From contig CAWBCI010000042.1 in NCBI GenBank assembly GCA_963787195.1, positions 18,990 through 82,989 of the forward strand: 64,000 bases of DNA, in the 5' to 3' direction. This DNA comes from an uncultured Bacteroidales bacterium (GTDB lineage: Bacteria; Bacteroidota; Bacteroidia; Bacteroidales; JAGOPY01). Under the pieces are notes generated by a model, which worked only from the letters and a program-made list of their open reading frames with translations, was not told the origin of the DNA and ran no database searches. Of this stretch, positions 1 to 64,000 are shown piece by piece (position 1 is the first letter of the stretch; the number at the start of each line of letters is the position of its first letter). The translations under genes were made by a program, and so were the position numbers.

Positions 1-456
1 GGAAGTATGCAGGAATATGGCGGGATCATAATTCATGGGGCTAAACTCATGTATGCCTATGGGGAAGCTACCATACCAAAAATCACAATTACTTTGCGGA
101 AATCTTATGGTGGGGCCCACGATGTTATGAGTTCAAAACAGCTTAGGGGAGATATCAATTATGCCTGGCCATCGGCTGAGATTGCCGTTATGGGACCGGC
201 AGGCGCTATTGAAATACTCGAAGGGAAAGCCTTAAAATCGCTGCAAACAGAAGAAGAAAAAACGGATTTCGTGGCCCTGAAGGAAAGGGAATATCGTGAA
301 CGTTTCGCGAATCCTTACGAAGCTGCCCGTTATGGTTATATCGACGATGTGATCGAGCCACGAAATACCCGCTTCCGCATTATCCGGGCTTTGAGGACCC
401 TGGCAACCAAAAAGGATAGCAATCCTCCGAAAAAACACGGGAATATCCCTCTTTAA
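1..456 (+). CDS. Acyl-CoA carboxyltransferase (methylmalonyl-CoA decarboxylase alpha / propionyl-CoA carboxylase beta-like), C-terminal fragment; 5' end outside window
   Basis: Frame is open from base 1. Carboxyltransferase C-terminal sequence ([27 protein letters not shown]). Followed in one operon by OadG-like, biotinyl-carrier and OadB-like genes. Confidence 0.8.
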
Positions 457-486
457 TCATTATCATCATTCATAAACCATAAAAAT

Positions 487-828
487 ATGAATACAAACTG
501 GTCGGAAATTATGGGAGATGGATTGATCATCACCGTAGTCGGATATGTGATCGTCTTCACGTCCCTTGTTATACTCTACCTGGCATTTACATGGATTGCA
601 AAGCTTATGAATCTTTATGTACGTAAAAGACTGGAGAGAGAAGGAAAGCCGGTATTAAAAAACGGCAAGACGCTTATGGTCCCCGGAGATGAAGGAGCCG
701 CTATTGCAATGGCGCTTTATCTGTACAATGAACTTCATGATGAAGAAAGCACAATTCTGACCATCGACAGAGTTTCAAAAATTTATTCCCCCTGGAGCTC
801 TAAAATTTATAACCTCCGAAATTTTTAA
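487..828 (+). CDS. OadG-like small membrane subunit of the Na+-translocating decarboxylase
   Basis: 113 aa with a single N-terminal TM helix (LIITVVGYVIVFTSLVILYLAF). Conserved position between the carboxyltransferase and the biotin carrier. Confidence 0.6.
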   Translation: MNTNWSEIMGDGLIITVVGYVIVFTSLVILYLAFTWIAKLMNLYVRKRLEREGKPVLKNGKTLMVPGDEGAAIAMALYLYNELHDEESTILTIDRVSKIYSPWSSKIYNLRNF

Positions 829-857
829 TAAAAATCAAAACATAGCCAATCAAGCTC

Positions 858-1280
858 ATGAAATCATTCAAATTCATCATAAAGGGTCATGATTACGATG
901 TCGAAATCAAGAATTTTGACAATAACCTGGCCGAGATAGAAGTGAATGGCACACTTTACCAGGTTGAAGTCCAAAGGGAGCAGAAAACAACCAAGACGCC
1001 CATACTTGTAAGATCGGACCAACCGGCGCCAAGGAGCGCTCATAAATTCAAGAAGAAGATCGGGGCGCATTACGATGTGAAAGCCCCGCTGCCGGGGAAT
1101 ATTATGCAGCTCTTTGTGAAGGAAGGGGATGAAGTGAAAAAAGGCGATAAGCTCCTGATGTATGAAGCCATGAAAATGGAAAATATCCTCACGGCTGAAA
1201 AGGATGGTACCATTGCAAAAATTCGGGTTGCTGCGGGCAACAATGTTTTGCAGGGTGATTTGTTAATGGAAATAGCATAG
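858..1280 (+). CDS. Biotin carboxyl carrier subunit (biotinyl/lipoyl domain)
   Basis: 140 aa; C-terminal biotinylation motif EAMKMEN. Confidence 0.85.
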   Translation: MKSFKFIIKGHDYDVEIKNFDNNLAEIEVNGTLYQVEVQREQKTTKTPILVRSDQPAPRSAHKFKKKIGAHYDVKAPLPGNIMQLFVKEGDEVKKGDKLLMYEAMKMENILTAEKDGTIAKIRVAAGNNVLQGDLLMEIA

Positions 1281-1283
1281 CGT

Positions 1284-2633
1284 ATGACCCGGAAATCAGC
1301 TTTAACATTATTTGCGATCCTTGCGATCATTGCATTCGTTCAACTTGCTTTCAGAAGCCCTGAGGATAGCCTTCAGAATACAAAAGCAGGGAATACCGAA
1401 CAGATCAGTAATAGCCCGGACCATTCTTCCCTGATCAACAAAGAAGAAGGCAAGGCTATTCAGGGCATTAAGAAATTTTTAAACTATACAGGTTTTGCCA
1501 ACGCGACTCCCGGAAATCTGGTTATGATCTTCATAGGCTTGGTCTTCATTTTTCTGGCCATAAAATATGAATACGAACCGCTTTTATTGATTCCTATCGG
1601 AACCGGCATCATCATTGGAAATATACCATTTTTGCAGGCTCCGGGGATTAATCTTCAGATTGGTGTTTATCAACCCGGTAGCGTGTTGAATTACTTGTAC
1701 ATGGGGGTCACAAAAGGGATTTACCCGCCTTTGATTTTCCTGGGAATCGGTGCCATGACGGATTTCTCTTCATTGATTTCCAACCCTCGTTTAATGTTAT
1801 TGGGAGCTGCTGCCCAGGTAGGTATTTTTGCCACATTCATGGGAGCGCTTTTCCTGGGATTCAATTTACCTGAAGCAGCTTCTATAGGAATAATCGGGGG
1901 TGCCGATGGTCCCACGGCTATCTTCCTTTCATCCAAACTTGCCAATGGCGGACTTGTAAACGGGGTGCAAACTATGAATTTGATAGGTCCTATTGCTATC
2001 GCGGCCTATTCATACATGGCCCTGGTTCCGGTGATACAGCCTCCCATAATGCGCCTGCTGACTTCCAAAAAGGAAAGAAAGATCCGGATGAAACAGCCCA
2101 GGACTGTGTCCCGTTTTGAAAAGATTATGTTTCCTATAGTCGGCCTGATCCTGACTACTTTCATATCTCCGGGAGCCCTTCCATTGCTGGGCATGTTGTT
2201 TTTTGGCAATATCCTGAAGGAGAGTGGCGTTACCCGGCGTTTGGCCGATACGGCAAGAACCTCGTTGATAGACATAGTCGTGATTATCCTGGGCGTAACG
2301 GTTGGGGCATCCACACAGGCCGATATTTTTATCACAAAGCAATCACTCCTGATATTCGTATTAGGAGCCCTTTCATTCATGGTTGCCACTGCAGGTGGCG
2401 TTATATTTGCCAAGGTGATGAATTTGTTTCTGTCGGAAGAAAACCGTATCAATCCGCTTATCGGTGCAGCAGGAGTATCTGCCGTTCCCGACAGTGCCAG
2501 GGTAGTACAGTTAGAAGGACTGAAATCAGATCCGACAAATCACCTGCTGATGCATGCCATGGCGCCTAATGTAGCCGGGGTTATAGGTTCGGCCGTTGCC
2601 GCCGGTATACTCCTGAGCTTCCTTTTCATGTAA
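1284..2633 (+). CDS. Na+-transporting (methylmalonyl-CoA/oxaloacetate) decarboxylase beta subunit
   Basis: 449-aa polytopic membrane protein with OadB/MmdB-type sequence (IGIIGGADGPTAIF, GAAGVSAVPDSAR). The first ~70 aa look like a non-conserved extension, so the true start may be internal. Confidence 0.85.
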   Translation: MTRKSALTLFAILAIIAFVQLAFRSPEDSLQNTKAGNTEQISNSPDHSSLINKEEGKAIQGIKKFLNYTGFANATPGNLVMIFIGLVFIFLAIKYEYEPLLLIPIGTGIIIGNIPFLQAPGINLQIGVYQPGSVLNYLYMGVTKGIYPPLIFLGIGAMTDFSSLISNPRLMLLGAAAQVGIFATFMGALFLGFNLPEAASIGIIGGADGPTAIFLSSKLANGGLVNGVQTMNLIGPIAIAAYSYMALVPVIQPPIMRLLTSKKERKIRMKQPRTVSRFEKIMFPIVGLILTTFISPGALPLLGMLFFGNILKESGVTRRLADTARTSLIDIVVIILGVTVGASTQADIFITKQSLLIFVLGALSFMVATAGGVIFAKVMNLFLSEENRINPLIGAAGVSAVPDSARVVQLEGLKSDPTNHLLMHAMAPNVAGVIGSAVAAGILLSFLFM

Positions 2634-2684
2634 ACAGAATACCATCGCTAATTTTAAGTATAAAGGGGTGATATAAACTTTTGC

Positions 2685-2692
2685 TAACTTTG
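2685..2692 (+). promoter_or_regulatory. Candidate Bacteroidota sigma-A -7 box (TAACTTTG)
   Basis: Matches TAnnTTTG, 35 nt upstream of the ATG at 2727. Confidence 0.45.
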
Positions 2693-2726
2693 CCTCCCTT
2701 GATTCAACTTTATTTCTTTTCAGACG

Positions 2727-4403
2727 ATGAAACAGGAAGGCAAAATCAAACACGCGAGGCAAAAGAGTAAAGAACTCCTTAGCGGACAGGAGAAAAGCAA
2801 AATCCGGAACCGGATATTTATTATCCTGGGGATTATCCTTCTTGGAACATTTCTTATATATATTCCTGCTCTTAAAAACACGATACTCTATGGGTGGGAT
2901 GATGGTATATATACGGAAGACAGTTTTATCCGGATGCTTTCCTGGGCCAGCATTTCCCATTTCTTCTCAAATTATTACCTGGGGATGTACCAGCCTCTTG
3001 CTTTACTTTCGATGGCCCTGAATGACGGGGCAGGAAAGAGCAGCGTTAATTATCTGCATTTCACCAATATACTTCTTCATCTTATAAATATTGTCCTGGC
3101 ATTTTACTTTATATACCTGCTCACCGGTAATCTGAACATTGCTACAGTGGTAGCCCTGCTCTTCGGAATACACCCGATGGAAGTGGAAGCCGTAGCCTGG
3201 ATCGCCGCCCGAAGTACTCTTTTATTCACTTCATTCTACCTCTTGGCTTTATTATTTTACCTGCGATCATTCAAGCATAAAAAATACATTAATCTTTTTT
3301 TGACTTTCTTGTTTTTCCTCCTTTCAGCTTTCTCTAAATCCATGGCAGTTACGTTTCCTATGGTTTTAATTTTGCTGGATTATTATAAAGGAAGAAAAAT
3401 AGACCGGAAGCTTGTCCTTGAAAAGATCCCATTTTTTGCCGTTTCAATAATTTTCGGGATTATTTCAATTAAGGCCGCTGAAAATTACAGTCATATTACG
3501 AGTCTTTCTGCCGATTACAATATTATCGACCGTATTTTTCTTTTGAGCTATGGGCTGGTATTTTATATTTTTAAACTGATCATTCCGCTTAAATTATCTG
3601 CTATTTATGCCTATCCTGAAAAAGTGAACTCCTTCCTGCCCTGGGAATATTACGGATCATTCATTCTTCTCGTATCATTCATATTATTAATAATTAAGGC
3701 CAAGAAAAACAGAAAAGACTTGATTTTTGGTTCAATGTTTTTCGTCTTAACTATCAGTATCGTGCTGCCATTTTATTGGTCCCGGATTTTTATAGCAGCT
3801 GAACGATATTCTTATCTGACCTATATCGGTTTATATTTTATTATTGGAGTGTATTTAGCCCGGCTTATTGAAGGAAAGCGATTGATTATCAGAAAAATAA
3901 AACCATACCTTTTGGGACTTGCGGGGATATTATTTGTTTTTTATGCAATTACAACAAACAGAAGAACAAAAGTATGGAAAGACACTAAGCTATTACTTAC
4001 CAATATAATAGATCAGCGGAGTTCAGGGCCGACTCTTTCGGCAGCATATTTTTACCGCGGAAATTACCATGATATGTTGGATGAGTTTGACAGTGCACTG
4101 ACCGATTATAATAGAGCCATCGAGATCAACCCAAATTATGTGCTGGCCTATAATAACCGGGGGATAATTAAAGGAGTGAATAAGGATTATGAAGCTGCGA
4201 TTGCTGATTTTACCAAAGCTATAGCCTTAAAGCCTGATTATCCTGATCCATATTATAACAGGGGATTGTCATATCTGCAACTTCAGGAAATGGATAAAGC
4301 CTGCAGCGACTGGAAGAAATCGGCTTCACTCGGATCTTCACAAGCTCAGAAATTCATCGATCAATACTGCCGGAATACCTATGAACAGAATCAGACGCCT
4401 TAA
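2727..4403 (+). CDS. Polytopic membrane protein with C-terminal TPR repeats (GT39/ArnT-like architecture)
   Basis: 558 aa. About 10 hydrophobic helices, then three or four TPR units (YFYRGNYHDMLDEFDSALTDYNRAIEINPNY..., AYNNRGIIKG..., PYYNRGLSY...). Confidence 0.65.
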   Translation: MKQEGKIKHARQKSKELLSGQEKSKIRNRIFIILGIILLGTFLIYIPALKNTILYGWDDGIYTEDSFIRMLSWASISHFFSNYYLGMYQPLALLSMALNDGAGKSSVNYLHFTNILLHLINIVLAFYFIYLLTGNLNIATVVALLFGIHPMEVEAVAWIAARSTLLFTSFYLLALLFYLRSFKHKKYINLFLTFLFFLLSAFSKSMAVTFPMVLILLDYYKGRKIDRKLVLEKIPFFAVSIIFGIISIKAAENYSHITSLSADYNIIDRIFLLSYGLVFYIFKLIIPLKLSAIYAYPEKVNSFLPWEYYGSFILLVSFILLIIKAKKNRKDLIFGSMFFVLTISIVLPFYWSRIFIAAERYSYLTYIGLYFIIGVYLARLIEGKRLIIRKIKPYLLGLAGILFVFYAITTNRRTKVWKDTKLLLTNIIDQRSSGPTLSAAYFYRGNYHDMLDEFDSALTDYNRAIEINPNYVLAYNNRGIIKGVNKDYEAAIADFTKAIALKPDYPDPYYNRGLSYLQLQEMDKACSDWKKSASLGSSQAQKFIDQYCRNTYEQNQTP

Positions 4404-4543
4404 TCAATGAGACTCAATTTTTTCAAGCGAAGCGAAGAAAAAATTGTTAGTCGAATTGATCCCGAAAAGACGAAGTCTTATTCGGGATCTGATGGGACTA
4501 AATTCCCCGTCTCTTGTGACGAATAAGAGATATTTCCTTAAGA

Positions 4544-4578
4544 TACCCCGCTGCTTGCGGCGGGGTAGTTTATTTTTT
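4544..4578 (+). terminator. Rho-independent terminator candidate
   Basis: Hairpin TACCCCGC-TGCTTGCG-GCGGGGTA followed by a T-rich run (GTTTATTTTTT), downstream of the TPR gene. Confidence 0.5.
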
Positions 4579-4700
4579 AAATTGAGGAAAGGTATTCAGA
4601 ACATTTTCCTTTTATCAGGTGTTTAGTTTATATTTACATGAGCATATGGCATGCTTAAGATGTTTTGCTTTATTTATATTTTATTCATAATATTTTAGGA

Positions 4701-5517
4701 ATGAAAAGAAATTTCCTTTTGATCTTAGTGATATTAATGCCTGTATTATTTACGCTGGAAGGATGCAAGAAAGATAATAATAACTCGCCTGTAATCAACA
4801 TCTTCAGCCTTCAGGATGACATTGACCTGGGAATGCAGCTGGATGCCCAGATAAAATCGGACCCGGCGGATTATCCTACTTTTAAGTTCACAGCAATATC
4901 CTGTTCAATATCAATATCTTGAAGGCTTACGAGATTCTATTCTGAATACCGGCCTGGTTGATCATGATGTCGATTTCACATGGCAGGTTCATATTATTAA
5001 AAATGATACGGTATTGAATGCTTTTGCAACCCCGGGGGGCTATATGTATTTTTATACAGGTCTGATTAAATTTTTGGATAATGAAGCGGAACTGGGTGGC
5101 GTGATGGGGCACGAGATGACACATGCCGCCAAACGCCATTCCACCAATCAGCTTACTAAAGTTTATGGTTTGCAGTTGCTGATTTCAATTGTTCTTGGTC
5201 AGAACCCGAATATGCTGGCCCAGATGGCAGCCGATATAGCTTCCGGATTGGCGGCTCTTGCTTTTAGCCGTGACCATGAATACCAGGCAGATGAATATTC
5301 GGTAAAATACCTTTATCAAACTTCTTATGACGCAAGGGGAGTGGCCGGATTTTTTGAAAAACTCGACAGCCAGTCTAACCCGCCTGAATTCCTGAGTACA
5401 CATCCCAATCCGGGGAACCGGGTTGAAAAGATTAATGAAATCTGGCAGAGCCTGGGTGGCAAAACCGGGAATGTTTATCAGGAAAGATACACTCAATTCA
5501 AAAATACCCTGCCTTAA
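4701..5517 (+). CDS. M48 family zinc metallopeptidase lipoprotein, reading frame broken near 4878
   Basis: Lipoprotein signal MKRNFLLILVILMPVLFTLEGC starting at ATG 4701. HExxH motif (GHEMTHAAKRH). The N-terminal piece (frame 0, stop at 4922) continues without a stop in frame 1 from about 4861 (..LLSSQQYPVQYQYLEGLRDSIL..), implying a 1-nt indel. Confidence 0.75.
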
Positions 5518-5550
5518 TTCAATTCTCTTCATTAAATAAGCTATTTGTCA

Positions 5551-5558
5551 TACTTTTG
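5551..5558 (+). promoter_or_regulatory. Candidate -7 box (TACTTTTG) for glyQS
   Basis: Matches TAnnTTTG only 5 nt before ATG 5563. This suggests a leaderless or very short-leader mRNA and argues against the upstream TTG at 5545. Confidence 0.4.
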
Positions 5559-5562
5559 CGCC

Positions 5563-7090
5563 ATGGCAAACAACGAAGAAATTTTTAAAAAGATCATATC
5601 CCATTCGAAAGAATACGGGTTTGTATTTCCATCCAGTGAAATCTATGACGGGCTTAGTGCAGTCTATGATTACGGGCAATACGGAGTGGAATTAAAGAAC
5701 AACATCAAGAGCTATTGGTGGAAATCTATGGTTCAGTATCATGATAACATCATGGGGCTGGACTCGGCTATATTCATGCATCCGACCGTTTGGAAAGCTT
5801 CCGGGCATGTGGATGCATTCAATGATCCGCTGATCGATAACCGGGACTCTAAAAAACGCTACCGTGCTGATGTGCTGGTGGAGGATTATATTGCTAAGAT
5901 TGAAGGCAAAATAAATCAGGAGGTCGAAAAAGCCCGGAAACGTTTTGGGGATACTTTTGATGAAAAGATGTACCTGGCCACCAACGAACGGATATTGGCA
6001 AATCAGAAAAAGATTGATGATGCCCGGAGCCGGATGGTGGAGGTGATGGAAAAGAATGACCTGGCCGGGTTTAAGCAACTCATTGTCGATCTCGAGATAG
6101 TTGACCCGATTTCAGGTTCCCGCAACTGGACAGATGTAAGGCAGTTTAACCTGATGTTTGCCACTCAGATGGGCTCCCTTTCAGAGGATTCCAATGTTAT
6201 TTACCTTCGTCCGGAAACTGCCCAGGGAATATTCATCAATTTCCTGAACGTTTTAAGGACCAGCCGTATGAAAGTTCCTTTCGGGATTGCCCAGATAGGA
6301 AAAGCTTTCCGGAATGAGATCGTGGCCAGGCAGTTCATTTTCCGTATGAGGGAGTTTGAACAGATGGAAATGCAGTATTTCGTCCGTCCGGGAGAGGAGA
6401 TGAAATGGTTTAATTACTGGAAAGAACAGCGCATGAACTGGCATTTGGGCATGGGCATTCCTGAAAGCAAATATCGCTTTCACGCGCATGATAAACTGGC
6501 TCATTACGCCAATGCTGCTTTTGATATAGAATTTGATTTTCCTTTCGGATTTAAGGAATTGGAAGGGATACATTCGCGCACTGATTTTGACCTGGGTGCC
6601 CATCAGAAATTCTCCGGAAAAAAACTCCAGTATTTTGATCCGGACCTGAATGAAAGTTATGTTCCTTATGTAGTCGAAACTTCAATCGGGCTTGACCGGA
6701 CTTTCCTGGCTGTTTTAAGCTATGCTTATACTGAAGAGAAACTGGAAGACGGATCTGAACGGGTTGTGCTTGAAGATACCTCCATTTCTTTCTCCCGTAA
6801 AAGCGGCTGTATTGCCTCTCATCAAGAAAGACGGGTTACCTGAGAAGGCAATGGAGATTTTTGATTCTTTAAAATCCGAATTTATGTGCCAGTATGACGA
6901 CAAGGATTCTATCGGTCGTCGTTACCGCCGTCAGGATGCTATCGGAACTCCTTATTGCATTACGGTTGATCATCAGACACTTGAAGACAATACGGTAACT
7001 ATTCGGGAACGGGACACGATGAAACAGGACCGGATTGAAATTTCTAAGGTTAGGACGGTCATAGAAGATCGCTTACGGCAGAGGATTTAG
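5563..7090 (+). CDS. glyQS: Glycine--tRNA ligase (class II, homodimeric type), frame broken near 6771
   Basis: Strong GlyRS sequence in both ORF pieces (5545..6843 and 6722..7090). The junction reads ..DGSERVVL | KIPPFLSPVKAAVLPL.., requiring a +1 shift at about 6770-6773. Confidence 0.85.
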
Positions 7091-7160
7091 ATACTTTTTT
7101 CCTTGAGGAGCGCTGGTATTTTAATAGCAATTTAGGACTGCAAAAAAGGTCTTTTTTTTT

Positions 7161-7202
7161 AAAAACTCGTACCCCGACTATAGTCGGGGTACGAGTTTTT
7201 TT
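7161..7202. terminator. Bidirectional terminator: perfect 30-nt palindrome flanked by A5 and T7
   Basis: AAAAA-CTCGTACCCCGACTA|TAGTCGGGGTACGAG-TTTTTTT lies between convergent glyQS and pth. An identical palindrome occurs at 9991-10020. Confidence 0.6.
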
Positions 7203-7343
7203 AATCAACACCAGATCAATAATATACAGAAGCAAAATTAGCTACTATTGTAGACATAGACAATCAGCTCAAAAAATAGTTTTTCAAGTAAAAAAGGCGG
7301 AAAAAAAATTGAAAAGAAAAATCGGAATAATAAGAGATTCAGA

Positions 7344-7937
7344 TCAGTTGTCAATGGCAGCATCCTCCTGGTCAGCCTTCTTGTTGTAAGTCGTCATGGT
7401 GAGTTGGGGCCCGGCCTGGATAAAGGATTTGATCATTTCAACAGCCTTGTCAACACGTGGAATTAGAATTTTTTCTTCTGAACCTGACCACTTGCCGAGG
7501 ACATAATCGATCTGGTAGCCTTTTGCAAATTCATTTCCAATACCAAACCTGAGCCGGGAAAATTCGTTAGTTCCCAGAATTTCAATAATACTTGATAGTC
7601 CATTATGACCACCGTCTCCGCCCTTAGTTTTCAAACGAAGCTGGCCCAGTGGAAGGGCAATATCATCATTAATTACAAGGAGATTTTCAAGTGGGATATT
7701 TTCTTCTTTCAACCAATAGCGGATTGCCTTACCACTCAGGTTCATGAAGGTGCTTGGTTTGATAAGGATGAGTTGTTTTCCCCGGAATTTCATCCTGGCA
7801 AGACTTGCGTACCTTCCCGCTTCGAAGTTCACACCTGCATTTTGCGCGAGGGCATCGAGTACGATAAAACCGATATTATGCCGGGTATTGGCATACTCTT
7901 GTCCAATATTTCCAAGTCCTGCTATTAGGTATTTCAA
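7344..7937 (-). CDS. pth: Peptidyl-tRNA hydrolase
   Basis: N-terminus (M)KYLIAGLGNIGQEY..TRHNIGF is typical Pth. The start codon is TTG at 7937. Confidence 0.9.
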   Translation of the reverse strand: MKYLIAGLGNIGQEYANTRHNIGFIVLDALAQNAGVNFEAGRYASLARMKFRGKQLILIKPSTFMNLSGKAIRYWLKEENIPLENLLVINDDIALPLGQLRLKTKGGDGGHNGLSSIIEILGTNEFSRLRFGIGNEFAKGYQIDYVLGKWSGSEEKILIPRVDKAVEMIKSFIQAGPQLTMTTYNKKADQEDAAIDN

Positions 7938-7954
7938 GTGAATGGAATTTATTG

Positions 7955-7962
7955 CAAAATTA
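7955..7962 (-). promoter_or_regulatory. Candidate -7 box (TAATTTTG) for pth
   Basis: Reverse complement matches TAnnTTTG, 18 nt upstream of the pth start. Confidence 0.45.
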
Positions 7963-8059
7963 AAAAAGAAACCGGATACCTGATCGCGTTCTTATTTCGG
8001 CGATGGTATCCGGTTTATTGTAGATTCTCAATTTGAAAACCTTAAAGATCAGGAATAGT

Positions 8060-8656
8060 TTATTCTTCGGTACTCTCGTCTTCAGTCTCAGTGGTAGTAG
8101 TGGTAGAAGCTGCCAAACGTGTTGATTTGATTCCGATCACAAAGCGTTCGTCTTTTTCCAGGATTTTAAATTTATTCTGGGCGATATCCCTGACATGAAT
8201 GGTGTCATTTAAATCGAGACTATTAATATCGACTATAATGGATTCCGGCATATCGGCGGGCAAAGCGCGGACTGTCAACCTTCTGAATTTTTTTACAACC
8301 TGACCACCTTTGAGGATGCCGGGGGCATTCCCCACAAGCCTCAGCGGAATACTTGTTGTGATATAAGTTTTCTCATCAAATTCAAGAAAATCAGCATGCA
8401 GGACCTGGTCACTGACAGGATGATATTGTATATCCTTAATCACGCAATCATGGTCCTTGCCATCGATATTCATTTTGATGAAGTAAGCTTCAGGGGTAAA
8501 GATGATTTTACTGAGGATTTTATCTTCCACAACAAAGTGGAGTTCCTCTTTTCCACCATACATTACGCAGGGTACACGCCCTTCGCTACGGTGTTTTTTA
8601 GCATCTTTTTTCCCTACGCCCTCACGAAGAGAGCCGCTCATAGATACTGTTTTCAT
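8060..8656 (-). CDS. rplY: 50S ribosomal protein L25 / general stress protein Ctc
   Basis: 198 aa; L25/Ctc two-domain sequence with an acidic T/E-rich tail; conserved pth-rplY-prs neighbourhood. Confidence 0.9.
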   Translation of the reverse strand: MKTVSMSGSLREGVGKKDAKKHRSEGRVPCVMYGGKEELHFVVEDKILSKIIFTPEAYFIKMNIDGKDHDCVIKDIQYHPVSDQVLHADFLEFDEKTYITTSIPLRLVGNAPGILKGGQVVKKFRRLTVRALPADMPESIIVDINSLDLNDTIHVRDIAQNKFKILEKDERFVIGIKSTRLAASTTTTTETEDESTEE

Positions 8657-8743
8657 AATTAAAAAAATTAAAAATTAATATTAATTTCAGGCAAGTTTTG
8701 CCATTAAACTCGCGAAGATAATACAATCCCCGCAATGCTTTTT

Positions 8744-9700
8744 CTATTTATCGCTCTTGTCAAATTTGAACAAAGAACTGATTGATTCATAATTCTCAAC
8801 CCGCTTAATTACTTCAGCAAACAGGTCGGCTGTTGAAAGAACTGTAATTTTTTTGTTTTGAACCTTCAGCGGGATAGTATCGGTAACCACCACTTCCGCT
8901 AAAGGGGATTTATCAATCCTTTCGTATGCTTTTCCTGAGAAAATCGGGTGGGTACAAAATGCCCTGACACTATTGGCCCCTTTTTCCATCATCAGATCGG
9001 CTGCCTTGGTAATAGAGCCTGCAGTATCAATAATATCATCTACAAGAATTATATCACGGCCTTTAACTTCCCCAACGAGTGCCATCTTTTCAACTTCATT
9101 TGGTTTGGCACGTTGCTTATAATTAATTACAAAATCGGTATTCAGGACCTTTGCATAGGAAGCGGCCCTGCGTGTTCCTCCTGTATCAGGTGAAGCCATC
9201 GTTATGTTCGGAAGATTCAGGGAGCGGATATAGGGAATAAAGATGGATGATGCATAAAGGTGATCCACTGGAACATCGAAAAATCCCTGGATCTGGTCGG
9301 CATGCAGATCGATGGTAATTACTCTTTGCACCCCGGAGGCTGTAAGTAAATTCGCTAATAATTTTGATGCAATGGTGACCCTCGGGCGGTCTTTTCGGTC
9401 CTGCCTTGCAAATCCGAAATACGGAATCACGGCCACTATATTTTTAGCTGATGCCCGCCGGGCTGCATCGACCATCATTAACAGTTCAAGAATATTGTCA
9501 GCCGGGGAGAATGTTGATTGTACTATGAAAACGTGACGCCCCCGGATATTTTCTTCAAACGAAGGTTGGAATTCGCCGTCAGAGAATTCAGTAACGAGGG
9601 TTTTCCCCAATTCAAAACCATAACTACTGGCTATTTTTTCAGCAAGATAATGAGTTGCTCTGCCGGCAAAAATGCTGACCATTTTTTCATCGTATGACAT
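8744..9700 (-). CDS. prs: Ribose-phosphate pyrophosphokinase
   Basis: 318 aa; PRPP synthetase motifs (DLHADQIQGFF, ILVDDIIDTAGS). Confidence 0.9.
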   Translation of the reverse strand: MSYDEKMVSIFAGRATHYLAEKIASSYGFELGKTLVTEFSDGEFQPSFEENIRGRHVFIVQSTFSPADNILELLMMVDAARRASAKNIVAVIPYFGFARQDRKDRPRVTIASKLLANLLTASGVQRVITIDLHADQIQGFFDVPVDHLYASSIFIPYIRSLNLPNITMASPDTGGTRRAASYAKVLNTDFVINYKQRAKPNEVEKMALVGEVKGRDIILVDDIIDTAGSITKAADLMMEKGANSVRAFCTHPIFSGKAYERIDKSPLAEVVVTDTIPLKVQNKKITVLSTADLFAEVIKRVENYESISSLFKFDKSDK

Positions 9701-9731
9701 AAATATCAGGTATTAAGGGGCTTTTGGGCTG

Positions 9732-9739
9732 CAAAATTA
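9732..9739 (-). promoter_or_regulatory. Candidate -7 box (TAATTTTG) for prs
   Basis: Reverse complement matches TAnnTTTG, 32 nt upstream of ATG 9700. Confidence 0.45.
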
Positions 9740-9781
9740 AGATAATATGTGAAACCCTGCAAATTAAATTAGGCCTTATAC

Positions 9782-9810
9782 AAAAAAACCTGCGCCAAGC
9801 GCAGGTTTTT
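9782..9810. terminator. Bidirectional terminator hairpin
   Basis: A7-CCTGCGC-CAA-GCGCAGG-T5, immediately 3' of tRNA-Leu. Confidence 0.55.
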
Positions 9811-9811
9811 G

Positions 9812-9895
9812 TACCCGGAGCCGGGATCGAACCGGCACGGGAATTACCCCACTGGTTTTTGAGACCAGCGCGTCTACCAGTTCCGCCATCCGGGC
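9812..9895 (-). tRNA. tRNA-Leu (anticodon CAA), long variable arm
   Basis: Manual fold of the reverse complement GCCCGGATGGCGGAACTGGTAGACGCGCTGGTCTCAAAAACCAGTGGGGTAATTCCCGTGCCGGTTCGATCCCGGCTCCGGGTA. It has a 7-bp acceptor stem, anticodon stem CTGGT/ACCAG with loop CTCAAAA, a T loop TTCGATC and a class II variable arm. Confidence 0.9.
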
Positions 9896-9912
9896 ATGGA
9901 ATTAATAGTCTG

Positions 9913-9920
9913 CAAAAGTA
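9913..9920 (-). promoter_or_regulatory. Candidate -7 box (TACTTTTG) for tRNA-Leu
   Basis: Reverse complement matches TAnnTTTG, 18 nt upstream of the tRNA 5' end. Confidence 0.45.
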
Positions 9921-9986
9921 GGGAAAATTTAAGATACTGGGGCATTAAAAACCGAATATTTGAGTGCCTGGGCAGGCCTGATAAGA

Positions 9987-10025
9987 GAAAACTCGTACCC
10001 CGACTATAGTCGGGGTACGAGTTTT
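9987..10025. terminator. Second copy of the 30-nt palindromic terminator
   Basis: The palindrome at 9991-10020 (CTCGTACCCCGACTATAGTCGGGGTACGAG) is identical to 7166-7195. It is flanked by A and T runs and lies 3' of the KAS III-like gene. Confidence 0.55.
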
Positions 10026-10098
10026 TATAAAAAGCCTGAAATTCAGTACCTTATTTACAAAGTAAATCAAACAAAAACAGGAACCTGTTCCCCTCCCT

Positions 10099-11175
10099 TT
10101 AAAACCGGTATACCAGTGAGTTAATGTTCATCCCTGCCCCAACTGAAGCCAGTAAAATCAAATCTCCTTTTTCAAGGATATAATCTTCCAGTTTTTTCTT
10201 ACGAACCAGATCGATCAGTGTAGGTACAGTTGCAACTGAGCTGTTCCCCAGCTTATTGATGCTCATGGGCATAATCCCTTCAGGAATATCCTTTAAATTA
10301 TAAAGCCGGAACAGCCTCTTGATAATTTCAAAATCCATCTTCTCATTAGCCTGATGTATGAAGATCCTATTTACTTCGTGTATGTCTGTTCCGGCTTTAT
10401 CAAGACTGATTTTCATTGCCTGCGGAACATAGGTCAGACCGAATTCATAGATCTTCCTGCCAAACATCTTTATATAACGTACTTTAGGATCGGAATCTTC
10501 TAAATAACTTTTTCCTAAATAAAGGTAATAGGCTTCATCCTTAGCATAGGATCCGGAATGGTATGAAAGGATACCTTCTTTCTTTTCCCCTTCACGTCCC
10601 TCCAGTATGCAGGCCCCGGCCCCGTCAGAATAAATCATCGAATCCCGGTCATGCATGTCGATCACACGCGAAAGAGTTTCCGTTCCAATAACCAGGCATT
10701 TTTTTGCCATACCTGACCTGATAAAGGCATCTGCCTGAATCAGTCCCTGTATCCAGCCAGGACAACCAAAAAGTAAGTCGTAGGCGATACATGAAGGGTT
10801 TTCAATTCCCAGGCTATGCTTGATGCGGGCTGCCAGGCTGGGAACTGCATCAGTTTGAATAGTACCCTGGCGGACATCCCCAAAATTGTGTGCAACAATT
10901 ATCTGGTCGATTTCTTCCTTGTTAATTCCCGCATCTTCAATGGCCAAGCGGGCAGCGATCGCTCCAATATCGGAAGAGGTCTGATTATCGGTAACATAAC
11001 GGCGTTCTTCTATGCCAGTGATAGCTTTAAATTTTTCGGCTATTTCTTTATGTGATTGATCGAAGGCGGTTCCGCCTTCATCAAAAAACACGGTTCTGGC
11101 AAAATCTTCATTGGTAACCACTCGACTGGGAATATAACTGCCCGTGCCGCTTATGATGGTGTTCAATTGAGTCAT
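10099..11175 (-). CDS. 3-oxoacyl-ACP synthase III family protein (FabH-like)
   Basis: 358 aa; thiolase-fold Cys/His/Asn elements (LFGCPGW, IHQANEKM, LGNSSVATVP). Confidence 0.8.
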   Translation of the reverse strand: MTQLNTIISGTGSYIPSRVVTNEDFARTVFFDEGGTAFDQSHKEIAEKFKAITGIEERRYVTDNQTSSDIGAIAARLAIEDAGINKEEIDQIIVAHNFGDVRQGTIQTDAVPSLAARIKHSLGIENPSCIAYDLLFGCPGWIQGLIQADAFIRSGMAKKCLVIGTETLSRVIDMHDRDSMIYSDGAGACILEGREGEKKEGILSYHSGSYAKDEAYYLYLGKSYLEDSDPKVRYIKMFGRKIYEFGLTYVPQAMKISLDKAGTDIHEVNRIFIHQANEKMDFEIIKRLFRLYNLKDIPEGIMPMSINKLGNSSVATVPTLIDLVRKKKLEDYILEKGDLILLASVGAGMNINSLVYRF

Positions 11176-11273
11176 TACGGATATAATTTTACTATTGGTT
11201 TTCGATATGCGAAGATAAATATATTTTCATTTTCAGTTATATAGTGCAGGGGCTAATTATAGCAGATAATCGA

Positions 11274-11281
11274 TACCTTTG
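11274..11281 (+). promoter_or_regulatory. Candidate -7 box (TACCTTTG)
   Basis: Matches TAnnTTTG, 52 nt upstream of ATG 11333. Confidence 0.4.
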
Positions 11282-11332
11282 CAGCCGAATGTTTGTAAAC
11301 AATAAACTGCATACGATTGAGTTTTTAAGCAT

Positions 11333-12940
11333 ATGAATAACAGAAGAACAATATACCTGCCTATAGCATTCGCATTAGTGCTGGTACTGGGACTTGTATT
11401 AGGAAACCGGCTTTCCGTCATGACAGCCGGCAAAAAAGCCAATATCTTATTTACTAATCCCGCGAATCAGGACAAAGTAAACCAGGTGATCAATTATATT
11501 GAAAAAGACTATGTGGATTCAATAGGCCAGGATAATCTGGAACAATATGCAATTGATGGAATACTGGATAAGCTGGATCCTCATTCACAATATATCCCTG
11601 CTGAGGAATACAATGAAGTAAATGACCCTTTGATTGGAAATTTTGAAGGCATCGGGATACAATTTCGGATTGAAAGGGATACCATAATGGTGATTCAGAC
11701 CATTACAGGCGGACCTTCTGAAAAGGTAGGGCTGAGGGCAGGCGACCGGATAGTGATGATCGATGACAGTCTGGTAGCGGGAATAGGTATAACAAATGCC
11801 ACCGCCATTAAGAAACTCAAAGGCAAGAGGGGCACCCTGGTGCGGGTTGGGATACATCGCCGGGGTGTTGAGGGACTGGTTGACTTTACTATTTCCAGGG
11901 ATGTAATCCCTACCTACAGTATAGATGTTGCCTATATGGTGAATGATTCCATAGGTTATATCAAACTCAGCAGATTTGCCGCCACCACCTACGATGAATT
12001 TGTGCATGCCACCAGAAAACTTGAAGAACAGGGAATGAAAAGACTGATCCTTGACCTGAGGGGAAATTATGGGGGATATCTTCAGGCAGCAATAAGTATA
12101 TGCGATGAATTCCTTGGGGATCACAAACTGATAGTCTATACCGAAGGCTTCAACCGGCCCAACAGCTATGCCTATGCTACTTCAAAAGGACTCTTTGAGA
12201 ACAACCCGCTGGTGATCCTGATCGATGAATCCTCAGCTTCTGCGAGTGAGATTGTGGCTGGCGCTATACAGGATAATGACCGGGGTCTCATCATAGGACG
12301 GCGCTCCTTCGGCAAAGGACTGGTTCAGGAACAACTTAATTTCCCTGATGGCTCGGCTGTGAGGATGACCGTTGCCCGTTACCACACACCCACAGGCAGG
12401 AATATTCAAAGACCATATGATAAGGGGACAAAACAATATTATGAAGAACTCTATGACCGCTATACCAGCGGGGAAATGGAAAATCCCGATAGCATACCTA
12501 TTAACGACTCTCTTAAATATACCACTCCGGGGGGAAAGATTGTATATGGCGGCGGAGGCATAACCCCCGACATATATGTACCTCTGAAAGCAGATGAATC
12601 CGAAAAGTATTACAACAAGTTGATTCATAAAAATGTAATCTTTCAGTTCGCATTTGATTATACTGACCAGGAAAGATCAAAGCTTGCACAATATGACACG
12701 GTTGACAAGTTTGAAAAGGAATTCAAAATCAGCCCGGAAATGTTCGACAATCTTGTGAAATATGCGAAACAGCAGGGAGTGGCAGGAACAGCCAAAGAAA
12801 TCTCTGATTCCACACCCAAGATCCGGATTTTGTTGAAAGCATTTATCGGAAGAAATATACTGGATGATGCTGGATTTTATCCTATTTATCATAAAGTAGA
12901 TAAGGCATTCAATGTTGCAGTCAAGGAATTGGAAAAATGA
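11333..12940 (+). CDS. S41 family C-terminal processing peptidase with PDZ domain
   Basis: 535 aa; N-terminal TM anchor, PDZ region, catalytic Ser/Lys context (DESSASASEI, GRRSFGKGLVQ). Confidence 0.85.
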   Translation: MNNRRTIYLPIAFALVLVLGLVLGNRLSVMTAGKKANILFTNPANQDKVNQVINYIEKDYVDSIGQDNLEQYAIDGILDKLDPHSQYIPAEEYNEVNDPLIGNFEGIGIQFRIERDTIMVIQTITGGPSEKVGLRAGDRIVMIDDSLVAGIGITNATAIKKLKGKRGTLVRVGIHRRGVEGLVDFTISRDVIPTYSIDVAYMVNDSIGYIKLSRFAATTYDEFVHATRKLEEQGMKRLILDLRGNYGGYLQAAISICDEFLGDHKLIVYTEGFNRPNSYAYATSKGLFENNPLVILIDESSASASEIVAGAIQDNDRGLIIGRRSFGKGLVQEQLNFPDGSAVRMTVARYHTPTGRNIQRPYDKGTKQYYEELYDRYTSGEMENPDSIPINDSLKYTTPGGKIVYGGGGITPDIYVPLKADESEKYYNKLIHKNVIFQFAFDYTDQERSKLAQYDTVDKFEKEFKISPEMFDNLVKYAKQQGVAGTAKEISDSTPKIRILLKAFIGRNILDDAGFYPIYHKVDKAFNVAVKELEK

Positions 12941-13108
12941 TACCAGAGCTTTTTAGCAGGATTGTTTCGGGAATATTCAATTGCAGATTTTAAGATAATT
13001 CATTGCCTGATGAAATCGATTTGACCGGACTTTGAAAAAAATTAGAGGAATTAACATTTTTTAAGGTCTTTCCCAATTATTCCAATTGTTTTCGCAGCTG
13101 CTTATTCG

Positions 13109-13116
13109 TAATTTTG
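13109..13116 (+). promoter_or_regulatory. Candidate -7 box (TAATTTTG) for superoxide dismutase
   Basis: Matches TAnnTTTG, 43 nt upstream of ATG 13159. Confidence 0.45.
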
Positions 13117-13158
13117 GTTTGACAGAAAGATTTATAATCAAACCAAAAAAAAATCATT

Positions 13159-13734
13159 ATGCCTTTCGAATTACCCGTTTTAGCTTTTGAATTGGATGCT
13201 CTTGAACCATTCATTTCGAAAAAGACCCTGGAATTTCATTATGGAAAACATCACCAGGGCTATATCAATAATCTGAATAAACTTGTGCCCGGAACAGAAT
13301 TTGAAAATGCCAGTCTGGAGGATATTATTAAAAAAGCCAGTGGTGGTATTTATAACAACGGGGCCCAGGTATGGAACCATACATTCTACTGGAACTGCCT
13401 GAAACCAGGCGGGTCACAGGGGCCGTCCGGGAGATTGTTGCATGCCATTGAAAGGGATTTCGGCTCCTTTGACGAATTCAAGGTAAAATTTACTGCCGCG
13501 GCAACAGGCCTTTTCGGTTCAGGCTGGGCCTGGCTGGCCGCAAACATATCCGGCAAGCTCTTTATTGTTCAGGAAAGCAATGCAGGGAATCCCATGAAAA
13601 ATGAAATGATCCCCCTGCTCACCTGCGATGTGTGGGAACATGCCTATTATCTGGACAAGCAGAACCGTCGCCCTGATTATGTAGCGGATTTCTGGAAACT
13701 AGTAGACTGGGATGCGGTTGCCGGAAGACTTTAA
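13159..13734 (+). CDS. Fe/Mn superoxide dismutase
   Basis: 191 aa; FHYGKHH and DVWEHAYYL metal-ligand motifs. Confidence 0.9.
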   Translation: MPFELPVLAFELDALEPFISKKTLEFHYGKHHQGYINNLNKLVPGTEFENASLEDIIKKASGGIYNNGAQVWNHTFYWNCLKPGGSQGPSGRLLHAIERDFGSFDEFKVKFTAAATGLFGSGWAWLAANISGKLFIVQESNAGNPMKNEMIPLLTCDVWEHAYYLDKQNRRPDYVADFWKLVDWDAVAGRL

Positions 13735-13744
13735 AAAGGCAATT

Positions 13745-15583
13745 TTATTCCACAGTTACTGATTTGGCCAGATTTCTTGGCTGATCGACATTACAGCCTC
13801 TCAAAACGGCCATGTGATAAGATAATAATTGAAGAGGAATGGTTGCCAGCAATGGCACCAGGAGTTCTTCCGTTTCAGGGATTTCAATTACATAGTCGGC
13901 CAGCTCCCTGACCAGCTTATCGTGTTCGGTAACTATGGCAATGATGATCCCTTTCCTGGCTTTAACTTCCTGTATATTGCTCAGCACTTTTTCGTAAGTT
14001 CCTTTATTGGTAGCGATAAAGACAACCGGCATATGTGCATCGATCAATGCAATGGGGCCATGCTTCATCTCAGCAGCCGGATAACCTTCTGCATGTATAT
14101 AGGATATTTCTTTAAGCTTTAATGCCCCTTCAAGTGCTACCGGGAAATTATACCCGCGTCCCAGGTACAGGAAATTCCTGGAATCCTTAAATTTCCATGC
14201 GAGTTCTTTAACCAAATTATCGACCTTCAGGGTTTTTTCGGCTTTTTCAGGTATCAGATCAAGTTCATGGATAAGAAGGTTGAATTTCGACCTGGAGATA
14301 GTCCCTTTTTTCTGTGCAATCGACAGGGCCAGCATTATAAGTACAGTAACCTGAGCAGTGAATGCCTTGGTGGAAGCAACCCCGATCTCAGGACCTGCAT
14401 GGGTATAAGATCCTGCATGGGTAGCCCTGGCAATAGAGGAGCCGACAACATTGCAAATTCCGAGGATAGTTGCACCTTTTGACCTGGCCAGTTCGATGGC
14501 TGCAAGGGTGTCAGCAGTTTCCCCTGACTGGGAGATAGCGATCACTATATCATCCTCATTGATAACCGGATTCCGGTAGCGAAATTCAGAAGCATATTCC
14601 ACTTCGACCGCAACGCGGGCTAATTCCTCCAGGACATATTCTCCTACAAGACCTGCATGCCAGGAAGTACCACAACCAATTATGATTATGCGCCGGGCAT
14701 TCATAAGTTTCTGCTCATAGTCGACTATACCACCAAGTGAAACAATCCCTTCATTGAGTCTCAGCCTTCCACGCATACTGTCGCGGATAGAACGCGGCTG
14801 CTCGAAGATCTCCTTCAGCATGAAATGATCATAACCACCTTTTTCAAGGGCACTGAGGTTCATTTCCAGCTTCTCAATATAAGGCGTCTTGTCTTTATTT
14901 TTTATAGTCTTGATCTTAAGGTCTTTTCCCCGTTCAACAATAGCCAGTTCTTCGTCATTCAGGTAAACGACATCCTTGGTATATTCCACTATCGGGGTAG
15001 CATCCGATGCTATAAAGAATTCATCCTTACCAATTCCAACCACCAGGGGAGAGCTCTTACGGGCTGCGATGAGCATGTCGGGATGATTCTTTGAGATAAC
15101 AACGATCGCATAAGCCCCGATTACCTGGTTGAGGGCTATTCTTACAGCTTCAACCAGGTCGACATTCTCGTTTAATTGAATATCCTCAATGAGATGGATA
15201 AGGGTTTCGGTATCTGTGTTGCTTTCAAATTGATATCCCCTGTGGATGAGCTCTTCCTTTAAGGTCAGGTAATTTTCAATGATTCCATTATGGATGATGG
15301 CAAGGTTTTTAGACTGGGAATAATGAGGATGTGCATTGACATCATTGGGTTCCCCGTGAGTTGCCCAACGTGTATGGGCTATTCCGACTGTGCCATGAAG
15401 ATCCTTGCCTCTGAGAAAATTAGCAAGTTCCGCAACTTTGCCTTTAGTTTTATAAACCTTCAGTTCGTCGTTCAGGATGGCAATGCCTGCACTGTCGTAA
15501 CCACGATATTCGAGCCGGTATAGGCCTTTGATTAAAATTGGGAAAGCCTCTTTTTCCCCAAGGTAAGCTACAATTCCACACAT
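13745..15583 (-). CDS. glmS: Glutamine--fructose-6-phosphate aminotransferase (isomerizing)
   Basis: 612 aa; N-terminal MCGIVAY Ntn-amidotransferase start, two SIS domains, C-terminal ..AKSVTVE. Confidence 0.95.
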   Translation of the reverse strand: MCGIVAYLGEKEAFPILIKGLYRLEYRGYDSAGIAILNDELKVYKTKGKVAELANFLRGKDLHGTVGIAHTRWATHGEPNDVNAHPHYSQSKNLAIIHNGIIENYLTLKEELIHRGYQFESNTDTETLIHLIEDIQLNENVDLVEAVRIALNQVIGAYAIVVISKNHPDMLIAARKSSPLVVGIGKDEFFIASDATPIVEYTKDVVYLNDEELAIVERGKDLKIKTIKNKDKTPYIEKLEMNLSALEKGGYDHFMLKEIFEQPRSIRDSMRGRLRLNEGIVSLGGIVDYEQKLMNARRIIIIGCGTSWHAGLVGEYVLEELARVAVEVEYASEFRYRNPVINEDDIVIAISQSGETADTLAAIELARSKGATILGICNVVGSSIARATHAGSYTHAGPEIGVASTKAFTAQVTVLIMLALSIAQKKGTISRSKFNLLIHELDLIPEKAEKTLKVDNLVKELAWKFKDSRNFLYLGRGYNFPVALEGALKLKEISYIHAEGYPAAEMKHGPIALIDAHMPVVFIATNKGTYEKVLSNIQEVKARKGIIIAIVTEHDKLVRELADYVIEIPETEELLVPLLATIPLQLLSYHMAVLRGCNVDQPRNLAKSVTVE

Positions 15584-15610
15584 CTTATTTTGAATCAGAA
15601 ATTATTAGGG

Positions 15611-15618
15611 CAAAAATA
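15611..15618 (-). promoter_or_regulatory. Candidate -7 box (TATTTTTG) for glmS
   Basis: Reverse complement matches TAnnTTTG, 28 nt upstream of ATG 15583. Confidence 0.45.
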
Positions 15619-15684
15619 TACTAAAATGGAGGCAATTATAATTTTTAGGCTCATTTATTTTAGATGACAAATCCATCCTGTGAA

Positions 15685-17004
15685 TTATTGGACCTTGGTG
15701 TATGTAATGATCAGCTTAATTCTGTCATCTGGTTTAAGGACGGGATCCGTTCCGTAAATAACGGCTCTATCTGCATTGACAGCCCCTCCTGAAGAATAGA
15801 GCTCAAATCCGTAATCAGGTGTCTCGTTTTTCAACAGGGCTTGTATCGAGTTGGTAATCCGGAACCAGTATTCATTATTAAGGGAATCATAATATCCCCC
15901 GAAATAAGTGACGCCTGTAAGCTGATCGCTCAGAATGGAATAACTGCCAGCACTATCAGCTTTAACAAGTGCCAGGGAAGAGGAAGGTCGGAAGTTTGGA
16001 TTTTCATCTCCTAATTTGAACACGATTTTAGCTTCATTAACTGCAAAGGTGTCAATATTATTAAAATCTTTTAAATAAGGGAATCTCAGAAAAGTTTTTA
16101 CCCCTCCCATGGATTGCATATAGCAGGTGTTTTTCCCGAGGCTGGTGTCACCATTCAGGACCTGTGCCTTAAATGCAGGGTCAGCAAGCGTGTAATCATG
16201 AGTAAAATTCTCAAAACGGGCACAGGAGCTGCTGATACTAAAATCAAATTTTATGGAGTCCTTTTCGTCATTATGATAGTATAAACTCATGCCTGAAAGT
16301 GAGGAGACCAGGTCCAGGTAAATTATCCTGCCGGTAGGGTCACTTGTTTCGGCGGTAATATAAAGGCCATAAAAATATTTAAGAAAATCGTCATTGGTAT
16401 TCAGATCTGCGGCGGACGCAGCCAGTAATTTATCTACCAGTTCGGGCGATAAGGAACTGAGGTTTATCCGGAGCAAGGGTGGAACTTTCTTGCCGTCTAT
16501 AGTTAGCGAATCAACCAGATCGGGTTTGACGGAATAATCGGCCAGGAGCGTTGATTTGACAGGGACGGTACTGAAGGAGTAATAGGGAGTGGTATAACCG
16601 ATTGTGTCATCCATCTCATAGACCTTGATCCGCAGGTAAGCTGTGGAATCACCATAGGAACCTGCATATAGCAGTGAAAGCATCAGGGAGTCGGACACCG
16701 GGTTTGTTCCCCAGTCAAATGCGGTTTGGGTAAGTTTTAATTGTGTATAAATGCTTGCCGTTGTTTTGCCAAAAATTGGGTCATTTATCGCACCCCAGAG
16801 GCTCAGTGTTGTTCCATTCGTTCTAACTGTATCCACCAGTTTGGAATAGGCTGTAATGGAAACGGTGTCCACCCGGTTAAGCTCCAGTTTGTCGGAAGGT
16901 GGCTGGACATTCAAGCCGAGATTGGAATTTTCTTTTTTACAGCCGGTCAGTGCAATAATTGCCAGCAAAAAAATGAGGAAGGATAAAGAAAAATAATTTT
17001 TCAC
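15685..17004 (-). CDS. DUF4270-like lipoprotein
   Basis: 439 aa; lipobox (IIALTGC). It sits next to the short glycogen synthase gene, as is typical in Bacteroidota. Confidence 0.55.
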   Translation of the reverse strand: MKNYFSLSFLIFLLAIIALTGCKKENSNLGLNVQPPSDKLELNRVDTVSITAYSKLVDTVRTNGTTLSLWGAINDPIFGKTTASIYTQLKLTQTAFDWGTNPVSDSLMLSLLYAGSYGDSTAYLRIKVYEMDDTIGYTTPYYSFSTVPVKSTLLADYSVKPDLVDSLTIDGKKVPPLLRINLSSLSPELVDKLLAASAADLNTNDDFLKYFYGLYITAETSDPTGRIIYLDLVSSLSGMSLYYHNDEKDSIKFDFSISSSCARFENFTHDYTLADPAFKAQVLNGDTSLGKNTCYMQSMGGVKTFLRFPYLKDFNNIDTFAVNEAKIVFKLGDENPNFRPSSSLALVKADSAGSYSILSDQLTGVTYFGGYYDSLNNEYWFRITNSIQALLKNETPDYGFELYSSGGAVNADRAVIYGTDPVLKPDDRIKLIITYTKVQ

Positions 17005-17056
17005 TAATTCAAGCTTAAATGAATTGAAAAATAGTAGTTAAGATGAGCGTAGATTA

Positions 17057-17881
17057 TCAGCTGGTTACGATTTCTTCTGTCAGAATTTTATCATAAAATT
17101 CTGAGTAGGCATCGATTAGTTTCTCAGTTTCCTGGTTTTCCAAAACTGGCTTACCCGATTTATTCAGATAATCTAATACCTCGGGATTGATATTTTCGCT
17201 GCCGAATATAAGTGCATCGCTGTAATCAATAGCTGCTTTCATCAGATTAACGTAATTCGGCTTCTTGTAGTGTGCAATGTCCTTATTATTGATACCGTCA
17301 TATTTAAGTTTTTTGATGAAATCGGCACTCATTTCCTCATTAAAAGCATCATCATAAAGTGAACAAATGACCCTTGACTCAGTAAAGAGCGGATTATCAC
17401 GGTAAGATTTTTTCAGGTAAAGTGGTAAAAGGCTTGAAAACCAACCATGACAGTGAACTATATCAGGCTTCCATCCCAGTTTTTTCACTGTTTCAAGAAC
17501 GCCACGGGAGAAAAAAATTGCCCTTTCATCATTATCTTCAAAGAATTTTCCGTTTTTATCCCTGACAATAAACTTACGGTGAAAATAGTCTTCATTATCG
17601 ATGAAATATATCTGCATCCTGGCTTGTTGAATAGATGCAACTTTTATGATCAGCGGGTGATCTGTATCATCGATAATCAGGTTCATGCCTGATAACCTGA
17701 TAACTTCGTGGAGCTGGTTTCTTCTTTCATTGATGTTTCCGTAACGGGGCATGAATGTCCTGATTTCTTTTCCTCTTTCCTGAATGCCCTGCGGAAGGTG
17801 TCGGCCAATGTATGATAAGTGTGATTCTTCCAGATATGGTGTGATTTCCTGAGTTACGAAGAGAACCCTCTTTTTTTCCAT
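17057..17881 (-). CDS. Glycogen/starch synthase (short Bacteroidota type)
   Basis: 274 aa; starch-synthase catalytic-domain N-terminus (VLFVTQEITPY..., DIVHCHGWFSSLLP). Confidence 0.75.
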   Translation of the reverse strand: MEKKRVLFVTQEITPYLEESHLSYIGRHLPQGIQERGKEIRTFMPRYGNINERRNQLHEVIRLSGMNLIIDDTDHPLIIKVASIQQARMQIYFIDNEDYFHRKFIVRDKNGKFFEDNDERAIFFSRGVLETVKKLGWKPDIVHCHGWFSSLLPLYLKKSYRDNPLFTESRVICSLYDDAFNEEMSADFIKKLKYDGINNKDIAHYKKPNYVNLMKAAIDYSDALIFGSENINPEVLDYLNKSGKPVLENQETEKLIDAYSEFYDKILTEEIVTS

Positions 17882-17981
17882 AGTTAAATACTTAGATTTT
17901 ATTCAAGATTTGCAAAGGTAGTAAAAATTAAGGTATTATACAATTTGTCAAGGTATGAGAAGATGGAAAGACAGTTAACTA

Positions 17982-18638
17982 TCAGTCTTTATTTATGTTT
18001 AATTCTGATTTTTCATTCATTTTAGTTTCCGGTGAAGAAGCATTTTTTCCAAAAAAACCACGTTGAAATAAAATCAGGGATAAGACCCCGATGGTAATGG
18101 ATGAATCGGCGATATTGAATACGGGCCGGAAGAATATCATATGGTCCCCACCCCAGAAAGGCACCCAGGCAGGGAGAGTGGTATTAACAATGGGAAAATA
18201 AAGCATATCTACCACTTTTCCATGCAGGAATGCACCATAACCTCCTCCCGGGGGAAAGAGAGCAGCAATATTATGGTAAGTACTGTCACTGAATATCATT
18301 CCGTAAAAAGCACTGTCGATAATATTTCCAAGGGCGCCTGCCATGATCAGTGCGAAGCTGAAAATGAGGCCGGGACTTGCGTTTTTTTTGTTTATGGTGT
18401 GAATGTAATATGCAATGCCTATGACTGCAATAATCCTGAAGAGACTCAGAATTAATTTTCCGGAGGTTCCCCCGAATTTAAATCCGAAAGCCATTCCTTC
18501 GTTTTCAGTAAAATGAAGGATAAACCAGTTTCCCAGGACATGGATCTCTTCACCGATGGTCATGTGGGTCTTAACCCAGATTTTTAATGTCTGGTCGATA
18601 AGTAAAACAACGAAGGTAATTAAGATTGCTTTTTTCAA
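17982..18638 (-). CDS. lspA: Lipoprotein signal peptidase II
   Basis: 218 aa; four TM segments and LspA motifs (GALGNIIDS, FNIADSSITIG). Confidence 0.85.
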   Translation of the reverse strand: MKKAILITFVVLLIDQTLKIWVKTHMTIGEEIHVLGNWFILHFTENEGMAFGFKFGGTSGKLILSLFRIIAVIGIAYYIHTINKKNASPGLIFSFALIMAGALGNIIDSAFYGMIFSDSTYHNIAALFPPGGGYGAFLHGKVVDMLYFPIVNTTLPAWVPFWGGDHMIFFRPVFNIADSSITIGVLSLILFQRGFFGKNASSPETKMNEKSELNINKD

Positions 18639-18747
18639 TTGAATGAAAATGTTTTTTTGGAGAGAATGAATGAATTAAAAAACCTGCTGAATTTTAAACG
18701 AAATATCGATAAGATCCAGCAGGTTATGTATTTAATTTATTAATGAT

Positions 18748-19206
18748 TTATTTTTGTTGAAGTTTAGCTTCTATGCTGAGCGTAGCATGAGGCACACTTT
18801 TAAGTCTTTCCTTGGATATCAGTTTTCCGGTCACACGGCATATCCCGTAAGACTTATTTTCAATCCTCAACAATGCGGCCTCAAGACTGTTGATAAACTT
18901 CTGCTGTCTGGAAGCCAGACGGCTATTTTCTTCTTTTGATAAAACCTGGTATCCTTCTTCCAATACTTTGAATGTTGGGGAAGTATCGTCGGTGCCATGT
19001 TCGTCATCATTAGTGAAGGCTTCCGTCAACATCCTCAGGTCTTCATTGGCTTTATCAAGTTTCTGAACAATTATTTCTTTGAATTCCTGCAATTCTTCAT
19101 CTGAGTAACGGCTCTTTTCCTTAATCTCAGTTGTCTCTTTAATTGCTTTTGTCATAGCTTCGTAGTATGTAAATTTAAAACTAATTGGTTTATTGGACTT
19201 AGTCAA
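18748..19206 (-). CDS. DksA/TraR family C4-type zinc-finger protein
   Basis: C-terminal YGICRVTGKLISKERLKSVPHATLSIEAK, typical of Bacteroidota TraR/DksA proteins. The start may be the internal ATG at 19155, because the long form overlaps the ileS stop by 8 nt. Confidence 0.75.
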   Translation of the reverse strand: MTKSNKPISFKFTYYEAMTKAIKETTEIKEKSRYSDEELQEFKEIIVQKLDKANEDLRMLTEAFTNDDEHGTDDTSPTFKVLEEGYQVLSKEENSRLASRQQKFINSLEAALLRIENKSYGICRVTGKLISKERLKSVPHATLSIEAKLQQK

Positions 19207-22200
19207 TTTTACGGATGCTGACAGTGGTATTGTACTCTTCGGTCAATTCTACCGGGACTTTTTCACTATCCTCGATCCGTTCAACCAAATCCAACGATTC
19301 TGCCAGAGTTTCTGAACAAATGTACGAAAAATTGTTTCTTATCGCTAAGTCAAGATAATTCAATTTTTCGACCTGAACCCTTATCTTATCAGTAACCTCA
19401 AAACCCTTGTCTTTCCTGATATTCTGTATGCGATTCACGAGTTCTCTGGCAAGTCCTTCCTGCTTGAGTTCTTCCGTGATGTTAACGTCAAGTGCAACTG
19501 TTAAATTGCCCGTGCCGGCGATCAGCCAACCAGGGATATCTTCGGTACTTATTTCAACATCTTCCAGGCTGATTTCGACTTCCTGCCCTTCCAGGTTCAA
19601 AAGAAAGGCCTGTTCATTTTCGATCCTGACAATGTCCTCCTGGCTAAAGGAATTCACAGCGGTACTTATTTGTTTCATCAGTTTCCCGTATTTTGGCCCC
19701 AGGGTCTTGAAATTCGGTTTTATCTTTTTAACCAGTATACCTGCCGTATCGCTAAGATATTCAGCCTGCTTTACATTAACTTCAGTAAGGATAAGGTTTT
19801 CAACTGCTTCTAAATGCTTTCTGAATTTCTCATCCGGCACCGGGATCATGATCTTGTTCAAAGGCTGACGGACCCTGATATTGGATCTCTTACGGAGCGA
19901 CAATATCATAGAGGAGAATTTCTGGGCAAGTTCCATTCTTTCCTCCAAATCCTTATCAATAATGCTTAAATCGGCAACCGGAAAATCGCTAAGATGTATC
20001 GAATCAGTCTGCTGTCTGCCCGATACAGTGTTCAGGTCCAGGAATAATTTTTCACTGAATGAAGGGGCTATGGGACTCATGAGCTGGGCCACCACTTCAA
20101 GACACTGATAAAGGGTCTGATAAGCCGCGATCTTGTCATGGCTGTAATCTCCCTTCCAGAAACGCCTGCGACTCAAGCGCACATACCAGTTACTGAGGTG
20201 ATCGCCTACAAATTCCTGAATAGCCCTTCCGGCTTTGGTAGGTTCATAATCAGCATAAAACTCATCCACTTTCAGAATGAGTGAGTTTAATTCCGAAAGT
20301 ATCCAGCGGTCAATCTCCGGACGCTCAGTATAAGGCACTTCATCTTCAGAATATGTAAAACCATCAATGTTCGCGTAAAGTGCAAAAAACGCATAGGTAT
20401 TATATAAAGTTCCGAAGAATTTCCGCTGCACCTCAACGATGCCATCGGTATCAAATTTGAGATTGTCCCAGGGTTGTGAATTGGTCATCATATACCAGCG
20501 GGTAGCGTCGGGACCATATTTTTCAAGGGTTTCGAAAGGATCGGCCGCATTTCCAAGCCGTTTCGACATTTTGTTTCCTTCTTTATCCAGGACCAGTCCG
20601 TTCGACACACAAGTTTTATAGGATACATCGTCGAAAAGCATCACAGCAATGGCATGAAGGGTGAAAAACCATCCTCTTGTCTGGTCCACTCCCTCTGCTA
20701 TGAAATCAGCAGGGAAATAATGCTGCAGTTCCTTATTCTCGAAAGGATAGTGAAACTGCGCGTAGGGCATGGCGCCTGAGTCAAACCAAACGTCTATCAG
20801 GTCAAGCTCCCTGAACATTTTTTTCCCATTCTCCGAAACCAGTACAATATTGTCAACATAGGGCCTGTGAAGGTCGAAAATATTATAATTATCCGAGGAA
20901 TTATCTCCCGGTATAAAATTTTCCAGAGGATTCTTATCCATGTATCCGGCCTCCACTGATTTCCCTATCTGGAACTTGAGTTCTTCAACAGAACCTATGC
21001 AGTGTATCTCGCTGCGATCTTCAGTAGCCCAAATCGGAAGGGGAGTCCCCCAGTAACGGGAACGTGAAAGGTTCCAGTCGACCAGGTTTTCCAGCCAGTT
21101 TCCAAAACGGCCCGTTCCGGTTGAAGCAGGTTTCCAGTTGATGGTCCTGTTCAGTTCTATCATCTTATCCTTATAAGCGGTGGTCCGGATAAACCAGGAA
21201 TCCAGCGGATAATAAAGGATAGGCTTGTCAGTCCTCCAGCAATGTGGATAGGAGTGCTCGTATTTTTCAGTTTTGAAAGCCTTGTTCTCTTTTTTCAGCT
21301 TTACAACGATCTTCAGGTCGGTGCTTTCATCTTTCGCCTGGTCAAAATCAGGGTCATATTCCCATTTCACGAACTTCCCGGCAAATTCTCCCATGGTTTC
21401 TATGAACCTTCCGGTCTTGTCGACCATGGTCAGTGAGCCTATATCGTTTTCGCGGGCCACTTTGAAGTCGTCAGCGCCGAAACTGGGTGCAATATGAACA
21501 ATACCCGTCCCGTCTTCAGTGGTCACAAAATCTCCGGCTACAACTTTAAAAGCATCCCCTTCCTCTGGTTGAGCGTAAGGCAATAATTGTTCATAACGCA
21601 AGCCAACCAGTTGGGAGCCCTTGAAACTATCTATAACTTCATAAGGAATTGCCTTTTGTCCTGCTTCGTATTCTTCCAGTTTCAGTTCCGCGTTTTTCTC
21701 CGGGAAAAGGCTATGGAGCAGGTCTTTCGCCATTATAATCGTAATCGGAAGGTAGGTATAGGGATTATAAGTCTTAACCCTGACATATTCTATTTTCTTC
21801 CCTACTGCCAGAGCAGTGTTGGAAGGGAGGGTCCAGGGAGTGGTGGTCCAGGCAAGAAAGAAGACTTCCCCGAAAGCATTTTCAAAAAGAAATTCGGCAT
21901 TTTCCGTTTCTATGGCCTTGAATTGGGCAGTGACCGTGAGGTCCTTTACTGTTTTATATGCTCCCGGAAGATTCAGCTCGTGGGAACTCAGTCCGGTTCC
22001 GGCAGCAGGAGAATAAGGCTGTATAGTATAACCCTTGTACAGTAGTCCTTTTTCGTAAAGCTTTTTCAGGAGGTGCCATACCGATTCAATATATTTATTG
22101 TCAAAAGTGATGTAAGGATGTTCAAGATCAACCCAGTATCCCATTTTAACGGTCAGATCATCCCAAAGGTCCTTGTATTTCATGACCTCCTGCCGGCAGG

Positions 22201-22561
22201 TATTGTTATATTCCTCCACCGATATTTTCTTCCCGATATCATCCTTGGTGATGCCAAGGCTCTGTTCCACACTTATTTCCACAGGAAGACCATGGGTGTC
22301 CCATCCGGCTTTGCGGAGGACCAGATTGCCTTTCAGGGTTTTATAACGGCAAAAGATGTCCTTGATAGCACGGGCCATCACATGGTGGATGCCCGGTTTT
22401 CCATTCGCTGAAGGAGGTCCTTCATAAAATACAAATTCAGGCTTCCCCTGCCGGATCTCAATGCTTTTTTCAAAAGTCTTGTGATCGGCCCAGTAATCAT
22501 TTACTTCCTTTGCTATCCTTGTTAAGTTTAGCTCTTTATATTCTTCATATTTCCGTTTCAT
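19199..22561 (-). CDS. ileS: Isoleucine--tRNA ligase
   Basis: ~1,120 aa; class I aaRS motifs (PPSANGKPGIHH, KMSKRLGN). Start assigned to ATG 22561 (MKRKYEEYKEL) because a -7 box overlaps the upstream TTG at 22603. Confidence 0.95.
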   Translation of the reverse strand: MKRKYEEYKELNLTRIAKEVNDYWADHKTFEKSIEIRQGKPEFVFYEGPPSANGKPGIHHVMARAIKDIFCRYKTLKGNLVLRKAGWDTHGLPVEISVEQSLGITKDDIGKKISVEEYNNTCRQEVMKYKDLWDDLTVKMGYWVDLEHPYITFDNKYIESVWHLLKKLYEKGLLYKGYTIQPYSPAAGTGLSSHELNLPGAYKTVKDLTVTAQFKAIETENAEFLFENAFGEVFFLAWTTTPWTLPSNTALAVGKKIEYVRVKTYNPYTYLPITIIMAKDLLHSLFPEKNAELKLEEYEAGQKAIPYEVIDSFKGSQLVGLRYEQLLPYAQPEEGDAFKVVAGDFVTTEDGTGIVHIAPSFGADDFKVARENDIGSLTMVDKTGRFIETMGEFAGKFVKWEYDPDFDQAKDESTDLKIVVKLKKENKAFKTEKYEHSYPHCWRTDKPILYYPLDSWFIRTTAYKDKMIELNRTINWKPASTGTGRFGNWLENLVDWNLSRSRYWGTPLPIWATEDRSEIHCIGSVEELKFQIGKSVEAGYMDKNPLENFIPGDNSSDNYNIFDLHRPYVDNIVLVSENGKKMFRELDLIDVWFDSGAMPYAQFHYPFENKELQHYFPADFIAEGVDQTRGWFFTLHAIAVMLFDDVSYKTCVSNGLVLDKEGNKMSKRLGNAADPFETLEKYGPDATRWYMMTNSQPWDNLKFDTDGIVEVQRKFFGTLYNTYAFFALYANIDGFTYSEDEVPYTERPEIDRWILSELNSLILKVDEFYADYEPTKAGRAIQEFVGDHLSNWYVRLSRRRFWKGDYSHDKIAAYQTLYQCLEVVAQLMSPIAPSFSEKLFLDLNTVSGRQQTDSIHLSDFPVADLSIIDKDLEERMELAQKFSSMILSLRKRSNIRVRQPLNKIMIPVPDEKFRKHLEAVENLILTEVNVKQAEYLSDTAGILVKKIKPNFKTLGPKYGKLMKQISTAVNSFSQEDIVRIENEQAFLLNLEGQEVEISLEDVEISTEDIPGWLIAGTGNLTVALDVNITEELKQEGLARELVNRIQNIRKDKGFEVTDKIRVQVEKLNYLDLAIRNNFSYICSETLAESLDLVERIEDSEKVPVELTEEYNTTVSIRKID

Positions 22562-22600
22562 CGAGCAGAAATAAAGTCTTGGTTTAGAAAAAATTGGGTG

Positions 22601-22608
22601 CAAAGGTA
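22601..22608 (-). promoter_or_regulatory. Candidate -7 box (TACCTTTG) for ileS
   Basis: Reverse complement matches TAnnTTTG, 40 nt upstream of ATG 22561. Confidence 0.45.
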
Positions 22609-22936
22609 GTAATTTTTTTGAAAATATTTTTATTGATAAGGTAAGGAAGGGAATTTGATTTCAGATTTCAGATGGCGGATTTCAGATTTACGAATTCTTC
22701 ATCTGGACACGACCCTAATAAGGACTAACTTTCGCCATATGTAAACTTAAAATTTGTACATATCTTGGTGAAGCCTTTGAGTTTTGGTGCTTTAGTGGCT
22801 ACAAGGGAACTTTACAAATGGCTGTTTTTCAGATATAGCCACAAAAGCACAAATACACTAAGAATGGTCACCAGGAAAAAAAGTCCATGAGCATTAAAAT
22901 ATTCATAATTAATTCTTCTACCTATATTAATCTCTA

Positions 22937-23293
22937 ATAATTACAGTATCAGAAATTCATACTTTTCATATCATGCCGCTCCTACGGAGCTCCTGAAGAT
23001 TCTTTCTCCCATTATTGCTATAAACATGTCGCGCCTACGGCGCTCGCTTTTGAAGAAATTCTATAATTGGAGGTAAAAAAATCTAAGAATTGATACAATT
23101 TCAGCCTTATACTCTTCTCATTTGGAGCTATTTGGCATAAAATTATAGAATTGTTTCTATAATCTTGTCCGACTATTTAGGGGGCTAAAACAGTACTTGA
23201 GCTGCGTAGCAGCGACATGTATATAGAATGTTGCAAGAAATATAAAATCAAGAGCTGCGTAGCAGCGGCACAATTAACTTCAGACAGAGGAAA
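22937..23293 (-). repeat. Dispersed repeat family B, copy 1 (dyad-symmetric, four 13-nt hairpins)
   Basis: Aligns in reverse orientation to 62289-62578. Hairpins lie at 22978-22990 (GCTCC-TAC-GGAGC), 23031-23043 (GCGCC-TAC-GGCGC), 23191-23203 and 23254-23266 (GCTGC-GTA-GCAGC). Confidence 0.8.
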
Positions 23294-23426
23294 TTTAAAG
23301 TAGATTAGTTGGAAAAGTTAAGTTAACGCAATTCAATAAAACACCTTAAAACTGATCAACTTAAATTTTGCATTTTGAATTTTGAACTTTGAACTGTTCG
23401 CGATATCCAAATCCCGAAAAATCCCC

Positions 23427-23434
23427 TAATTTTG
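23427..23434 (+). promoter_or_regulatory. Candidate -7 box (TAATTTTG) for glnS
   Basis: Matches TAnnTTTG, 32 nt upstream of ATG 23466. Confidence 0.45.
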
Positions 23435-23465
23435 CACTTCTTTTGATAAACAGACTTAAATACTT

Positions 23466-25168
23466 ATGGATACAAATAATCTGAATGAGGAGAAGGCTGC
23501 CCGGCCCCTGAATTTTATTGAATCTATCATAGAGGAAGATATCAGGAATGGCAAGAACAATGCAAGAGTACATACCCGTTTCCCGCCTGAGCCGAATGGT
23601 TACCTGCACATCGGCCATGCCAAGTCTATCTGCCTGAATTTTGGACTGGCTAACAGATATAATGGAAAAACCAACCTTCGTTTCGACGATACCAATCCTT
23701 CCAAGGAAGAACAGGAATACGTGGATTCTATAAAGAAAGATATACAATGGCTGGGTTTTGACTGGGAAGACCGGTTATTTTTCGCATCCGATTATTTTGA
23801 ACAGCTTTACGATTGGGCCCTGATGTTTATTAAGGAGGGAAAGGCCTATGTTGATGACCAGTCGGCCGATGAGATCAGCGCCCAGCGCGGCACTCCTACC
23901 CAGGCAGGGAAGGAGAGCCCTTTCCGGAACCGCAGCGTCGAAGAAAACCTGGATCTTTTTAAAGAATGAGAAAGGGCGAATTCCCGAACGGCGCCCGGGT
24001 TCTCCGGGCCAAAACCGGCATGGCTTCCCCCAATATGCATATGCGCGATCCCATACTTTACCGCATCATGCATTCAAGCCATCACCGCACAGGCGATAAA
24101 TGGTGCATCTATCCTATGTATGACTATGCTCACGGGCAGAGCGATTTCCTGGAAGGCATCACCCATTCCATCTGTACCCTGGAATTTGAAGTGCACCGCC
24201 CCCTCTACGACTGGTTCCTTGACCAGATCGTGAAGGACAAAGATGCATACAGGCCCCGGCAGATAGAATTTGCCCGCCTGAACCTGAATTATACCGTGAT
24301 GAGCAAGCGTTTGCTCCTGGAACTGGTGCGAGACAAGCACGTGAAAGGCTGGGACGACCCCCGCATGCCTACTATTTCGGGGCTTAGAAGAAGGGGATAT
24401 ACACCTGAATCCATCCGTAATTTTTCGGATACCATCGGGGTGGCAAAACGTGATAACGTGATTGACCTGGCGCTCCTGGAGTATAGTGTGAGGGAAGACC
24501 TGAATAAGAAAGCTCCGCGCGTGATGGGGGTACTTGATCCCCTCAAGCTTGTCATTAGCAATTATCCGGAAGGAAAAGTGGAGGAGATGGAAGCCGAAAA
24601 CAACCCGGAGGATCCCGCTGCTGGCTCAAGGATAATACCTTTCAGCCGGGAACTTTTTATAGAAAAGGATGATTTTATGGAAGATCCCCCGAAGAAATTC
24701 TTCCGCCTTTTCCCGGGAGGCGAGGTCAGGCTAAAAAACGCCTATATAATCAAATGTGAGGAAGTCATAAAAGATGCAGAGGGGAAGATCATCGAAGTGC
24801 GTTGCACTTATGATCCCGAAACAAAGAGCGGCACAGGAAGCACCCGCAAGGTGAAAGGCACCCTGCATTGGGTCTCCGCAGCTCAGGCCCTGCCGGTGGA
24901 AGTCCGCCTCTATGACCGCCTTTTCATGGATCCCGATCCGACCGGCCATGAAGATAAGGACTTCAAGGAATTCATGAACCCCGATTCATTGAAAGTGCTT
25001 TATCCCTGTTATGTCGAACCTTCGGTAAAAGGAGCGGAAGCCCTGAGCCATTTTCAGTTCCAGAGACTGGGTTATTTCAATGTCGATCCGGACAGTACAA
25101 CTGAGCGTATGGTTTTCAACCGGACCGTTCCCTTAAAAGATCCCTGGGGAAAAATGGCGAAGGCGTGA
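23466..25168 (+). CDS. glnS: Glutamine--tRNA ligase, frame broken at about 23965
   Basis: Class I motifs ([20 protein letters not shown]). The two ORF pieces join as ..ENLDLFKE | [16 protein letters not shown].. if one A is restored in aaagaa(a)tgag. Confidence 0.9.
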
Positions 25169-25219
25169 GACGTGAGACGTGAGACGTGAGACGTGAATCG
25201 TGAGACGTGAGACGTGAAT
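25164..25219 (+). repeat. Tandem heptamer array (CGTGAGA)4 CGTGAAT (CGTGAGA)2 CGTGAAT
   Basis: Read directly: eight 7-nt units. The first unit contains the glnS stop codon. Confidence 0.9.
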
Positions 25220-25370
25220 CGATAAAAAATAAATTGAAAGTCGACAATCCCGCTATTCCACCCTCTCCGTTGCGGAGAGGGGGGCAAGGGGGCTGAGGTC
25301 AAGGACGGTGAACAATAGCAAGAGAAATAATATTATCCTAAAAAAAATTATCCTAAAAAGTAAAAATTAT

Positions 25371-25378
25371 TACATTTG
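25371..25378 (+). promoter_or_regulatory. Candidate -7 box (TACATTTG) for tRNA-Gln
   Basis: Matches TAnnTTTG, 11 nt upstream of the tRNA 5' end. Confidence 0.5.
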
Positions 25379-25388
25379 CCCCCTCAAT

Positions 25389-25461
25389 TGCCCGATGGTG
25401 TAATTGGCAACACGTCTGACTCTGAATCAGAAGAGTTCAGGTTCGACCCCTGATCGGGCAA
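25389..25461 (+). tRNA. tRNA-Gln (anticodon CTG)
   Basis: Manual fold: acceptor TGCCCGA/TCGGGCA, anticodon stem TCTGA/TCAGA with loop CTCTGAA, T arm TCAGG-TTCGACC-CCTGA, discriminator A. Confidence 0.9.
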
Positions 25462-25466
25462 CAGGC

Positions 25467-25499
25467 TAAAAAGCCCGCGCATTTCTGCGCGGGCTTTTT
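25467..25499 (+). terminator. Rho-independent terminator after tRNA-Gln
   Basis: AGCCCGCGC-ATTTCT-GCGCGGGCT followed by TTTTT. Confidence 0.7.
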
Positions 25500-25687
25500 C
25501 ATTTCAGATTGACGATTTCTGATTTCAGATTGACAAGCTTAGGAGTATATTCCTGTATCGATCTTATACCTTGATCCGAATTCTGCTTTACAAAATTCCG
25601 TAATCAATTTTCAATTGGCCTCATTGTGAAATGCTATTGTGAAATGAAGTTGTATATTTAAGATCCAATTTAAGCGGATCATAAATT

Positions 25688-27130
25688 ATGAAAAAAGCAA
25701 GTCTTATCATTATTAGTATCTCCTTGCTTATTTTCTCTTCCTGTATGAAGAAAGAACAGAACTCCAGGGTCATAATTAGTGGAAAGATTAAGAACCCGGT
25801 TTCTGAAATGGTCTCCTTTTCTGTCCCAGGTATCACAGGAACCTATCTATCAGATACTGCCCTGTTGGATGAGCAGGGTGAATTCAAAACGAGTTTTGAG
25901 CTTGATAAATGCCGGCCTGTAGTATTCACAGTGGGTGAGAAAATTTCGTATATGTATCTCTGTCCGGGAGATTCCATCCATATTAGCCTGAACGCCGAAG
26001 CTTTCGATGAAATCATTAAGTATGAGGGTGTAGGGGCTGAAAAGAATAATTTCATGGCGGAATACTTCATTAAATACGAAGATTTACAGAACCAGGATAT
26101 CCCCGACTTTTACGCCTTAAGAGACACAATGCCCGGTGTTTTTATGGCTATGGCTGAAAAGCAAAAGTCAGATGCTACGGCATTTCTGAATAAAGCCATG
26201 GAACAAAACAACTTCCCACAGACATTTATTTCCTATATGAAAACAAGGATATATTTCAGCTGGGTTAACAACCTTCAGATGTTTGACCTCAGAATTGGCA
26301 ACGATACTTCAGAGAATATTAAGTCATGGAACAGGAAAATTCATAGGATCATTACCGATGCAGCAAAGTTCAAAGATTCAGATTATTTAGCCCAGGAATA
26401 TCAAAGCTGGCTTACCTATATACTCGGGAGCAACATCTATAAGCAAATTTATGATTCTATACCGAAGTACGATAGGAGAATCTATGATTCTTTGCTGTAT
26501 AAATGTATGGAAAGTATCCTGACACCTTATGCCATGCAGCTCTACATTTATAAAACAGCTGTTGGTTATGCTGAACGCCAAGAGTTAGAGCATTATAAAA
26601 GTTTAATGCCTGAGATCGGGAAATATGTCACCGATACGATATTGAAAAAAGACTTGGAGGATAAATACGATGAAAAGCTGTTTAAACTCAACCAGGCTTT
26701 GCCTGAATACACGGTTTTATACAACCTGGATGATGAGGACTTGCAATCGCTGACATTGGATAATGTTCTGGCAAAATACAAAGGCAAGGTAATCTACCTC
26801 GACTTTTGGTCATACTGGTGCGGGCCCTGTAAGGCCGAAATGCCGAATTCGGCTTCGCTTGCAAAAAAGCTGAAAGATGAAGAAGTTGTATTTCTTTATG
26901 TGAATGTTGACAATGATGCCGCTTTATGGGAAAATATGATCCGGATCTTGCACTTGCATGGAATACATTATCGTCTGGGCAGGAATACCAGCAAGCCGGC
27001 GCTTGAAAAATATGATGTTCTATATATCCCGCATTATGTCCTGTTCGACATGGAGGGCCAGTTGGTGAAGAACAACATGTCAAGCCCCGGTGATCCTGAA
27101 ACTGAAAAGATGATCAGAGAACTTTTGTGA
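25688..27130 (+). CDS. TlpA-like thiol:disulfide oxidoreductase lipoprotein (C-terminal thioredoxin domain)
   Basis: 480 aa; lipobox (LIFSSC); C-terminal thioredoxin fold with the WCGPC active site. Confidence 0.75.
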   Translation: MKKASLIIISISLLIFSSCMKKEQNSRVIISGKIKNPVSEMVSFSVPGITGTYLSDTALLDEQGEFKTSFELDKCRPVVFTVGEKISYMYLCPGDSIHISLNAEAFDEIIKYEGVGAEKNNFMAEYFIKYEDLQNQDIPDFYALRDTMPGVFMAMAEKQKSDATAFLNKAMEQNNFPQTFISYMKTRIYFSWVNNLQMFDLRIGNDTSENIKSWNRKIHRIITDAAKFKDSDYLAQEYQSWLTYILGSNIYKQIYDSIPKYDRRIYDSLLYKCMESILTPYAMQLYIYKTAVGYAERQELEHYKSLMPEIGKYVTDTILKKDLEDKYDEKLFKLNQALPEYTVLYNLDDEDLQSLTLDNVLAKYKGKVIYLDFWSYWCGPCKAEMPNSASLAKKLKDEEVVFLYVNVDNDAALWENMIRILHLHGIHYRLGRNTSKPALEKYDVLYIPHYVLFDMEGQLVKNNMSSPGDPETEKMIRELL

Positions 27131-27132
27131 TA

Positions 27133-27431
27133 CATTTCAGATTTCAGAATTTTTATGATGTAAGAAATTTGATTTAGGCTTTTTCGTAATTAAGTGATGA
27201 GGAAGTCACTGATCTGAGTAATTGATTAGTAAGTAAATTGAATATTCCGTCTTTTTTAAATCAAATAAGCTTAAAAGCATTTTCCGAAAGCATAATTAAA
27301 CGTTTTTGAATTTCTATTCTCATTTTAATTTTTCTCATATTTATCTTTTAAAAAAAAATTAAAACTAACGAAATTCAATAAATTTAATTTCTTAAATCAA
27401 TGCTCAATTCGTCAATCTGAAATCTGAAATG
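27133..27431. repeat. Perfect 16-bp inverted repeats (CATTTCAGATTTCAGA / TCTGAAATCTGAAATG) bracketing a 267-bp AT-rich segment
   Basis: Left arm 27133-27148, right arm 27416-27431. The segment lies between the TlpA-like gene and the T9SS cargo gene. Confidence 0.85.
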
Positions 27432-27502
27432 ACATTTCATTTGTATTTTAAAATTCCTTATCTTGCATACTTTAGGCCAAACCTTAACGAACATTTTAAA
27501 TT

Positions 27503-28423
27503 ATGAAAGCAATCATCATTTTAATTTCAGGGCTGTTAATCAGTACTTTGGTTTACCCGCAGGTAAATTATCCCATTCCCCAGAACAGTAACTCTGAATG
27601 GAAAATCTGGAACAGCACCTGGGAGCCTATGCCATTCTGGCAATCAAGCTATGATTTCAGAGTGTTTGTATCAGGGGACACTACGGTTAATGGCAAGGTA
27701 TATAGCAGGCTGTTAAGCTCCGGCTTGCATACTATAGAATATCAGGGGGTAGGGAATTCATGGCCTTTTGAAAACAGTTTCTATGCATTTATTCGCACCG
27801 ATTCGGCCCGTACTTATATGCTTTTGGACGGGCAGGATGAATTGCTCTATGATTTTTCCCTGCATGCCGGCGACACCTTGCCAGAAACTATGATAAATGG
27901 GAATACGGTGGTAATATCCTCAGTCGATTCAGTATTGGTAGATGGTAAATATTTAAAAAGATTTAATATCTACGATTCTATAAACGAAGATTTAATGTCG
28001 CATTGGTATATTGAAGGTATAGGTCATGAATTCGGCCTGATTGAACCAATGTACATGATGCTGGATAACGGAAATGGATTTGAATGTTATGCTGAAGACT
28101 ATGTCCCGCTTTTTCCCGAAGGAAGCACCTGTGACCTTACGGTAGGTATCGATGAAAACTCCCCCGTAGAAATGATGATCAATGTTTATCCGAATCCTTC
28201 AAAAGGAAAGATTACTCTTTCATTTAATTCTGATTATGAAAAAAATATTAATCTGAAAATAGTTGGAATACTGGGTGAAACCCTTGTGGATACTCCCTGG
28301 AAGCTTAATAAAGGATTGAATGAAATGAAACTGGATTTATCATCGGCAGAAACAGGAATTTTTACAGCGATTTTACAGAACGGGACCTTCTTCATCCAAA
28401 AGAAATTTATGCTTGTTAATTAA
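27503..28423 (+). CDS. Secreted protein with T9SS type A C-terminal sorting domain
   Basis: 306 aa; signal peptide; C-terminal Por_Secre_tail-like segment (VYPNPSKGKITLSF...GIFTAILQNG..). Confidence 0.75.
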   Translation: MKAIIILISGLLISTLVYPQVNYPIPQNSNSEWKIWNSTWEPMPFWQSSYDFRVFVSGDTTVNGKVYSRLLSSGLHTIEYQGVGNSWPFENSFYAFIRTDSARTYMLLDGQDELLYDFSLHAGDTLPETMINGNTVVISSVDSVLVDGKYLKRFNIYDSINEDLMSHWYIEGIGHEFGLIEPMYMMLDNGNGFECYAEDYVPLFPEGSTCDLTVGIDENSPVEMMINVYPNPSKGKITLSFNSDYEKNINLKIVGILGETLVDTPWKLNKGLNEMKLDLSSAETGIFTAILQNGTFFIQKKFMLVN

Positions 28424-28485
28424 CAATTTATTGAAGGTTGAAGGATTGAAGGTAGGAGAATGAAAATGAATAATTTACAGCAAAA

Positions 28486-29223
28486 TTGAAAGAGAAAGTC
28501 ATTCTGAACTGGAGCGGGGGAAAGGATTCGGCCCTGGCACTTTACAGGATCATGGAAAGTCAACAATACGATATTATGTGCCTGCTGACCACCCTGAGTG
28601 AGGAGTACCGGAGGGTGTCCATGCATGGGGTCAGGCTGGAATTGCTGGAGGCACAGGCGGAAAGTACCGGTCTTCCACTTATAAAGATTTTCCTGCCCGA
28701 AATGCCCGATATGGCAACTTACGAAAATGCCATGACTTCGACATTGAAGGCTCTGAGGGCCAAAGGAGCCAGCGCATCGGTATTCGGCGATATTTTTCTT
28801 GAAGACTTGAGAAAATACAGGGAAGATAAGCTGGAAGACCTGGATTTAAAAGCACTCTTTCCCCTATGGAAATTGCCTACCACTGAGCTCATCCACGAAT
28901 TCATCAACCTGGGTTTCAAGACCATCGTCACTTGTGTAAGTGAAAAACACCTGGATAAGAGTTTTGCGGGCCGGATTATTGATCATGATTTTTTACTGGA
29001 TTTGCCTGAGGATGTTGATCCCTGCGGCGAAAACGGTGAATTTCATACCTTCGTTTTCGACGGCCCCATTTTTAAAAAGCCAATTTCTTTCGAAAAGGGA
29101 GAACTTGTGTACCGTAAATACAAACCCACCGGTAATGAGGATAATGCTGCCGGCGCCCTGTTTGACAGTGGTTTCTGGTATTGCGATTTAATGCTGAATG
29201 AAAAGGAATCCGGGATCATTTAA
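28486..29223 (+). CDS. PP-loop ATP pyrophosphatase, Dph6/MJ0570-related
   Basis: 245 aa; SGGKDS PP-loop near the N-terminus; TTG start. Confidence 0.7.
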   Translation: MKEKVILNWSGGKDSALALYRIMESQQYDIMCLLTTLSEEYRRVSMHGVRLELLEAQAESTGLPLIKIFLPEMPDMATYENAMTSTLKALRAKGASASVFGDIFLEDLRKYREDKLEDLDLKALFPLWKLPTTELIHEFINLGFKTIVTCVSEKHLDKSFAGRIIDHDFLLDLPEDVDPCGENGEFHTFVFDGPIFKKPISFEKGELVYRKYKPTGNEDNAAGALFDSGFWYCDLMLNEKESGII

Positions 29224-29372
29224 GATTAATTTTGATTATGTTGAACAAGGGGGTCTACCTGTATCAGGAACCCAATAAGGAGTATTTTAATTATTATTTA
29301 AAGGATATTTAATAGAAGATTTATAAGTTTGAGCTTTAAATTCATATCCAAAATAGTTTCCTATTCCCCAAA

Positions 29373-29576
29373 ATGGCAAAGTATATGAAAGGTCAGAACC
29401 TAAGTGATATCAAAGCAGGTGACGAAGTAGGGATAGTATTGAAAAAAGACCAGGATGATGGCAATATCACTTATGGTATAGTTCAGAATATCCTCACAAA
29501 AAGTTCATATCATCCGTATGGAATAAAGGTGAGGCTGACTTCCGGTGAAGTCGGCAGGGTTAAAATAATTAAATAA
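29373..29576 (+). CDS. YwbE-like small protein (DUF2196)
   Basis: 67 aa; IKAGDEVGIVLKKDQ...HPYGIKVRL..GEVGRV pattern typical of YwbE. Confidence 0.7.
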   Translation: MAKYMKGQNLSDIKAGDEVGIVLKKDQDDGNITYGIVQNILTKSSYHPYGIKVRLTSGEVGRVKIIK

Positions 29577-29590
29577 ACCGGTATGGCTTT

Positions 29591-30061
29591 ATGAAAGCGG
29601 CGTCCTTAAAAGAAATCAAAACAGAACTTGAAACATTGAATCCCAAAAGGGTGCGGGAGCTTTGTATTCGGATGGCTAAGTACAGAAAGGAGAATAAAGA
29701 ATTGCTTACATATCTTTTATTTGAAGCTTACGATGAAAAGCAATACATCCTGGAAGTAAAATCACAGATTGACGGATTATTTAAGGAAATAAATAAAAGC
29801 AATTCCTACCTGGCGAAAAAAAGTATCCGGAAAATACTCAGGATCACGAATAAATACATTAAATATTCGGGATTAAAGCAAACTGAAGTTGAATTGTTGA
29901 TACATTTCCTCAAAGCCTTAAAAATGTCGGGAATTCCCCTGACTCCCAATACGGCCCTTGGAAACATTAACAGCAGGCTGTTCGTTAGAATTGACAAAGC
30001 ATTGTCGGCCCTGCATGAAGACTTGCAGTATGATTATTCTGAAGAAATCCGTCTTATATGA
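29591..30061 (+). CDS. Hypothetical helical protein
   Basis: 156-aa ORF with coding-like composition. No family recognised with confidence. Confidence 0.5.
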   Translation: MKAASLKEIKTELETLNPKRVRELCIRMAKYRKENKELLTYLLFEAYDEKQYILEVKSQIDGLFKEINKSNSYLAKKSIRKILRITNKYIKYSGLKQTEVELLIHFLKALKMSGIPLTPNTALGNINSRLFVRIDKALSALHEDLQYDYSEEIRLI

Positions 30062-30291
30062 AACAAATGCCGGGACATAGTACTCCTTTTTACGATTTCC
30101 CTGGAGAGCATTATTTTACAAAGAACCCGGAAGGCTTTGTAAAATTCATAGTTGAACCCATATGGACAGTTTCTCTTAAAGAAAAATATATAGCTGATGC
30201 TGATCAATTTGAAAATGTTTTTGAAAATAGCATTAAAAATGCCGGGGATATGATATGCCGAAACCCAATTCAAAGGATCAATACATTTTGA
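30058..30291 (+). pseudogene. Fragment paralogous to the middle of the 31012..32550 protein
   Basis: STPFYDFPGEHYFTKNPEGFVKFIVEPIWTVSLKEKYIADADQFENVFENSIKNAGD aligns with TSFTDFLGNLYFTQNLDDSVKLKIEPIHAVSLKEKDIAEFDQFEKVFENAFKSTGD. The fragment lacks both the N- and C-terminal domains. Confidence 0.55.
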
Positions 30292-30394
30292 AATGAAAGA
30301 CGAACATTATATCTTGCTCCCGATTATCGTTTATGAAAAGTTTCAAGGGGGAAAGTGAAAAAGATCATAATTATATAGTTTAATTTAATATTCG

Positions 30395-30925
30395 ATGTGG
30401 GAAACTGAATTTATAATTGCTAAGCAAACTATAGATAGGAAAGTTATTATTATTGTGTCTTTGTTTCTTTTGAATATTGCATTTTTTAAGTTGAATACAT
30501 TATTTCATTTTATACCCAATAAGGATAATTTATCTTATTTGCTGATATGGATAATTATAATGTTGGCCTTACCTTTTTACTTGATTTTTTTCAGTAAAAA
30601 TTATCGCAATATCGGAAGTCTTTTTTTGAGTCCTACCGAATTCCGTTTGGAATATGCCAATAGGAGTGAACAATTTTCACTTAATGAAATGAAATATCTT
30701 GAACTTTTTTACAGGGGTACAAATGAGGACACCCAAATTCGGAACATGAGACGTTTTGATTTTTTGGGCGGTTCTGGGAATATCCTGGAATTCGATTATA
30801 GAAATGAAAATTATAAGATTGATATTGTATTTGAAAAAATGAAAGATTATAACAACTTAGTGGATTTATTTAATGAAATAGAGAAAAGAACGGGTTTTAA
30901 GCCGAAAATAATAAACAGGCTTTAA
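30395..30925 (+). CDS. Hypothetical membrane protein (two TM helices plus a soluble C-terminal domain)
   Basis: 176-aa ORF in a very AT-rich stretch. No family recognised. Confidence 0.45.
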   Translation: MWETEFIIAKQTIDRKVIIIVSLFLLNIAFFKLNTLFHFIPNKDNLSYLLIWIIIMLALPFYLIFFSKNYRNIGSLFLSPTEFRLEYANRSEQFSLNEMKYLELFYRGTNEDTQIRNMRRFDFLGGSGNILEFDYRNENYKIDIVFEKMKDYNNLVDLFNEIEKRTGFKPKIINRL

Positions 30926-31011
30926 AGCTTCAGCCTTAATCCTTATTAAATTAATATTCATAAAGAAACAGTTAGATACAATAAGTAAATTATTAATAAA
31001 GTACGATAGAC

Positions 31012-32550
31012 ATGCGCCTCAGAATTTCTTTATTAACAATGATAATCCTGCTTTCCTTTGGAAGGCTATTGGCCCAAACCGCTGAAAACACATCAATTCA
31101 GGGTCCGGCAGCTAAGCATGAACTCAAAGGCCAGCTTTTAGACAGCGATACACAAAGCCCCCTTCCTTACGGAAATATTTACGTACTCCACAAAAACCGC
31201 GGGGGTATCAGCAATGAGAGCGGTTATTATTCAATTGATATTAACGGTTTACATGAAAACGATACGGTCCGTTTCCAATACCTCGGTTATGAAGCCCGCA
31301 ACCTGTGCATAGCTGAAGCTGAAAATGACTCCATCATCTTCTTAAAACAAGACTTTTTAAACCTGAATGAAACCCTCATTTACGGGAATCCGCCGGACCC
31401 TGAATTCATCGTTAAAAAAATCCTGGAAAATAAAGATTCCAATTACCGGAAGACGGGCAGTAAAAAGCAAGCTTTCATCCGTCAAAGGGATATTTCCGAT
31501 ATGAACAATTTCAAGCTCAATTATAAAAAAAGCAGCATCGACGGTTTAGATGAAAAGATGCTGAAAAAGGTAGAAGAGAAAATACCGAGGCATTCCACTT
31601 CATTTACCGATTTCCTTGGGAACCTGTATTTTACTCAAAACCTGGATGATTCCGTAAAACTGAAGATTGAGCCCATTCATGCCGTATCACTCAAAGAGAA
31701 GGATATAGCGGAATTCGATCAATTTGAGAAGGTCTTTGAGAATGCATTTAAAAGCACGGGAGATAAAGAATACTGGAAAATCAAAACCGGGATTTTCGGG
31801 ACCAAAATAGATCAGTCCGATATGAATAATGATACAATCAAGGACAGCCTGCCCGATAATCAAAGGAATCTGAAATATTTCAGCGGCAATATGCAATCCC
31901 AGCTTTATTTCAGTTCACTTAATGGTAAAGACGATTGGGAATTCCTCTATAAAACCGGAAGATATAATTATAAGCTGGTGGGAGGGACCAGTGTAAATGG
32001 GGAGGATGTTTATATCATTGACTTCAGTCCCAGGAGCAGCGGGATGTATATTGGCAGGATCTACGTTTCAGCCGGCACTTATGCCCTGCTCAGGGCCGAT
32101 TACGAGTACGCCCCCGGAAAAACCGGCAGGGATATTCATCTCTTAGGAGTGGGTTATACCGAAACCCAGTTCAGCGGATCCATCTATTTTGAAAGGAAAA
32201 ATGACAATTATGAACTGAAATATTTCTCAAAGAAAGCGGGGGCAACTGTGAGTTTTGACAGGAACATTGCCTTGTTAAAAAAGAGAAAGAGGACCTTTTT
32301 TGATAAGACCCTCAATGAATTTAAAGTTGGGCTGGATATTAAGGTTGACGAGGAATCATCTTACGAATACCTGGTACTGGATGAAGGATCTCTGACAGAG
32401 CCGCAATTTCAGGACTTTAAACAGCCCGAAAATATGGAGGTAATTTATGTGGATCAGTTTGACGATAATTTATGGAAGGGTTATTCAATAATTGAACCCG
32501 TCGAACGCATGAAGGAATATAAAAAGCAAAAAGTAGATTATACGGAATAA
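31012..32550 (+). CDS. Secreted protein with N-terminal carboxypeptidase-regulatory-like domain
   Basis: 512 aa; signal peptide; LKGQLLDSDTQSPLPYGNIYV...GYYSI CarboxypepD_reg-type beta-sandwich. Confidence 0.6.
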   Translation: MRLRISLLTMIILLSFGRLLAQTAENTSIQGPAAKHELKGQLLDSDTQSPLPYGNIYVLHKNRGGISNESGYYSIDINGLHENDTVRFQYLGYEARNLCIAEAENDSIIFLKQDFLNLNETLIYGNPPDPEFIVKKILENKDSNYRKTGSKKQAFIRQRDISDMNNFKLNYKKSSIDGLDEKMLKKVEEKIPRHSTSFTDFLGNLYFTQNLDDSVKLKIEPIHAVSLKEKDIAEFDQFEKVFENAFKSTGDKEYWKIKTGIFGTKIDQSDMNNDTIKDSLPDNQRNLKYFSGNMQSQLYFSSLNGKDDWEFLYKTGRYNYKLVGGTSVNGEDVYIIDFSPRSSGMYIGRIYVSAGTYALLRADYEYAPGKTGRDIHLLGVGYTETQFSGSIYFERKNDNYELKYFSKKAGATVSFDRNIALLKKRKRTFFDKTLNEFKVGLDIKVDEESSYEYLVLDEGSLTEPQFQDFKQPENMEVIYVDQFDDNLWKGYSIIEPVERMKEYKKQKVDYTE

Positions 32551-32652
32551 AGATTTTCTTAACCTGCCCCTTGAACCTGGCCAGGTCATATAGCCGGTAA
32601 ACCATCCAATAATTATTGCTCATTGTTTAATTAATTAATCAGATTTTATTAA

Positions 32653-32934
32653 TTATTTTCTTCCTTTTTGCTCAACAGTAAAGGGCCCAAACTTGAATCT
32701 TACCGGAAAATCCTGGCAGCTTTCAGGAATAAATTTGATTATTGTAAAGTTGCCTTCTTTTACAGTATGGATTCTAATAAAGTAAGGGAGGGAAAATTTG
32801 AAGGAATCTTTCTCAACGACAGTCTCCAGCCTGATCCTTCCATCAAAACAGATAGATCCGCACCCATATTTACTGCAGAGTTTGGCTCTGTTGGCCCTGA
32901 AACGACAAAACATATAAGCAGGTTTTTCCACCAT
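32653..32934 (-). CDS. Hypothetical 93-aa Cys-rich protein (strand uncertain)
   Basis: ATG-initiated ORF convergent with the upstream gene. A fully overlapping + strand ORF (32668..32940) starts only at TTG. No homology recognised. Confidence 0.3.
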   Translation of the reverse strand: MVEKPAYMFCRFRANRAKLCSKYGCGSICFDGRIRLETVVEKDSFKFSLPYFIRIHTVKEGNFTIIKFIPESCQDFPVRFKFGPFTVEQKGRK

Positions 32935-33594
32935 TTCTGAAAGGAAAATATTTTACTAAATAATAATGCTGCAAAAAGCAAGCAGATTCCTCGCTGCGCC
33001 CCAGGTCCCTAGTTCCTATATACATCGTAATCCCGAAAGAAGTGAAGGATATGGTTAATATTTTGAATATAAGGACATTGAGTTTACAAACTTTCTTATT
33101 GGCAAGCCCACATTTAAAAGTTATCGAAATTTTCTAAAAAGATATTAACAATTTAATTTTTTTATCATTATAAGTGCTTGTTAGTTAGAAAAGACGTATC
33201 TTTATACTCGTTAATAACTTGTCAAAAAGCTATTAAGTTTTTAAGCCAGCCGTCCGTAAGTTTATAAATCACAGTTTAGGTGTAACTCTATGGTGAGAAA
33301 GCACGTATCAGTCACCATGATTGATATTTGTTTTACTGACCCATCATAAGACAAGCAGGTCAATTAGCTTGACTTATAATGGTTAGGGATCTCAAACCAA
33401 AATTATAAAGATCATGGATGGTTTTTTGAATGGCCCAGTCTATACATTTTCCAGGTTTAGCCTATACCTTATTTATCCCTTTTTTTTTGTGATTCATATT
33501 ACTATTTCAGTTAATACTGATTAGATAGTGTAAATATGTCCAAACATAAAGATATGATTGAAATTACAAGTTCTGATAGGAACCAAACTAATAC

Positions 33595-36500
33595 ATGGCC
33601 TATAAGGAAAAAATAAAAGAAACCTGCATATCGCCCAATTACGGGTATTTCAATACCACACCCGTGAATCGCAGCCTCTCTTGGCCTTCCCTGAGAAGCG
33701 TGCCCGCTGTTTTAATATCCATAATTCATCATTTCAAGCTTCGCCTGGTTTTTCTTTTTCCCCTTCTCATCATCCTGGCAATAAATCTTAAAGCGCAGGA
33801 ATCCATCAGTTTGAACTGGCCTTTAACTTATAATGATCAGTCTGTACCTCCTTCCATTTTAGCGCAGACCGGCTTTTCTACCGGTAACTCTGTTGACAAA
33901 GTTTACTTTGATTTCACGAATGGGGTTATGGCCACCGGCTGGAATTCCCCAAGTTTTAATCCGAACGCCTATTATCAATATCTAATAGCACCGGAGGAAG
34001 GAATAAGCCTGACCCTCAATAGAATAAAGCTTGAAGTTTGCCTGAGTGGCGGAGAGATGCATACCATGGCAAAATATTCAACGGACGGTTTCCGGACTGA
34101 AGGCCAGGCGATGGGGCAGCCTTTATTTTTCTATACTACGACACCCAGTCCCCTGGAACTGTCTGCCCATACTACCGTCACTTATCCCGATACTCTCAGC
34201 ATACGCATTTACGCATGGGGTGCCAATGACCGCCAGGTATATTTTAATAATCGTAATGTCAGGATCCAAGCCATAGCAAACATTATGAGTTTGCCAACGA
34301 AGTCAGATAACACCCCCTTATTAGCAGCCGACTCAGTAGAAAAGCCGGTTTATGATGAGGGGAATAACGGATCGAGAGGAATAGGGGAATATTTTACCCC
34401 AGGTACTTATACATGGGTAATTCCCGATGGAGTGACCTGTATAAAAGTTGAGTGCTGGGGTGCCGGTGGCGGCGGTGGTGGCGCACGCTATGGACACGGT
34501 GGCGGTGGCGGTGGTGGAGCCTTCAACCGGGCGACAATTTTTGTAAACGCGGGCGAAACTTATACTATTACCGTTGGCGCTGGAGGATTGTCCTCCCCGG
34601 GTGCGAATGGCAGCGATGGAGATATATCTGAAGTCACCGGGCCAGGAGGTTCAGTTACTGCAAATGGTGGATCTGGCGGATTAAGAGGGCTTTTTGGAAA
34701 TGGTTATGGAGGTTCAGGAGGTGGAGGCATTTTTGATGGCGGCGACGGCGGAAGGTCCTTTGGCAATGGAGCAGGAGGCGGAGGTGGAGCCGGAAACAAT
34801 GGAAACGGAAATGACGGAAGTAATACAGCAGCTGGTCTAGGTGGTGTAGGCATTCCCAATATTCCTCCCTATGCAGGCGGCGATGGCGGTAATTATATAA
34901 CCGCTAATAATATTGATGGAGATCCTGGCCATAGCCCTGCAGGAGGCGGAGGAGGTGCGACTTCGACTAGTTTTATTCATAATCAGCTTGGTGGATTTGG
35001 CGGAGATGGTCAGGTAATCATAACTTATATTGATCTCTTCGATATTAGTCCTCTTAACTCTAGTTATTGTTTTGGAGATATCGTTACTATCGGCCTTTCA
35101 GGTTCCGAAACAGGGGTCACTTATCAGCTTAACCTTGATGGCAGTCCTGTTGGAAGTTCTATTCCAGGCGATGATAACCCGATTTCTTTTGGTGATCAAA
35201 CACTCGCAGGAACTTATACTGTTGAAGCTTCTCTGGATAACAGCAGCTGTACCATGCTTATGAATGGCACAGTGGTAATTAATGACTTGCCTGTAGTAAG
35301 CTGCCCTGCTGATTTTGGCGTTTGCATTGATGCAGCTGCCTTTGCACTTACAGGTGCCACCCCTACCGGAGGAACATATAGCGGACCTGGTGTCAGCGGC
35401 GGGGACTTCAGTCCCTCAATAGCCGGAGCCGGAACCCACACCATCACTTACACTTATACGGATTCCAATGGATGCACAGATTCTTGCAGCTTCATCATCA
35501 CTGTTAATCCTTTACCGGTAGTCACATGTCCGGCAGATTTTGGCGTTTGCATTGATGCGGCTGCTTTCACACTTAACGGTGGCACACCAGCCGGAGGAAC
35601 ATACAGCGGTCCGGGGATAAGTGCCGGGGTCTTTACACCATCCCTTGCAGGTGTCGGAACACAAAATATTACTTATACTTATACTGATGCAAACGGATGT
35701 ACCAATTACTGCACTTTCAATATCATAGTCAACTCACTTCCAAATGTTGCTATAACTCCTGATCCGGCAGTACTTTGCGCCGACGGTTCCCTGAATCTGA
35801 ACGGAAATCCAAGCGGAGGCAGCGGTACTTATGTTACTCACCTTTGGACCGGAACAGGAGCTACATACCTGAGTGCAACGAATATTGTCGATCCGGTATT
35901 CAGCGGTGCAGCTGCAGGAACATATGATCTTACTTACACCGTAACTGATGATAATGGATGTAGCGGTTCCGATAACCTTACAATTACGGTTAACTCGCTG
36001 CCATCGGCCAGTATAACACCCGACCCGGCTGCACTTTGTTCCGATGGATCACTGAATATGAACGGAAATCCAAGCGGAGGCAGCGGTACTTATGTAACTC
36101 ACCTTTGGACCGGTACAGGAGCTGCATACCTGAGTGCACCGGATATTGTCAATCCGGTATTCAGCGGAGCCGCTGCCGGTACATATGATCTGACTTACAC
36201 AGTTACTGATGATGAAGGATGCAGTGGCTCAGATAATATTACTGTTACTGTAAACCCACTACCTTCAGCAAGTATAACACCCGATCCGGCTGTACTGTGC
36301 GCCGATGGCTCCCTGAACCTGAACGGGAATCCAAGCGGCGGCAGCGGTACTTATGTAGCTCACCTTTGGACCGGTACAGGAGCTGCATATCTGAGTGGCA
36401 CCGATATTGTCAATCCGGTATTCAGCGGGGCTGCTGCAGGAACTTACGATCTTACCTATAACGTTACCGATGATGAAGGATGTAGTGGCTCTGATAACAT

Positions 36501-37038
36501 TACCGTTACTGTAAATCCACTTCCTTCAGCCAGTATAATACCCGATCCGGCGGTTCTATGTGCCGATGGGTCGCTCAACTTGAATGGAAATCCGTTTGGG
36601 GGCAGCGGAACATATATTACACACCTTTGGACCGGAACAGGTGCTGCCTATCTCAGTGCAACTGATATTGTAAATCCAGTATTCAGCGGTGCTGCTGCCG
36701 GAACTTACGATCTTACCTATAACGTTACCGATGATGAAGGATGTAGTGGCTCTGATAACATTACCGTTACCGTAAATCCATTACCTTCAGCAAGTATAAC
36801 ACCTGATCCGGCGGTTCTATGTGCCGATGCATCGCTAAACTTGAATGGAAATCCTGTTGGGGGCAGCGGGACATACATTACTCACCTCTGGACAGGAACC
36901 GGGGCCGCTTATTTGAGTGCAACGAATATTGTTGATCCGGTATTCAGCGGGGCTGCTGCAGGAACTTACGATCTTACCTATATCGTTACCGATGATGAAC
37001 GGATGTACAGGGTCGGATGTTATTACTGTAACCGTTAA
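33595..37038 (+). CDS. Giant surface adhesin, segment 1 of 5 (signal-like helix, glycine-rich domain, Ig/PKD-like repeats)
   Basis: Hydrophobic LVFLFPLLIILAINLKAQ. Glycine-rich block (CWGAGGGGGGARYGHGGGGGGGAF...). Then 75-aa and 87-aa Cys-containing modules. The frame is lost at about 36997 through an extra base (gatgatgaaCggatgt versus gatgatgaaggatgt in earlier repeats). Confidence 0.75.
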   Translation: MAYKEKIKETCISPNYGYFNTTPVNRSLSWPSLRSVPAVLISIIHHFKLRLVFLFPLLIILAINLKAQESISLNWPLTYNDQSVPPSILAQTGFSTGNSVDKVYFDFTNGVMATGWNSPSFNPNAYYQYLIAPEEGISLTLNRIKLEVCLSGGEMHTMAKYSTDGFRTEGQAMGQPLFFYTTTPSPLELSAHTTVTYPDTLSIRIYAWGANDRQVYFNNRNVRIQAIANIMSLPTKSDNTPLLAADSVEKPVYDEGNNGSRGIGEYFTPGTYTWVIPDGVTCIKVECWGAGGGGGGARYGHGGGGGGGAFNRATIFVNAGETYTITVGAGGLSSPGANGSDGDISEVTGPGGSVTANGGSGGLRGLFGNGYGGSGGGGIFDGGDGGRSFGNGAGGGGGAGNNGNGNDGSNTAAGLGGVGIPNIPPYAGGDGGNYITANNIDGDPGHSPAGGGGGATSTSFIHNQLGGFGGDGQVIITYIDLFDISPLNSSYCFGDIVTIGLSGSETGVTYQLNLDGSPVGSSIPGDDNPISFGDQTLAGTYTVEASLDNSSCTMLMNGTVVINDLPVVSCPADFGVCIDAAAFALTGATPTGGTYSGPGVSGGDFSPSIAGAGTHTITYTYTDSNGCTDSCSFIITVNPLPVVTCPADFGVCIDAAAFTLNGGTPAGGTYSGPGISAGVFTPSLAGVGTQNITYTYTDANGCTNYCTFNIIVNSLPNVAITPDPAVLCADGSLNLNGNPSGGSGTYVTHLWTGTGATYLSATNIVDPVFSGAAAGTYDLTYTVTDDNGCSGSDNLTITVNSLPSASITPDPAALCSDGSLNMNGNPSGGSGTYVTHLWTGTGAAYLSAPDIVNPVFSGAAAGTYDLTYTVTDDEGCSGSDNITVTVNPLPSASITPDPAVLCADGSLNLNGNPSGGSGTYVAHLWTGTGAAYLSGTDIVNPVFSGAAAGTYDLTYNVTDDEGCSGSDNITVTVNPLPSASIIPDPAVLCADGSLNLNGNPFGGSGTYITHLWTGTGAAYLSATDIVNPVFSGAAAGTYDLTYNVTDDEGCSGSDNITVTVNPLPSASITPDPAVLCADASLNLNGNPVGGSGTYITHLWTGTGAAYLSATNIVDPVFSGAAAGTYDLTYIVTDDERMYRVGCYYCNR
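35731..37035 (+). repeat. Five tandem 261-bp (87-aa) near-identical coding repeats
   Basis: Units start at 35731, 35992, 36253, 36514 and 36775, each N(S/P)LP.A.ITPDPAVLCADGSLNLNGNPSGGSGTY.THLWTGTGA.YLSA..IV.PVFSGAAAGTYDLTY.VTDD.GCSGSDN.T.TV. Confidence 0.9.
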
Positions 37039-39790
37039 CCCACTTCCGGATGTAACTGCCAACCCTGCCTCTCAGGATGTCTGTCACAATTTTGCAACGG
37101 CAAGCATTATCTTTAGCAGCGGTGTAACCGGGACAGTTTTCAACTGGACCAATGATACTCCGTCAATTGGACTGGCAGCCAGCGGAAGCGGCAATATATC
37201 TTCATTTACAGCCCTTAATCCTGGAACTCTGCCTGTTACTGCAACCATTACTGTTGTGCCAACTGCCAATGGCTGTGTGGGAGCTTCCATAGAAATTACC
37301 ATCACAGTCAACCCCATCCCTACCCTTACAAGTAGTCTTGATCCACAATCCATTTGCAGCGGCGTTCCATTTTTCTATCATCCAACAAGCAGTACACCCG
37401 GTACTATATTCACATGGACAAGGGCATTCGTACCTAATATAACTCCAGCTACAGGATCCGGCACAGATGATATCAGTGAGACCCTGACCAATTCGGCGAC
37501 AGGGCCAAGAACGGTAAATTATTTGATTTATTTAAGCGCAAACGGATGTGCAAACCCCACTCCCTATACGCTTGTACTGGTTGTCAATCCCATACCCAAT
37601 TTCACCAGCAGTTTGTCCCCTCCTCCCATATGTAGCGGCAGTGCTTTCAGTTATACGCCTTCAAGCAGTGTTAGTGGGGCGACCTTTAACTGGAGCAGGG
37701 CTGCTGTCGCGGGTATAACTGAACCTGCTAATTCAGGAACGGGCAATCCAAATGAGGTATTGACCAACACAACGGCCTTACCAATTACTGTAATCTATGC
37801 CTACACTGTTTCATACGCCGGATGCACAAATCCAAGCACATACAATGTGCAGGTCATTGTAAAACCCATACCAGAGCTCACAAGTATCCTAAATCCCCCG
37901 GGAATTTGCAGTGGCAATGTTTTTAGCTACATCCCGACAAGCAATACCCCGGGAACCATTTTTAGCTGGAGCCGTGCGGCAGTTATAGGAATCCAGGAAG
38001 CAGGAACGACAGGAACTGGTAATCCAAATGAAATACTTACAAACACCACAGCTAATTCAATCACTGTAATTTATGTTTACACCTTAAGTGCTGCAGGATG
38101 TTCAAATCCGGATACTTACGAAGTTTTAGTAGATGTAAATCCAATGCCTGTTTTGACAAGCAGTCAGACCCCTCCGGCTATCTGTAGCGGGACCACATTC
38201 TTTTACGAACCGCTGAGCAATGTTACAGGCACCACTTTTGAATGGAGCCGTGCGTCTATTGGAGGTATTTTGCCGATAGGAACGACCGGAACAGGTAATC
38301 CTAATGAAGTACTGACAAATACCACCGCATTCCCCATATCCGTAAGATATGTCTATACTCTCACCGCCGGTAGTTGCCAGAATCCTACGCCATTTAACGT
38401 GGATGTAATTGTGAACCCCAGTCCTGTGCTGTCCAGCAGTCTGAATCCACCGGCAATATGCAGCGGCACCGAATTCAGTTATAATCCGACCAGCAATACT
38501 ATTGGTACAACGTTTCAATGGAGCAGGGCATTAGTGGCAGGGATCAGTAATCCGGCTAATACTGGTATAGATAATCCCAATGAAACCCTTATAAATACTA
38601 CCAATGTTACAGTCAACGTGACTTATGAGTACACACTGACTGCAAATGGCTGTGCAAATACCCAATATGTAATTGTAGGTGTAAAACCAAATCCAACTGT
38701 AAATCCTGTCGCTAATAAAACATATTGCGATGGTGAAGCTGTTCCGGTTACCGTGCTGACAGGGCCTGTGAGCGGAACTACATTTAGCTGGACCAATGAC
38801 AATACTGCCATTGGTTTAGGTGCGAGCGGAACAGGCAATATTCCCGCTTTCACAGCCACGAATCCTGGGAATGCTTCAATCATTGCCAATATTACCATTA
38901 CGCCTGCTGCCAATGGATGTAATGGCACCCTTTATACCTATACCATCACCATAAATCCTTCACCGGTTCTTACAAGTACTCAGACACCTGATCCCATATG
39001 TAGTGGCACTGAATTTAGTTATGATCCGACCAGCAATGTAGGAGGTACCACATTTGCCTGGAGCCGGGCGGCTGTAGCGGGTATATCCAATCCGGCTGCT
39101 TCCGGTTCAGGAAATCCGCTTGAGGTTTTGAATAATATCACGTCACTTCCTGTAAATGTGACTTATATATACACACTTAGCTCAAACGGATGTACAAACC
39201 CATCCACTTATGCCGTGGTGGTGACTGTGAATCCTATTCCAACTCTAAGCAGCACATTAAGTCCACAGCCAATATGCAGCAATACAACATTTTCATATAC
39301 CCCCACAAGTGGAACACCGGGAACTGCATTCAACTGGAACAGGCCGGCAGTGGTGGGAATAAGCAATCTGACAGGTTCAGGAACCGGTAATCCCAATGAG
39401 GTCCTGATCAATACAACAACCTCGTCGGTGAGTGTAACTTATATCTATACTTTGACAGCAAATGGCTGTTCCAATGTCCAGAATGTAAACGTCATTGTTA
39501 AACCTTCACCGACTGTTGATCCTGTTGACAACCAGGAATACTGCAATGGAGAAGCAGTCCCGGAAACGGTGCTGAGCGGCCCGGTTTCAGGAACAACTTT
39601 TTCATGGACCAATAACAACACTGCTATAGGATTAGGGCCAAGCGGAACTGGTAATGTACCGGCTTTTACAGCTACAAATGTCAGTCCCCTCCTAATCGTG
39701 GCTACCATAACCATTACTCCCACAGCCAGCCAATTGCTCAGGCACTCCGGTCACATATACTATAACAGTTTATCCCTCTGCTACAGTTAA
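36917..39790 (+). CDS. Giant surface adhesin, segment 2 (about 10 PKD-like ~90-aa modules)
   Basis: Continues segment 1 in frame 2 (..DDNGCTGSDVITVTVNPLPDV..). Repeated ..ICSG..F.Y.PTS...GT.F.WSRAAV.GI....GTGNPNE.L.NTT....V.Y.YTL.A.GC.N... units. Frame lost at about 39728. Confidence 0.75.
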   Translation: MQRILLIRYSAGLLQELTILPISLPMMNGCTGSDVITVTVNPLPDVTANPASQDVCHNFATASIIFSSGVTGTVFNWTNDTPSIGLAASGSGNISSFTALNPGTLPVTATITVVPTANGCVGASIEITITVNPIPTLTSSLDPQSICSGVPFFYHPTSSTPGTIFTWTRAFVPNITPATGSGTDDISETLTNSATGPRTVNYLIYLSANGCANPTPYTLVLVVNPIPNFTSSLSPPPICSGSAFSYTPSSSVSGATFNWSRAAVAGITEPANSGTGNPNEVLTNTTALPITVIYAYTVSYAGCTNPSTYNVQVIVKPIPELTSILNPPGICSGNVFSYIPTSNTPGTIFSWSRAAVIGIQEAGTTGTGNPNEILTNTTANSITVIYVYTLSAAGCSNPDTYEVLVDVNPMPVLTSSQTPPAICSGTTFFYEPLSNVTGTTFEWSRASIGGILPIGTTGTGNPNEVLTNTTAFPISVRYVYTLTAGSCQNPTPFNVDVIVNPSPVLSSSLNPPAICSGTEFSYNPTSNTIGTTFQWSRALVAGISNPANTGIDNPNETLINTTNVTVNVTYEYTLTANGCANTQYVIVGVKPNPTVNPVANKTYCDGEAVPVTVLTGPVSGTTFSWTNDNTAIGLGASGTGNIPAFTATNPGNASIIANITITPAANGCNGTLYTYTITINPSPVLTSTQTPDPICSGTEFSYDPTSNVGGTTFAWSRAAVAGISNPAASGSGNPLEVLNNITSLPVNVTYIYTLSSNGCTNPSTYAVVVTVNPIPTLSSTLSPQPICSNTTFSYTPTSGTPGTAFNWNRPAVVGISNLTGSGTGNPNEVLINTTTSSVSVTYIYTLTANGCSNVQNVNVIVKPSPTVDPVDNQEYCNGEAVPETVLSGPVSGTTFSWTNNNTAIGLGPSGTGNVPAFTATNVSPLLIVATITITPTASQLLRHSGHIYYNSLSLCYS

Positions 39791-39806
39791 TCCTATAGCC
39801 AATCAG

Positions 39807-42800
39807 GTGTATTGTAATGGCGATGCTGCCCCGCTGACGCCTGTTTCAGGACCAATTACGGGTACGACATTTACCTGGTCAAACGATAATATCAATATAG
39901 GTTTGCCGGCAAACGGTTCCGGTAATATTCCTGCATTTACTGCCACTAATGGAACTAACGCAGCTATCCTGGCAACCATAACTATAACACCAGCATCTGG
40001 TACTTGCCCCGGTATTCCCTCATCATACACTATCACAGTAAATCCAACACCATCCGTAAATCCGGTTGGGAATCAAACTTATTGCAATGGTGATGCAGTC
40101 ACCGAAACCGCTTTGTCAGGTCCAGTTGCCGGAACGCAGTTTAGCTGGGTGAATGATAATACTGCCATAGGTCTTGGGGCAAGCGGTACAGGTAATATTC
40201 CTGCTTTTACCGCTAGCAACGGCACAACGGATCCCATTTTTGCCACCATAACAATAACACCAACAGCGAACAATTGTACAGGACCCAACACGTCTTTTAC
40301 TATTACGATAAATCCGACGCCTTTACTAAGCAGCACACTGACTCCTCCTGCAGTTTGCAGTGAATCCGAGTTTTCCTATGAACCAACAAGCCTTACGACC
40401 GGTGTTGTATTTACCTGGAGCCGGGCTGTAGTAACGGGCATAAGTAATCCAGCAGCAAACGGATCGGGCATTATTACAGAATCCCTTATAAATACTACCA
40501 ACAACCCAATTCCTGTCACCTATGAGTATACACTTACTGCCAATGGCTGTACAAATACACAGGAAGTGGTAGTGGTAGTCGGACCTATACCCACCATGAC
40601 AAGTGATCCTCCATCCCCGACCATATGCAGTAACACATTGTTTTCATATTCACCTTCAGGACCGGTTGCCGGAACCAGTTTTGACTGGACGAGGGCAGCT
40701 GTAGCCGGTATATCAAACCCGGCTGCATCCGGTAGCGGAGATATCAATGAAACCCTTATCAACACAAGTGCAATTCCCGTTGCCGTTACTTACGCCTTTA
40801 TATTATCAACGCCTGAATGTATAAACCCGGATACTGTGAACATAGTAGTTGTTGTGATACCTTCACCAGAGGTAACTGCCACAGCATCGGATGCACAGAT
40901 TTGTCCCGGAGATCCTTTCGACTTATATTCAAGCTCTAATATTGGTACATCTCTTCCACAGGAATTATTTTCTGAGGGTTTTAATGGGTTAACAAACAAC
41001 TGGACAACAATAAACAATTCTACGGGTGGCAATCCGGGTGATGCAGCATGGAAGCTCCGGCCCGATGGTTATTACTTTCCCCCTACTTTCCATTCCAATG
41101 ATAACAGCCAGTTTTACTTATCCAATAGCAGGGACCAGGGCTATGGCAGTACAACCGAAACTTATCTGATATCTCCGGCAATAAACACTGTTGGATATAC
41201 TACTCTACAACTTGATTTCTACCAATATTATCGTGATAACTATTCTTCCTATGCAAGGGTCGAAGTGTCGACCAACGGATTTTCCTGGTCAACTCTTGTC
41301 ACCTATACCAGCCGTGGAAGTTCAGCAGATTTTCGGCACGAAACGATCAATTTAAACGGATTTATTAATAATCCGGCATTATACATCCGATTCCATTATC
41401 ATGCAACATATGATTATTACTGGGCCATTGATAATGTGAGCATCACAGGTACTTCTCCTTCTCCGGCATGTACATGGACTTCAATCCCTCCGGGATTTAC
41501 CTCTACCGAAAATAATCCTACAGGGGTTACTCAAACCGTAACCACATCCTATATTGCAACTTATGTCGATACCGAAACGAATTGTCCCGGGAGTGATACG
41601 GTGACAGTAGAAGTGATGCCGGTAGCAGATGCGCATATAGATGCTGATTATTGCTCGATTCAGGGTAAAATTTTACTGACAGCATACCCCAGCGGTTGCA
41701 CTTATCTTTGGAACACAGGAGAATCGGGTCAAGCCATTGAGGTTGATGAAGTGGGTATTTACAGCGTAACCGTTACGAATGCATTTGGCTGTTCAGCTAC
41801 TGCCTATGTTACTGTTGCCAATGAACTGGTTACGGACGGTGATTTTACAAATTTCGATCCTCTTAATACAAGTTTCTTTACGGAATATGGGCAACATCAA
41901 GCATACTGGAATGAACCCCCGCCTCCGACATTTTATAATACGGGTTTAGGGCCAGAGGGACTTTATGCTGTTAATCTCAGTGCATGGACAGATTATCCTT
42001 ACCCACCTGATGGATATCACACGAATTTCCATGGAAGGGACCATACCAATAATACGGTTGGTCCAAGGAATTTCATGATGATCAATGGGGATACCCAACC
42101 AATTTGGGATCCAATAACTGGAACTACGAGACAAAGAATTATCTGGCAGCAGACAATCCCTGTAACGCCTAACACAGATTACTATTTCAGTGCCTGGGGC
42201 ATGAACCTTAATCCTGTTTCCCCTGCCATATTACAATTTGAAATTAATGGTGTTTTAGTTGGATCGGTGGCTAATTTGGACTTTGCCCAAAAGCCAACCT
42301 CAGAATCCCAGATAAGCCTGCAGAATTGGGTCCGTTTTTATAGTACTCCTTTTTGGAATTCCGGTGCAGCCACGACCGCTGTTATCAGGATAAGGGACCT
42401 TAATACAATTGCAGGCGGTAACGATTTTGGATTGGATGATATATCTTTTGGAACTTTGTCCCCGGTTCCTATGATAACCAATCCCCAGGCCAATGGGGGC
42501 TTTGATCTATGTGAGGGTGATACACTGTTTCTCACTGCCAATATAGTTGGAGGTTTGGAACCCATTGAATATGTGTGGACCGGTCCCAATGGATTCTATT
42601 CCGAAGATCCAAACCCCGTTATCCCCAATGCTTCTCTGTCGGCCGATGGTTGGTACTATCTCACGGTTACAGATGGTTATGGATGCCCCCCTATTGAGGA
42701 TAGTGCACATTTGAACATGATTCCTTCACCCAACGCCAGTATCAGTCCATCAGACACTGTATGCCTTAATGATCCTGAACCTTTGGTCATATTTACGGCA

Positions 42801-43427
42801 TCAGATGGATCAGCGCCTTATACTTTCTCTTATACTTTAAATGGAGGGCCGGTACAAACTATTCTGTCAGCAGGAAATACTGCCACCCTCAATGCCCCTA
42901 CAAATACATCAGGAATTTATGTGTACGTATTGACCGGTGTTTCCGATGAAAATTCTTGTGACAGGGTAGAAAATGATACCTGTATTATAACAGTTGGCGA
43001 TCTGCCCGGAAATCAGATCAGCGGCACTTCTCTTATGTGCCCGAATGACACTGCAATTTATAGCGGCCCCATAGGCTTGAGTAGCTATTTATGGATTGTA
43101 AGCGGTAATGGCAGCATCCTTGGCTCAAATACTGAAGATACTGTGACAGTAATATCCGGCTCCGATTGCAACACTACCTTTACGATCAACCTCAGCGTTA
43201 GCAACGATTTCGGATGTGACTCCACTGCCAGCATGGTGGTGTCGGTCCAGGATATTATAGCTCCTGACTGGACAACAGTGGCCGGAAGCCTGGATACCAC
43301 GCTGGAATGTTCGGATATTAGCGGCCTGGCAAATGCACAAAGTCTTACTCCTTCAGCAACCGATAATTGTACCTCTTTACTGGTCCCGGTAAAAACTACA
43401 GGTTCCTTTAATAGCGTACGGATGTGA
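39807..43427 (+). CDS. Giant surface adhesin, segment 3 (PKD-like modules, MAM/choice-of-anchor-J-like jelly roll, further Ig-like domains)
   Basis: Frame 0 is open from about 39730. The jelly-roll-like region spans about 40950-41450 (FSEGFNG..WTT.N...GG...AW......YARVEVSTNG.SW..L....). It ends at an in-frame TGA (43425) that sits between two compensating indels; the same frame continues to 43630. Confidence 0.75.
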   Translation: MYCNGDAAPLTPVSGPITGTTFTWSNDNINIGLPANGSGNIPAFTATNGTNAAILATITITPASGTCPGIPSSYTITVNPTPSVNPVGNQTYCNGDAVTETALSGPVAGTQFSWVNDNTAIGLGASGTGNIPAFTASNGTTDPIFATITITPTANNCTGPNTSFTITINPTPLLSSTLTPPAVCSESEFSYEPTSLTTGVVFTWSRAVVTGISNPAANGSGIITESLINTTNNPIPVTYEYTLTANGCTNTQEVVVVVGPIPTMTSDPPSPTICSNTLFSYSPSGPVAGTSFDWTRAAVAGISNPAASGSGDINETLINTSAIPVAVTYAFILSTPECINPDTVNIVVVVIPSPEVTATASDAQICPGDPFDLYSSSNIGTSLPQELFSEGFNGLTNNWTTINNSTGGNPGDAAWKLRPDGYYFPPTFHSNDNSQFYLSNSRDQGYGSTTETYLISPAINTVGYTTLQLDFYQYYRDNYSSYARVEVSTNGFSWSTLVTYTSRGSSADFRHETINLNGFINNPALYIRFHYHATYDYYWAIDNVSITGTSPSPACTWTSIPPGFTSTENNPTGVTQTVTTSYIATYVDTETNCPGSDTVTVEVMPVADAHIDADYCSIQGKILLTAYPSGCTYLWNTGESGQAIEVDEVGIYSVTVTNAFGCSATAYVTVANELVTDGDFTNFDPLNTSFFTEYGQHQAYWNEPPPPTFYNTGLGPEGLYAVNLSAWTDYPYPPDGYHTNFHGRDHTNNTVGPRNFMMINGDTQPIWDPITGTTRQRIIWQQTIPVTPNTDYYFSAWGMNLNPVSPAILQFEINGVLVGSVANLDFAQKPTSESQISLQNWVRFYSTPFWNSGAATTAVIRIRDLNTIAGGNDFGLDDISFGTLSPVPMITNPQANGGFDLCEGDTLFLTANIVGGLEPIEYVWTGPNGFYSEDPNPVIPNASLSADGWYYLTVTDGYGCPPIEDSAHLNMIPSPNASISPSDTVCLNDPEPLVIFTASDGSAPYTFSYTLNGGPVQTILSAGNTATLNAPTNTSGIYVYVLTGVSDENSCDRVENDTCIITVGDLPGNQISGTSLMCPNDTAIYSGPIGLSSYLWIVSGNGSILGSNTEDTVTVISGSDCNTTFTINLSVSNDFGCDSTASMVVSVQDIIAPDWTTVAGSLDTTLECSDISGLANAQSLTPSATDNCTSLLVPVKTTGSFNSVRM

Positions 43428-43560
43428 AATGAAGGAACCTATACCAATACCTGGACCGTTACTGATGACTGCGGTAATATCGTTGCCACGCCATTCACTC
43501 AAACAATCACCATTATTGATACTATTGCCCCGGTATGGACTACGCCAATCGGTTCACTAG

Positions 43561-44226
43561 ATGTTACCCTTGAATGCAGCGATATCTCCGGCCTTGCTGC
43601 AGCACAGGCAATGTTGCCTCTCGGCAAGTGATAATTGTGATCCTTCCCTTACTGCTGTTAAAACAGCAGGTGATTTCATAGCCGACACATGCGCAAACTC
43701 AGGTTCCTATACGAATACTTTCAGCGTTACGGATGATTGCGGTAACATCAGTATTGAATTCACACAAATCATCCATATTGCTGATCGTACAAATCCCATC
43801 ATTACATGTCCGATCAACATAGGTATTGATTGTGATGAGTCTATTGATCCGACAAACACAGGAACTGCCACTGCTACGGATAACTGCGATTCTGCCCCCT
43901 TAATTGAGTATGCTGATGACACTATTGCCGGGGGAGAGTGTTTACAGGCATTTACAATAGAACGTACCTGGACTGCCACCGACGCCTGTGGAAATTCCAG
44001 TTCATGTGTGCAACTTATTTCACTGCAGGATATTTCGCCACCTGTACTCATTGGGGTTCCCGGGGATACCATCGTTTCCTGCGATGAAATTCCGCTGCCT
44101 CCAACCGTAACAGCTACTGATAATTGCGATCCGACCGTAACAGTCACATTTACAGAAATCAATGATGTTTTAAATGGTTGCGGAAGCTATTACCCGCACC
44201 TGGAGCTCTGTCGACGATTGCAATAA
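43561..44226 (+). CDS. Giant surface adhesin, segment 4 (HYR-like modules)
   Basis: ..ASDNCDPSLTAVKTAGDF...TNTFSVTDDCGN.. and ..TATDNCD.. modules. Entered by a +1 shift at about 43623 and left by a shift at about 44182. Confidence 0.7.
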   Translation: MLPLNAAISPALLQHRQCCLSASDNCDPSLTAVKTAGDFIADTCANSGSYTNTFSVTDDCGNISIEFTQIIHIADRTNPIITCPINIGIDCDESIDPTNTGTATATDNCDSAPLIEYADDTIAGGECLQAFTIERTWTATDACGNSSSCVQLISLQDISPPVLIGVPGDTIVSCDEIPLPPTVTATDNCDPTVTVTFTEINDVLNGCGSYYPHLELCRRLQ

Positions 44227-46600
44227 TGCGGTCACGGCCAGCCAGGTCATTGACGTTATTGACGTGATTGACCCTGTTTTGCACGGTGTTCCCAATGATA
44301 CAACCATATCATGTGAAAGCATTCCCACTATTCCTGTTGTTACTGTAACTGACAATTGCGATCCCACAGTTATTGTAAGTTTCGACGAAAGCTTCAATTC
44401 AGTTGAAGACGGTTGCGGGGAGATCATCCGGACCTGGAGTTCTACGGATTATTGCGGTAATACAGTTGCAGCAACCCAAACCATAACTGTCGAAGATTCT
44501 ACAGCTCCTGTTTGGATTACTTTGACCGGCGCTCTGGATGTAACTCTACAATGTGATGATACAATCGGAGTAGCTATAGCCCAAACTTTTGAACCCCTTG
44601 CAAGTGATAACTGCGATCCGGACCTTAGCCTGGTTAAAATTGCAGGGCCATTTGTTCAGGGTCTTTGTCCTCAGGCAGGAACTTACACCAATACCTGGAC
44701 GGTAACAGATCATTGCGGGAATGTCAGTGATGTTTACACCCAGATAATTACTGTTATTGATGATACAGGCCCTGTATGGGATCAGTCACCAACTTTCCTG
44801 AACCGCAATTTAAGCTGTGATGATATTACTGGTTTGAATGCGGCCTTGGCCCTTGTTCCTACAGCTACTGATAATTGCGGAACGACAGACGTCTTGCTGG
44901 AATCAGATACTACCATCGAAGGTGGCTGCACAGGTAGCTATACCAGGACCAGAATATGGTCGGCCACCGATAACTGTGGCAATATAAATCCAACACCATA
45001 CACCCAGATCATAGTAGTTACCGATAATGCCGGACCCGTTTGGGATCAATTGGCCGGCGAACTTGATGCAAGTGTAGTCTGCGACGACATGACCGGCCTG
45101 AATGCGGCGCTTGCCCTGGAGCCAACGGCAACGGATATATGTGGTTCGGGTATTAGTATCGTACTTCAAAGCGATGAAATTAGCCAGGTAGAATGCCTCG
45201 GAACGTTTACAAGGACCAGGACCTGGTCGGCAGCTGATGATTGCGGAAATATTAACCCCGACGAGTACACACAAAGCATCTCTGTTATAGATACTGTAGC
45301 ACCTGTACTTTACAATATCCCCGACGATTTAGCTATCAGTTGCGAAGATCCTGTACCTGCAGTTCCAGGCGACATCATGGCTTTTGATAATTGCAGCGAT
45401 GATGTTACTGCATTTATTGTATTTACCGAGAGCCCTCTGGATCCTGATCCCAATTGTCCAAATGGAGGAACCATTACCAGGACCTGGACTGTTGACGACG
45501 GCTGTGGAAACATTGCAAGCGCAGTCCGGATCATTACTGTGACCGACGATATTGCGCCACTCATCACCTGCCCCCCGGATTCATTAAACATTATGGCCGA
45601 CCCGGGTGAAACCTTTGCTACTATCTCTGTTATTCCTCCGGTATATTCGGATAACTGCTCGGATATTGCTAATATTTCTATTTCCTGGGAAATGACAGGC
45701 GTTACAACTGGTACAGGCACCGGCATCATTCCTGATCCATATATATTCAATATTGGTACAACCTATATTACTTATACTGTAATTGATGAATGCGGAAATG
45801 AAACCCAGTGCGATTTCATCGTTTCGGTATTGCCAAATGATCCGCCGGAAATCAGCTGTCCCGCGGATATCACACAAAGTACTGATCCCGGCCTGTGTAC
45901 TGCAGAATTAAGTCCAGGCTTCCCGACTTTAATTTCAGGAACGGAACCCATTACTTATACCTGGGAAATGACGGGCGCTACCACAGCTTCGGGTTCCGGT
46001 GCTATTGCTCCTGATCCATACACTTTCAATGCAGGGACAACCACCATCACATGGATAGCCACCAATATAGCAGGGGCCGATACCTGTGATCAGACAATTA
46101 TAGTAACAGATAATGAAGCCCCGACTTTCAGCCTCATTAACACTGCAGCCAGCTATTGTGCAAACAATATATTAAACGCGATTTTCAATCCGAACCCAAC
46201 ACCCGGTATTATTCCGGAATATGATGATTTAACCGTTCCACGGCCTGAATACTACTTATTTAGCGATGGGGATGTAATTTTTGACCTTGATCCGGTTCTG
46301 AACAATTTTAATGATAACTGTTGTGCCGATAATACTTTGATACTTCATTGGAGAATAGATTTTTCCCCAACTCCCAATCCGGCCACAGTTGCTCATGAAC
46401 TCATCACTGATCCACCCATTGGCGATCAGACAGGTCAGCCTTCCGAATATGGTGTCATTCAATTCCCGGCTGATGGAGTTTATTTCAATAATGTAGATCA
46501 CTATTTGTATTACTGGCTGGTCGATTGCAACGGCAATGCCTCAGCGGAGCAAATGGTGACAATAACCATAAAACCCAGACCCGATGTAATTAAACAGTGA
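44174..46600 (+). CDS. Giant surface adhesin, segment 5 (HYR-like modules, unique C-terminal region, no T9SS CTD seen)
   Basis: Repeated D.T.P.W......L.C.D......A....PTATDNCG... and ..RTW.A.D.CGN modules. It ends ..VTITIKPRPDVIKQ with no Por_Secre_tail or type B CTD pattern. Confidence 0.75.
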   Translation: MVAEAITRTWSSVDDCNNAVTASQVIDVIDVIDPVLHGVPNDTTISCESIPTIPVVTVTDNCDPTVIVSFDESFNSVEDGCGEIIRTWSSTDYCGNTVAATQTITVEDSTAPVWITLTGALDVTLQCDDTIGVAIAQTFEPLASDNCDPDLSLVKIAGPFVQGLCPQAGTYTNTWTVTDHCGNVSDVYTQIITVIDDTGPVWDQSPTFLNRNLSCDDITGLNAALALVPTATDNCGTTDVLLESDTTIEGGCTGSYTRTRIWSATDNCGNINPTPYTQIIVVTDNAGPVWDQLAGELDASVVCDDMTGLNAALALEPTATDICGSGISIVLQSDEISQVECLGTFTRTRTWSAADDCGNINPDEYTQSISVIDTVAPVLYNIPDDLAISCEDPVPAVPGDIMAFDNCSDDVTAFIVFTESPLDPDPNCPNGGTITRTWTVDDGCGNIASAVRIITVTDDIAPLITCPPDSLNIMADPGETFATISVIPPVYSDNCSDIANISISWEMTGVTTGTGTGIIPDPYIFNIGTTYITYTVIDECGNETQCDFIVSVLPNDPPEISCPADITQSTDPGLCTAELSPGFPTLISGTEPITYTWEMTGATTASGSGAIAPDPYTFNAGTTTITWIATNIAGADTCDQTIIVTDNEAPTFSLINTAASYCANNILNAIFNPNPTPGIIPEYDDLTVPRPEYYLFSDGDVIFDLDPVLNNFNDNCCADNTLILHWRIDFSPTPNPATVAHELITDPPIGDQTGQPSEYGVIQFPADGVYFNNVDHYLYYWLVDCNGNASAEQMVTITIKPRPDVIKQ

Positions 46601-46870
46601 TAAATCATAATCAGAATAAAATGAAATTCAGATATAAACAAGTATTAACCAAACATGAATGCCTATGGAACAGAACAAAAATTAAAAAGAGTATTAACTA
46701 AAACGAATGCCTATGGAAAAAAAACGGGTTTTTACGGACCCAATTGAATTTAAATTTTAAAAACTACTAGAATGAATATTTTATTAATAATTAAATCAAA
46801 TTTTCAGCCAGGGAAAAATCCCAGGCCAATTAAAAAATCAATTATTCACTTAATTCTAAATTTTACAACT

Positions 46871-47938
46871 ATGAAAAAATTAATTTTCTTACTCTTTACT
46901 TTGGCAATTTTTGTCAGTGCAAACCAAACATTCGGACAAGCTGTCCCAGGTGACCCACCTCAAGCTGTTAACTGTACCAACGATGCAGCCCACCCAATTG
47001 CCGGTGTGCCTTATGATTACTCTGCAATAATAAGCCCTGCAGGAGGTAGCGCTTATTGGTATGCTACTACTTCTACCACGTTTATGACCGCTGGTGTTCG
47101 TCCGGTTGGTATCGAGGAGATTGCCGGTGGAGCTGTTGTTGCTGTTGGTAATAACTATATGGATAACACTACCGGTGATCTATCACCAACGACTACTACT
47201 ATCACATGGACAACAGAAGGTTTGGCGGCCAATACACCTGCCACTCCTGCTGATCCTCCTACACTTTTTGTGGCTCTTCAATATTCAGCAATGGCTGCTG
47301 GTTGTGCCAATAATGTTAAAGTTTATCCAGTTCGTCCTGTCAATGCATTTGTTGTCGATGTCATGAATATGACACCGGGTGCAACTCAAACTCCTTCAGG
47401 ATATGGTGTTGTGGAAACACAGTGTTTTGATAGTGTTCAATCAGCCGTATGGTCACCTACACCTGCACCTGATGGTGGAATGGTTTATGATTTCGGAACT
47501 AACTATTTGTACTATGAAATGGTAGCTGCAAATTTCACCCATGCATACCTGCCATCGTTCCAGATTTCTAACCTCGATGCAGTTCAAACAGCTGATTTAG
47601 ATTGGGGCTATACTATTGGTACATATGATCATCCTGTAACTGCTGGAGCCACCAACGGAATCTTTCCAAGTCCTGATAGTGTATTTACTACTGAGACAAA
47701 TACATCTGCCGGTGTATCTATTTATGTGAGGTTGACTGTTCATAATGTAAACTTTGAGGGTATAGGACAACTTACTGTTAATTTTGCTGTTGATGCACAA
47801 AATAGCGCTCAGCAGGATGATGTTGATAATGCAACCTGTCTTGTCAATGCAGCTTTTGCTGACAACATTAACCAGACTCTTGATCCGAGACCAGAAGTTA
47901 CAGAAGTTGCTCCTAACGTGTTCCTCCCAGTTAACTAA
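46871..47938 (+). CDS. Secreted 355-aa Thr/Ala/Pro-rich protein, unknown family
   Basis: Signal peptide MKKLIFLLFTLAIFVSANQTFGQ at ATG 46871; the longer ORF from 46772 is unlikely. Codon usage looks enriched in ggt/gct/gtt/act/cca. Confidence 0.6.
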   Translation: MKKLIFLLFTLAIFVSANQTFGQAVPGDPPQAVNCTNDAAHPIAGVPYDYSAIISPAGGSAYWYATTSTTFMTAGVRPVGIEEIAGGAVVAVGNNYMDNTTGDLSPTTTTITWTTEGLAANTPATPADPPTLFVALQYSAMAAGCANNVKVYPVRPVNAFVVDVMNMTPGATQTPSGYGVVETQCFDSVQSAVWSPTPAPDGGMVYDFGTNYLYYEMVAANFTHAYLPSFQISNLDAVQTADLDWGYTIGTYDHPVTAGATNGIFPSPDSVFTTETNTSAGVSIYVRLTVHNVNFEGIGQLTVNFAVDAQNSAQQDDVDNATCLVNAAFADNINQTLDPRPEVTEVAPNVFLPVN

Positions 47939-48324
47939 TCTGCAGGTATAGCAATGGGAACAGACCTTGCTTTTTCCTGACGGAAATGCAGCTTTTGGCA
48001 TAGCCATAAGTTTGCTGTAGTCTGCGTGATGCGGACCTGTAGTCAGAAAATGCAAAGATGTAGCCTGTTGAAAATAAATACCATGCAGCCCAGGAGCGCA
48101 TATAAACTGGTGCAGCCCATGTGGCTTGCCATAATGAGGCTGTCGGGACCACCATAATTTTGGTGGAAGGGGTTTATTATGCCCCGGGCTGAAGGAAATA
48201 ATTCACGCCGTTTTACGGCAATTAATCCTTCAGATTATGGAACATAGGAAAACGAGTCTTAGTGTCGTCCAAAATGCCACATGCTTAGCGCATGGCAGGG
48301 GCCTTGCCCTGGCTATGCCCTTTA

Positions 48325-48359
48325 CAGTCGTCGGTCGTCAGTCGTCAGTCGTCAGTCAG
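48325..48359 (+). repeat. Tandem heptamer array (CAGTCGT-like, 5 units)
   Basis: Read directly: CAGTCGT CGGTCGT CAGTCGT CAGTCGT CAGTCAG. Confidence 0.9.
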
Positions 48360-48559
48360 CCTTTTGATAAGGTGAGCTGGATGCGCCTGCAGCTGAGCTC
48401 CGACCTGGGACACAGTACCCTGCATGATGGCTTATCCTGTATTTTGTTTAAACCAAACACTATAAGACAATGAATTGATGCAACTTATAATTATTCACAG
48501 ACACGGGCAGTGTCGTGGCCGTCCACCAACGGGCACAAATAACAGAGAGGGACCGGGGA

Positions 48560-48622
48560 CAGTCGTCAGTCGACAGTCGTCAGTCGGCAGTCAACAGTCG
48601 TCAGTCGGCAGTTGGCAGTCAG
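48560..48622 (+). repeat. Tandem heptamer array (CAGTCGT-like, 9 units)
   Basis: Read directly: CAGTCGT CAGTCGA CAGTCGT CAGTCGG CAGTCAA CAGTCGT CAGTCGG CAGTTGG CAGTCAG. Confidence 0.9.
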
Positions 48623-49218
48623 ATGATGGCTGTTGCAGGTCGGATCTGATCCGCCAGCGAATAGGATTCCGGCGAAGGGAACCAGTGTTGCCCCTTATTG
48701 CTCTCAGTGCCCTGGTAAAAATGCTACGATCGCACGATCCAGGAAGTATTAATTCCTTTATCGTATACCGAAAAAATGTTTTCAAAAATTCTCTCGCGAG
48801 GGACTGGCCCACTTATACCTGTTCGGTAAGCAATAACATCAAACAGAACAGGGATAACGACAGATGGAGCACCACCACGGATTTGACGGAAAACGTCGAA
48901 GCGGGAGAGCTATGTCCTGTTGTGAAACCATTTAAGTTGCTGTGTGAGATGCCGGTTGTGGCACAATGCTTAAACACCTGTGAGACTATCTCATCAGGCA
49001 AAATCATACCTTATTATATAATAGTTAAAAACTAAAAAAGAAAAACAAAACCGGGAGGAGACTCCTGAATAGAAATGAATTTAGTGAATAATATACAGAA
49101 CTCTAAATATAAAAATCAGGTTGCGGCCTGCCCGGAAGGCGTAAAACTTCCGGGTAAGCTGCCAACCTTATTAGAGCTGTATATAAGAACTAAAGGAATG
49201 AAAAATCGAAATAAATAA

Positions 49219-49905
49219 ATGATGAAACGGTCCATGCAAATAGTATTACGCCTCATACTGGTATTTATACCGGTAGTGATGGCTTTGGCGCAAGCCAGAG
49301 CTCAGGCTGATACTGTATATGCAGGACAGACTAGTATATGGTCGGTGGTGGAAGTTCCGGGTGATACTTATACCTGGGAACTTTATAATGATGTCACCGG
49401 CATCAACTTCGCAACCGATCCGGGCAATTGTCCGCTTGGGGAAGCTTATTTTGTAGGTGGTGTGAATACAGGCGCCAGCGTGGAAGTCATGTGGCAGGTT
49501 CCGGGCACTTATTTTATTAAGGTAAGGGCCAACAATTCATGCACCGACAATATCAAAGTGGGAAAGATAGTGGTCCTGGAATCCCAGTCAGTTGCAGTCT
49601 TCCTTGATCCGGAAGCTGTTTGTACGGGTGATACGGCCATGCTCACACTTGAAATAACCGGAGGTCTCGGGCCATGGGATGTCACCTTTACTGATGGTGA
49701 CAGTACCTGGACAATTGAAGGTATAACGACCAGTCCTCATACTTTCCAATTGATCCCGACACCAACAATACCGGGGACTTACTCTTATTGGGTCACTTCT
49801 GTCACCAGCGGAAACGGCTTTGTCAACAATACGCCTGGTAATCCGGTGGAACTGATCGTGAATCCAAAACCCGTCACTTCACCAATATATAATTATGCTC
49901 CATAA
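49219..49905 (+). CDS. Small secreted protein sharing an N-terminal domain with the next gene
   Basis: 228 aa; signal peptide ending ..ALAQARAQ. The ..G.TYTWELY....V.W.VPGTYFIKV....C.. pattern parallels residues ~30-110 of the 49919 protein. Confidence 0.6.
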   Translation: MMKRSMQIVLRLILVFIPVVMALAQARAQADTVYAGQTSIWSVVEVPGDTYTWELYNDVTGINFATDPGNCPLGEAYFVGGVNTGASVEVMWQVPGTYFIKVRANNSCTDNIKVGKIVVLESQSVAVFLDPEAVCTGDTAMLTLEITGGLGPWDVTFTDGDSTWTIEGITTSPHTFQLIPTPTIPGTYSYWVTSVTSGNGFVNNTPGNPVELIVNPKPVTSPIYNYAP

Positions 49906-49918
49906 ATTTGAATAAAAT

Positions 49919-52468
49919 ATGATGAACTGGTTCAGAAATATAGGTATTATGATCTTGCTGCTGCTCGCAGGAAGGATGTCCGCACAGGTTCCTGTGCTCG
50001 ACAGTCTTTGTGCCGGAGCTGAGCGCTTCTACCGCGTCGACGGTGAGATGGGATCAACCTACAGCTGGATCCTTACACCACCTGTAGGGCCGGATGAAAT
50101 CCTGCTTTCAGATGCAGATACCCTGCAGGTGATCTGGAACTATGCTCCGGGCATCTATGAACTGAAAGTCGTACAGCATTCCCTGAATGCCTGCGATGCA
50201 GATGCTGTATTCGGCCAGGTCATTATTTTTGAACAAGCAATTGTAGCTGCCGGTCCTGATGACCAGATCTGCCAGGGCAGCGCTTATCAGCTTGTGAATG
50301 CAAGCTCCGAATATACTAGTTCAGTACTTTGGACAAGCAGTGGTGATGGAACTTTCGATAACGACTCAAGCCTGTTTGCGACATACACCCCCGGACCAAA
50401 TGATATAATTGCCGGTACGGTAAATCTCACTATTACAGGTACAGGACTGGGTGTAAATGGTACCTGCGATCCCTCGGTTTCAACTATGATGCTTACAATC
50501 ATACCAGGGGTAACTGCCTATGCAGGTGCTGATGCTACTATATGTGAAGATGCAATCTATACAGTGAACGATGCAACGGCTGAATATGCCTTCAACCTAC
50601 AATGGACCCATAATGGACTCGGCACTTTGGCAAACGATACTACTATTGCCCCAACTTATACTCCTGCTTTTGGAGAGGCTGGCGTGGTGACCTTGTGGTT
50701 GACAGCTACATCTCAGGGTGGAGGTATTTGTCCGGATGCAACAGATTCCTTAGATATCACTATCACACAAGAAATCATGCCGCTGTTCAATGCCATAGGA
50801 CCACTTTGCCAGAATATTCCGGCGCCTGAACTGCCTGATACCTCATTTAATAATCCATCCATAACAGGAACCTGGGTGCCTCCATTCATAGATACATCCG
50901 TACCAGGTACTGTAAACTATGTATTCACCCCTGATGCAGGACAATGTTCTTCGACATATGAAATGGAAATAACAGTGACTTCTGAGATCACCCCGGTATT
51001 TGATACCATAGGGCCTCTATGTCAGAATACTACTGCTCCTGTGCTTCCGAATACATCCATCAATGGTGTTAGCGGATCATGGGTGCCTGCAATAATTGAC
51101 ACCAGCATACCCGGAACATTTACCTATATTTTCAGTCCTGATATTTCTCATCCATGCGCTCTTGAATACAGTATCGATATTACAATTGATCCGGAGATCA
51201 CTCCTGATTTTGACCAGATCGGGCCATTCTGTCTTAACAGCATTGCACCAGATCTTCCTGATACATCTTTAAGTGGAGTCACAGGAACATGGGATCCGGA
51301 TACGATCAACACCTCTGTCGCTGGTAATTTCAATTTTGAATTCACACCGGATGCAGGGCAGTGCGCACTTCCTGTTACAATAGAAATAGAAATAACAGAT
51401 GAAATAAGTCCGGATTTTGCCCAGATTGGTCCGCTTTGCCAGAACAGCATACCACCGGCTCTGCCCGATTCTTCTTTAAACGGTATTGCTGGCGTATGGA
51501 GCCCGGATACAATTAACACCTCTGTTGCAGGATATTTCATTTATGAATTTACACCTGACCCAGGGCAGTGTGCTCAATCTTTATCAATACAATTAGAGAT
51601 TAGCGAAAAGACAGCTCCGGAATTTACCGAGATTGGCCCGCTATGTATGTACAGCATTGCTCCTATTCTTCCTGACACATCTATCGAAGGCATTTCAGGA
51701 ACATGGGTTCCTGCGCTTATCAATACAGACATTGCCGGCACCTTCAGTTTTGAGTTCACTCCTGACAGTGGACAGTGCGCTTTGGATTACACTATGGAAA
51801 TAGAGATCAACTCATTGCCGGTTGTTTTTGCAGGAATTGATCAAATCATTCCTAACGGTACCAGTACCACCATTGGAGATGCAACTGCAACAGGCAACGG
51901 TACCCTGACTTATAGCTGGATGCCTGATACCCTCTTAGTCGATCCGACAGTTTTGAACCCAACGACTGTCAACCTTGGCGAAACCACTACATTCATTCTT
52001 ACAGTCAGTGACGAAAATGGATGTGAAAATAGTGATGAGATAACTATAAACATTACCGGAGGAGCTTTGGCCGTTAATCCTGTCGCTTCATCCGGTGAAA
52101 TTTGTGAAGGTGATAACATACAGTTCTATGCTTCTGCGAGCGGTGGCTCAGGTGACTATACCTATACATGGACATCGGATCCACCGGGCTACAGTTCGGA
52201 TGAAGAAAACCCGGTATTGATACCTACTATTGGTACGACCTATATTATTGAAGTCGGTGACGGATACAGTACCATACAAGACTCTATCAATATCATTATT
52301 CACCCATTACCGGTATTCGAATGCCCTACTTACGGACCTGTCTGCGAAGGCAGCAATATGATAATATTCGCCCAACAGGGTGTTTTCAAATATGAAAATA
52401 AAGTAATAAGTGAGTTCAATCCTGATACTTGCAGGCAACTATACCATTACTTATATAGAGACCAATGA
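49919..52468 (+). CDS. Large T9SS cargo protein, N-terminal segment (frame broken at about 52440)
   Basis: Signal peptide MMNWFRNIGIMILLLLAGRMSAQ. Six ~65-aa repeats (EI.P.F..IGPLCQN..AP.LPDTS..G..GTW.P..I.TS..G...Y.FTPD.GQC). Continues in frame 0 as ..FNPDT | LAGNYTITYIETNEFGCSDSC.. Confidence 0.75.
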   Translation: MMNWFRNIGIMILLLLAGRMSAQVPVLDSLCAGAERFYRVDGEMGSTYSWILTPPVGPDEILLSDADTLQVIWNYAPGIYELKVVQHSLNACDADAVFGQVIIFEQAIVAAGPDDQICQGSAYQLVNASSEYTSSVLWTSSGDGTFDNDSSLFATYTPGPNDIIAGTVNLTITGTGLGVNGTCDPSVSTMMLTIIPGVTAYAGADATICEDAIYTVNDATAEYAFNLQWTHNGLGTLANDTTIAPTYTPAFGEAGVVTLWLTATSQGGGICPDATDSLDITITQEIMPLFNAIGPLCQNIPAPELPDTSFNNPSITGTWVPPFIDTSVPGTVNYVFTPDAGQCSSTYEMEITVTSEITPVFDTIGPLCQNTTAPVLPNTSINGVSGSWVPAIIDTSIPGTFTYIFSPDISHPCALEYSIDITIDPEITPDFDQIGPFCLNSIAPDLPDTSLSGVTGTWDPDTINTSVAGNFNFEFTPDAGQCALPVTIEIEITDEISPDFAQIGPLCQNSIPPALPDSSLNGIAGVWSPDTINTSVAGYFIYEFTPDPGQCAQSLSIQLEISEKTAPEFTEIGPLCMYSIAPILPDTSIEGISGTWVPALINTDIAGTFSFEFTPDSGQCALDYTMEIEINSLPVVFAGIDQIIPNGTSTTIGDATATGNGTLTYSWMPDTLLVDPTVLNPTTVNLGETTTFILTVSDENGCENSDEITINITGGALAVNPVASSGEICEGDNIQFYASASGGSGDYTYTWTSDPPGYSSDEENPVLIPTIGTTYIIEVGDGYSTIQDSINIIIHPLPVFECPTYGPVCEGSNMIIFAQQGVFKYENKVISEFNPDTCRQLYHYLYRDQ

Positions 52469-53918
52469 ATTTGGATGTTCCGACTCCTGCCAATTTGTGA
52501 TCCTGGTGAATTCGCCACCAGTCGTATATGCAGGGGCCGATCAAACCATACTCAGCGGAAGCAGCACCACCATTGGTGATGCCACTGCATCGGGTAGCTT
52601 GCCGCTAACATATAGCTGGACTCCTGCCGGGCTCTTGCTTGATCCAACGGTTCTGAACCCAACTACAATAAACCTTGACGATACCACCACCTTTACTTTC
52701 ACGGTCACTGATGCCTATGGTTGTGAAAGCAGCGACGAAGTAATCATAAATGTCGAAACTGTCGTGGTTGACAGCCTGCATGCAATTACAGAATCCGATC
52801 AGCTTTGCCTTGGACATGATGCCAGCATTCCTATCAAAGTAAATAAATTCGTATCGGTTTCATCATTCAAGCTGACACTGAGTTATAATGTCGATAAGCT
52901 GACATGCGTGGGCTTCACTGACTTAATTGATGATCTGGACGACGGTTTTACAGCCACAATTGACACTGTTGCCGGTTTGATCACACTTGAGTGGAATTCC
53001 AATGTTCCGGTTACATTCCCATCTATACAATCTATCCTAAACCTGGTATTTGAAACAAAAGATTCCGGAGAGGGTCAATTGGAATGGTATACCAATGCCA
53101 CGGAAAGTTATTTCTACGACATGAATGGCAATCCTATTCCGGCTGACTTCTTTGCAGGAACGGTCGTAATTTATAGTCCTCCGGAAATCTTTATGGATAA
53201 TTCAAAGGATGTTTGTCTTGGGCAGCCTGTTGATATTAATGGCATAGCTCAGGGTGTAAATTGGCCTTTGACATATGAGTGGATTTATCCCAACGGCCTG
53301 GTCTATGCCGACCATCCGAATTTCGATAGTGTTACCTTTAACGATGCCGGAACCTATACACTGCTGGTTACCGACAGTCTGGGCTGCACCGACCAGAAAA
53401 GCATGACACTGAATGTTTACCAGAACCCGGTAGCCTTATTCCATGGGATTGATACCCTTGAAGTACAACCCGGGTATGTCCTGGAAGCCGGATCAGGCCT
53501 GGCCTCATATCTCTGGAATACTACAGAAACAACGGAGAGTATTACTATCCATTCGGAAGGCCGCTACACGGTTGAAATGACATCACTGGCCGGATGTACC
53601 GGTATAGATTCGGTATATATACTTCTCTCACTGAGATGCTTTGATATACCAAGCGCATTCTCCCCCAACGGTGACGGGATAAATGATATTTTCTTAGCCA
53701 AAACCATCTGTCCGATGAGGTATTTCCATATGCTGATATACAACCGCTGGGGAGAGAAATTATTTGAATCAAACAATATAGCCGATGGCTGGGATGGTAC
53801 CAAAAAAGGCCTTGCCTGCCCGGGAGATAGCTATGTATTCGTGGTTACTTATGAAATTGATGAAGCAGGAGTACATAAGAAGAATGTGGTAAAGGGTATA
53901 TTGATATTAGTGAAGTAA
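52410..53918 (+). CDS. Large T9SS cargo protein, C-terminal segment with type B (gliding motility-associated) C-terminal domain
   Basis: C-terminus CFDIPSAFSPNGDGINDIFL....YNRWGEKLFES......WDGT..G...P...YVF.. matches the CHU_C / T9SS type B sorting-domain pattern. Confidence 0.8.
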   Translation: MSSILILAGNYTITYIETNEFGCSDSCQFVILVNSPPVVYAGADQTILSGSSTTIGDATASGSLPLTYSWTPAGLLLDPTVLNPTTINLDDTTTFTFTVTDAYGCESSDEVIINVETVVVDSLHAITESDQLCLGHDASIPIKVNKFVSVSSFKLTLSYNVDKLTCVGFTDLIDDLDDGFTATIDTVAGLITLEWNSNVPVTFPSIQSILNLVFETKDSGEGQLEWYTNATESYFYDMNGNPIPADFFAGTVVIYSPPEIFMDNSKDVCLGQPVDINGIAQGVNWPLTYEWIYPNGLVYADHPNFDSVTFNDAGTYTLLVTDSLGCTDQKSMTLNVYQNPVALFHGIDTLEVQPGYVLEAGSGLASYLWNTTETTESITIHSEGRYTVEMTSLAGCTGIDSVYILLSLRCFDIPSAFSPNGDGINDIFLAKTICPMRYFHMLIYNRWGEKLFESNNIADGWDGTKKGLACPGDSYVFVVTYEIDEAGVHKKNVVKGILILVK

Positions 53919-53921
53919 AAA

Positions 53922-55064
53922 ATGAAAAAGGAAATAAGACATATAATCAATCATAATACGTTCATCATGAACACTACAAGATTTGCCACGTCTATACGGG
54001 ATACCGGCAGGCGTGATGCGGTAAGTGTCATCTCTGATAAGATGAACAGCCCTGACAAGCCTCATATTAATTGGGGATTTATCTTAGTCAGGTTGCTAAT
54101 TTTATTGGGTATCGTTATCCTGTTCAATATAAGCGGGAAGGCCCAGGATCAAGAATTTTCCCAGTTCTACGCCAATCCCCTCTACCTGAATCCGGCTCTT
54201 GCAGGAGCTGAAAATTATAACCGGGCAGTGGTCAATTACCGTAACCAATGGCCCGGCATGGGCAAAGGCTTTGTTACATATAATGCCTCTTATGACCAGG
54301 GCATAGATAAGCTCCATGGAGGAATAGGTGTATTATTGAATGTTGATAATGCCGGAAACGGCTTACTCACAACCACCCAGGCATCCCTGATTTATGCCTA
54401 TACCCTGAATATCTCCGACGTCACCTTTATTAATATGGCCATGCAGGGGACATTCTACCAGAGATCCTTAAACTGGGATATGTTACGCTTTGGCGACCAG
54501 ATTGACCTGCTTCAGAAATATGATCTGCCCACAGGAGAAACCCGACCGGTAAGCACCTCTATAATGACGCCGGATTTTTCAGCCGGAGTCGCCTTTGGCT
54601 GGAAAAGCGCTATTTACGGTGGGCTTGCCGTAAATCATCTGACTGAACCTAATTTGTCTTTCAGCGGTCAGAATAATAACCTGCCGATGAAAATCACCGG
54701 GCATTTTGGGGCGAATCTAAACCTGCAGGGAGGAAGTATGTTGTTCGACCCGGTATTTTATCTTTCAACCAATATCCTTTATCAACAGCAAGGCAATTTC
54801 CACCAGGTGAACCTCGGACTTTATTTCGTCCGCATTCCGATTGTTCTCGGGGCCTGGTTCAGGCATAACTTCGAAAATCCAGATGCTATCATTGCTCTGG
54901 CTGGAATAACCTATAAAAGCATTAAAATCGGCTATAGTTACGATATTACCATGTCACAGATCAAAAGCTATACCGGAGGGGCACATGAAATTTCTGTCGC
55001 ATGGCAGTTCAACTACAAAGAAAGGTTAAGGAGGATATATCGGTTAAATGCTCCTGGATTTTAA
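53922..55064 (+). CDS. PorP/SprF family T9SS membrane protein
   Basis: QDQEFSQFYANPLYLNPALAG near the mature N-terminus and ..TGGAHEISVAWQF.. near the C-terminus. It lies directly downstream of a type B CTD cargo. The likely start is the internal ATG at 54042. Confidence 0.85.
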   Translation: MKKEIRHIINHNTFIMNTTRFATSIRDTGRRDAVSVISDKMNSPDKPHINWGFILVRLLILLGIVILFNISGKAQDQEFSQFYANPLYLNPALAGAENYNRAVVNYRNQWPGMGKGFVTYNASYDQGIDKLHGGIGVLLNVDNAGNGLLTTTQASLIYAYTLNISDVTFINMAMQGTFYQRSLNWDMLRFGDQIDLLQKYDLPTGETRPVSTSIMTPDFSAGVAFGWKSAIYGGLAVNHLTEPNLSFSGQNNNLPMKITGHFGANLNLQGGSMLFDPVFYLSTNILYQQQGNFHQVNLGLYFVRIPIVLGAWFRHNFENPDAIIALAGITYKSIKIGYSYDITMSQIKSYTGGAHEISVAWQFNYKERLRRIYRLNAPGF

Positions 55065-55255
55065 ATCCTGAAAACTCTTGAAAATGAAGGTATAAATAAT
55101 TTGGAAATCCGGATAATGCCGGTCAATTTTATTGCCGGTTAAACGCCAGGTATGAATAAATCTACTATATCAGGTTTTAAATGTTCCTTTACCCAAAGAA
55201 CTTAGGGCTATGGATACCTTTTTAGAGAGACTGGGAAGATATAAAGACGCCGGGT
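55065..55255 (+). repeat. Repeat family R1, copy 1 (native flank downstream of intact porP/sprF)
   Basis: Shares ..CTGAAAACTC.TGAAAATGA.GGTATAAATAATTTGGAAATCCGGATAA.GCC.GT.AA.TTTATTG.C.GTTAA.C.CC.GGT.. with 58095-58265, 59300-59495 and 60347-60540. Confidence 0.8.
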
Positions 55256-55477
55256 AGCTATACTGAAACCTTAGCAACAAGGTTGAGGAGTGTAATAGAT
55301 ATAAAGATTATTCTAATAAAATTAACAAAGTGACTCTTGAAGTACCTTCTACTATTAGTAATTGTGATTATTAATGATTCTGGTGAAGCAACTATGGGTA
55401 ATAAAGACGATAATCATACTTTACATGCTTATAAACCGATAAACACTATTTATAGGTGATAGAACTTATAAAATTTC

Positions 55478-55485
55478 TATATTTG
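55478..55485 (+). promoter_or_regulatory. Candidate -7 box (TATATTTG) for satD-like gene
   Basis: Matches TAnnTTTG, 18 nt upstream of ATG 55503. Confidence 0.45.
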
Positions 55486-55502
55486 CTAGAAATAATACTA
55501 CT

Positions 55503-56192
55503 ATGATGAAAGCTGTTATATCTGGGGATATTGTTTCATTTACTAGTTTAAGTGTTGCTGGAAGGGAACTAGTTGAGGAAGCAATTAAAGAACTTATAAA
55601 GGAATTAAGAGAAAAATTAGGTACTTATTCACGAACTATAAAGGGTGATTATCTTGAATGTGTCATACCTAATCCTGAACAAGCACTTCGTGTAGCACTT
55701 GCAATTAAAAGTTTCATAAAATCAATTCCAATTGATGAAACACCTCTATACAAAACGAATAAAAGAGTCAAATTATTTAAGACCTATGGCATTCGTCTTG
55801 CAATTGGATATGGGGAGCTTAGTCGCTTTAATCCTAGTGAAGGAATAATTGATGGAGAAGCTATCTACCTATCAGGAAGGACAATAAATGAATTTTCCAC
55901 TTATAATAAAGAACGAATTGTAATTAAAAATACATTATTCTTTAACTCACGTGACAATTTACTTAACAAGCAAATTGAACCGCTCATAGCATTATTGGAT
56001 GTTTTAATAAGCAAAGCCACATCCAAGCAATGTAAGGTACTATATTTGAAGCTAATGGATAATAACGAAGAAGCTATCGCTTCAAAATTAAAAATATCCC
56101 AATCCGTAGTCAATCAACATTCTACAAGTATAGGATGGAATGCTATTGAAAAAGCGGTAACTTTTTTTAATGAATTAATTAAAAATAATTGA
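55503..56192 (+). CDS. SatD-like protein: degenerate class III nucleotidyl-cyclase-homology domain fused to a C-terminal sigma70-region-4/LuxR-like HTH
   Basis: 229 aa. KAVISGDIVSFTSL, RTIKGDYLECVI, IRLAIGYGEL and DGEAIYLSGRTINE align with the cyclase motifs FaDIvGFT, KtiGDa.ma.f, lRiGihtG and GdtVNlAsR. The C-terminal KQCKVLYLKLMDNNEEAIASKLKISQSVVNQH is HTH-like. Confidence 0.65.
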   Translation: MMKAVISGDIVSFTSLSVAGRELVEEAIKELIKELREKLGTYSRTIKGDYLECVIPNPEQALRVALAIKSFIKSIPIDETPLYKTNKRVKLFKTYGIRLAIGYGELSRFNPSEGIIDGEAIYLSGRTINEFSTYNKERIVIKNTLFFNSRDNLLNKQIEPLIALLDVLISKATSKQCKVLYLKLMDNNEEAIASKLKISQSVVNQHSTSIGWNAIEKAVTFFNELIKNN

Positions 56193-56193
56193 A

Positions 56194-56901
56194 ATGGACC
56201 TCAATCAATTATTGATTTTACAATTAATCGCTCATTTGATTTCTGATTTTACTTTTCAACCAGAAAGAATGTCAAATGATAAAAACGATTTAGGTTTTAA
56301 AAGTAAATTATTGAAATGGCATATACTTATAACATTTATCACGGCATGGTTATTTTCATTTCAATTTAATTTTGTATACGGTGCATTTGCTATTGCTATT
56401 TTACATGGGGTTGAAGACGGAATTAAAAAATACATTAAAGACAATATTATAATCGGAAGATATTCATTCTTCATAGACCAAATAATTCATTTAACTATTA
56501 TAATGCTAATAGTCTTACTATATAACAACTACTTTCAATTAAATCCGATATTTAATGTCACACTGGATGTGAAAACTTTATTGATAGTTGGGTGTTATAT
56601 TTTCAGTACCAAGCCTTCCAATATTTTTATAAAGGAGACATTCACAGCCTTTAAAATACAGGCAAGTACTTTGGGAAATGACGACCTTCCTAATGCTGGA
56701 AAACTAATAGGTATTATTGAGCGCTTTTTAGTACTCACATTTGTAATTCTAAATCAATTTGAAGCAGTTGGATTTCTCATCGCAGCAAAATCTATTTTAC
56801 GATTTAAGGACGACAATACAATAAAAACGGAATATGTTCTAATTGGTACAATGTTAAGCTTTGGAATTGCAATTGCCTTGGGAATAGTTATAAATCTTTA
56901 A
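56194..56901 (+). CDS. DUF3307 (SatE-like) polytopic membrane protein
   Basis: 235 aa; about 7 TM helices; start is 1 nt after the satD-like stop. SatD/DUF3307 is a conserved gene pair, named from the S. mutans sat locus. Confidence 0.65.
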   Translation: MDLNQLLILQLIAHLISDFTFQPERMSNDKNDLGFKSKLLKWHILITFITAWLFSFQFNFVYGAFAIAILHGVEDGIKKYIKDNIIIGRYSFFIDQIIHLTIIMLIVLLYNNYFQLNPIFNVTLDVKTLLIVGCYIFSTKPSNIFIKETFTAFKIQASTLGNDDLPNAGKLIGIIERFLVLTFVILNQFEAVGFLIAAKSILRFKDDNTIKTEYVLIGTMLSFGIAIALGIVINL

Positions 56902-57047
56902 GGGAATATAAAATTAGGCGCAATTGCTAATAAAAGCTATATGCAATGCGTGTTTCAGAGGGTATTTCATCAGCAGTTCTTCCTTGCAACACGTCCAATT
57001 CGTCTTTGACGATTGGCAAAAAAAGTAAATTTGAAAAAGCGAATTGG

Positions 57048-57079
57048 CTCAGTGCTCCGCTTCAGCATTTGTGCTGAAA
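57048..57079 (+). repeat. Repeat family C core, copy 1 (hairpin TCAGCA-TTTG-TGCTGA)
   Basis: CTCAGTGCTCCGCTTCAGCATTTGTGCTGAAA versus 60109-60140 TTCAGTACTCCTCCTCAGCATTTGTGCTGAAA. Weaker similarity extends ~100 nt upstream (56945-57047 versus 60050-60108). Confidence 0.7.
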
Positions 57080-57106
57080 AAAAATAAATATTTTAAAATT
57101 CACCTT

Positions 57107-58039
57107 ATGCCAAATACTAAAAATGTTTCATCCTATAAAACAGGATATATTGATGTTCCGGACGGACATAAACTCTATTTCGAATTATACGGGAACCCCA
57201 GGGGCATCCCGGTTTTGTTCCTACACGGGGGGCCCGGTGCGGGTTTTTCGGATAAGGACAAGCAGTTTTTCAATAAGAGAAGGTACAATGTCATTTTCTT
57301 CGACCAGAGAGGATCCTCCAGGAGCATTCCTTTTGGTTCGATTCAGAATAATACCACGCAGGATCTTGTGAAAGATATCAGTATCGTTTTAGATCACTTA
57401 AATTTTGATAAAGTTTATGTTTTCGGGGGTTCCTGGGGTAGTACGCTTGCATTGGTCTATGCTATCCATCATCCCGGGCGGGTGCTGGGTTTGATTTTAA
57501 GAGGCATCTGGCTGGCCAACAAATACGGCCTGGACCATTATATCCGGGGCGGGATCAGGGAATTCTTCCCGGATGTATGGGAAAGGTTTGCAAAGTTGGT
57601 TAAGGAGGGTGAAAATCCGGTGGATTATTATTTTGACAAGATGATGTCGGGAGATGAAAAGACCAGTGATAAGTATGCCTATGAATGGGCCTATTATGAA
57701 ATGTCATTTTATACCATCAATAAAATTTCAAATACGGATGAGAACGTCAGGTCTTTTTCATATAAATCCCTGGCCATTTTAGAGGCCTATTACATTAAGA
57801 ATAATTGTTTTTTGCCTGAAGATTTTATCATGAAGAATGTGGATAAGATCAAAGATATCAAAACCACCATAGTCCAGGGACGCTACGATTTTATTTGTCC
57901 GCCGGTACAGGCTTTCAGGCTCCATTCCGGACTGAATAATTCCAGCCTGAACATAGTAAATGCCGGACATTCATCCTCCGATATTGAAATTAAAAAGGGC
58001 CTGATAAGAGAGCTTAAACGCATTACCACGGGGAGATAA
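57107..58039 (+). CDS. pip: Proline iminopeptidase (alpha/beta hydrolase, S33)
   Basis: YFELYGNPRGIPVLFLHGGPG, nucleophile elbow GGSWGSTLAL. Start assigned to ATG 57107 (MPNTKN..). Confidence 0.85.
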   Translation: MPNTKNVSSYKTGYIDVPDGHKLYFELYGNPRGIPVLFLHGGPGAGFSDKDKQFFNKRRYNVIFFDQRGSSRSIPFGSIQNNTTQDLVKDISIVLDHLNFDKVYVFGGSWGSTLALVYAIHHPGRVLGLILRGIWLANKYGLDHYIRGGIREFFPDVWERFAKLVKEGENPVDYYFDKMMSGDEKTSDKYAYEWAYYEMSFYTINKISNTDENVRSFSYKSLAILEAYYIKNNCFLPEDFIMKNVDKIKDIKTTIVQGRYDFICPPVQAFRLHSGLNNSSLNIVNAGHSSSDIEIKKGLIRELKRITTGR

Positions 58040-58265
58040 GATTTCAGATTTCAGATAAGGGATCCGTCAAATCAGAACTTTCTTAAGAAAAGCCGGAAAA
58101 CTCCTGAAAATGAGGGTATAAATAATTTGGAAATCCGGATAAAGCCTGTTAAATTTATTGTCAGTTAAGCACCGGGTTTGAAGAAATCTACTCTGTTAGG
58201 AATTGCAGATTCTTGAAGCCTTCTTATTAAAGAGGTATAGCCTTAGCTTTACGGATGGATAGGGA
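58040..58265 (+). repeat. Repeat family R1, copy 2 (starts at the pip stop codon)
   Basis: ATTTCAGATTTCAGATAAGGGATCCGTCAAATCAGAACTTTCTTAAGAAAAGCCGG..AAAACTCCTGAAAATGAGGGTATAAATAATTTGGAAATCCGGATAAAGCC.. aligns to copies 1, 3 and 4. Confidence 0.8.
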
Positions 58266-58435
58266 GAATATATTGCTGCCGGATTGAGATACACAATCTT
58301 AGGCCTTATTCATAAATTAAGATTCAAACTTTAAGTGCAATTATCATAAGTTCTCAAAAAATAAAACAATCCATTGAAAGACAAACAATTGTAAATATAT
58401 ATATTCAATTTTTTACCCTTTTAAAAGGAGCTTTT

Positions 58436-59038
58436 ATGAAATATCTGACAATCTTGCTTATTGCTATGTGCCTTACCTTTCAGGCGCAATCTCAAAATGA
58501 AATTCATCTTCTAAACAGCGATTCAACACTGACTTTTAAAAAAATAAGATTTTCAAAAGAATCAATTAGGATTCTCCCAATGGAAAAAGGAAAAGCAAGT
58601 ATTAGTTTTTCAAATAAGGAGATTTATTACGTAAATATGAAAGGTATTCATTATGGGCCGGCGGCAAAAGGATATTTTAAAGTAAAGGATGTATTGTTTC
58701 AAAATGAAATTTCTAAACAGGCTGCTTTGGATGCTTGCAGGAATTACACGAATTATAAAAGCGCTGCAACCGGAACCTTTTGTACTACGTTTTTCACAGG
58801 TCCTATTTTAGGTTTAATCCCAGCTATATCAACATCATCAACCCCACCAAAACTTTCAAATCTGAATATACCTGATACTAAGTTAAAGGATGTCGAATCA
58901 TATATTACAAGTTACAGAATGCAAGCTAAAAATATGAAGTCGAGCCGTGTTTGGAACAATTATGCCTCTGGTATTATTTATGCAATCTTAATAAGCGTCA
59001 CTGCAAACCTTATAATAATTATGTCTTCAGCAGGATAA
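58436..59038 (+). CDS. Hypothetical secreted/membrane protein (signal peptide, two C-terminal TM segments)
   Basis: 200-aa ORF; MKYLTILLIAMCLTFQAQS signal. No family recognised. Confidence 0.5.
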   Translation: MKYLTILLIAMCLTFQAQSQNEIHLLNSDSTLTFKKIRFSKESIRILPMEKGKASISFSNKEIYYVNMKGIHYGPAAKGYFKVKDVLFQNEISKQAALDACRNYTNYKSAATGTFCTTFFTGPILGLIPAISTSSTPPKLSNLNIPDTKLKDVESYITSYRMQAKNMKSSRVWNNYASGIIYAILISVTANLIIIMSSAG

Positions 59039-59206
59039 TAATTTAAATCTCACCTTTTTTATTATTCATGGTTTGAATGAAATTAGATCTTCCATTGACT
59101 ATAATCTAAATTAAATTTAAGGTAGATGTTAAGGAGAAGGAACTGAAATTTACAGATGCATATTGACATTTGAGTTGAAACAATAGTAAGTCCCGGACTG
59201 TGGCTG

Positions 59207-59495
59207 CCGGCGGGGCCCATAGAATTTCAGATTTCAGATTTCAGATTTTCGAGATCAGTCATATCAGAACTTTCCTGAGAAAACCCGGAATCCGCTTAAA
59301 TCAGGATACTGAAAACTCCAGAAAATGAGGGCGTTAATAATTTGGAAATCGGGATAAAGTATATTAAATTTATTGCTGGTTAAGCGCTGGGTTAGAAAAA
59401 TCCTCCACATCTAATTTTAAAGGTCTCTCTTGGCCAAAAGGACGATGGGCTGTGGATACCTTTATAGAGAGGCAAGGAAGAAATAAAGACAACAT
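59207..59495 (+). repeat. Repeat family R1, copy 3 (includes a short porP/sprF 3'-end relic)
   Basis: Begins CCGGCGGGGCCCATAGAATTTCAG.., the counterpart of ACCGGAGGGGCACATGAAATTTCTG (TGGAHEIS) in the intact gene. About 92% identical to copy 4. Confidence 0.85.
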
Positions 59496-59553
59496 GGTTG
59501 ATATAGACAAACATTAGAAGCAAGCAAAAACATATTCACCTAAATCTAAATTT

Positions 59554-60033
59554 ATGACAAATATTCTCAATGTCGACATAGATTATCCAAAGCCGTATGT
59601 GGTTGAAAGTTTTAAAAATGGAAGGTTTATAAAAACCCCGATTCATTCTGGAACGCCCTTGTACAGGATTGTATCTAAAGAAGACCAAATTAATAATGTG
59701 AGAGGTAATAATTTTGTTAGCGGAGAATTTTGGTTTGACCATGATACATTTTTAAAGATCTCTTCGGAAGTTAACTATGAGGTACCATCAAAATCCATTA
59801 CAGACTTGTCACGACATGGTTTAGCTATAACTTCGAAATTTAGTATGACAGCTGACTCCATTATTGGTGTTACCTTATTGCAAGAGGTATATGCATGGAA
59901 GGGTACGGCAGCCAAGCAATTGGAGACATACAAAAATGGAATAAAACAATTATATCACGGGGGATTGACACAGCTCTGGATACCTAACTTAAACGAAAAA
60001 ATCGTCAGGTATAGATTTTTTCACACAATTTAG
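59554..60033 (+). CDS. Hypothetical 159-aa protein
   Basis: ATG ORF with coding-like composition. No signal peptide and no family recognised. Confidence 0.45.
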   Translation: MTNILNVDIDYPKPYVVESFKNGRFIKTPIHSGTPLYRIVSKEDQINNVRGNNFVSGEFWFDHDTFLKISSEVNYEVPSKSITDLSRHGLAITSKFSMTADSIIGVTLLQEVYAWKGTAAKQLETYKNGIKQLYHGGLTQLWIPNLNEKIVRYRFFHTI

Positions 60034-60108
60034 GTAGCCTGCAGTTAACAGCACATCTGCAATAGGCGGGGTTTCGTGCTCCAAAGACAGTTTTGTGGTT
60101 AGAGAAAG

Positions 60109-60140
60109 TTCAGTACTCCTCCTCAGCATTTGTGCTGAAA
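60109..60140 (+). repeat. Repeat family C core, copy 2
   Basis: See 57048-57079. Here it abuts the 5' truncation point of the porP/sprF relic. Confidence 0.7.
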
Positions 60141-60346
60141 GCTCCACCCATCGCAAATCCGCAAACATTTACCCTTGTCTGGAAAAACTTTAATAAGTTT
60201 AAAATCGGCTATAATTTCGATATTACCCTGTTAAAGATTAAAAGTTAACCGGCGGGCCCCATAGAATTTCAGATTTGAATTCAGATTTCAGATTTTCGAG
60301 ATCAGTCATATCAGAACTTTCCTGAGAAAACCCGGAATCCGCTTAA
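60141..60346 (+). pseudogene. 5'-truncated porP/sprF paralog relic (last ~65 codons, with internal stops)
   Basis: ..NPQTFTLVWKNFNKFKIGYNFDITLLKIKS*PAGPHRIS.. parallels ..NPDAIIALAGITYKSIKIGYSYDITMSQIKSYTGGAHEIS.. of 53922..55064. Confidence 0.7.
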
Positions 60347-60540
60347 ATCAGAATCCTGAAATCCCCTGAAAATGAGGGCATAAATAATTTGGAAATCGGG
60401 ATAAAGTATATTAAATTTATTGCTGGTTAAGCGCCGGGTTAGAAAAATCTTCCACATCTAATTTTAAAGGTCTCTCTTGGCCAAAAGGACGATGGGCTAT
60501 GGATACCTTCTCAGAGAGACAAGTAAGATATCAAGACACC
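60249..60540 (+). repeat. Repeat family R1, copy 4
   Basis: About 92% identical to 59207-59495 over ~290 bp. Confidence 0.85.
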
Positions 60541-60675
60541 TTATAGATTTATATAATCGTTGTAAAGCATTGACACATTGAATAGCATTTGCTCTACCTA
60601 AGAATAAAATCACTTTTCAAATTATCATATAAAAATAATATGTATCCCTATTTATTTATCTAAAAATTAACCCTT

Positions 60676-62166
60676 ATGAGAAAATTAAGATTTCTTTTTC
60701 CGGCAGCATTATTTAGCATTAGTTTGCTGTCTTTTGCAGGTCCCAATGAAGATTTAGTGAATGCCTGTAAACAAGGTGATTTGACCGCTGCTACTAAAGC
60801 CATTGATGCCGGGGCTGATGTTAATGCATTAGACGCAAGTGGAAATACACCAATTTGCAGTGCTTTTTTCTGGCCTGAAATAACGAATTTACTTCTGGAC
60901 AAAGGTGCAGATCCGAATGGAGGAAATTATCCGGCTTTGATTCAGGCATGTGCCGGATACTCAACCGAAGTGGTGAAAATGTTGCTTGATGCAGGGGCAG
61001 ATCCTAATAAACCAGGAATTACCGATCCCGCAGATACATACAGAGGCCTTATTGAGGTAGAAAAAGCAAAAGGGAAGAAAGCTAATAAAGCAATGATAAA
61101 GGCATGGGAAAGTGCCGTTGCCAGCGCCAAATCTACTACCACCTATCCGGCCAATGCATTTCTTGTTGGGACAAACCATACTCCTGCATTGAAAATGATG
61201 ATAGAAAAAGGAATGAAACTTGAATTTGATGATGGCAGCAATGCCCTGCAAACTTTTGTGACCTATTGTAATTCTAGAGAAATGCGCAAAGAGGCCTGGG
61301 CCCAAAGTGCAGCTGGCTATGCCAGATTTGGTTTTAAAGTGCCTGAGTGGGTGTCAAACCTTCCTGACGATAGAAATGGTACGGCTGTTGAAATGCTTGA
61401 TCTGCTTCTTTCAAAAAACATTGATATAAATAAATTAGATGCAAACGGATTTACCCCTCTCTGTGCAACACTTAAAGGAACAATTTTAGCTGTTGAAAAC
61501 ACCAGGTACGATAAAATAAATGTTTCTAAAAGGCTAATTGAAAAAGGTGCTGATGTTAATTTGTCTTCGACAATGACAGGTTCTAATTGGACATATTATC
61601 CAATATGTCTTGCGACAGAGATCGGAGATTTATCTCTTATGAAATTACTCGTTGAAAAAGGAGCTAATCTGGATAATACGGTTAGAGCCAGTACAGTTAC
61701 GCTATTTTCCCAATATGCTTCAATTATGGGAAATGGAGGCTCTGGATATACACCTGTAATTATAGCCATTCTTAAAGGCAATGCTGACGCAGTTAACTTT
61801 CTGATTGACCAGGGTGCAGATCTGACAATTGGTGTGGAAGGATTTGCCACACTTGAATCGGGTAAGGAAGGACTTAAATGTTTAACTATAGTTAAGAACA
61901 AATCTGCTATATATTGGGCAATCGAAAAGGGTGACGATGCAATATTTAATGCCGTTGGCGCAAAATTATCCGGAAAGAAACTTCCTGAGTTTTCAGTGAG
62001 ACAAATGTCAGATGTTGGAGATGCAAAGGATAATACTATGACAGAATCATGGCATTGTGTGAAGTTCAAAAAAGCAAGCTATCCTCCCTATGAATATGCA
62101 GAACTGATAGGTAATGAATCCGCTGTTAAATACTTATCAGGAGTAAAATTAGAGTTAAGAAAATAA
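60676..62166 (+). CDS. Secreted ankyrin-repeat protein
   Basis: 496 aa; signal peptide MRKLRFLFPAALFSISLLSFAG; several ANK units (DASGNTPICSA..LLLDKGADPN, DANGFTPLCATL, LIEKGADVN, LVEKGANLD, LIDQGADL). Confidence 0.75.
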   Translation: MRKLRFLFPAALFSISLLSFAGPNEDLVNACKQGDLTAATKAIDAGADVNALDASGNTPICSAFFWPEITNLLLDKGADPNGGNYPALIQACAGYSTEVVKMLLDAGADPNKPGITDPADTYRGLIEVEKAKGKKANKAMIKAWESAVASAKSTTTYPANAFLVGTNHTPALKMMIEKGMKLEFDDGSNALQTFVTYCNSREMRKEAWAQSAAGYARFGFKVPEWVSNLPDDRNGTAVEMLDLLLSKNIDINKLDANGFTPLCATLKGTILAVENTRYDKINVSKRLIEKGADVNLSSTMTGSNWTYYPICLATEIGDLSLMKLLVEKGANLDNTVRASTVTLFSQYASIMGNGGSGYTPVIIAILKGNADAVNFLIDQGADLTIGVEGFATLESGKEGLKCLTIVKNKSAIYWAIEKGDDAIFNAVGAKLSGKKLPEFSVRQMSDVGDAKDNTMTESWHCVKFKKASYPPYEYAELIGNESAVKYLSGVKLELRK

Positions 62167-62203
62167 ATCTAAAAATATTTACTTAACTATTATATTTATC
62201 CAG

Positions 62204-62578
62204 AATTTCGGTCCCGAAAAAAATTGAGCCAATCTTTACACGACGGGACGCCTTGAATATTTGATTTTGCAAGAGGCACTGAATGCACTTTCCTCTGACT
62301 TGAGCTGATTGTGCCGCTGCTACGCAGCTCTTAATTTTATTTTTACTACGAAATTCTATATACATGTCGCAGCTACACAGCTCCTACTTTAAATAGTTCT
62401 GAAAACGAATTATTAACGTGATAATGAATGTGTTTTTAAATGCCACATTGGAATCGATTTTGAAAATGTGAGCGCCGTAGGCGCGACATGTTTATAGCAA
62501 TGATGGGAGAAAGAATTTTCAGGAGCTCCGTAGGACTGGTATGATATGAACAGCATGAATTACTGATGCTGTAATTAT
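62204..62578 (+). repeat. Repeat family B, copy 2 (long form)
   Basis: 62204-62365 is ~90% identical to 63837-64000. The core 62289-62578 aligns to the reverse complement of 22937-23293. Confidence 0.85.
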
Positions 62579-62607
62579 AAAAGCTAAAGCTTAGATTTGT
62601 ATAACAG

Positions 62608-62641
62608 GAGCCGTATGACGGGAGACTATCACCTACGATTC
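62608..62641 (+). mobile_element. Group II intron domain V-like 34-mer (degenerate relic)
   Basis: GAGCCGTATGACGGGAGACTATCACCTACGATTC versus yeast ai5-gamma D5 GAGCCGUAUGCGAUGAAAGUCGCACGUACGGUUC: same 34-nt length, AGC triad, GNRA loop (GAGA), AC bulge, 24/34 identities. Three of 14 helix pairs are mismatched. Confidence 0.4.
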
Positions 62642-62750
62642 TGTGAGAGGCCTGGGCTGAAATTACCCTTGCCCGCTCGATACAAACCCTTATGGGTAAT
62701 TTTTCTAAAACGATAATATACTAAAAATCAAAATTGTAACTAATCAAAAA

Positions 62751-63581
62751 ATGAATTTAAACACAAAAAAATCAGTTTACAGTTTATTATTTATTTGTAG
62801 CACCTTAGTGGGCTTTGCACAGGATACTATACATCTTAAGCCTTATGTAAGTGACCTGAAATCAGTCGAAGTTTTCATTAATGATAAAAAATATGATTTT
62901 CTTTTTGATACTGGAGGAGGCGAAACCCTTATTTCTCCTGATATCGCGAAACTCTTGAATAAAGAAATATATGGTAGTTCAACAGGATTCAGAATGGATG
63001 GTGAAATGATTAAGTATCAAAAAGCTGATAGTGTATCTATCAAAATTGCAGCTACTGAAATTTTCCATCAAACTATTGGTGTATGGGATATCATGAGTAT
63101 TTTACCAAAAGAATTCCCTAAAATTGATGGTGTTCTCTCTCTGAAATCTTTCGGAAATGATATTTTAACAATTGACCTTTCAAACAATATTTTGATTATT
63201 GAAAATAAAGCTTCTGCAAAAAGACAAATCAAAACAAAAACTATTTTATCAAGCCGCTTTGCAAATGGACCTGATGGAGCTGAATTAACTATATTTATTG
63301 GCATTCCTAAATATGGTAAAATGTATTGGTTTCTTTTTGATACAGGTAATATAGGTCCTGTGATTCTCTCACCTGAATGTGCTGCTCTTTGGGGACTGCA
63401 ATCCAGGGCCAAAGATCCTGATAAACCCTTAACTAAACTTGAATTTATTATTGGTCAACATAAAATTGAAGCAAATTCATATTCGAAGAAGATAATCTAT
63501 GATGGCGCATTAAATTTTGAATCTATTAGTAAATATATTTTTACTATTGACTTTAGGAAAAAGAATGTTTGGGTTAATTAA
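62751..63581 (+). CDS. Secreted retropepsin/pepsin-like aspartic protease with two DTG motifs
   Basis: 276 aa; signal peptide; FLFDTGGGETLIS and FLFDTGNIGPVILS (pseudo-dimeric aspartyl protease pattern). Confidence 0.65.
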   Translation: MNLNTKKSVYSLLFICSTLVGFAQDTIHLKPYVSDLKSVEVFINDKKYDFLFDTGGGETLISPDIAKLLNKEIYGSSTGFRMDGEMIKYQKADSVSIKIAATEIFHQTIGVWDIMSILPKEFPKIDGVLSLKSFGNDILTIDLSNNILIIENKASAKRQIKTKTILSSRFANGPDGAELTIFIGIPKYGKMYWFLFDTGNIGPVILSPECAALWGLQSRAKDPDKPLTKLEFIIGQHKIEANSYSKKIIYDGALNFESISKYIFTIDFRKKNVWVN

Positions 63582-63836
63582 AAACTGCATGTAATTATAA
63601 AGCATTCTTACAGCATGCAATGCAGAGTCAGAATGAGAGGTTGACGGAACCTGGCAATCTATATGGGGAATAATAAATTTTTAGTGATTAGTAGTGGGGG
63701 AGCTGGGTAAGTTCCGGCAGGGAAAAGTGGCAGTATTTCAATTTGATTCTCTTAATTTTCATTCTTCACAAGGGTGATAACTTCAGCTTTCCTTAGATAA
63801 ACTTCAAAATATATGCTTATCTAATACATCAATCCC

Positions 63837-64000
63837 AATTTCGGTCCAGAAAAAAATTGAGCCAATCATTACACGACGGGATGCCTTGAATAGTTGATTT
63901 TGCAAGAGGCACGGAATGCACTTTCCTCTAACTTAAGCTAATTGTGCCGCTGCTACGCAGCTCTTGATTTTATTTTTACTACGAAATTCTATATACATGT
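63837..64000 (+). repeat. Repeat family B, copy 3 (long form, truncated by the window end)
   Basis: About 90% identical to 62204-62365, same orientation. With copy 2 it brackets the aspartic protease gene. Confidence 0.85.

Follow-up and report, generated by a model that had tools for sequence, protein, structure and literature searches.

A non-coding module repeated among foreign-looking genes downstream of porP/sprF in a Bacteroidales bacterium resembles the 3' end and spacer of that gene

Introduction

In a 64-kb stretch of DNA (64,000 nt, hereafter the window) from an uncultured Bacteroidales bacterium, a non-coding module recurs downstream of a porP/sprF gene, and each of its copies is followed by an unrelated gene. 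This layout raises the question of whether the module is the site of a dedicated gene-capture system or a by-product of ordinary recombination. The original prediction, made from the sequence alone, named a gene-cassette array or a homologous-recombination hot spot. The hot-spot part of that proposal fits the findings described here, while the part that concerns a cassette system with its own site does not.

The module and its copies

Four copies of the module, in the single orientation first proposed and all on the + strand, were located by blastn and nhmmer, and no fifth copy was found in the window. E-values among the copies range from 1e-26 to 1e-119 (blastn), and each copy scores 175-202 bits (nhmmer). 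Their refined coordinates are as follows.

c1, 55065-55281, + strand: spacer directly 3' of the porP stop codon; core at 55070-55151; nhmmer score 194.8 bits
c2, 58034-58200, + strand: decayed porP-like tail with heptamer repeats (58034-58095), followed by the core at 58096-58177
c3, 59207-59524, + strand: begins within a porP-tail relic, at codons equivalent to TGGAHE; core at 59311-59392
c4, 60249-60551, + strand: core at 60358-60439; nhmmer score 201.5 bits

Copies c3 and c4 share 92.07% identity over 290 nt (blastn), in agreement with the initial estimate of ~92% over ~290 bp. Copy c1 matches c4 at 77.8% over 189 nt, c3 at 74% over 220 nt and c2 at 84% over 112 nt, and c2 matches c3 and c4 at 72-73% over 175-181 nt. 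The right part of c2 is truncated (lost or replaced), because beyond 58200 the similarity is only weak.

The best conserved part of the module is an 82-nt core, which is gap-free in all four copies and 78-93% identical in every pair, whereas its flanks are 40-76% identical and contain indels. In the four-copy alignment the core holds invariant runs of 15 nt, such as AATAATTTGGAAATC, and the motif CTGAAAA(C/T) occurs twice at its start, about 11 nt apart. The module as a whole is 170-320 nt long, AT-rich, unstructured and non-coding, with short direct repeats. None of the copies contains an ORF of 60 aa or more, as had been claimed; the longest is an ATG-started, minus-strand ORF of 48 aa found only in c3 (59264-59410) and c4 (60311-60457).

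In an independent assembly, short contigs of run ERR11523667 repeat the junctions and end inside c3 and c4. Copy c2 is spanned whole by a Logan contig (L090) at 100% identity, and the junction of c4 with the ankyrin gene was recovered in another (L004). The pattern of gene, repeat and gene runs on up to the end of the window, where the repeats (62172-62588 and 63797-64000) belong to another family; the array extends past this end, and the region beyond 64 kb is out of view.

Origin in porP/sprF

An intact porP/sprF gene lies immediately before c1, and a relic of the same kind of gene extends c4 upstream.

porP/sprF, 53922-55064, + strand: intact, 380 aa; Pfam PF11751, E 8.7e-56
porP/sprF 3'-end relic, 60176-60248, + strand: upstream extension of c4, with an in-frame stop

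Copy c1 is still attached to the intact gene, and its homology with c4 begins further upstream, at 54898 inside porP. The relic tails of c2-c4 correspond to the last 167 nt of coding sequence in the intact gene (54898-55064). The relic and c4 together (60176-60540) are colinear with the porP tail and c1 (54898-55251), at 70.7% identity over 372 nt (blastn, E 2e-36), and 60179-60270 matches porP at 54901-54994 with 78.7% identity over 94 nt (E 2e-15). The tblastn match of the c4-upstream relic to porP reads FKIGYNFDITLLKIKS*PAGPIEFQI, and the relic is 78.6% identical to the porP gene of a relative (L092).

The porP tail relic at c4 covers 60176-60350, and related tails are present in c2 and c3; an ORF at 59200-59328 in c3, for example, reads ..GGAHRIS..IRLN.., comparable with GGAHEIS..YRLNAPGF at the porP C-terminus. 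The decayed tails are 67-98% identical among c2-c4 and just 39-47% identical to the true coding tail before c1. They combine nucleotide and translated similarity to the PF11751 C-terminal part with disrupted coding, as porP pseudogene fragments do. Judged by these comparisons, the module consists of the final 70-170 nt of a porP/sprF gene and the ~200 nt of spacer that come after it, and is not an independent, autonomous element. The divergence of c1 from c3 and c4 is even (identities of 78-80% in the core, 76% in the right part and 72% in the far relic, the last for c1 versus c4 only), the pattern expected if a single old duplication had decayed neutrally.

Genes between and after the copies

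A different gene follows each copy, 30-236 nt downstream, which bears out what was first noted. The genes are listed below.

satD-like gene, 55503-56192, + strand: Pfam match; GC3 19.6%
DUF3307 gene, 56194-56901, + strand: Pfam match; GC3 24.6%
pip, prolyl aminopeptidase (proline iminopeptidase), 57107-58039, + strand: TIGR01249, E 4e-90, 302 bits, above cut-off; GC3 48.9%
200-aa predicted membrane or secreted protein, 58436-59038, + strand: no match in Pfam, NCBIfam or PADLOC; GC3 27.4%
159-aa gene, CDS 59554-60033 within a unit at 59515-60051, + strand: GC3 35.0%
496-aa ankyrin-repeat protein, after c4, 60676-62166, + strand: Pfam Ank_2, E 2.8e-26; GC3 28.4%

Most of the intervening genes look foreign in composition, with a GC3 of 20-35% versus 44-50% in core genes, and pip, which lies between c1 and c2 with its stop codon abutting c2, looks native. 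No duplicate of any intervening gene was seen, and simple unequal crossing-over alone is therefore insufficient to account for the layout.

The 159-aa gene, first listed as an orphan, behaves as a discrete unit. Its unit of 537 nt is 90.5% identical at the nucleotide level to contig L085 over 59515-60051 only, with unrelated flanks on either side; the shared segment includes 39 nt upstream and 18 nt downstream of the gene. Less is shared with contigs L086, L087, L088 and L089, which match the gene alone and at most 31 nt upstream of it. In these five contigs the homologues have unrelated flanks, partly in defence-island-like contexts, and the module is absent beside the gene at all five loci. 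The left edge of the unit meets the right end of c3 with an overlap of ~7 nt (AAGCAAG) and no conserved site.

Distribution among relatives

Pattern scans of genome, metagenome and viral collections gave no real match to the module, nhmmer found 0 copies in about 85 porP loci of relatives (81 loci, then 3 closer ones) and BLAST found no match in relatives L091-L093. Two syntenic relatives, L092 and L093, match the window from 48785 to 55063 at about 69-84% nucleotide identity, and in both the homology ends exactly at the porP stop codon (55063). On this comparison the region 3' of the porP stop is lineage-specific, which supports the first proposal in this respect. A type-B CTD cargo gene has left a relic in the spacer after porP in L092, so decayed pieces of T9SS units sit downstream of porP in that relative too.

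Proposed remnants of duplicated porP units

The explanation that we prefer, and to which we give an even chance, is that the copies are remnants of porP duplications within an accessory islet prone to recombination, left as by-products of homologous recombination and possibly serving as its substrates. Copies c2-c4 would be the leftovers of duplicated porP units whose coding parts were decayed or deleted, and the low-GC islet downstream of porP would have taken in or swapped small foreign genes. Insertion and exchange of these genes may have occurred by homologous and illegitimate (microhomology) recombination, with the direct repeats as by-products, and neither a dedicated recombinase nor a recombination site would be necessary. 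Their common strand and spacing of 1-3 kb would make the copies ready substrates for further RecA-type recombination, with loss, tandem gain or Campbell-type re-insertion of a gene between two copies as possible outcomes. We infer the order of these events from sequence, and since four copies in a single genome were compared, recombination between the copies is likewise deduced rather than observed.

Several observations sit uneasily with remnants of this kind. The core is free of indels in four copies at ~80% identity and its flanks are not, which weakly suggests constraint (P about 0.05 by a rough estimate). Three relics that each keep tail and spacer, with the remainder of porP gone, would call for three deletions or for copying of a non-coding relic. 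Moreover, the array leaves the window, and a recombinase might lie just past 64 kb.

Gene-remnant direct repeats in flexible islets, which arise when a 3'-end duplicate decays or when DNA inserts beside a conserved gene, offer a close parallel in that an intact gene borders a variable low-GC region, synteny breaks at the gene end, and same-strand fragments of the 3' end and its flank lie downstream with foreign genes between them. The repeated piece is long in the present locus, however, reaching about 375 nt with the relic (c4), of which ~200 nt are non-coding, and four copies occur in 5.5 kb with no integrase or tRNA and with one native-like gene inside. Arrays of orphan modules are also known from polymorphic toxin loci (cdiA-CT/cdiI, Rhs orphans). 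There, as here, a fragment of the constant part of the main gene is repeated upstream of differing genes and could permit swapping by homologous recombination. Unlike toxin orphans, such recombination here would not make a new chimeric protein, because the fragment consists of the extreme 3' tail and a non-coding spacer, and the downstream genes carry no toxin or immunity domains (Pfam, NCBIfam, PADLOC).

Alternative explanations

The conserved core may instead point to a cis-regulatory role, which we consider unlikely. The 82-nt core would then be a protein-binding region (an alternative-sigma promoter or an operator) or an RNA-level processing site, retained by selection to drive or tune the downstream gene, and the copies would persist as foreign genes landing behind them become expressed. 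Its gap-free alignment, 78-93% identity, invariant runs and doubled CTGAAAA(C/T) motif would agree with this, as would the position of each copy upstream of the next gene on the same strand. The 200-aa, 159-aa and ankyrin genes lack a canonical TAnnTTTG box (the Bacteroidota -7 box) of their own, but the box is also absent from all four copies, and the one that belongs to the satD-like gene lies outside the module, 25 nt ahead of the satD start. Sigma-70 promoter-like and terminator-like sites are not enriched in the module, inspection by eye showed no ECF-type -35/-10 pair, and the distance from the end of the core to the next start codon is uneven (about 350 nt for c1, 260 for c2, 160 for c3 and 240 for c4). 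Nor does a structured RNA emerge, since Rfam gave no match either at the gathering score or with E-values of up to 5 and no stable fold was found on either strand, as RNA or DNA (z-scores -1.64 to +1.70; cores -1.10 to +1.70; whole modules +0.97, +0.10, +1.04 and -1.64). The alifold covariation term of -0.25 kcal/mol comes from only four sequences and has no statistical power. Conservation outside this genome lends a function no support, because the module is absent from all relatives examined.

The 3' ends of genes can also accumulate integrative elements in tandem, as e14 and phage 21 do in icd and as occurs in CIME-type arrays. By analogy, small integrative units carrying replacement tails could have accumulated one behind another at the porP 3' end, with the copies as their attachment sites and a tyrosine or serine recombinase from outside the window acting in trans; c1 would be attL-like, and c2-c4 junction or attR-like. 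This appears decidedly unlikely to us. The geometry is similar to that of accretion arrays as generally known, in that an intact target gene stands at one end, displaced partial 3' ends follow in direct orientation on the same strand, and they bound DNA that is mostly foreign in composition (porP tail relics and low-GC3 cargo). The exact break of the relatives' synteny at the porP stop codon is consistent with such insertion, as is the character of the module itself, which is AT-rich, unstructured and non-coding, holds short direct repeats and invariant 15-nt runs, and is of attP-type length. However, a Pfam scan of 40 gene-like ORFs of at least 120 aa in the window (four ORFs at 33.6-44.2 kb, antisense-overlapping ORFs and ORFs below 120 aa were excluded) found no integrase, transposase or recombinase domain, which upholds the earlier statement to that effect for the ORFs scanned. 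A recombinase gene could still lie past the window end, because the array continues there. The units are 1-3 kb long and mostly single genes, the native-like pip stands between c1 and c2, and the copies diverge by 7-22% with no identical crossover core demonstrated. Copy ends vary, and the left boundaries lie at about -166 nt, -92 nt and roughly -70 nt from the porP stop. The occurrence of the 159-aa gene in five other contexts without the module, together with the microhomology at its junction with c3, also argues against attachment sites, and the module is missing from viral, genome and metagenome collections, where a site used by a mobile element would be expected to appear.

In integrons, the attC site folds into an imperfect hairpin of 55-140 nt in which R''/R' and L''/L' boxes are paired. 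The present locus shares with integron arrays the same-strand alternation of a non-coding repeat with single, unrelated and mostly unannotated genes, and its core contains a GTTRRRY-like heptamer (GTTAAGC or GTTAAAC). It also has no integrase nearby among the 40 ORFs scanned, as in CALINs, which are clusters of attC sites without an integrase (IntegronFinder, PMC4889954, PMC9024848). Unlike those arrays, the module is 170-320 nt long, derives from the tail of a protein-coding gene and shows no imperfect hairpin that is conserved; when the 143 nt up to and including GTTAAGC were folded as bottom-strand DNA, the z-scores were -0.79, 0.13, 0.00 and -1.56. An inverted repeat of 7+7 nt with a 4-nt bulge occurs in c3 and c4 only, with GCTTAA/TTAAGC on its inner rather than outer side; c2 is without this arm because of a 23-nt gap, and an inverse core site to match is missing from both c1 and c2. 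Movement of a gene together with its own attC is not seen either, as homologues of the 159-aa gene have no adjacent module, and the 159-aa unit carries no attC, since only 18 nt after its stop are common with the closest relative. None of the copies ends in terminal inverted repeats of at least 10 nt, such as a MITE would have. Given that the ORFs scanned include no recombinase, that hairpins, terminal inverted repeats and a fixed left boundary are all lacking, and that a native-looking pip lies inside, a dedicated cassette system with its own site is not supported in this locus. There is a small chance that an undescribed Bacteroidota gene-capture system uses the modules as its recombination sites; accessory genes would then be added singly after the end of a T9SS porP/sprF gene, either by a recombinase encoded beyond the window or by host homologous recombination acting on excised circles of module plus gene, each event remaking the module of porP tail and spacer.

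That the module has a small RNA or a small protein as its product, for example from the 48-aa ORF of c3 and c4, is highly improbable: in every copy each strand of the core is crossed by a stop-free frame, and changes in the plus-frame segment ENEGINNLEI are synonymous or conservative, but neither frame has a start codon in c1 or c2, substitutions at plus-frame codon positions 1, 2 and 3 number 6, 6 and 10 (four-copy alignment) with no clear coding signal, the frames have no homologue among 5.8e9 clustered proteins (word-indexed search) or 1.84e9 representative proteins (exhaustive profile search), and Rfam matches, folds (z-scores near zero) and a terminator are likewise lacking.

Significance

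A new cassette-type mechanism in Bacteroidota would be indicated only if strains showed precise gain and loss of units composed of module plus gene. For annotation, the copies are better treated as porP remnants than as new elements, and for assembly they help in understanding breaks, as short-read contigs end within the copies. If the explanation by porP remnants is true, the locus would be a small, clear case of a gene end and its spacer becoming repeated homology tracts at the border of an accessory islet, and it would show the duplication and erosion of T9SS cargo/porP units.

A four-copy array behind porP/sprF

Direct-repeat detection, BLASTN and a profile derived from the copies all recovered exactly four copies of the non-coding module in the 64-kb window, all on the plus strand, so that the four-copy array proposed in the original prediction is real. 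Their refined limits, and those of an 82-nt gap-free core common to all of them, are listed below.

Module copies and their 82-nt cores
55065-55281, plus strand, copy c1, core at 55070-55151
58034-58200, plus strand, copy c2, right-hand part lost, core at 58096-58177
59207-59524, plus strand, copy c3, right end judged against c1, core at 59311-59392
60249-60551, plus strand, copy c4, core at 60358-60439

In a segment-wise comparison, pairwise identity is 78-93% within the core and 40-76%, with indels, in its flanks. The earlier figure of ~92% identity over ~290 bp for c3 and c4 was reproduced (92.07% over 290 nt), and no copy contains an ORF of 60 aa or more, as had also been stated. Gene conversion, considered from the patchy divergence of c3 and c4, was not significant (P = 0.07). 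Short contigs of an independent assembly (ERR11523667) match the window at 56809-59272 (100%), 59422-60319 (99.7%) and 60469-62375 (99.9%) and confirm the array junctions; their ends fall within c3 and c4, as expected where repeats are near-identical.

Origin of the module

The c4 region (60176-60540) is colinear with the end of porP plus c1 (54898-55251; E 2e-36, 70.7% identity over 372 nt). The sequence at 60179-60270, upstream of c4, shares 78.7% identity with porP coding sequence (54901-54994). This relic translates as FKIGYNFDITLLKIKS*PAGPIEFQI, compared with YKSIKIGYSYDITMSQIKSYTGGAHEISV in porP, and its similarity extends to porP genes in relatives (78.6% for that of contig L092). The start of c3 likewise falls inside a porP relic, at TGGAHE-equivalent codons, and one c3 frame reads ..GGAHRIS..(heptamer expansion)..IRLN.., comparable to the porP end GGAHEIS..YRLNAPGF. 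Copies c2, c3 and c4 have in common a decayed tail with a (GATTTCA)n tract in it; this tail is 67-98% identical among the three and just 39-47% identical to the true coding tail before c1. On the strength of the colinearity, the relic and the shared decayed tail, the module is the last 70-170 nt of a porP/sprF gene together with ~200 nt of following spacer, occurring once behind an intact gene and in three further places as a remnant.

Short tracts of the GATTTCA heptamer lie at 22651-22693, 58040-58056, 59222-59252 and 60265-60295; they form the 5' part of c2-c4 and are present in other spacers too. Weaker blastn matches (17-38 nt) lie at 25497-25534 and 27414-27430. The heptamer expansion in c3 preserves the porP-tail reading frame.

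Distribution of the module and the locus in relatives

Exact-pattern scans used the invariant part of the core. The first pattern, AATAATTTGGAAATCNGGATAA, gave one chance match (L002) in a collection of 185,579 species genomes and was absent from the JGI metagenome collection; neither of two module patterns matched viral contigs. The original prediction had allowed that the module might be merely the ordinary 3' flank of porP. This was rejected, since a four-copy nhmmer profile found no copy in L003 (the closest Logan porP homologue locus), in 80 metagenome porP loci or in the close loci L091-L093. Within the reach of the collections scanned and profiled, the module is therefore specific to this organism. 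Duplication of porP 3' ends as a general habit was also rejected, self-BLAST of 78 porP loci having yielded only two unrelated small repeats (L016, L053).

Two of the close loci, L092 and L093, are truly syntenic and match window positions 48785-55063 at ~69-84% nucleotide identity. The match spans the upstream genes, the type-B-CTD cargo gene and porP and ends exactly at the porP stop codon; the genes downstream are unrelated. In L092 (4575-4660; L093 3011-3096), the post-porP spacer holds a relic of the CHU_C type-B C-terminal domain of a paralogous cargo gene, reading GNGLKDIFKAVPACPLTYFRMLIFNRRG vs GDGLNDVFQAVSICPITYFRMLIFNRWG of the cargo gene. Decayed pieces of T9SS cargo/porP units therefore lie downstream of porP in the relative too, as would be expected if the locus had undergone duplication and erosion. 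An ORF of 388 aa (46772-47938) was rejected as a second PorP (hhalign probability 0.1%).

Genes between the copies

GC content is 35.2% after position 55065 vs 42.8% before it.

GC3 of genes in and around the array
satD-like gene, 19.6%
DUF3307 gene, 24.6%
200-aa protein gene, 27.4%
159-aa protein gene, 35.0%
ankyrin protein gene, 28.4%
aspartyl-protease-like protein gene, 20.9%
pip, prolyl aminopeptidase (TIGR01249, 302 bits), 48.9%
core genes and porP, 44-50%

By its GC3, which lies among the core-gene values, pip looks native. Homologues of the 159-aa gene share 58-86% amino-acid identity. The nucleotide match to contig L085 (90.5%) is limited to 59515-60051, that is, the gene with 39 nt upstream and 18 nt downstream, and in four more contigs the match covers just the gene with no more than 31 nt in front of it. 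The module is absent from all five contigs, and the contexts are unrelated, one of them resembling a defence island. At its left edge (59515) the 159-aa unit shares ~7 nt (AAGCAAG) with the right end of c3 (59524), and their junction looks like one of microhomology, not a conserved recombination site.

Defence genes as cargo were rejected, PADLOC giving generic ankyrin and protease matches alone, as were phage genes, the 159-aa gene not being found in viral contigs. Its protein family is unannotated and lacks a confident structure model; the AlphaFold model of the 159-aa protein (pLDDT 36) is unusable, and a PDB search returned no relative. In contigs L086 (8379-16091) and L087 (9391-10480), the homologues adjoin an AAA_15/AAA_21 ATPase and lie near ThiF/E2/multi-ubiquitin, HipA, M78 peptidase and SLFN/AlbA genes, a neighbourhood that looks like a defence-island type.

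Tests for function or mobility

That the module is a regulatory element is unlikely. The core, being free of gaps, hints weakly at constraint and to that extent counts against duplication and decay. Sigma-70 promoter-like or terminator-like sites are not in excess in the modules, so a promoter or terminator was rejected. The Bacteroidota -7 box TAnnTTTG occurs inside none of the copies, and the satD-like gene and pip have their own boxes outside the modules.

It is quite improbable that small integrative units used the copies as att-type sites, with their recombinase encoded outside the window. The absence of integrases, transposases and recombinases from the window, noted originally, holds for the 40 ORFs scanned (0 of 40 with such domains; four ORFs spanning 33.6-44.2 kb lay outside the scan). 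The first 33 kb carry housekeeping genes, and the context is therefore chromosomal. Terminal inverted repeats were not found, which rejects a MITE.

A gene for a small RNA or a small protein is the least credible of these readings and can be given hardly any weight. Rfam gave no match in the modules, either at the gathering score or at E up to 5. Structured RNA or DNA was rejected because cores (z = -1.10 to +1.70, either strand), whole modules (z = +0.97, +0.10, +1.04 and -1.64) and bottom strands, folded as DNA for attC-type hairpins (z = -0.79, 0.13, 0.00 and -1.56), fold no better than shuffled sequence. A stop-free frame runs through the core on both strands, and in c3 and c4 the minus strand has a 48-aa ORF that begins with ATG; c1 and c2 have no start codon in these frames. 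A hidden small protein was rejected, as the minus-frame alignment of the four translations (A5) had no match in a word-indexed search or in exhaustive HMMER against 1.84 billion representatives.

The integron reading fails: there is no attC hairpin, its defining feature, and the single traceable cassette, the 159-aa gene, does not behave as one. A short bulged inverted repeat is confined to c3 and c4.

Other repeats and features in the window

Further repeats
22927-23293, minus orientation, module B (second repeat family, ~400 nt)
62172-62588, module B
63797-64000, module B
57049-57079, 31-nt repeat, in the pip leader
60110-60140, 31-nt repeat, between the 159-aa gene and the porP relic
7154-7204, hairpin AAAACTCGTACCCCGACTATAGTCGGGGTACGAGTTTT
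9988-10033, hairpin AAAACTCGTACCCCGACTATAGTCGGGGTACGAGTTTT

Module B has two inverted arms of ~100 nt each, with GC-rich hairpins such as GAGCGCCGTAGGCGCGAC, folds strongly (z = -3.75) and resembles a dispersed foldback or MITE-like element. The IleRS/GlnRS spacer contains one copy, and two others extend the gene-repeat-gene pattern past the ankyrin and aspartyl-protease-like genes. Upstream of the latter gene, positions 62606-62681 (plus strand) hold a remnant of domains V-VI of a group II intron (RF00029, E 2e-5, 38 bits where the gathering score is 40); its vicinity contains no RT ORF. L085 has a group II intron as well (274-1291), short and degenerate, and its end coincides exactly with the left boundary of the 159-aa unit.

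The two 31-nt repeats (90% identity) bear a 6-7-bp hairpin, (T)TCAGCA TTTG TGCTGA(A). The 43-46-nt perfect hairpins (98% identical) are terminator-like and flank a pth / L25 / prs block and a tRNA gene. A ~13-kb repetitive cargo-like region (33595-46600) is broken into several ORFs and includes HYR-like domains and tandem repeats of 261 nt. The glutaminyl-tRNA synthetase gene is divided between two ORFs that overlap (23466-23969 and 23966-25168), as is a T9SS cargo gene (49919-52468 and 52410-53918); because a frameshift in an essential gene is involved, assembly indel errors, not pseudogenes, are suggested.

Interpretation

The best-supported reading, though held only at even odds, is that the copies, lying in an accessory islet that is prone to recombination and starts at the porP stop codon, are leftovers of duplicated porP units. 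Foreign genes would have been inserted or exchanged there through homologous and illegitimate recombination, and the same-strand repeats would be by-products of these events and potential substrates for more loss or gain. This duplication-decay reading is weakened in that no simple mechanism copies a non-coding relic while setting a new gene between the copies, and in that the distal end of the array lies beyond view. As for the architecture first proposed, a homologous-recombination hot spot is compatible with the data; a new cassette system found no support and is very unlikely at this locus. The finding is a fresh instance of an already known phenomenon, gene-remnant direct repeats bordering a flexible islet.
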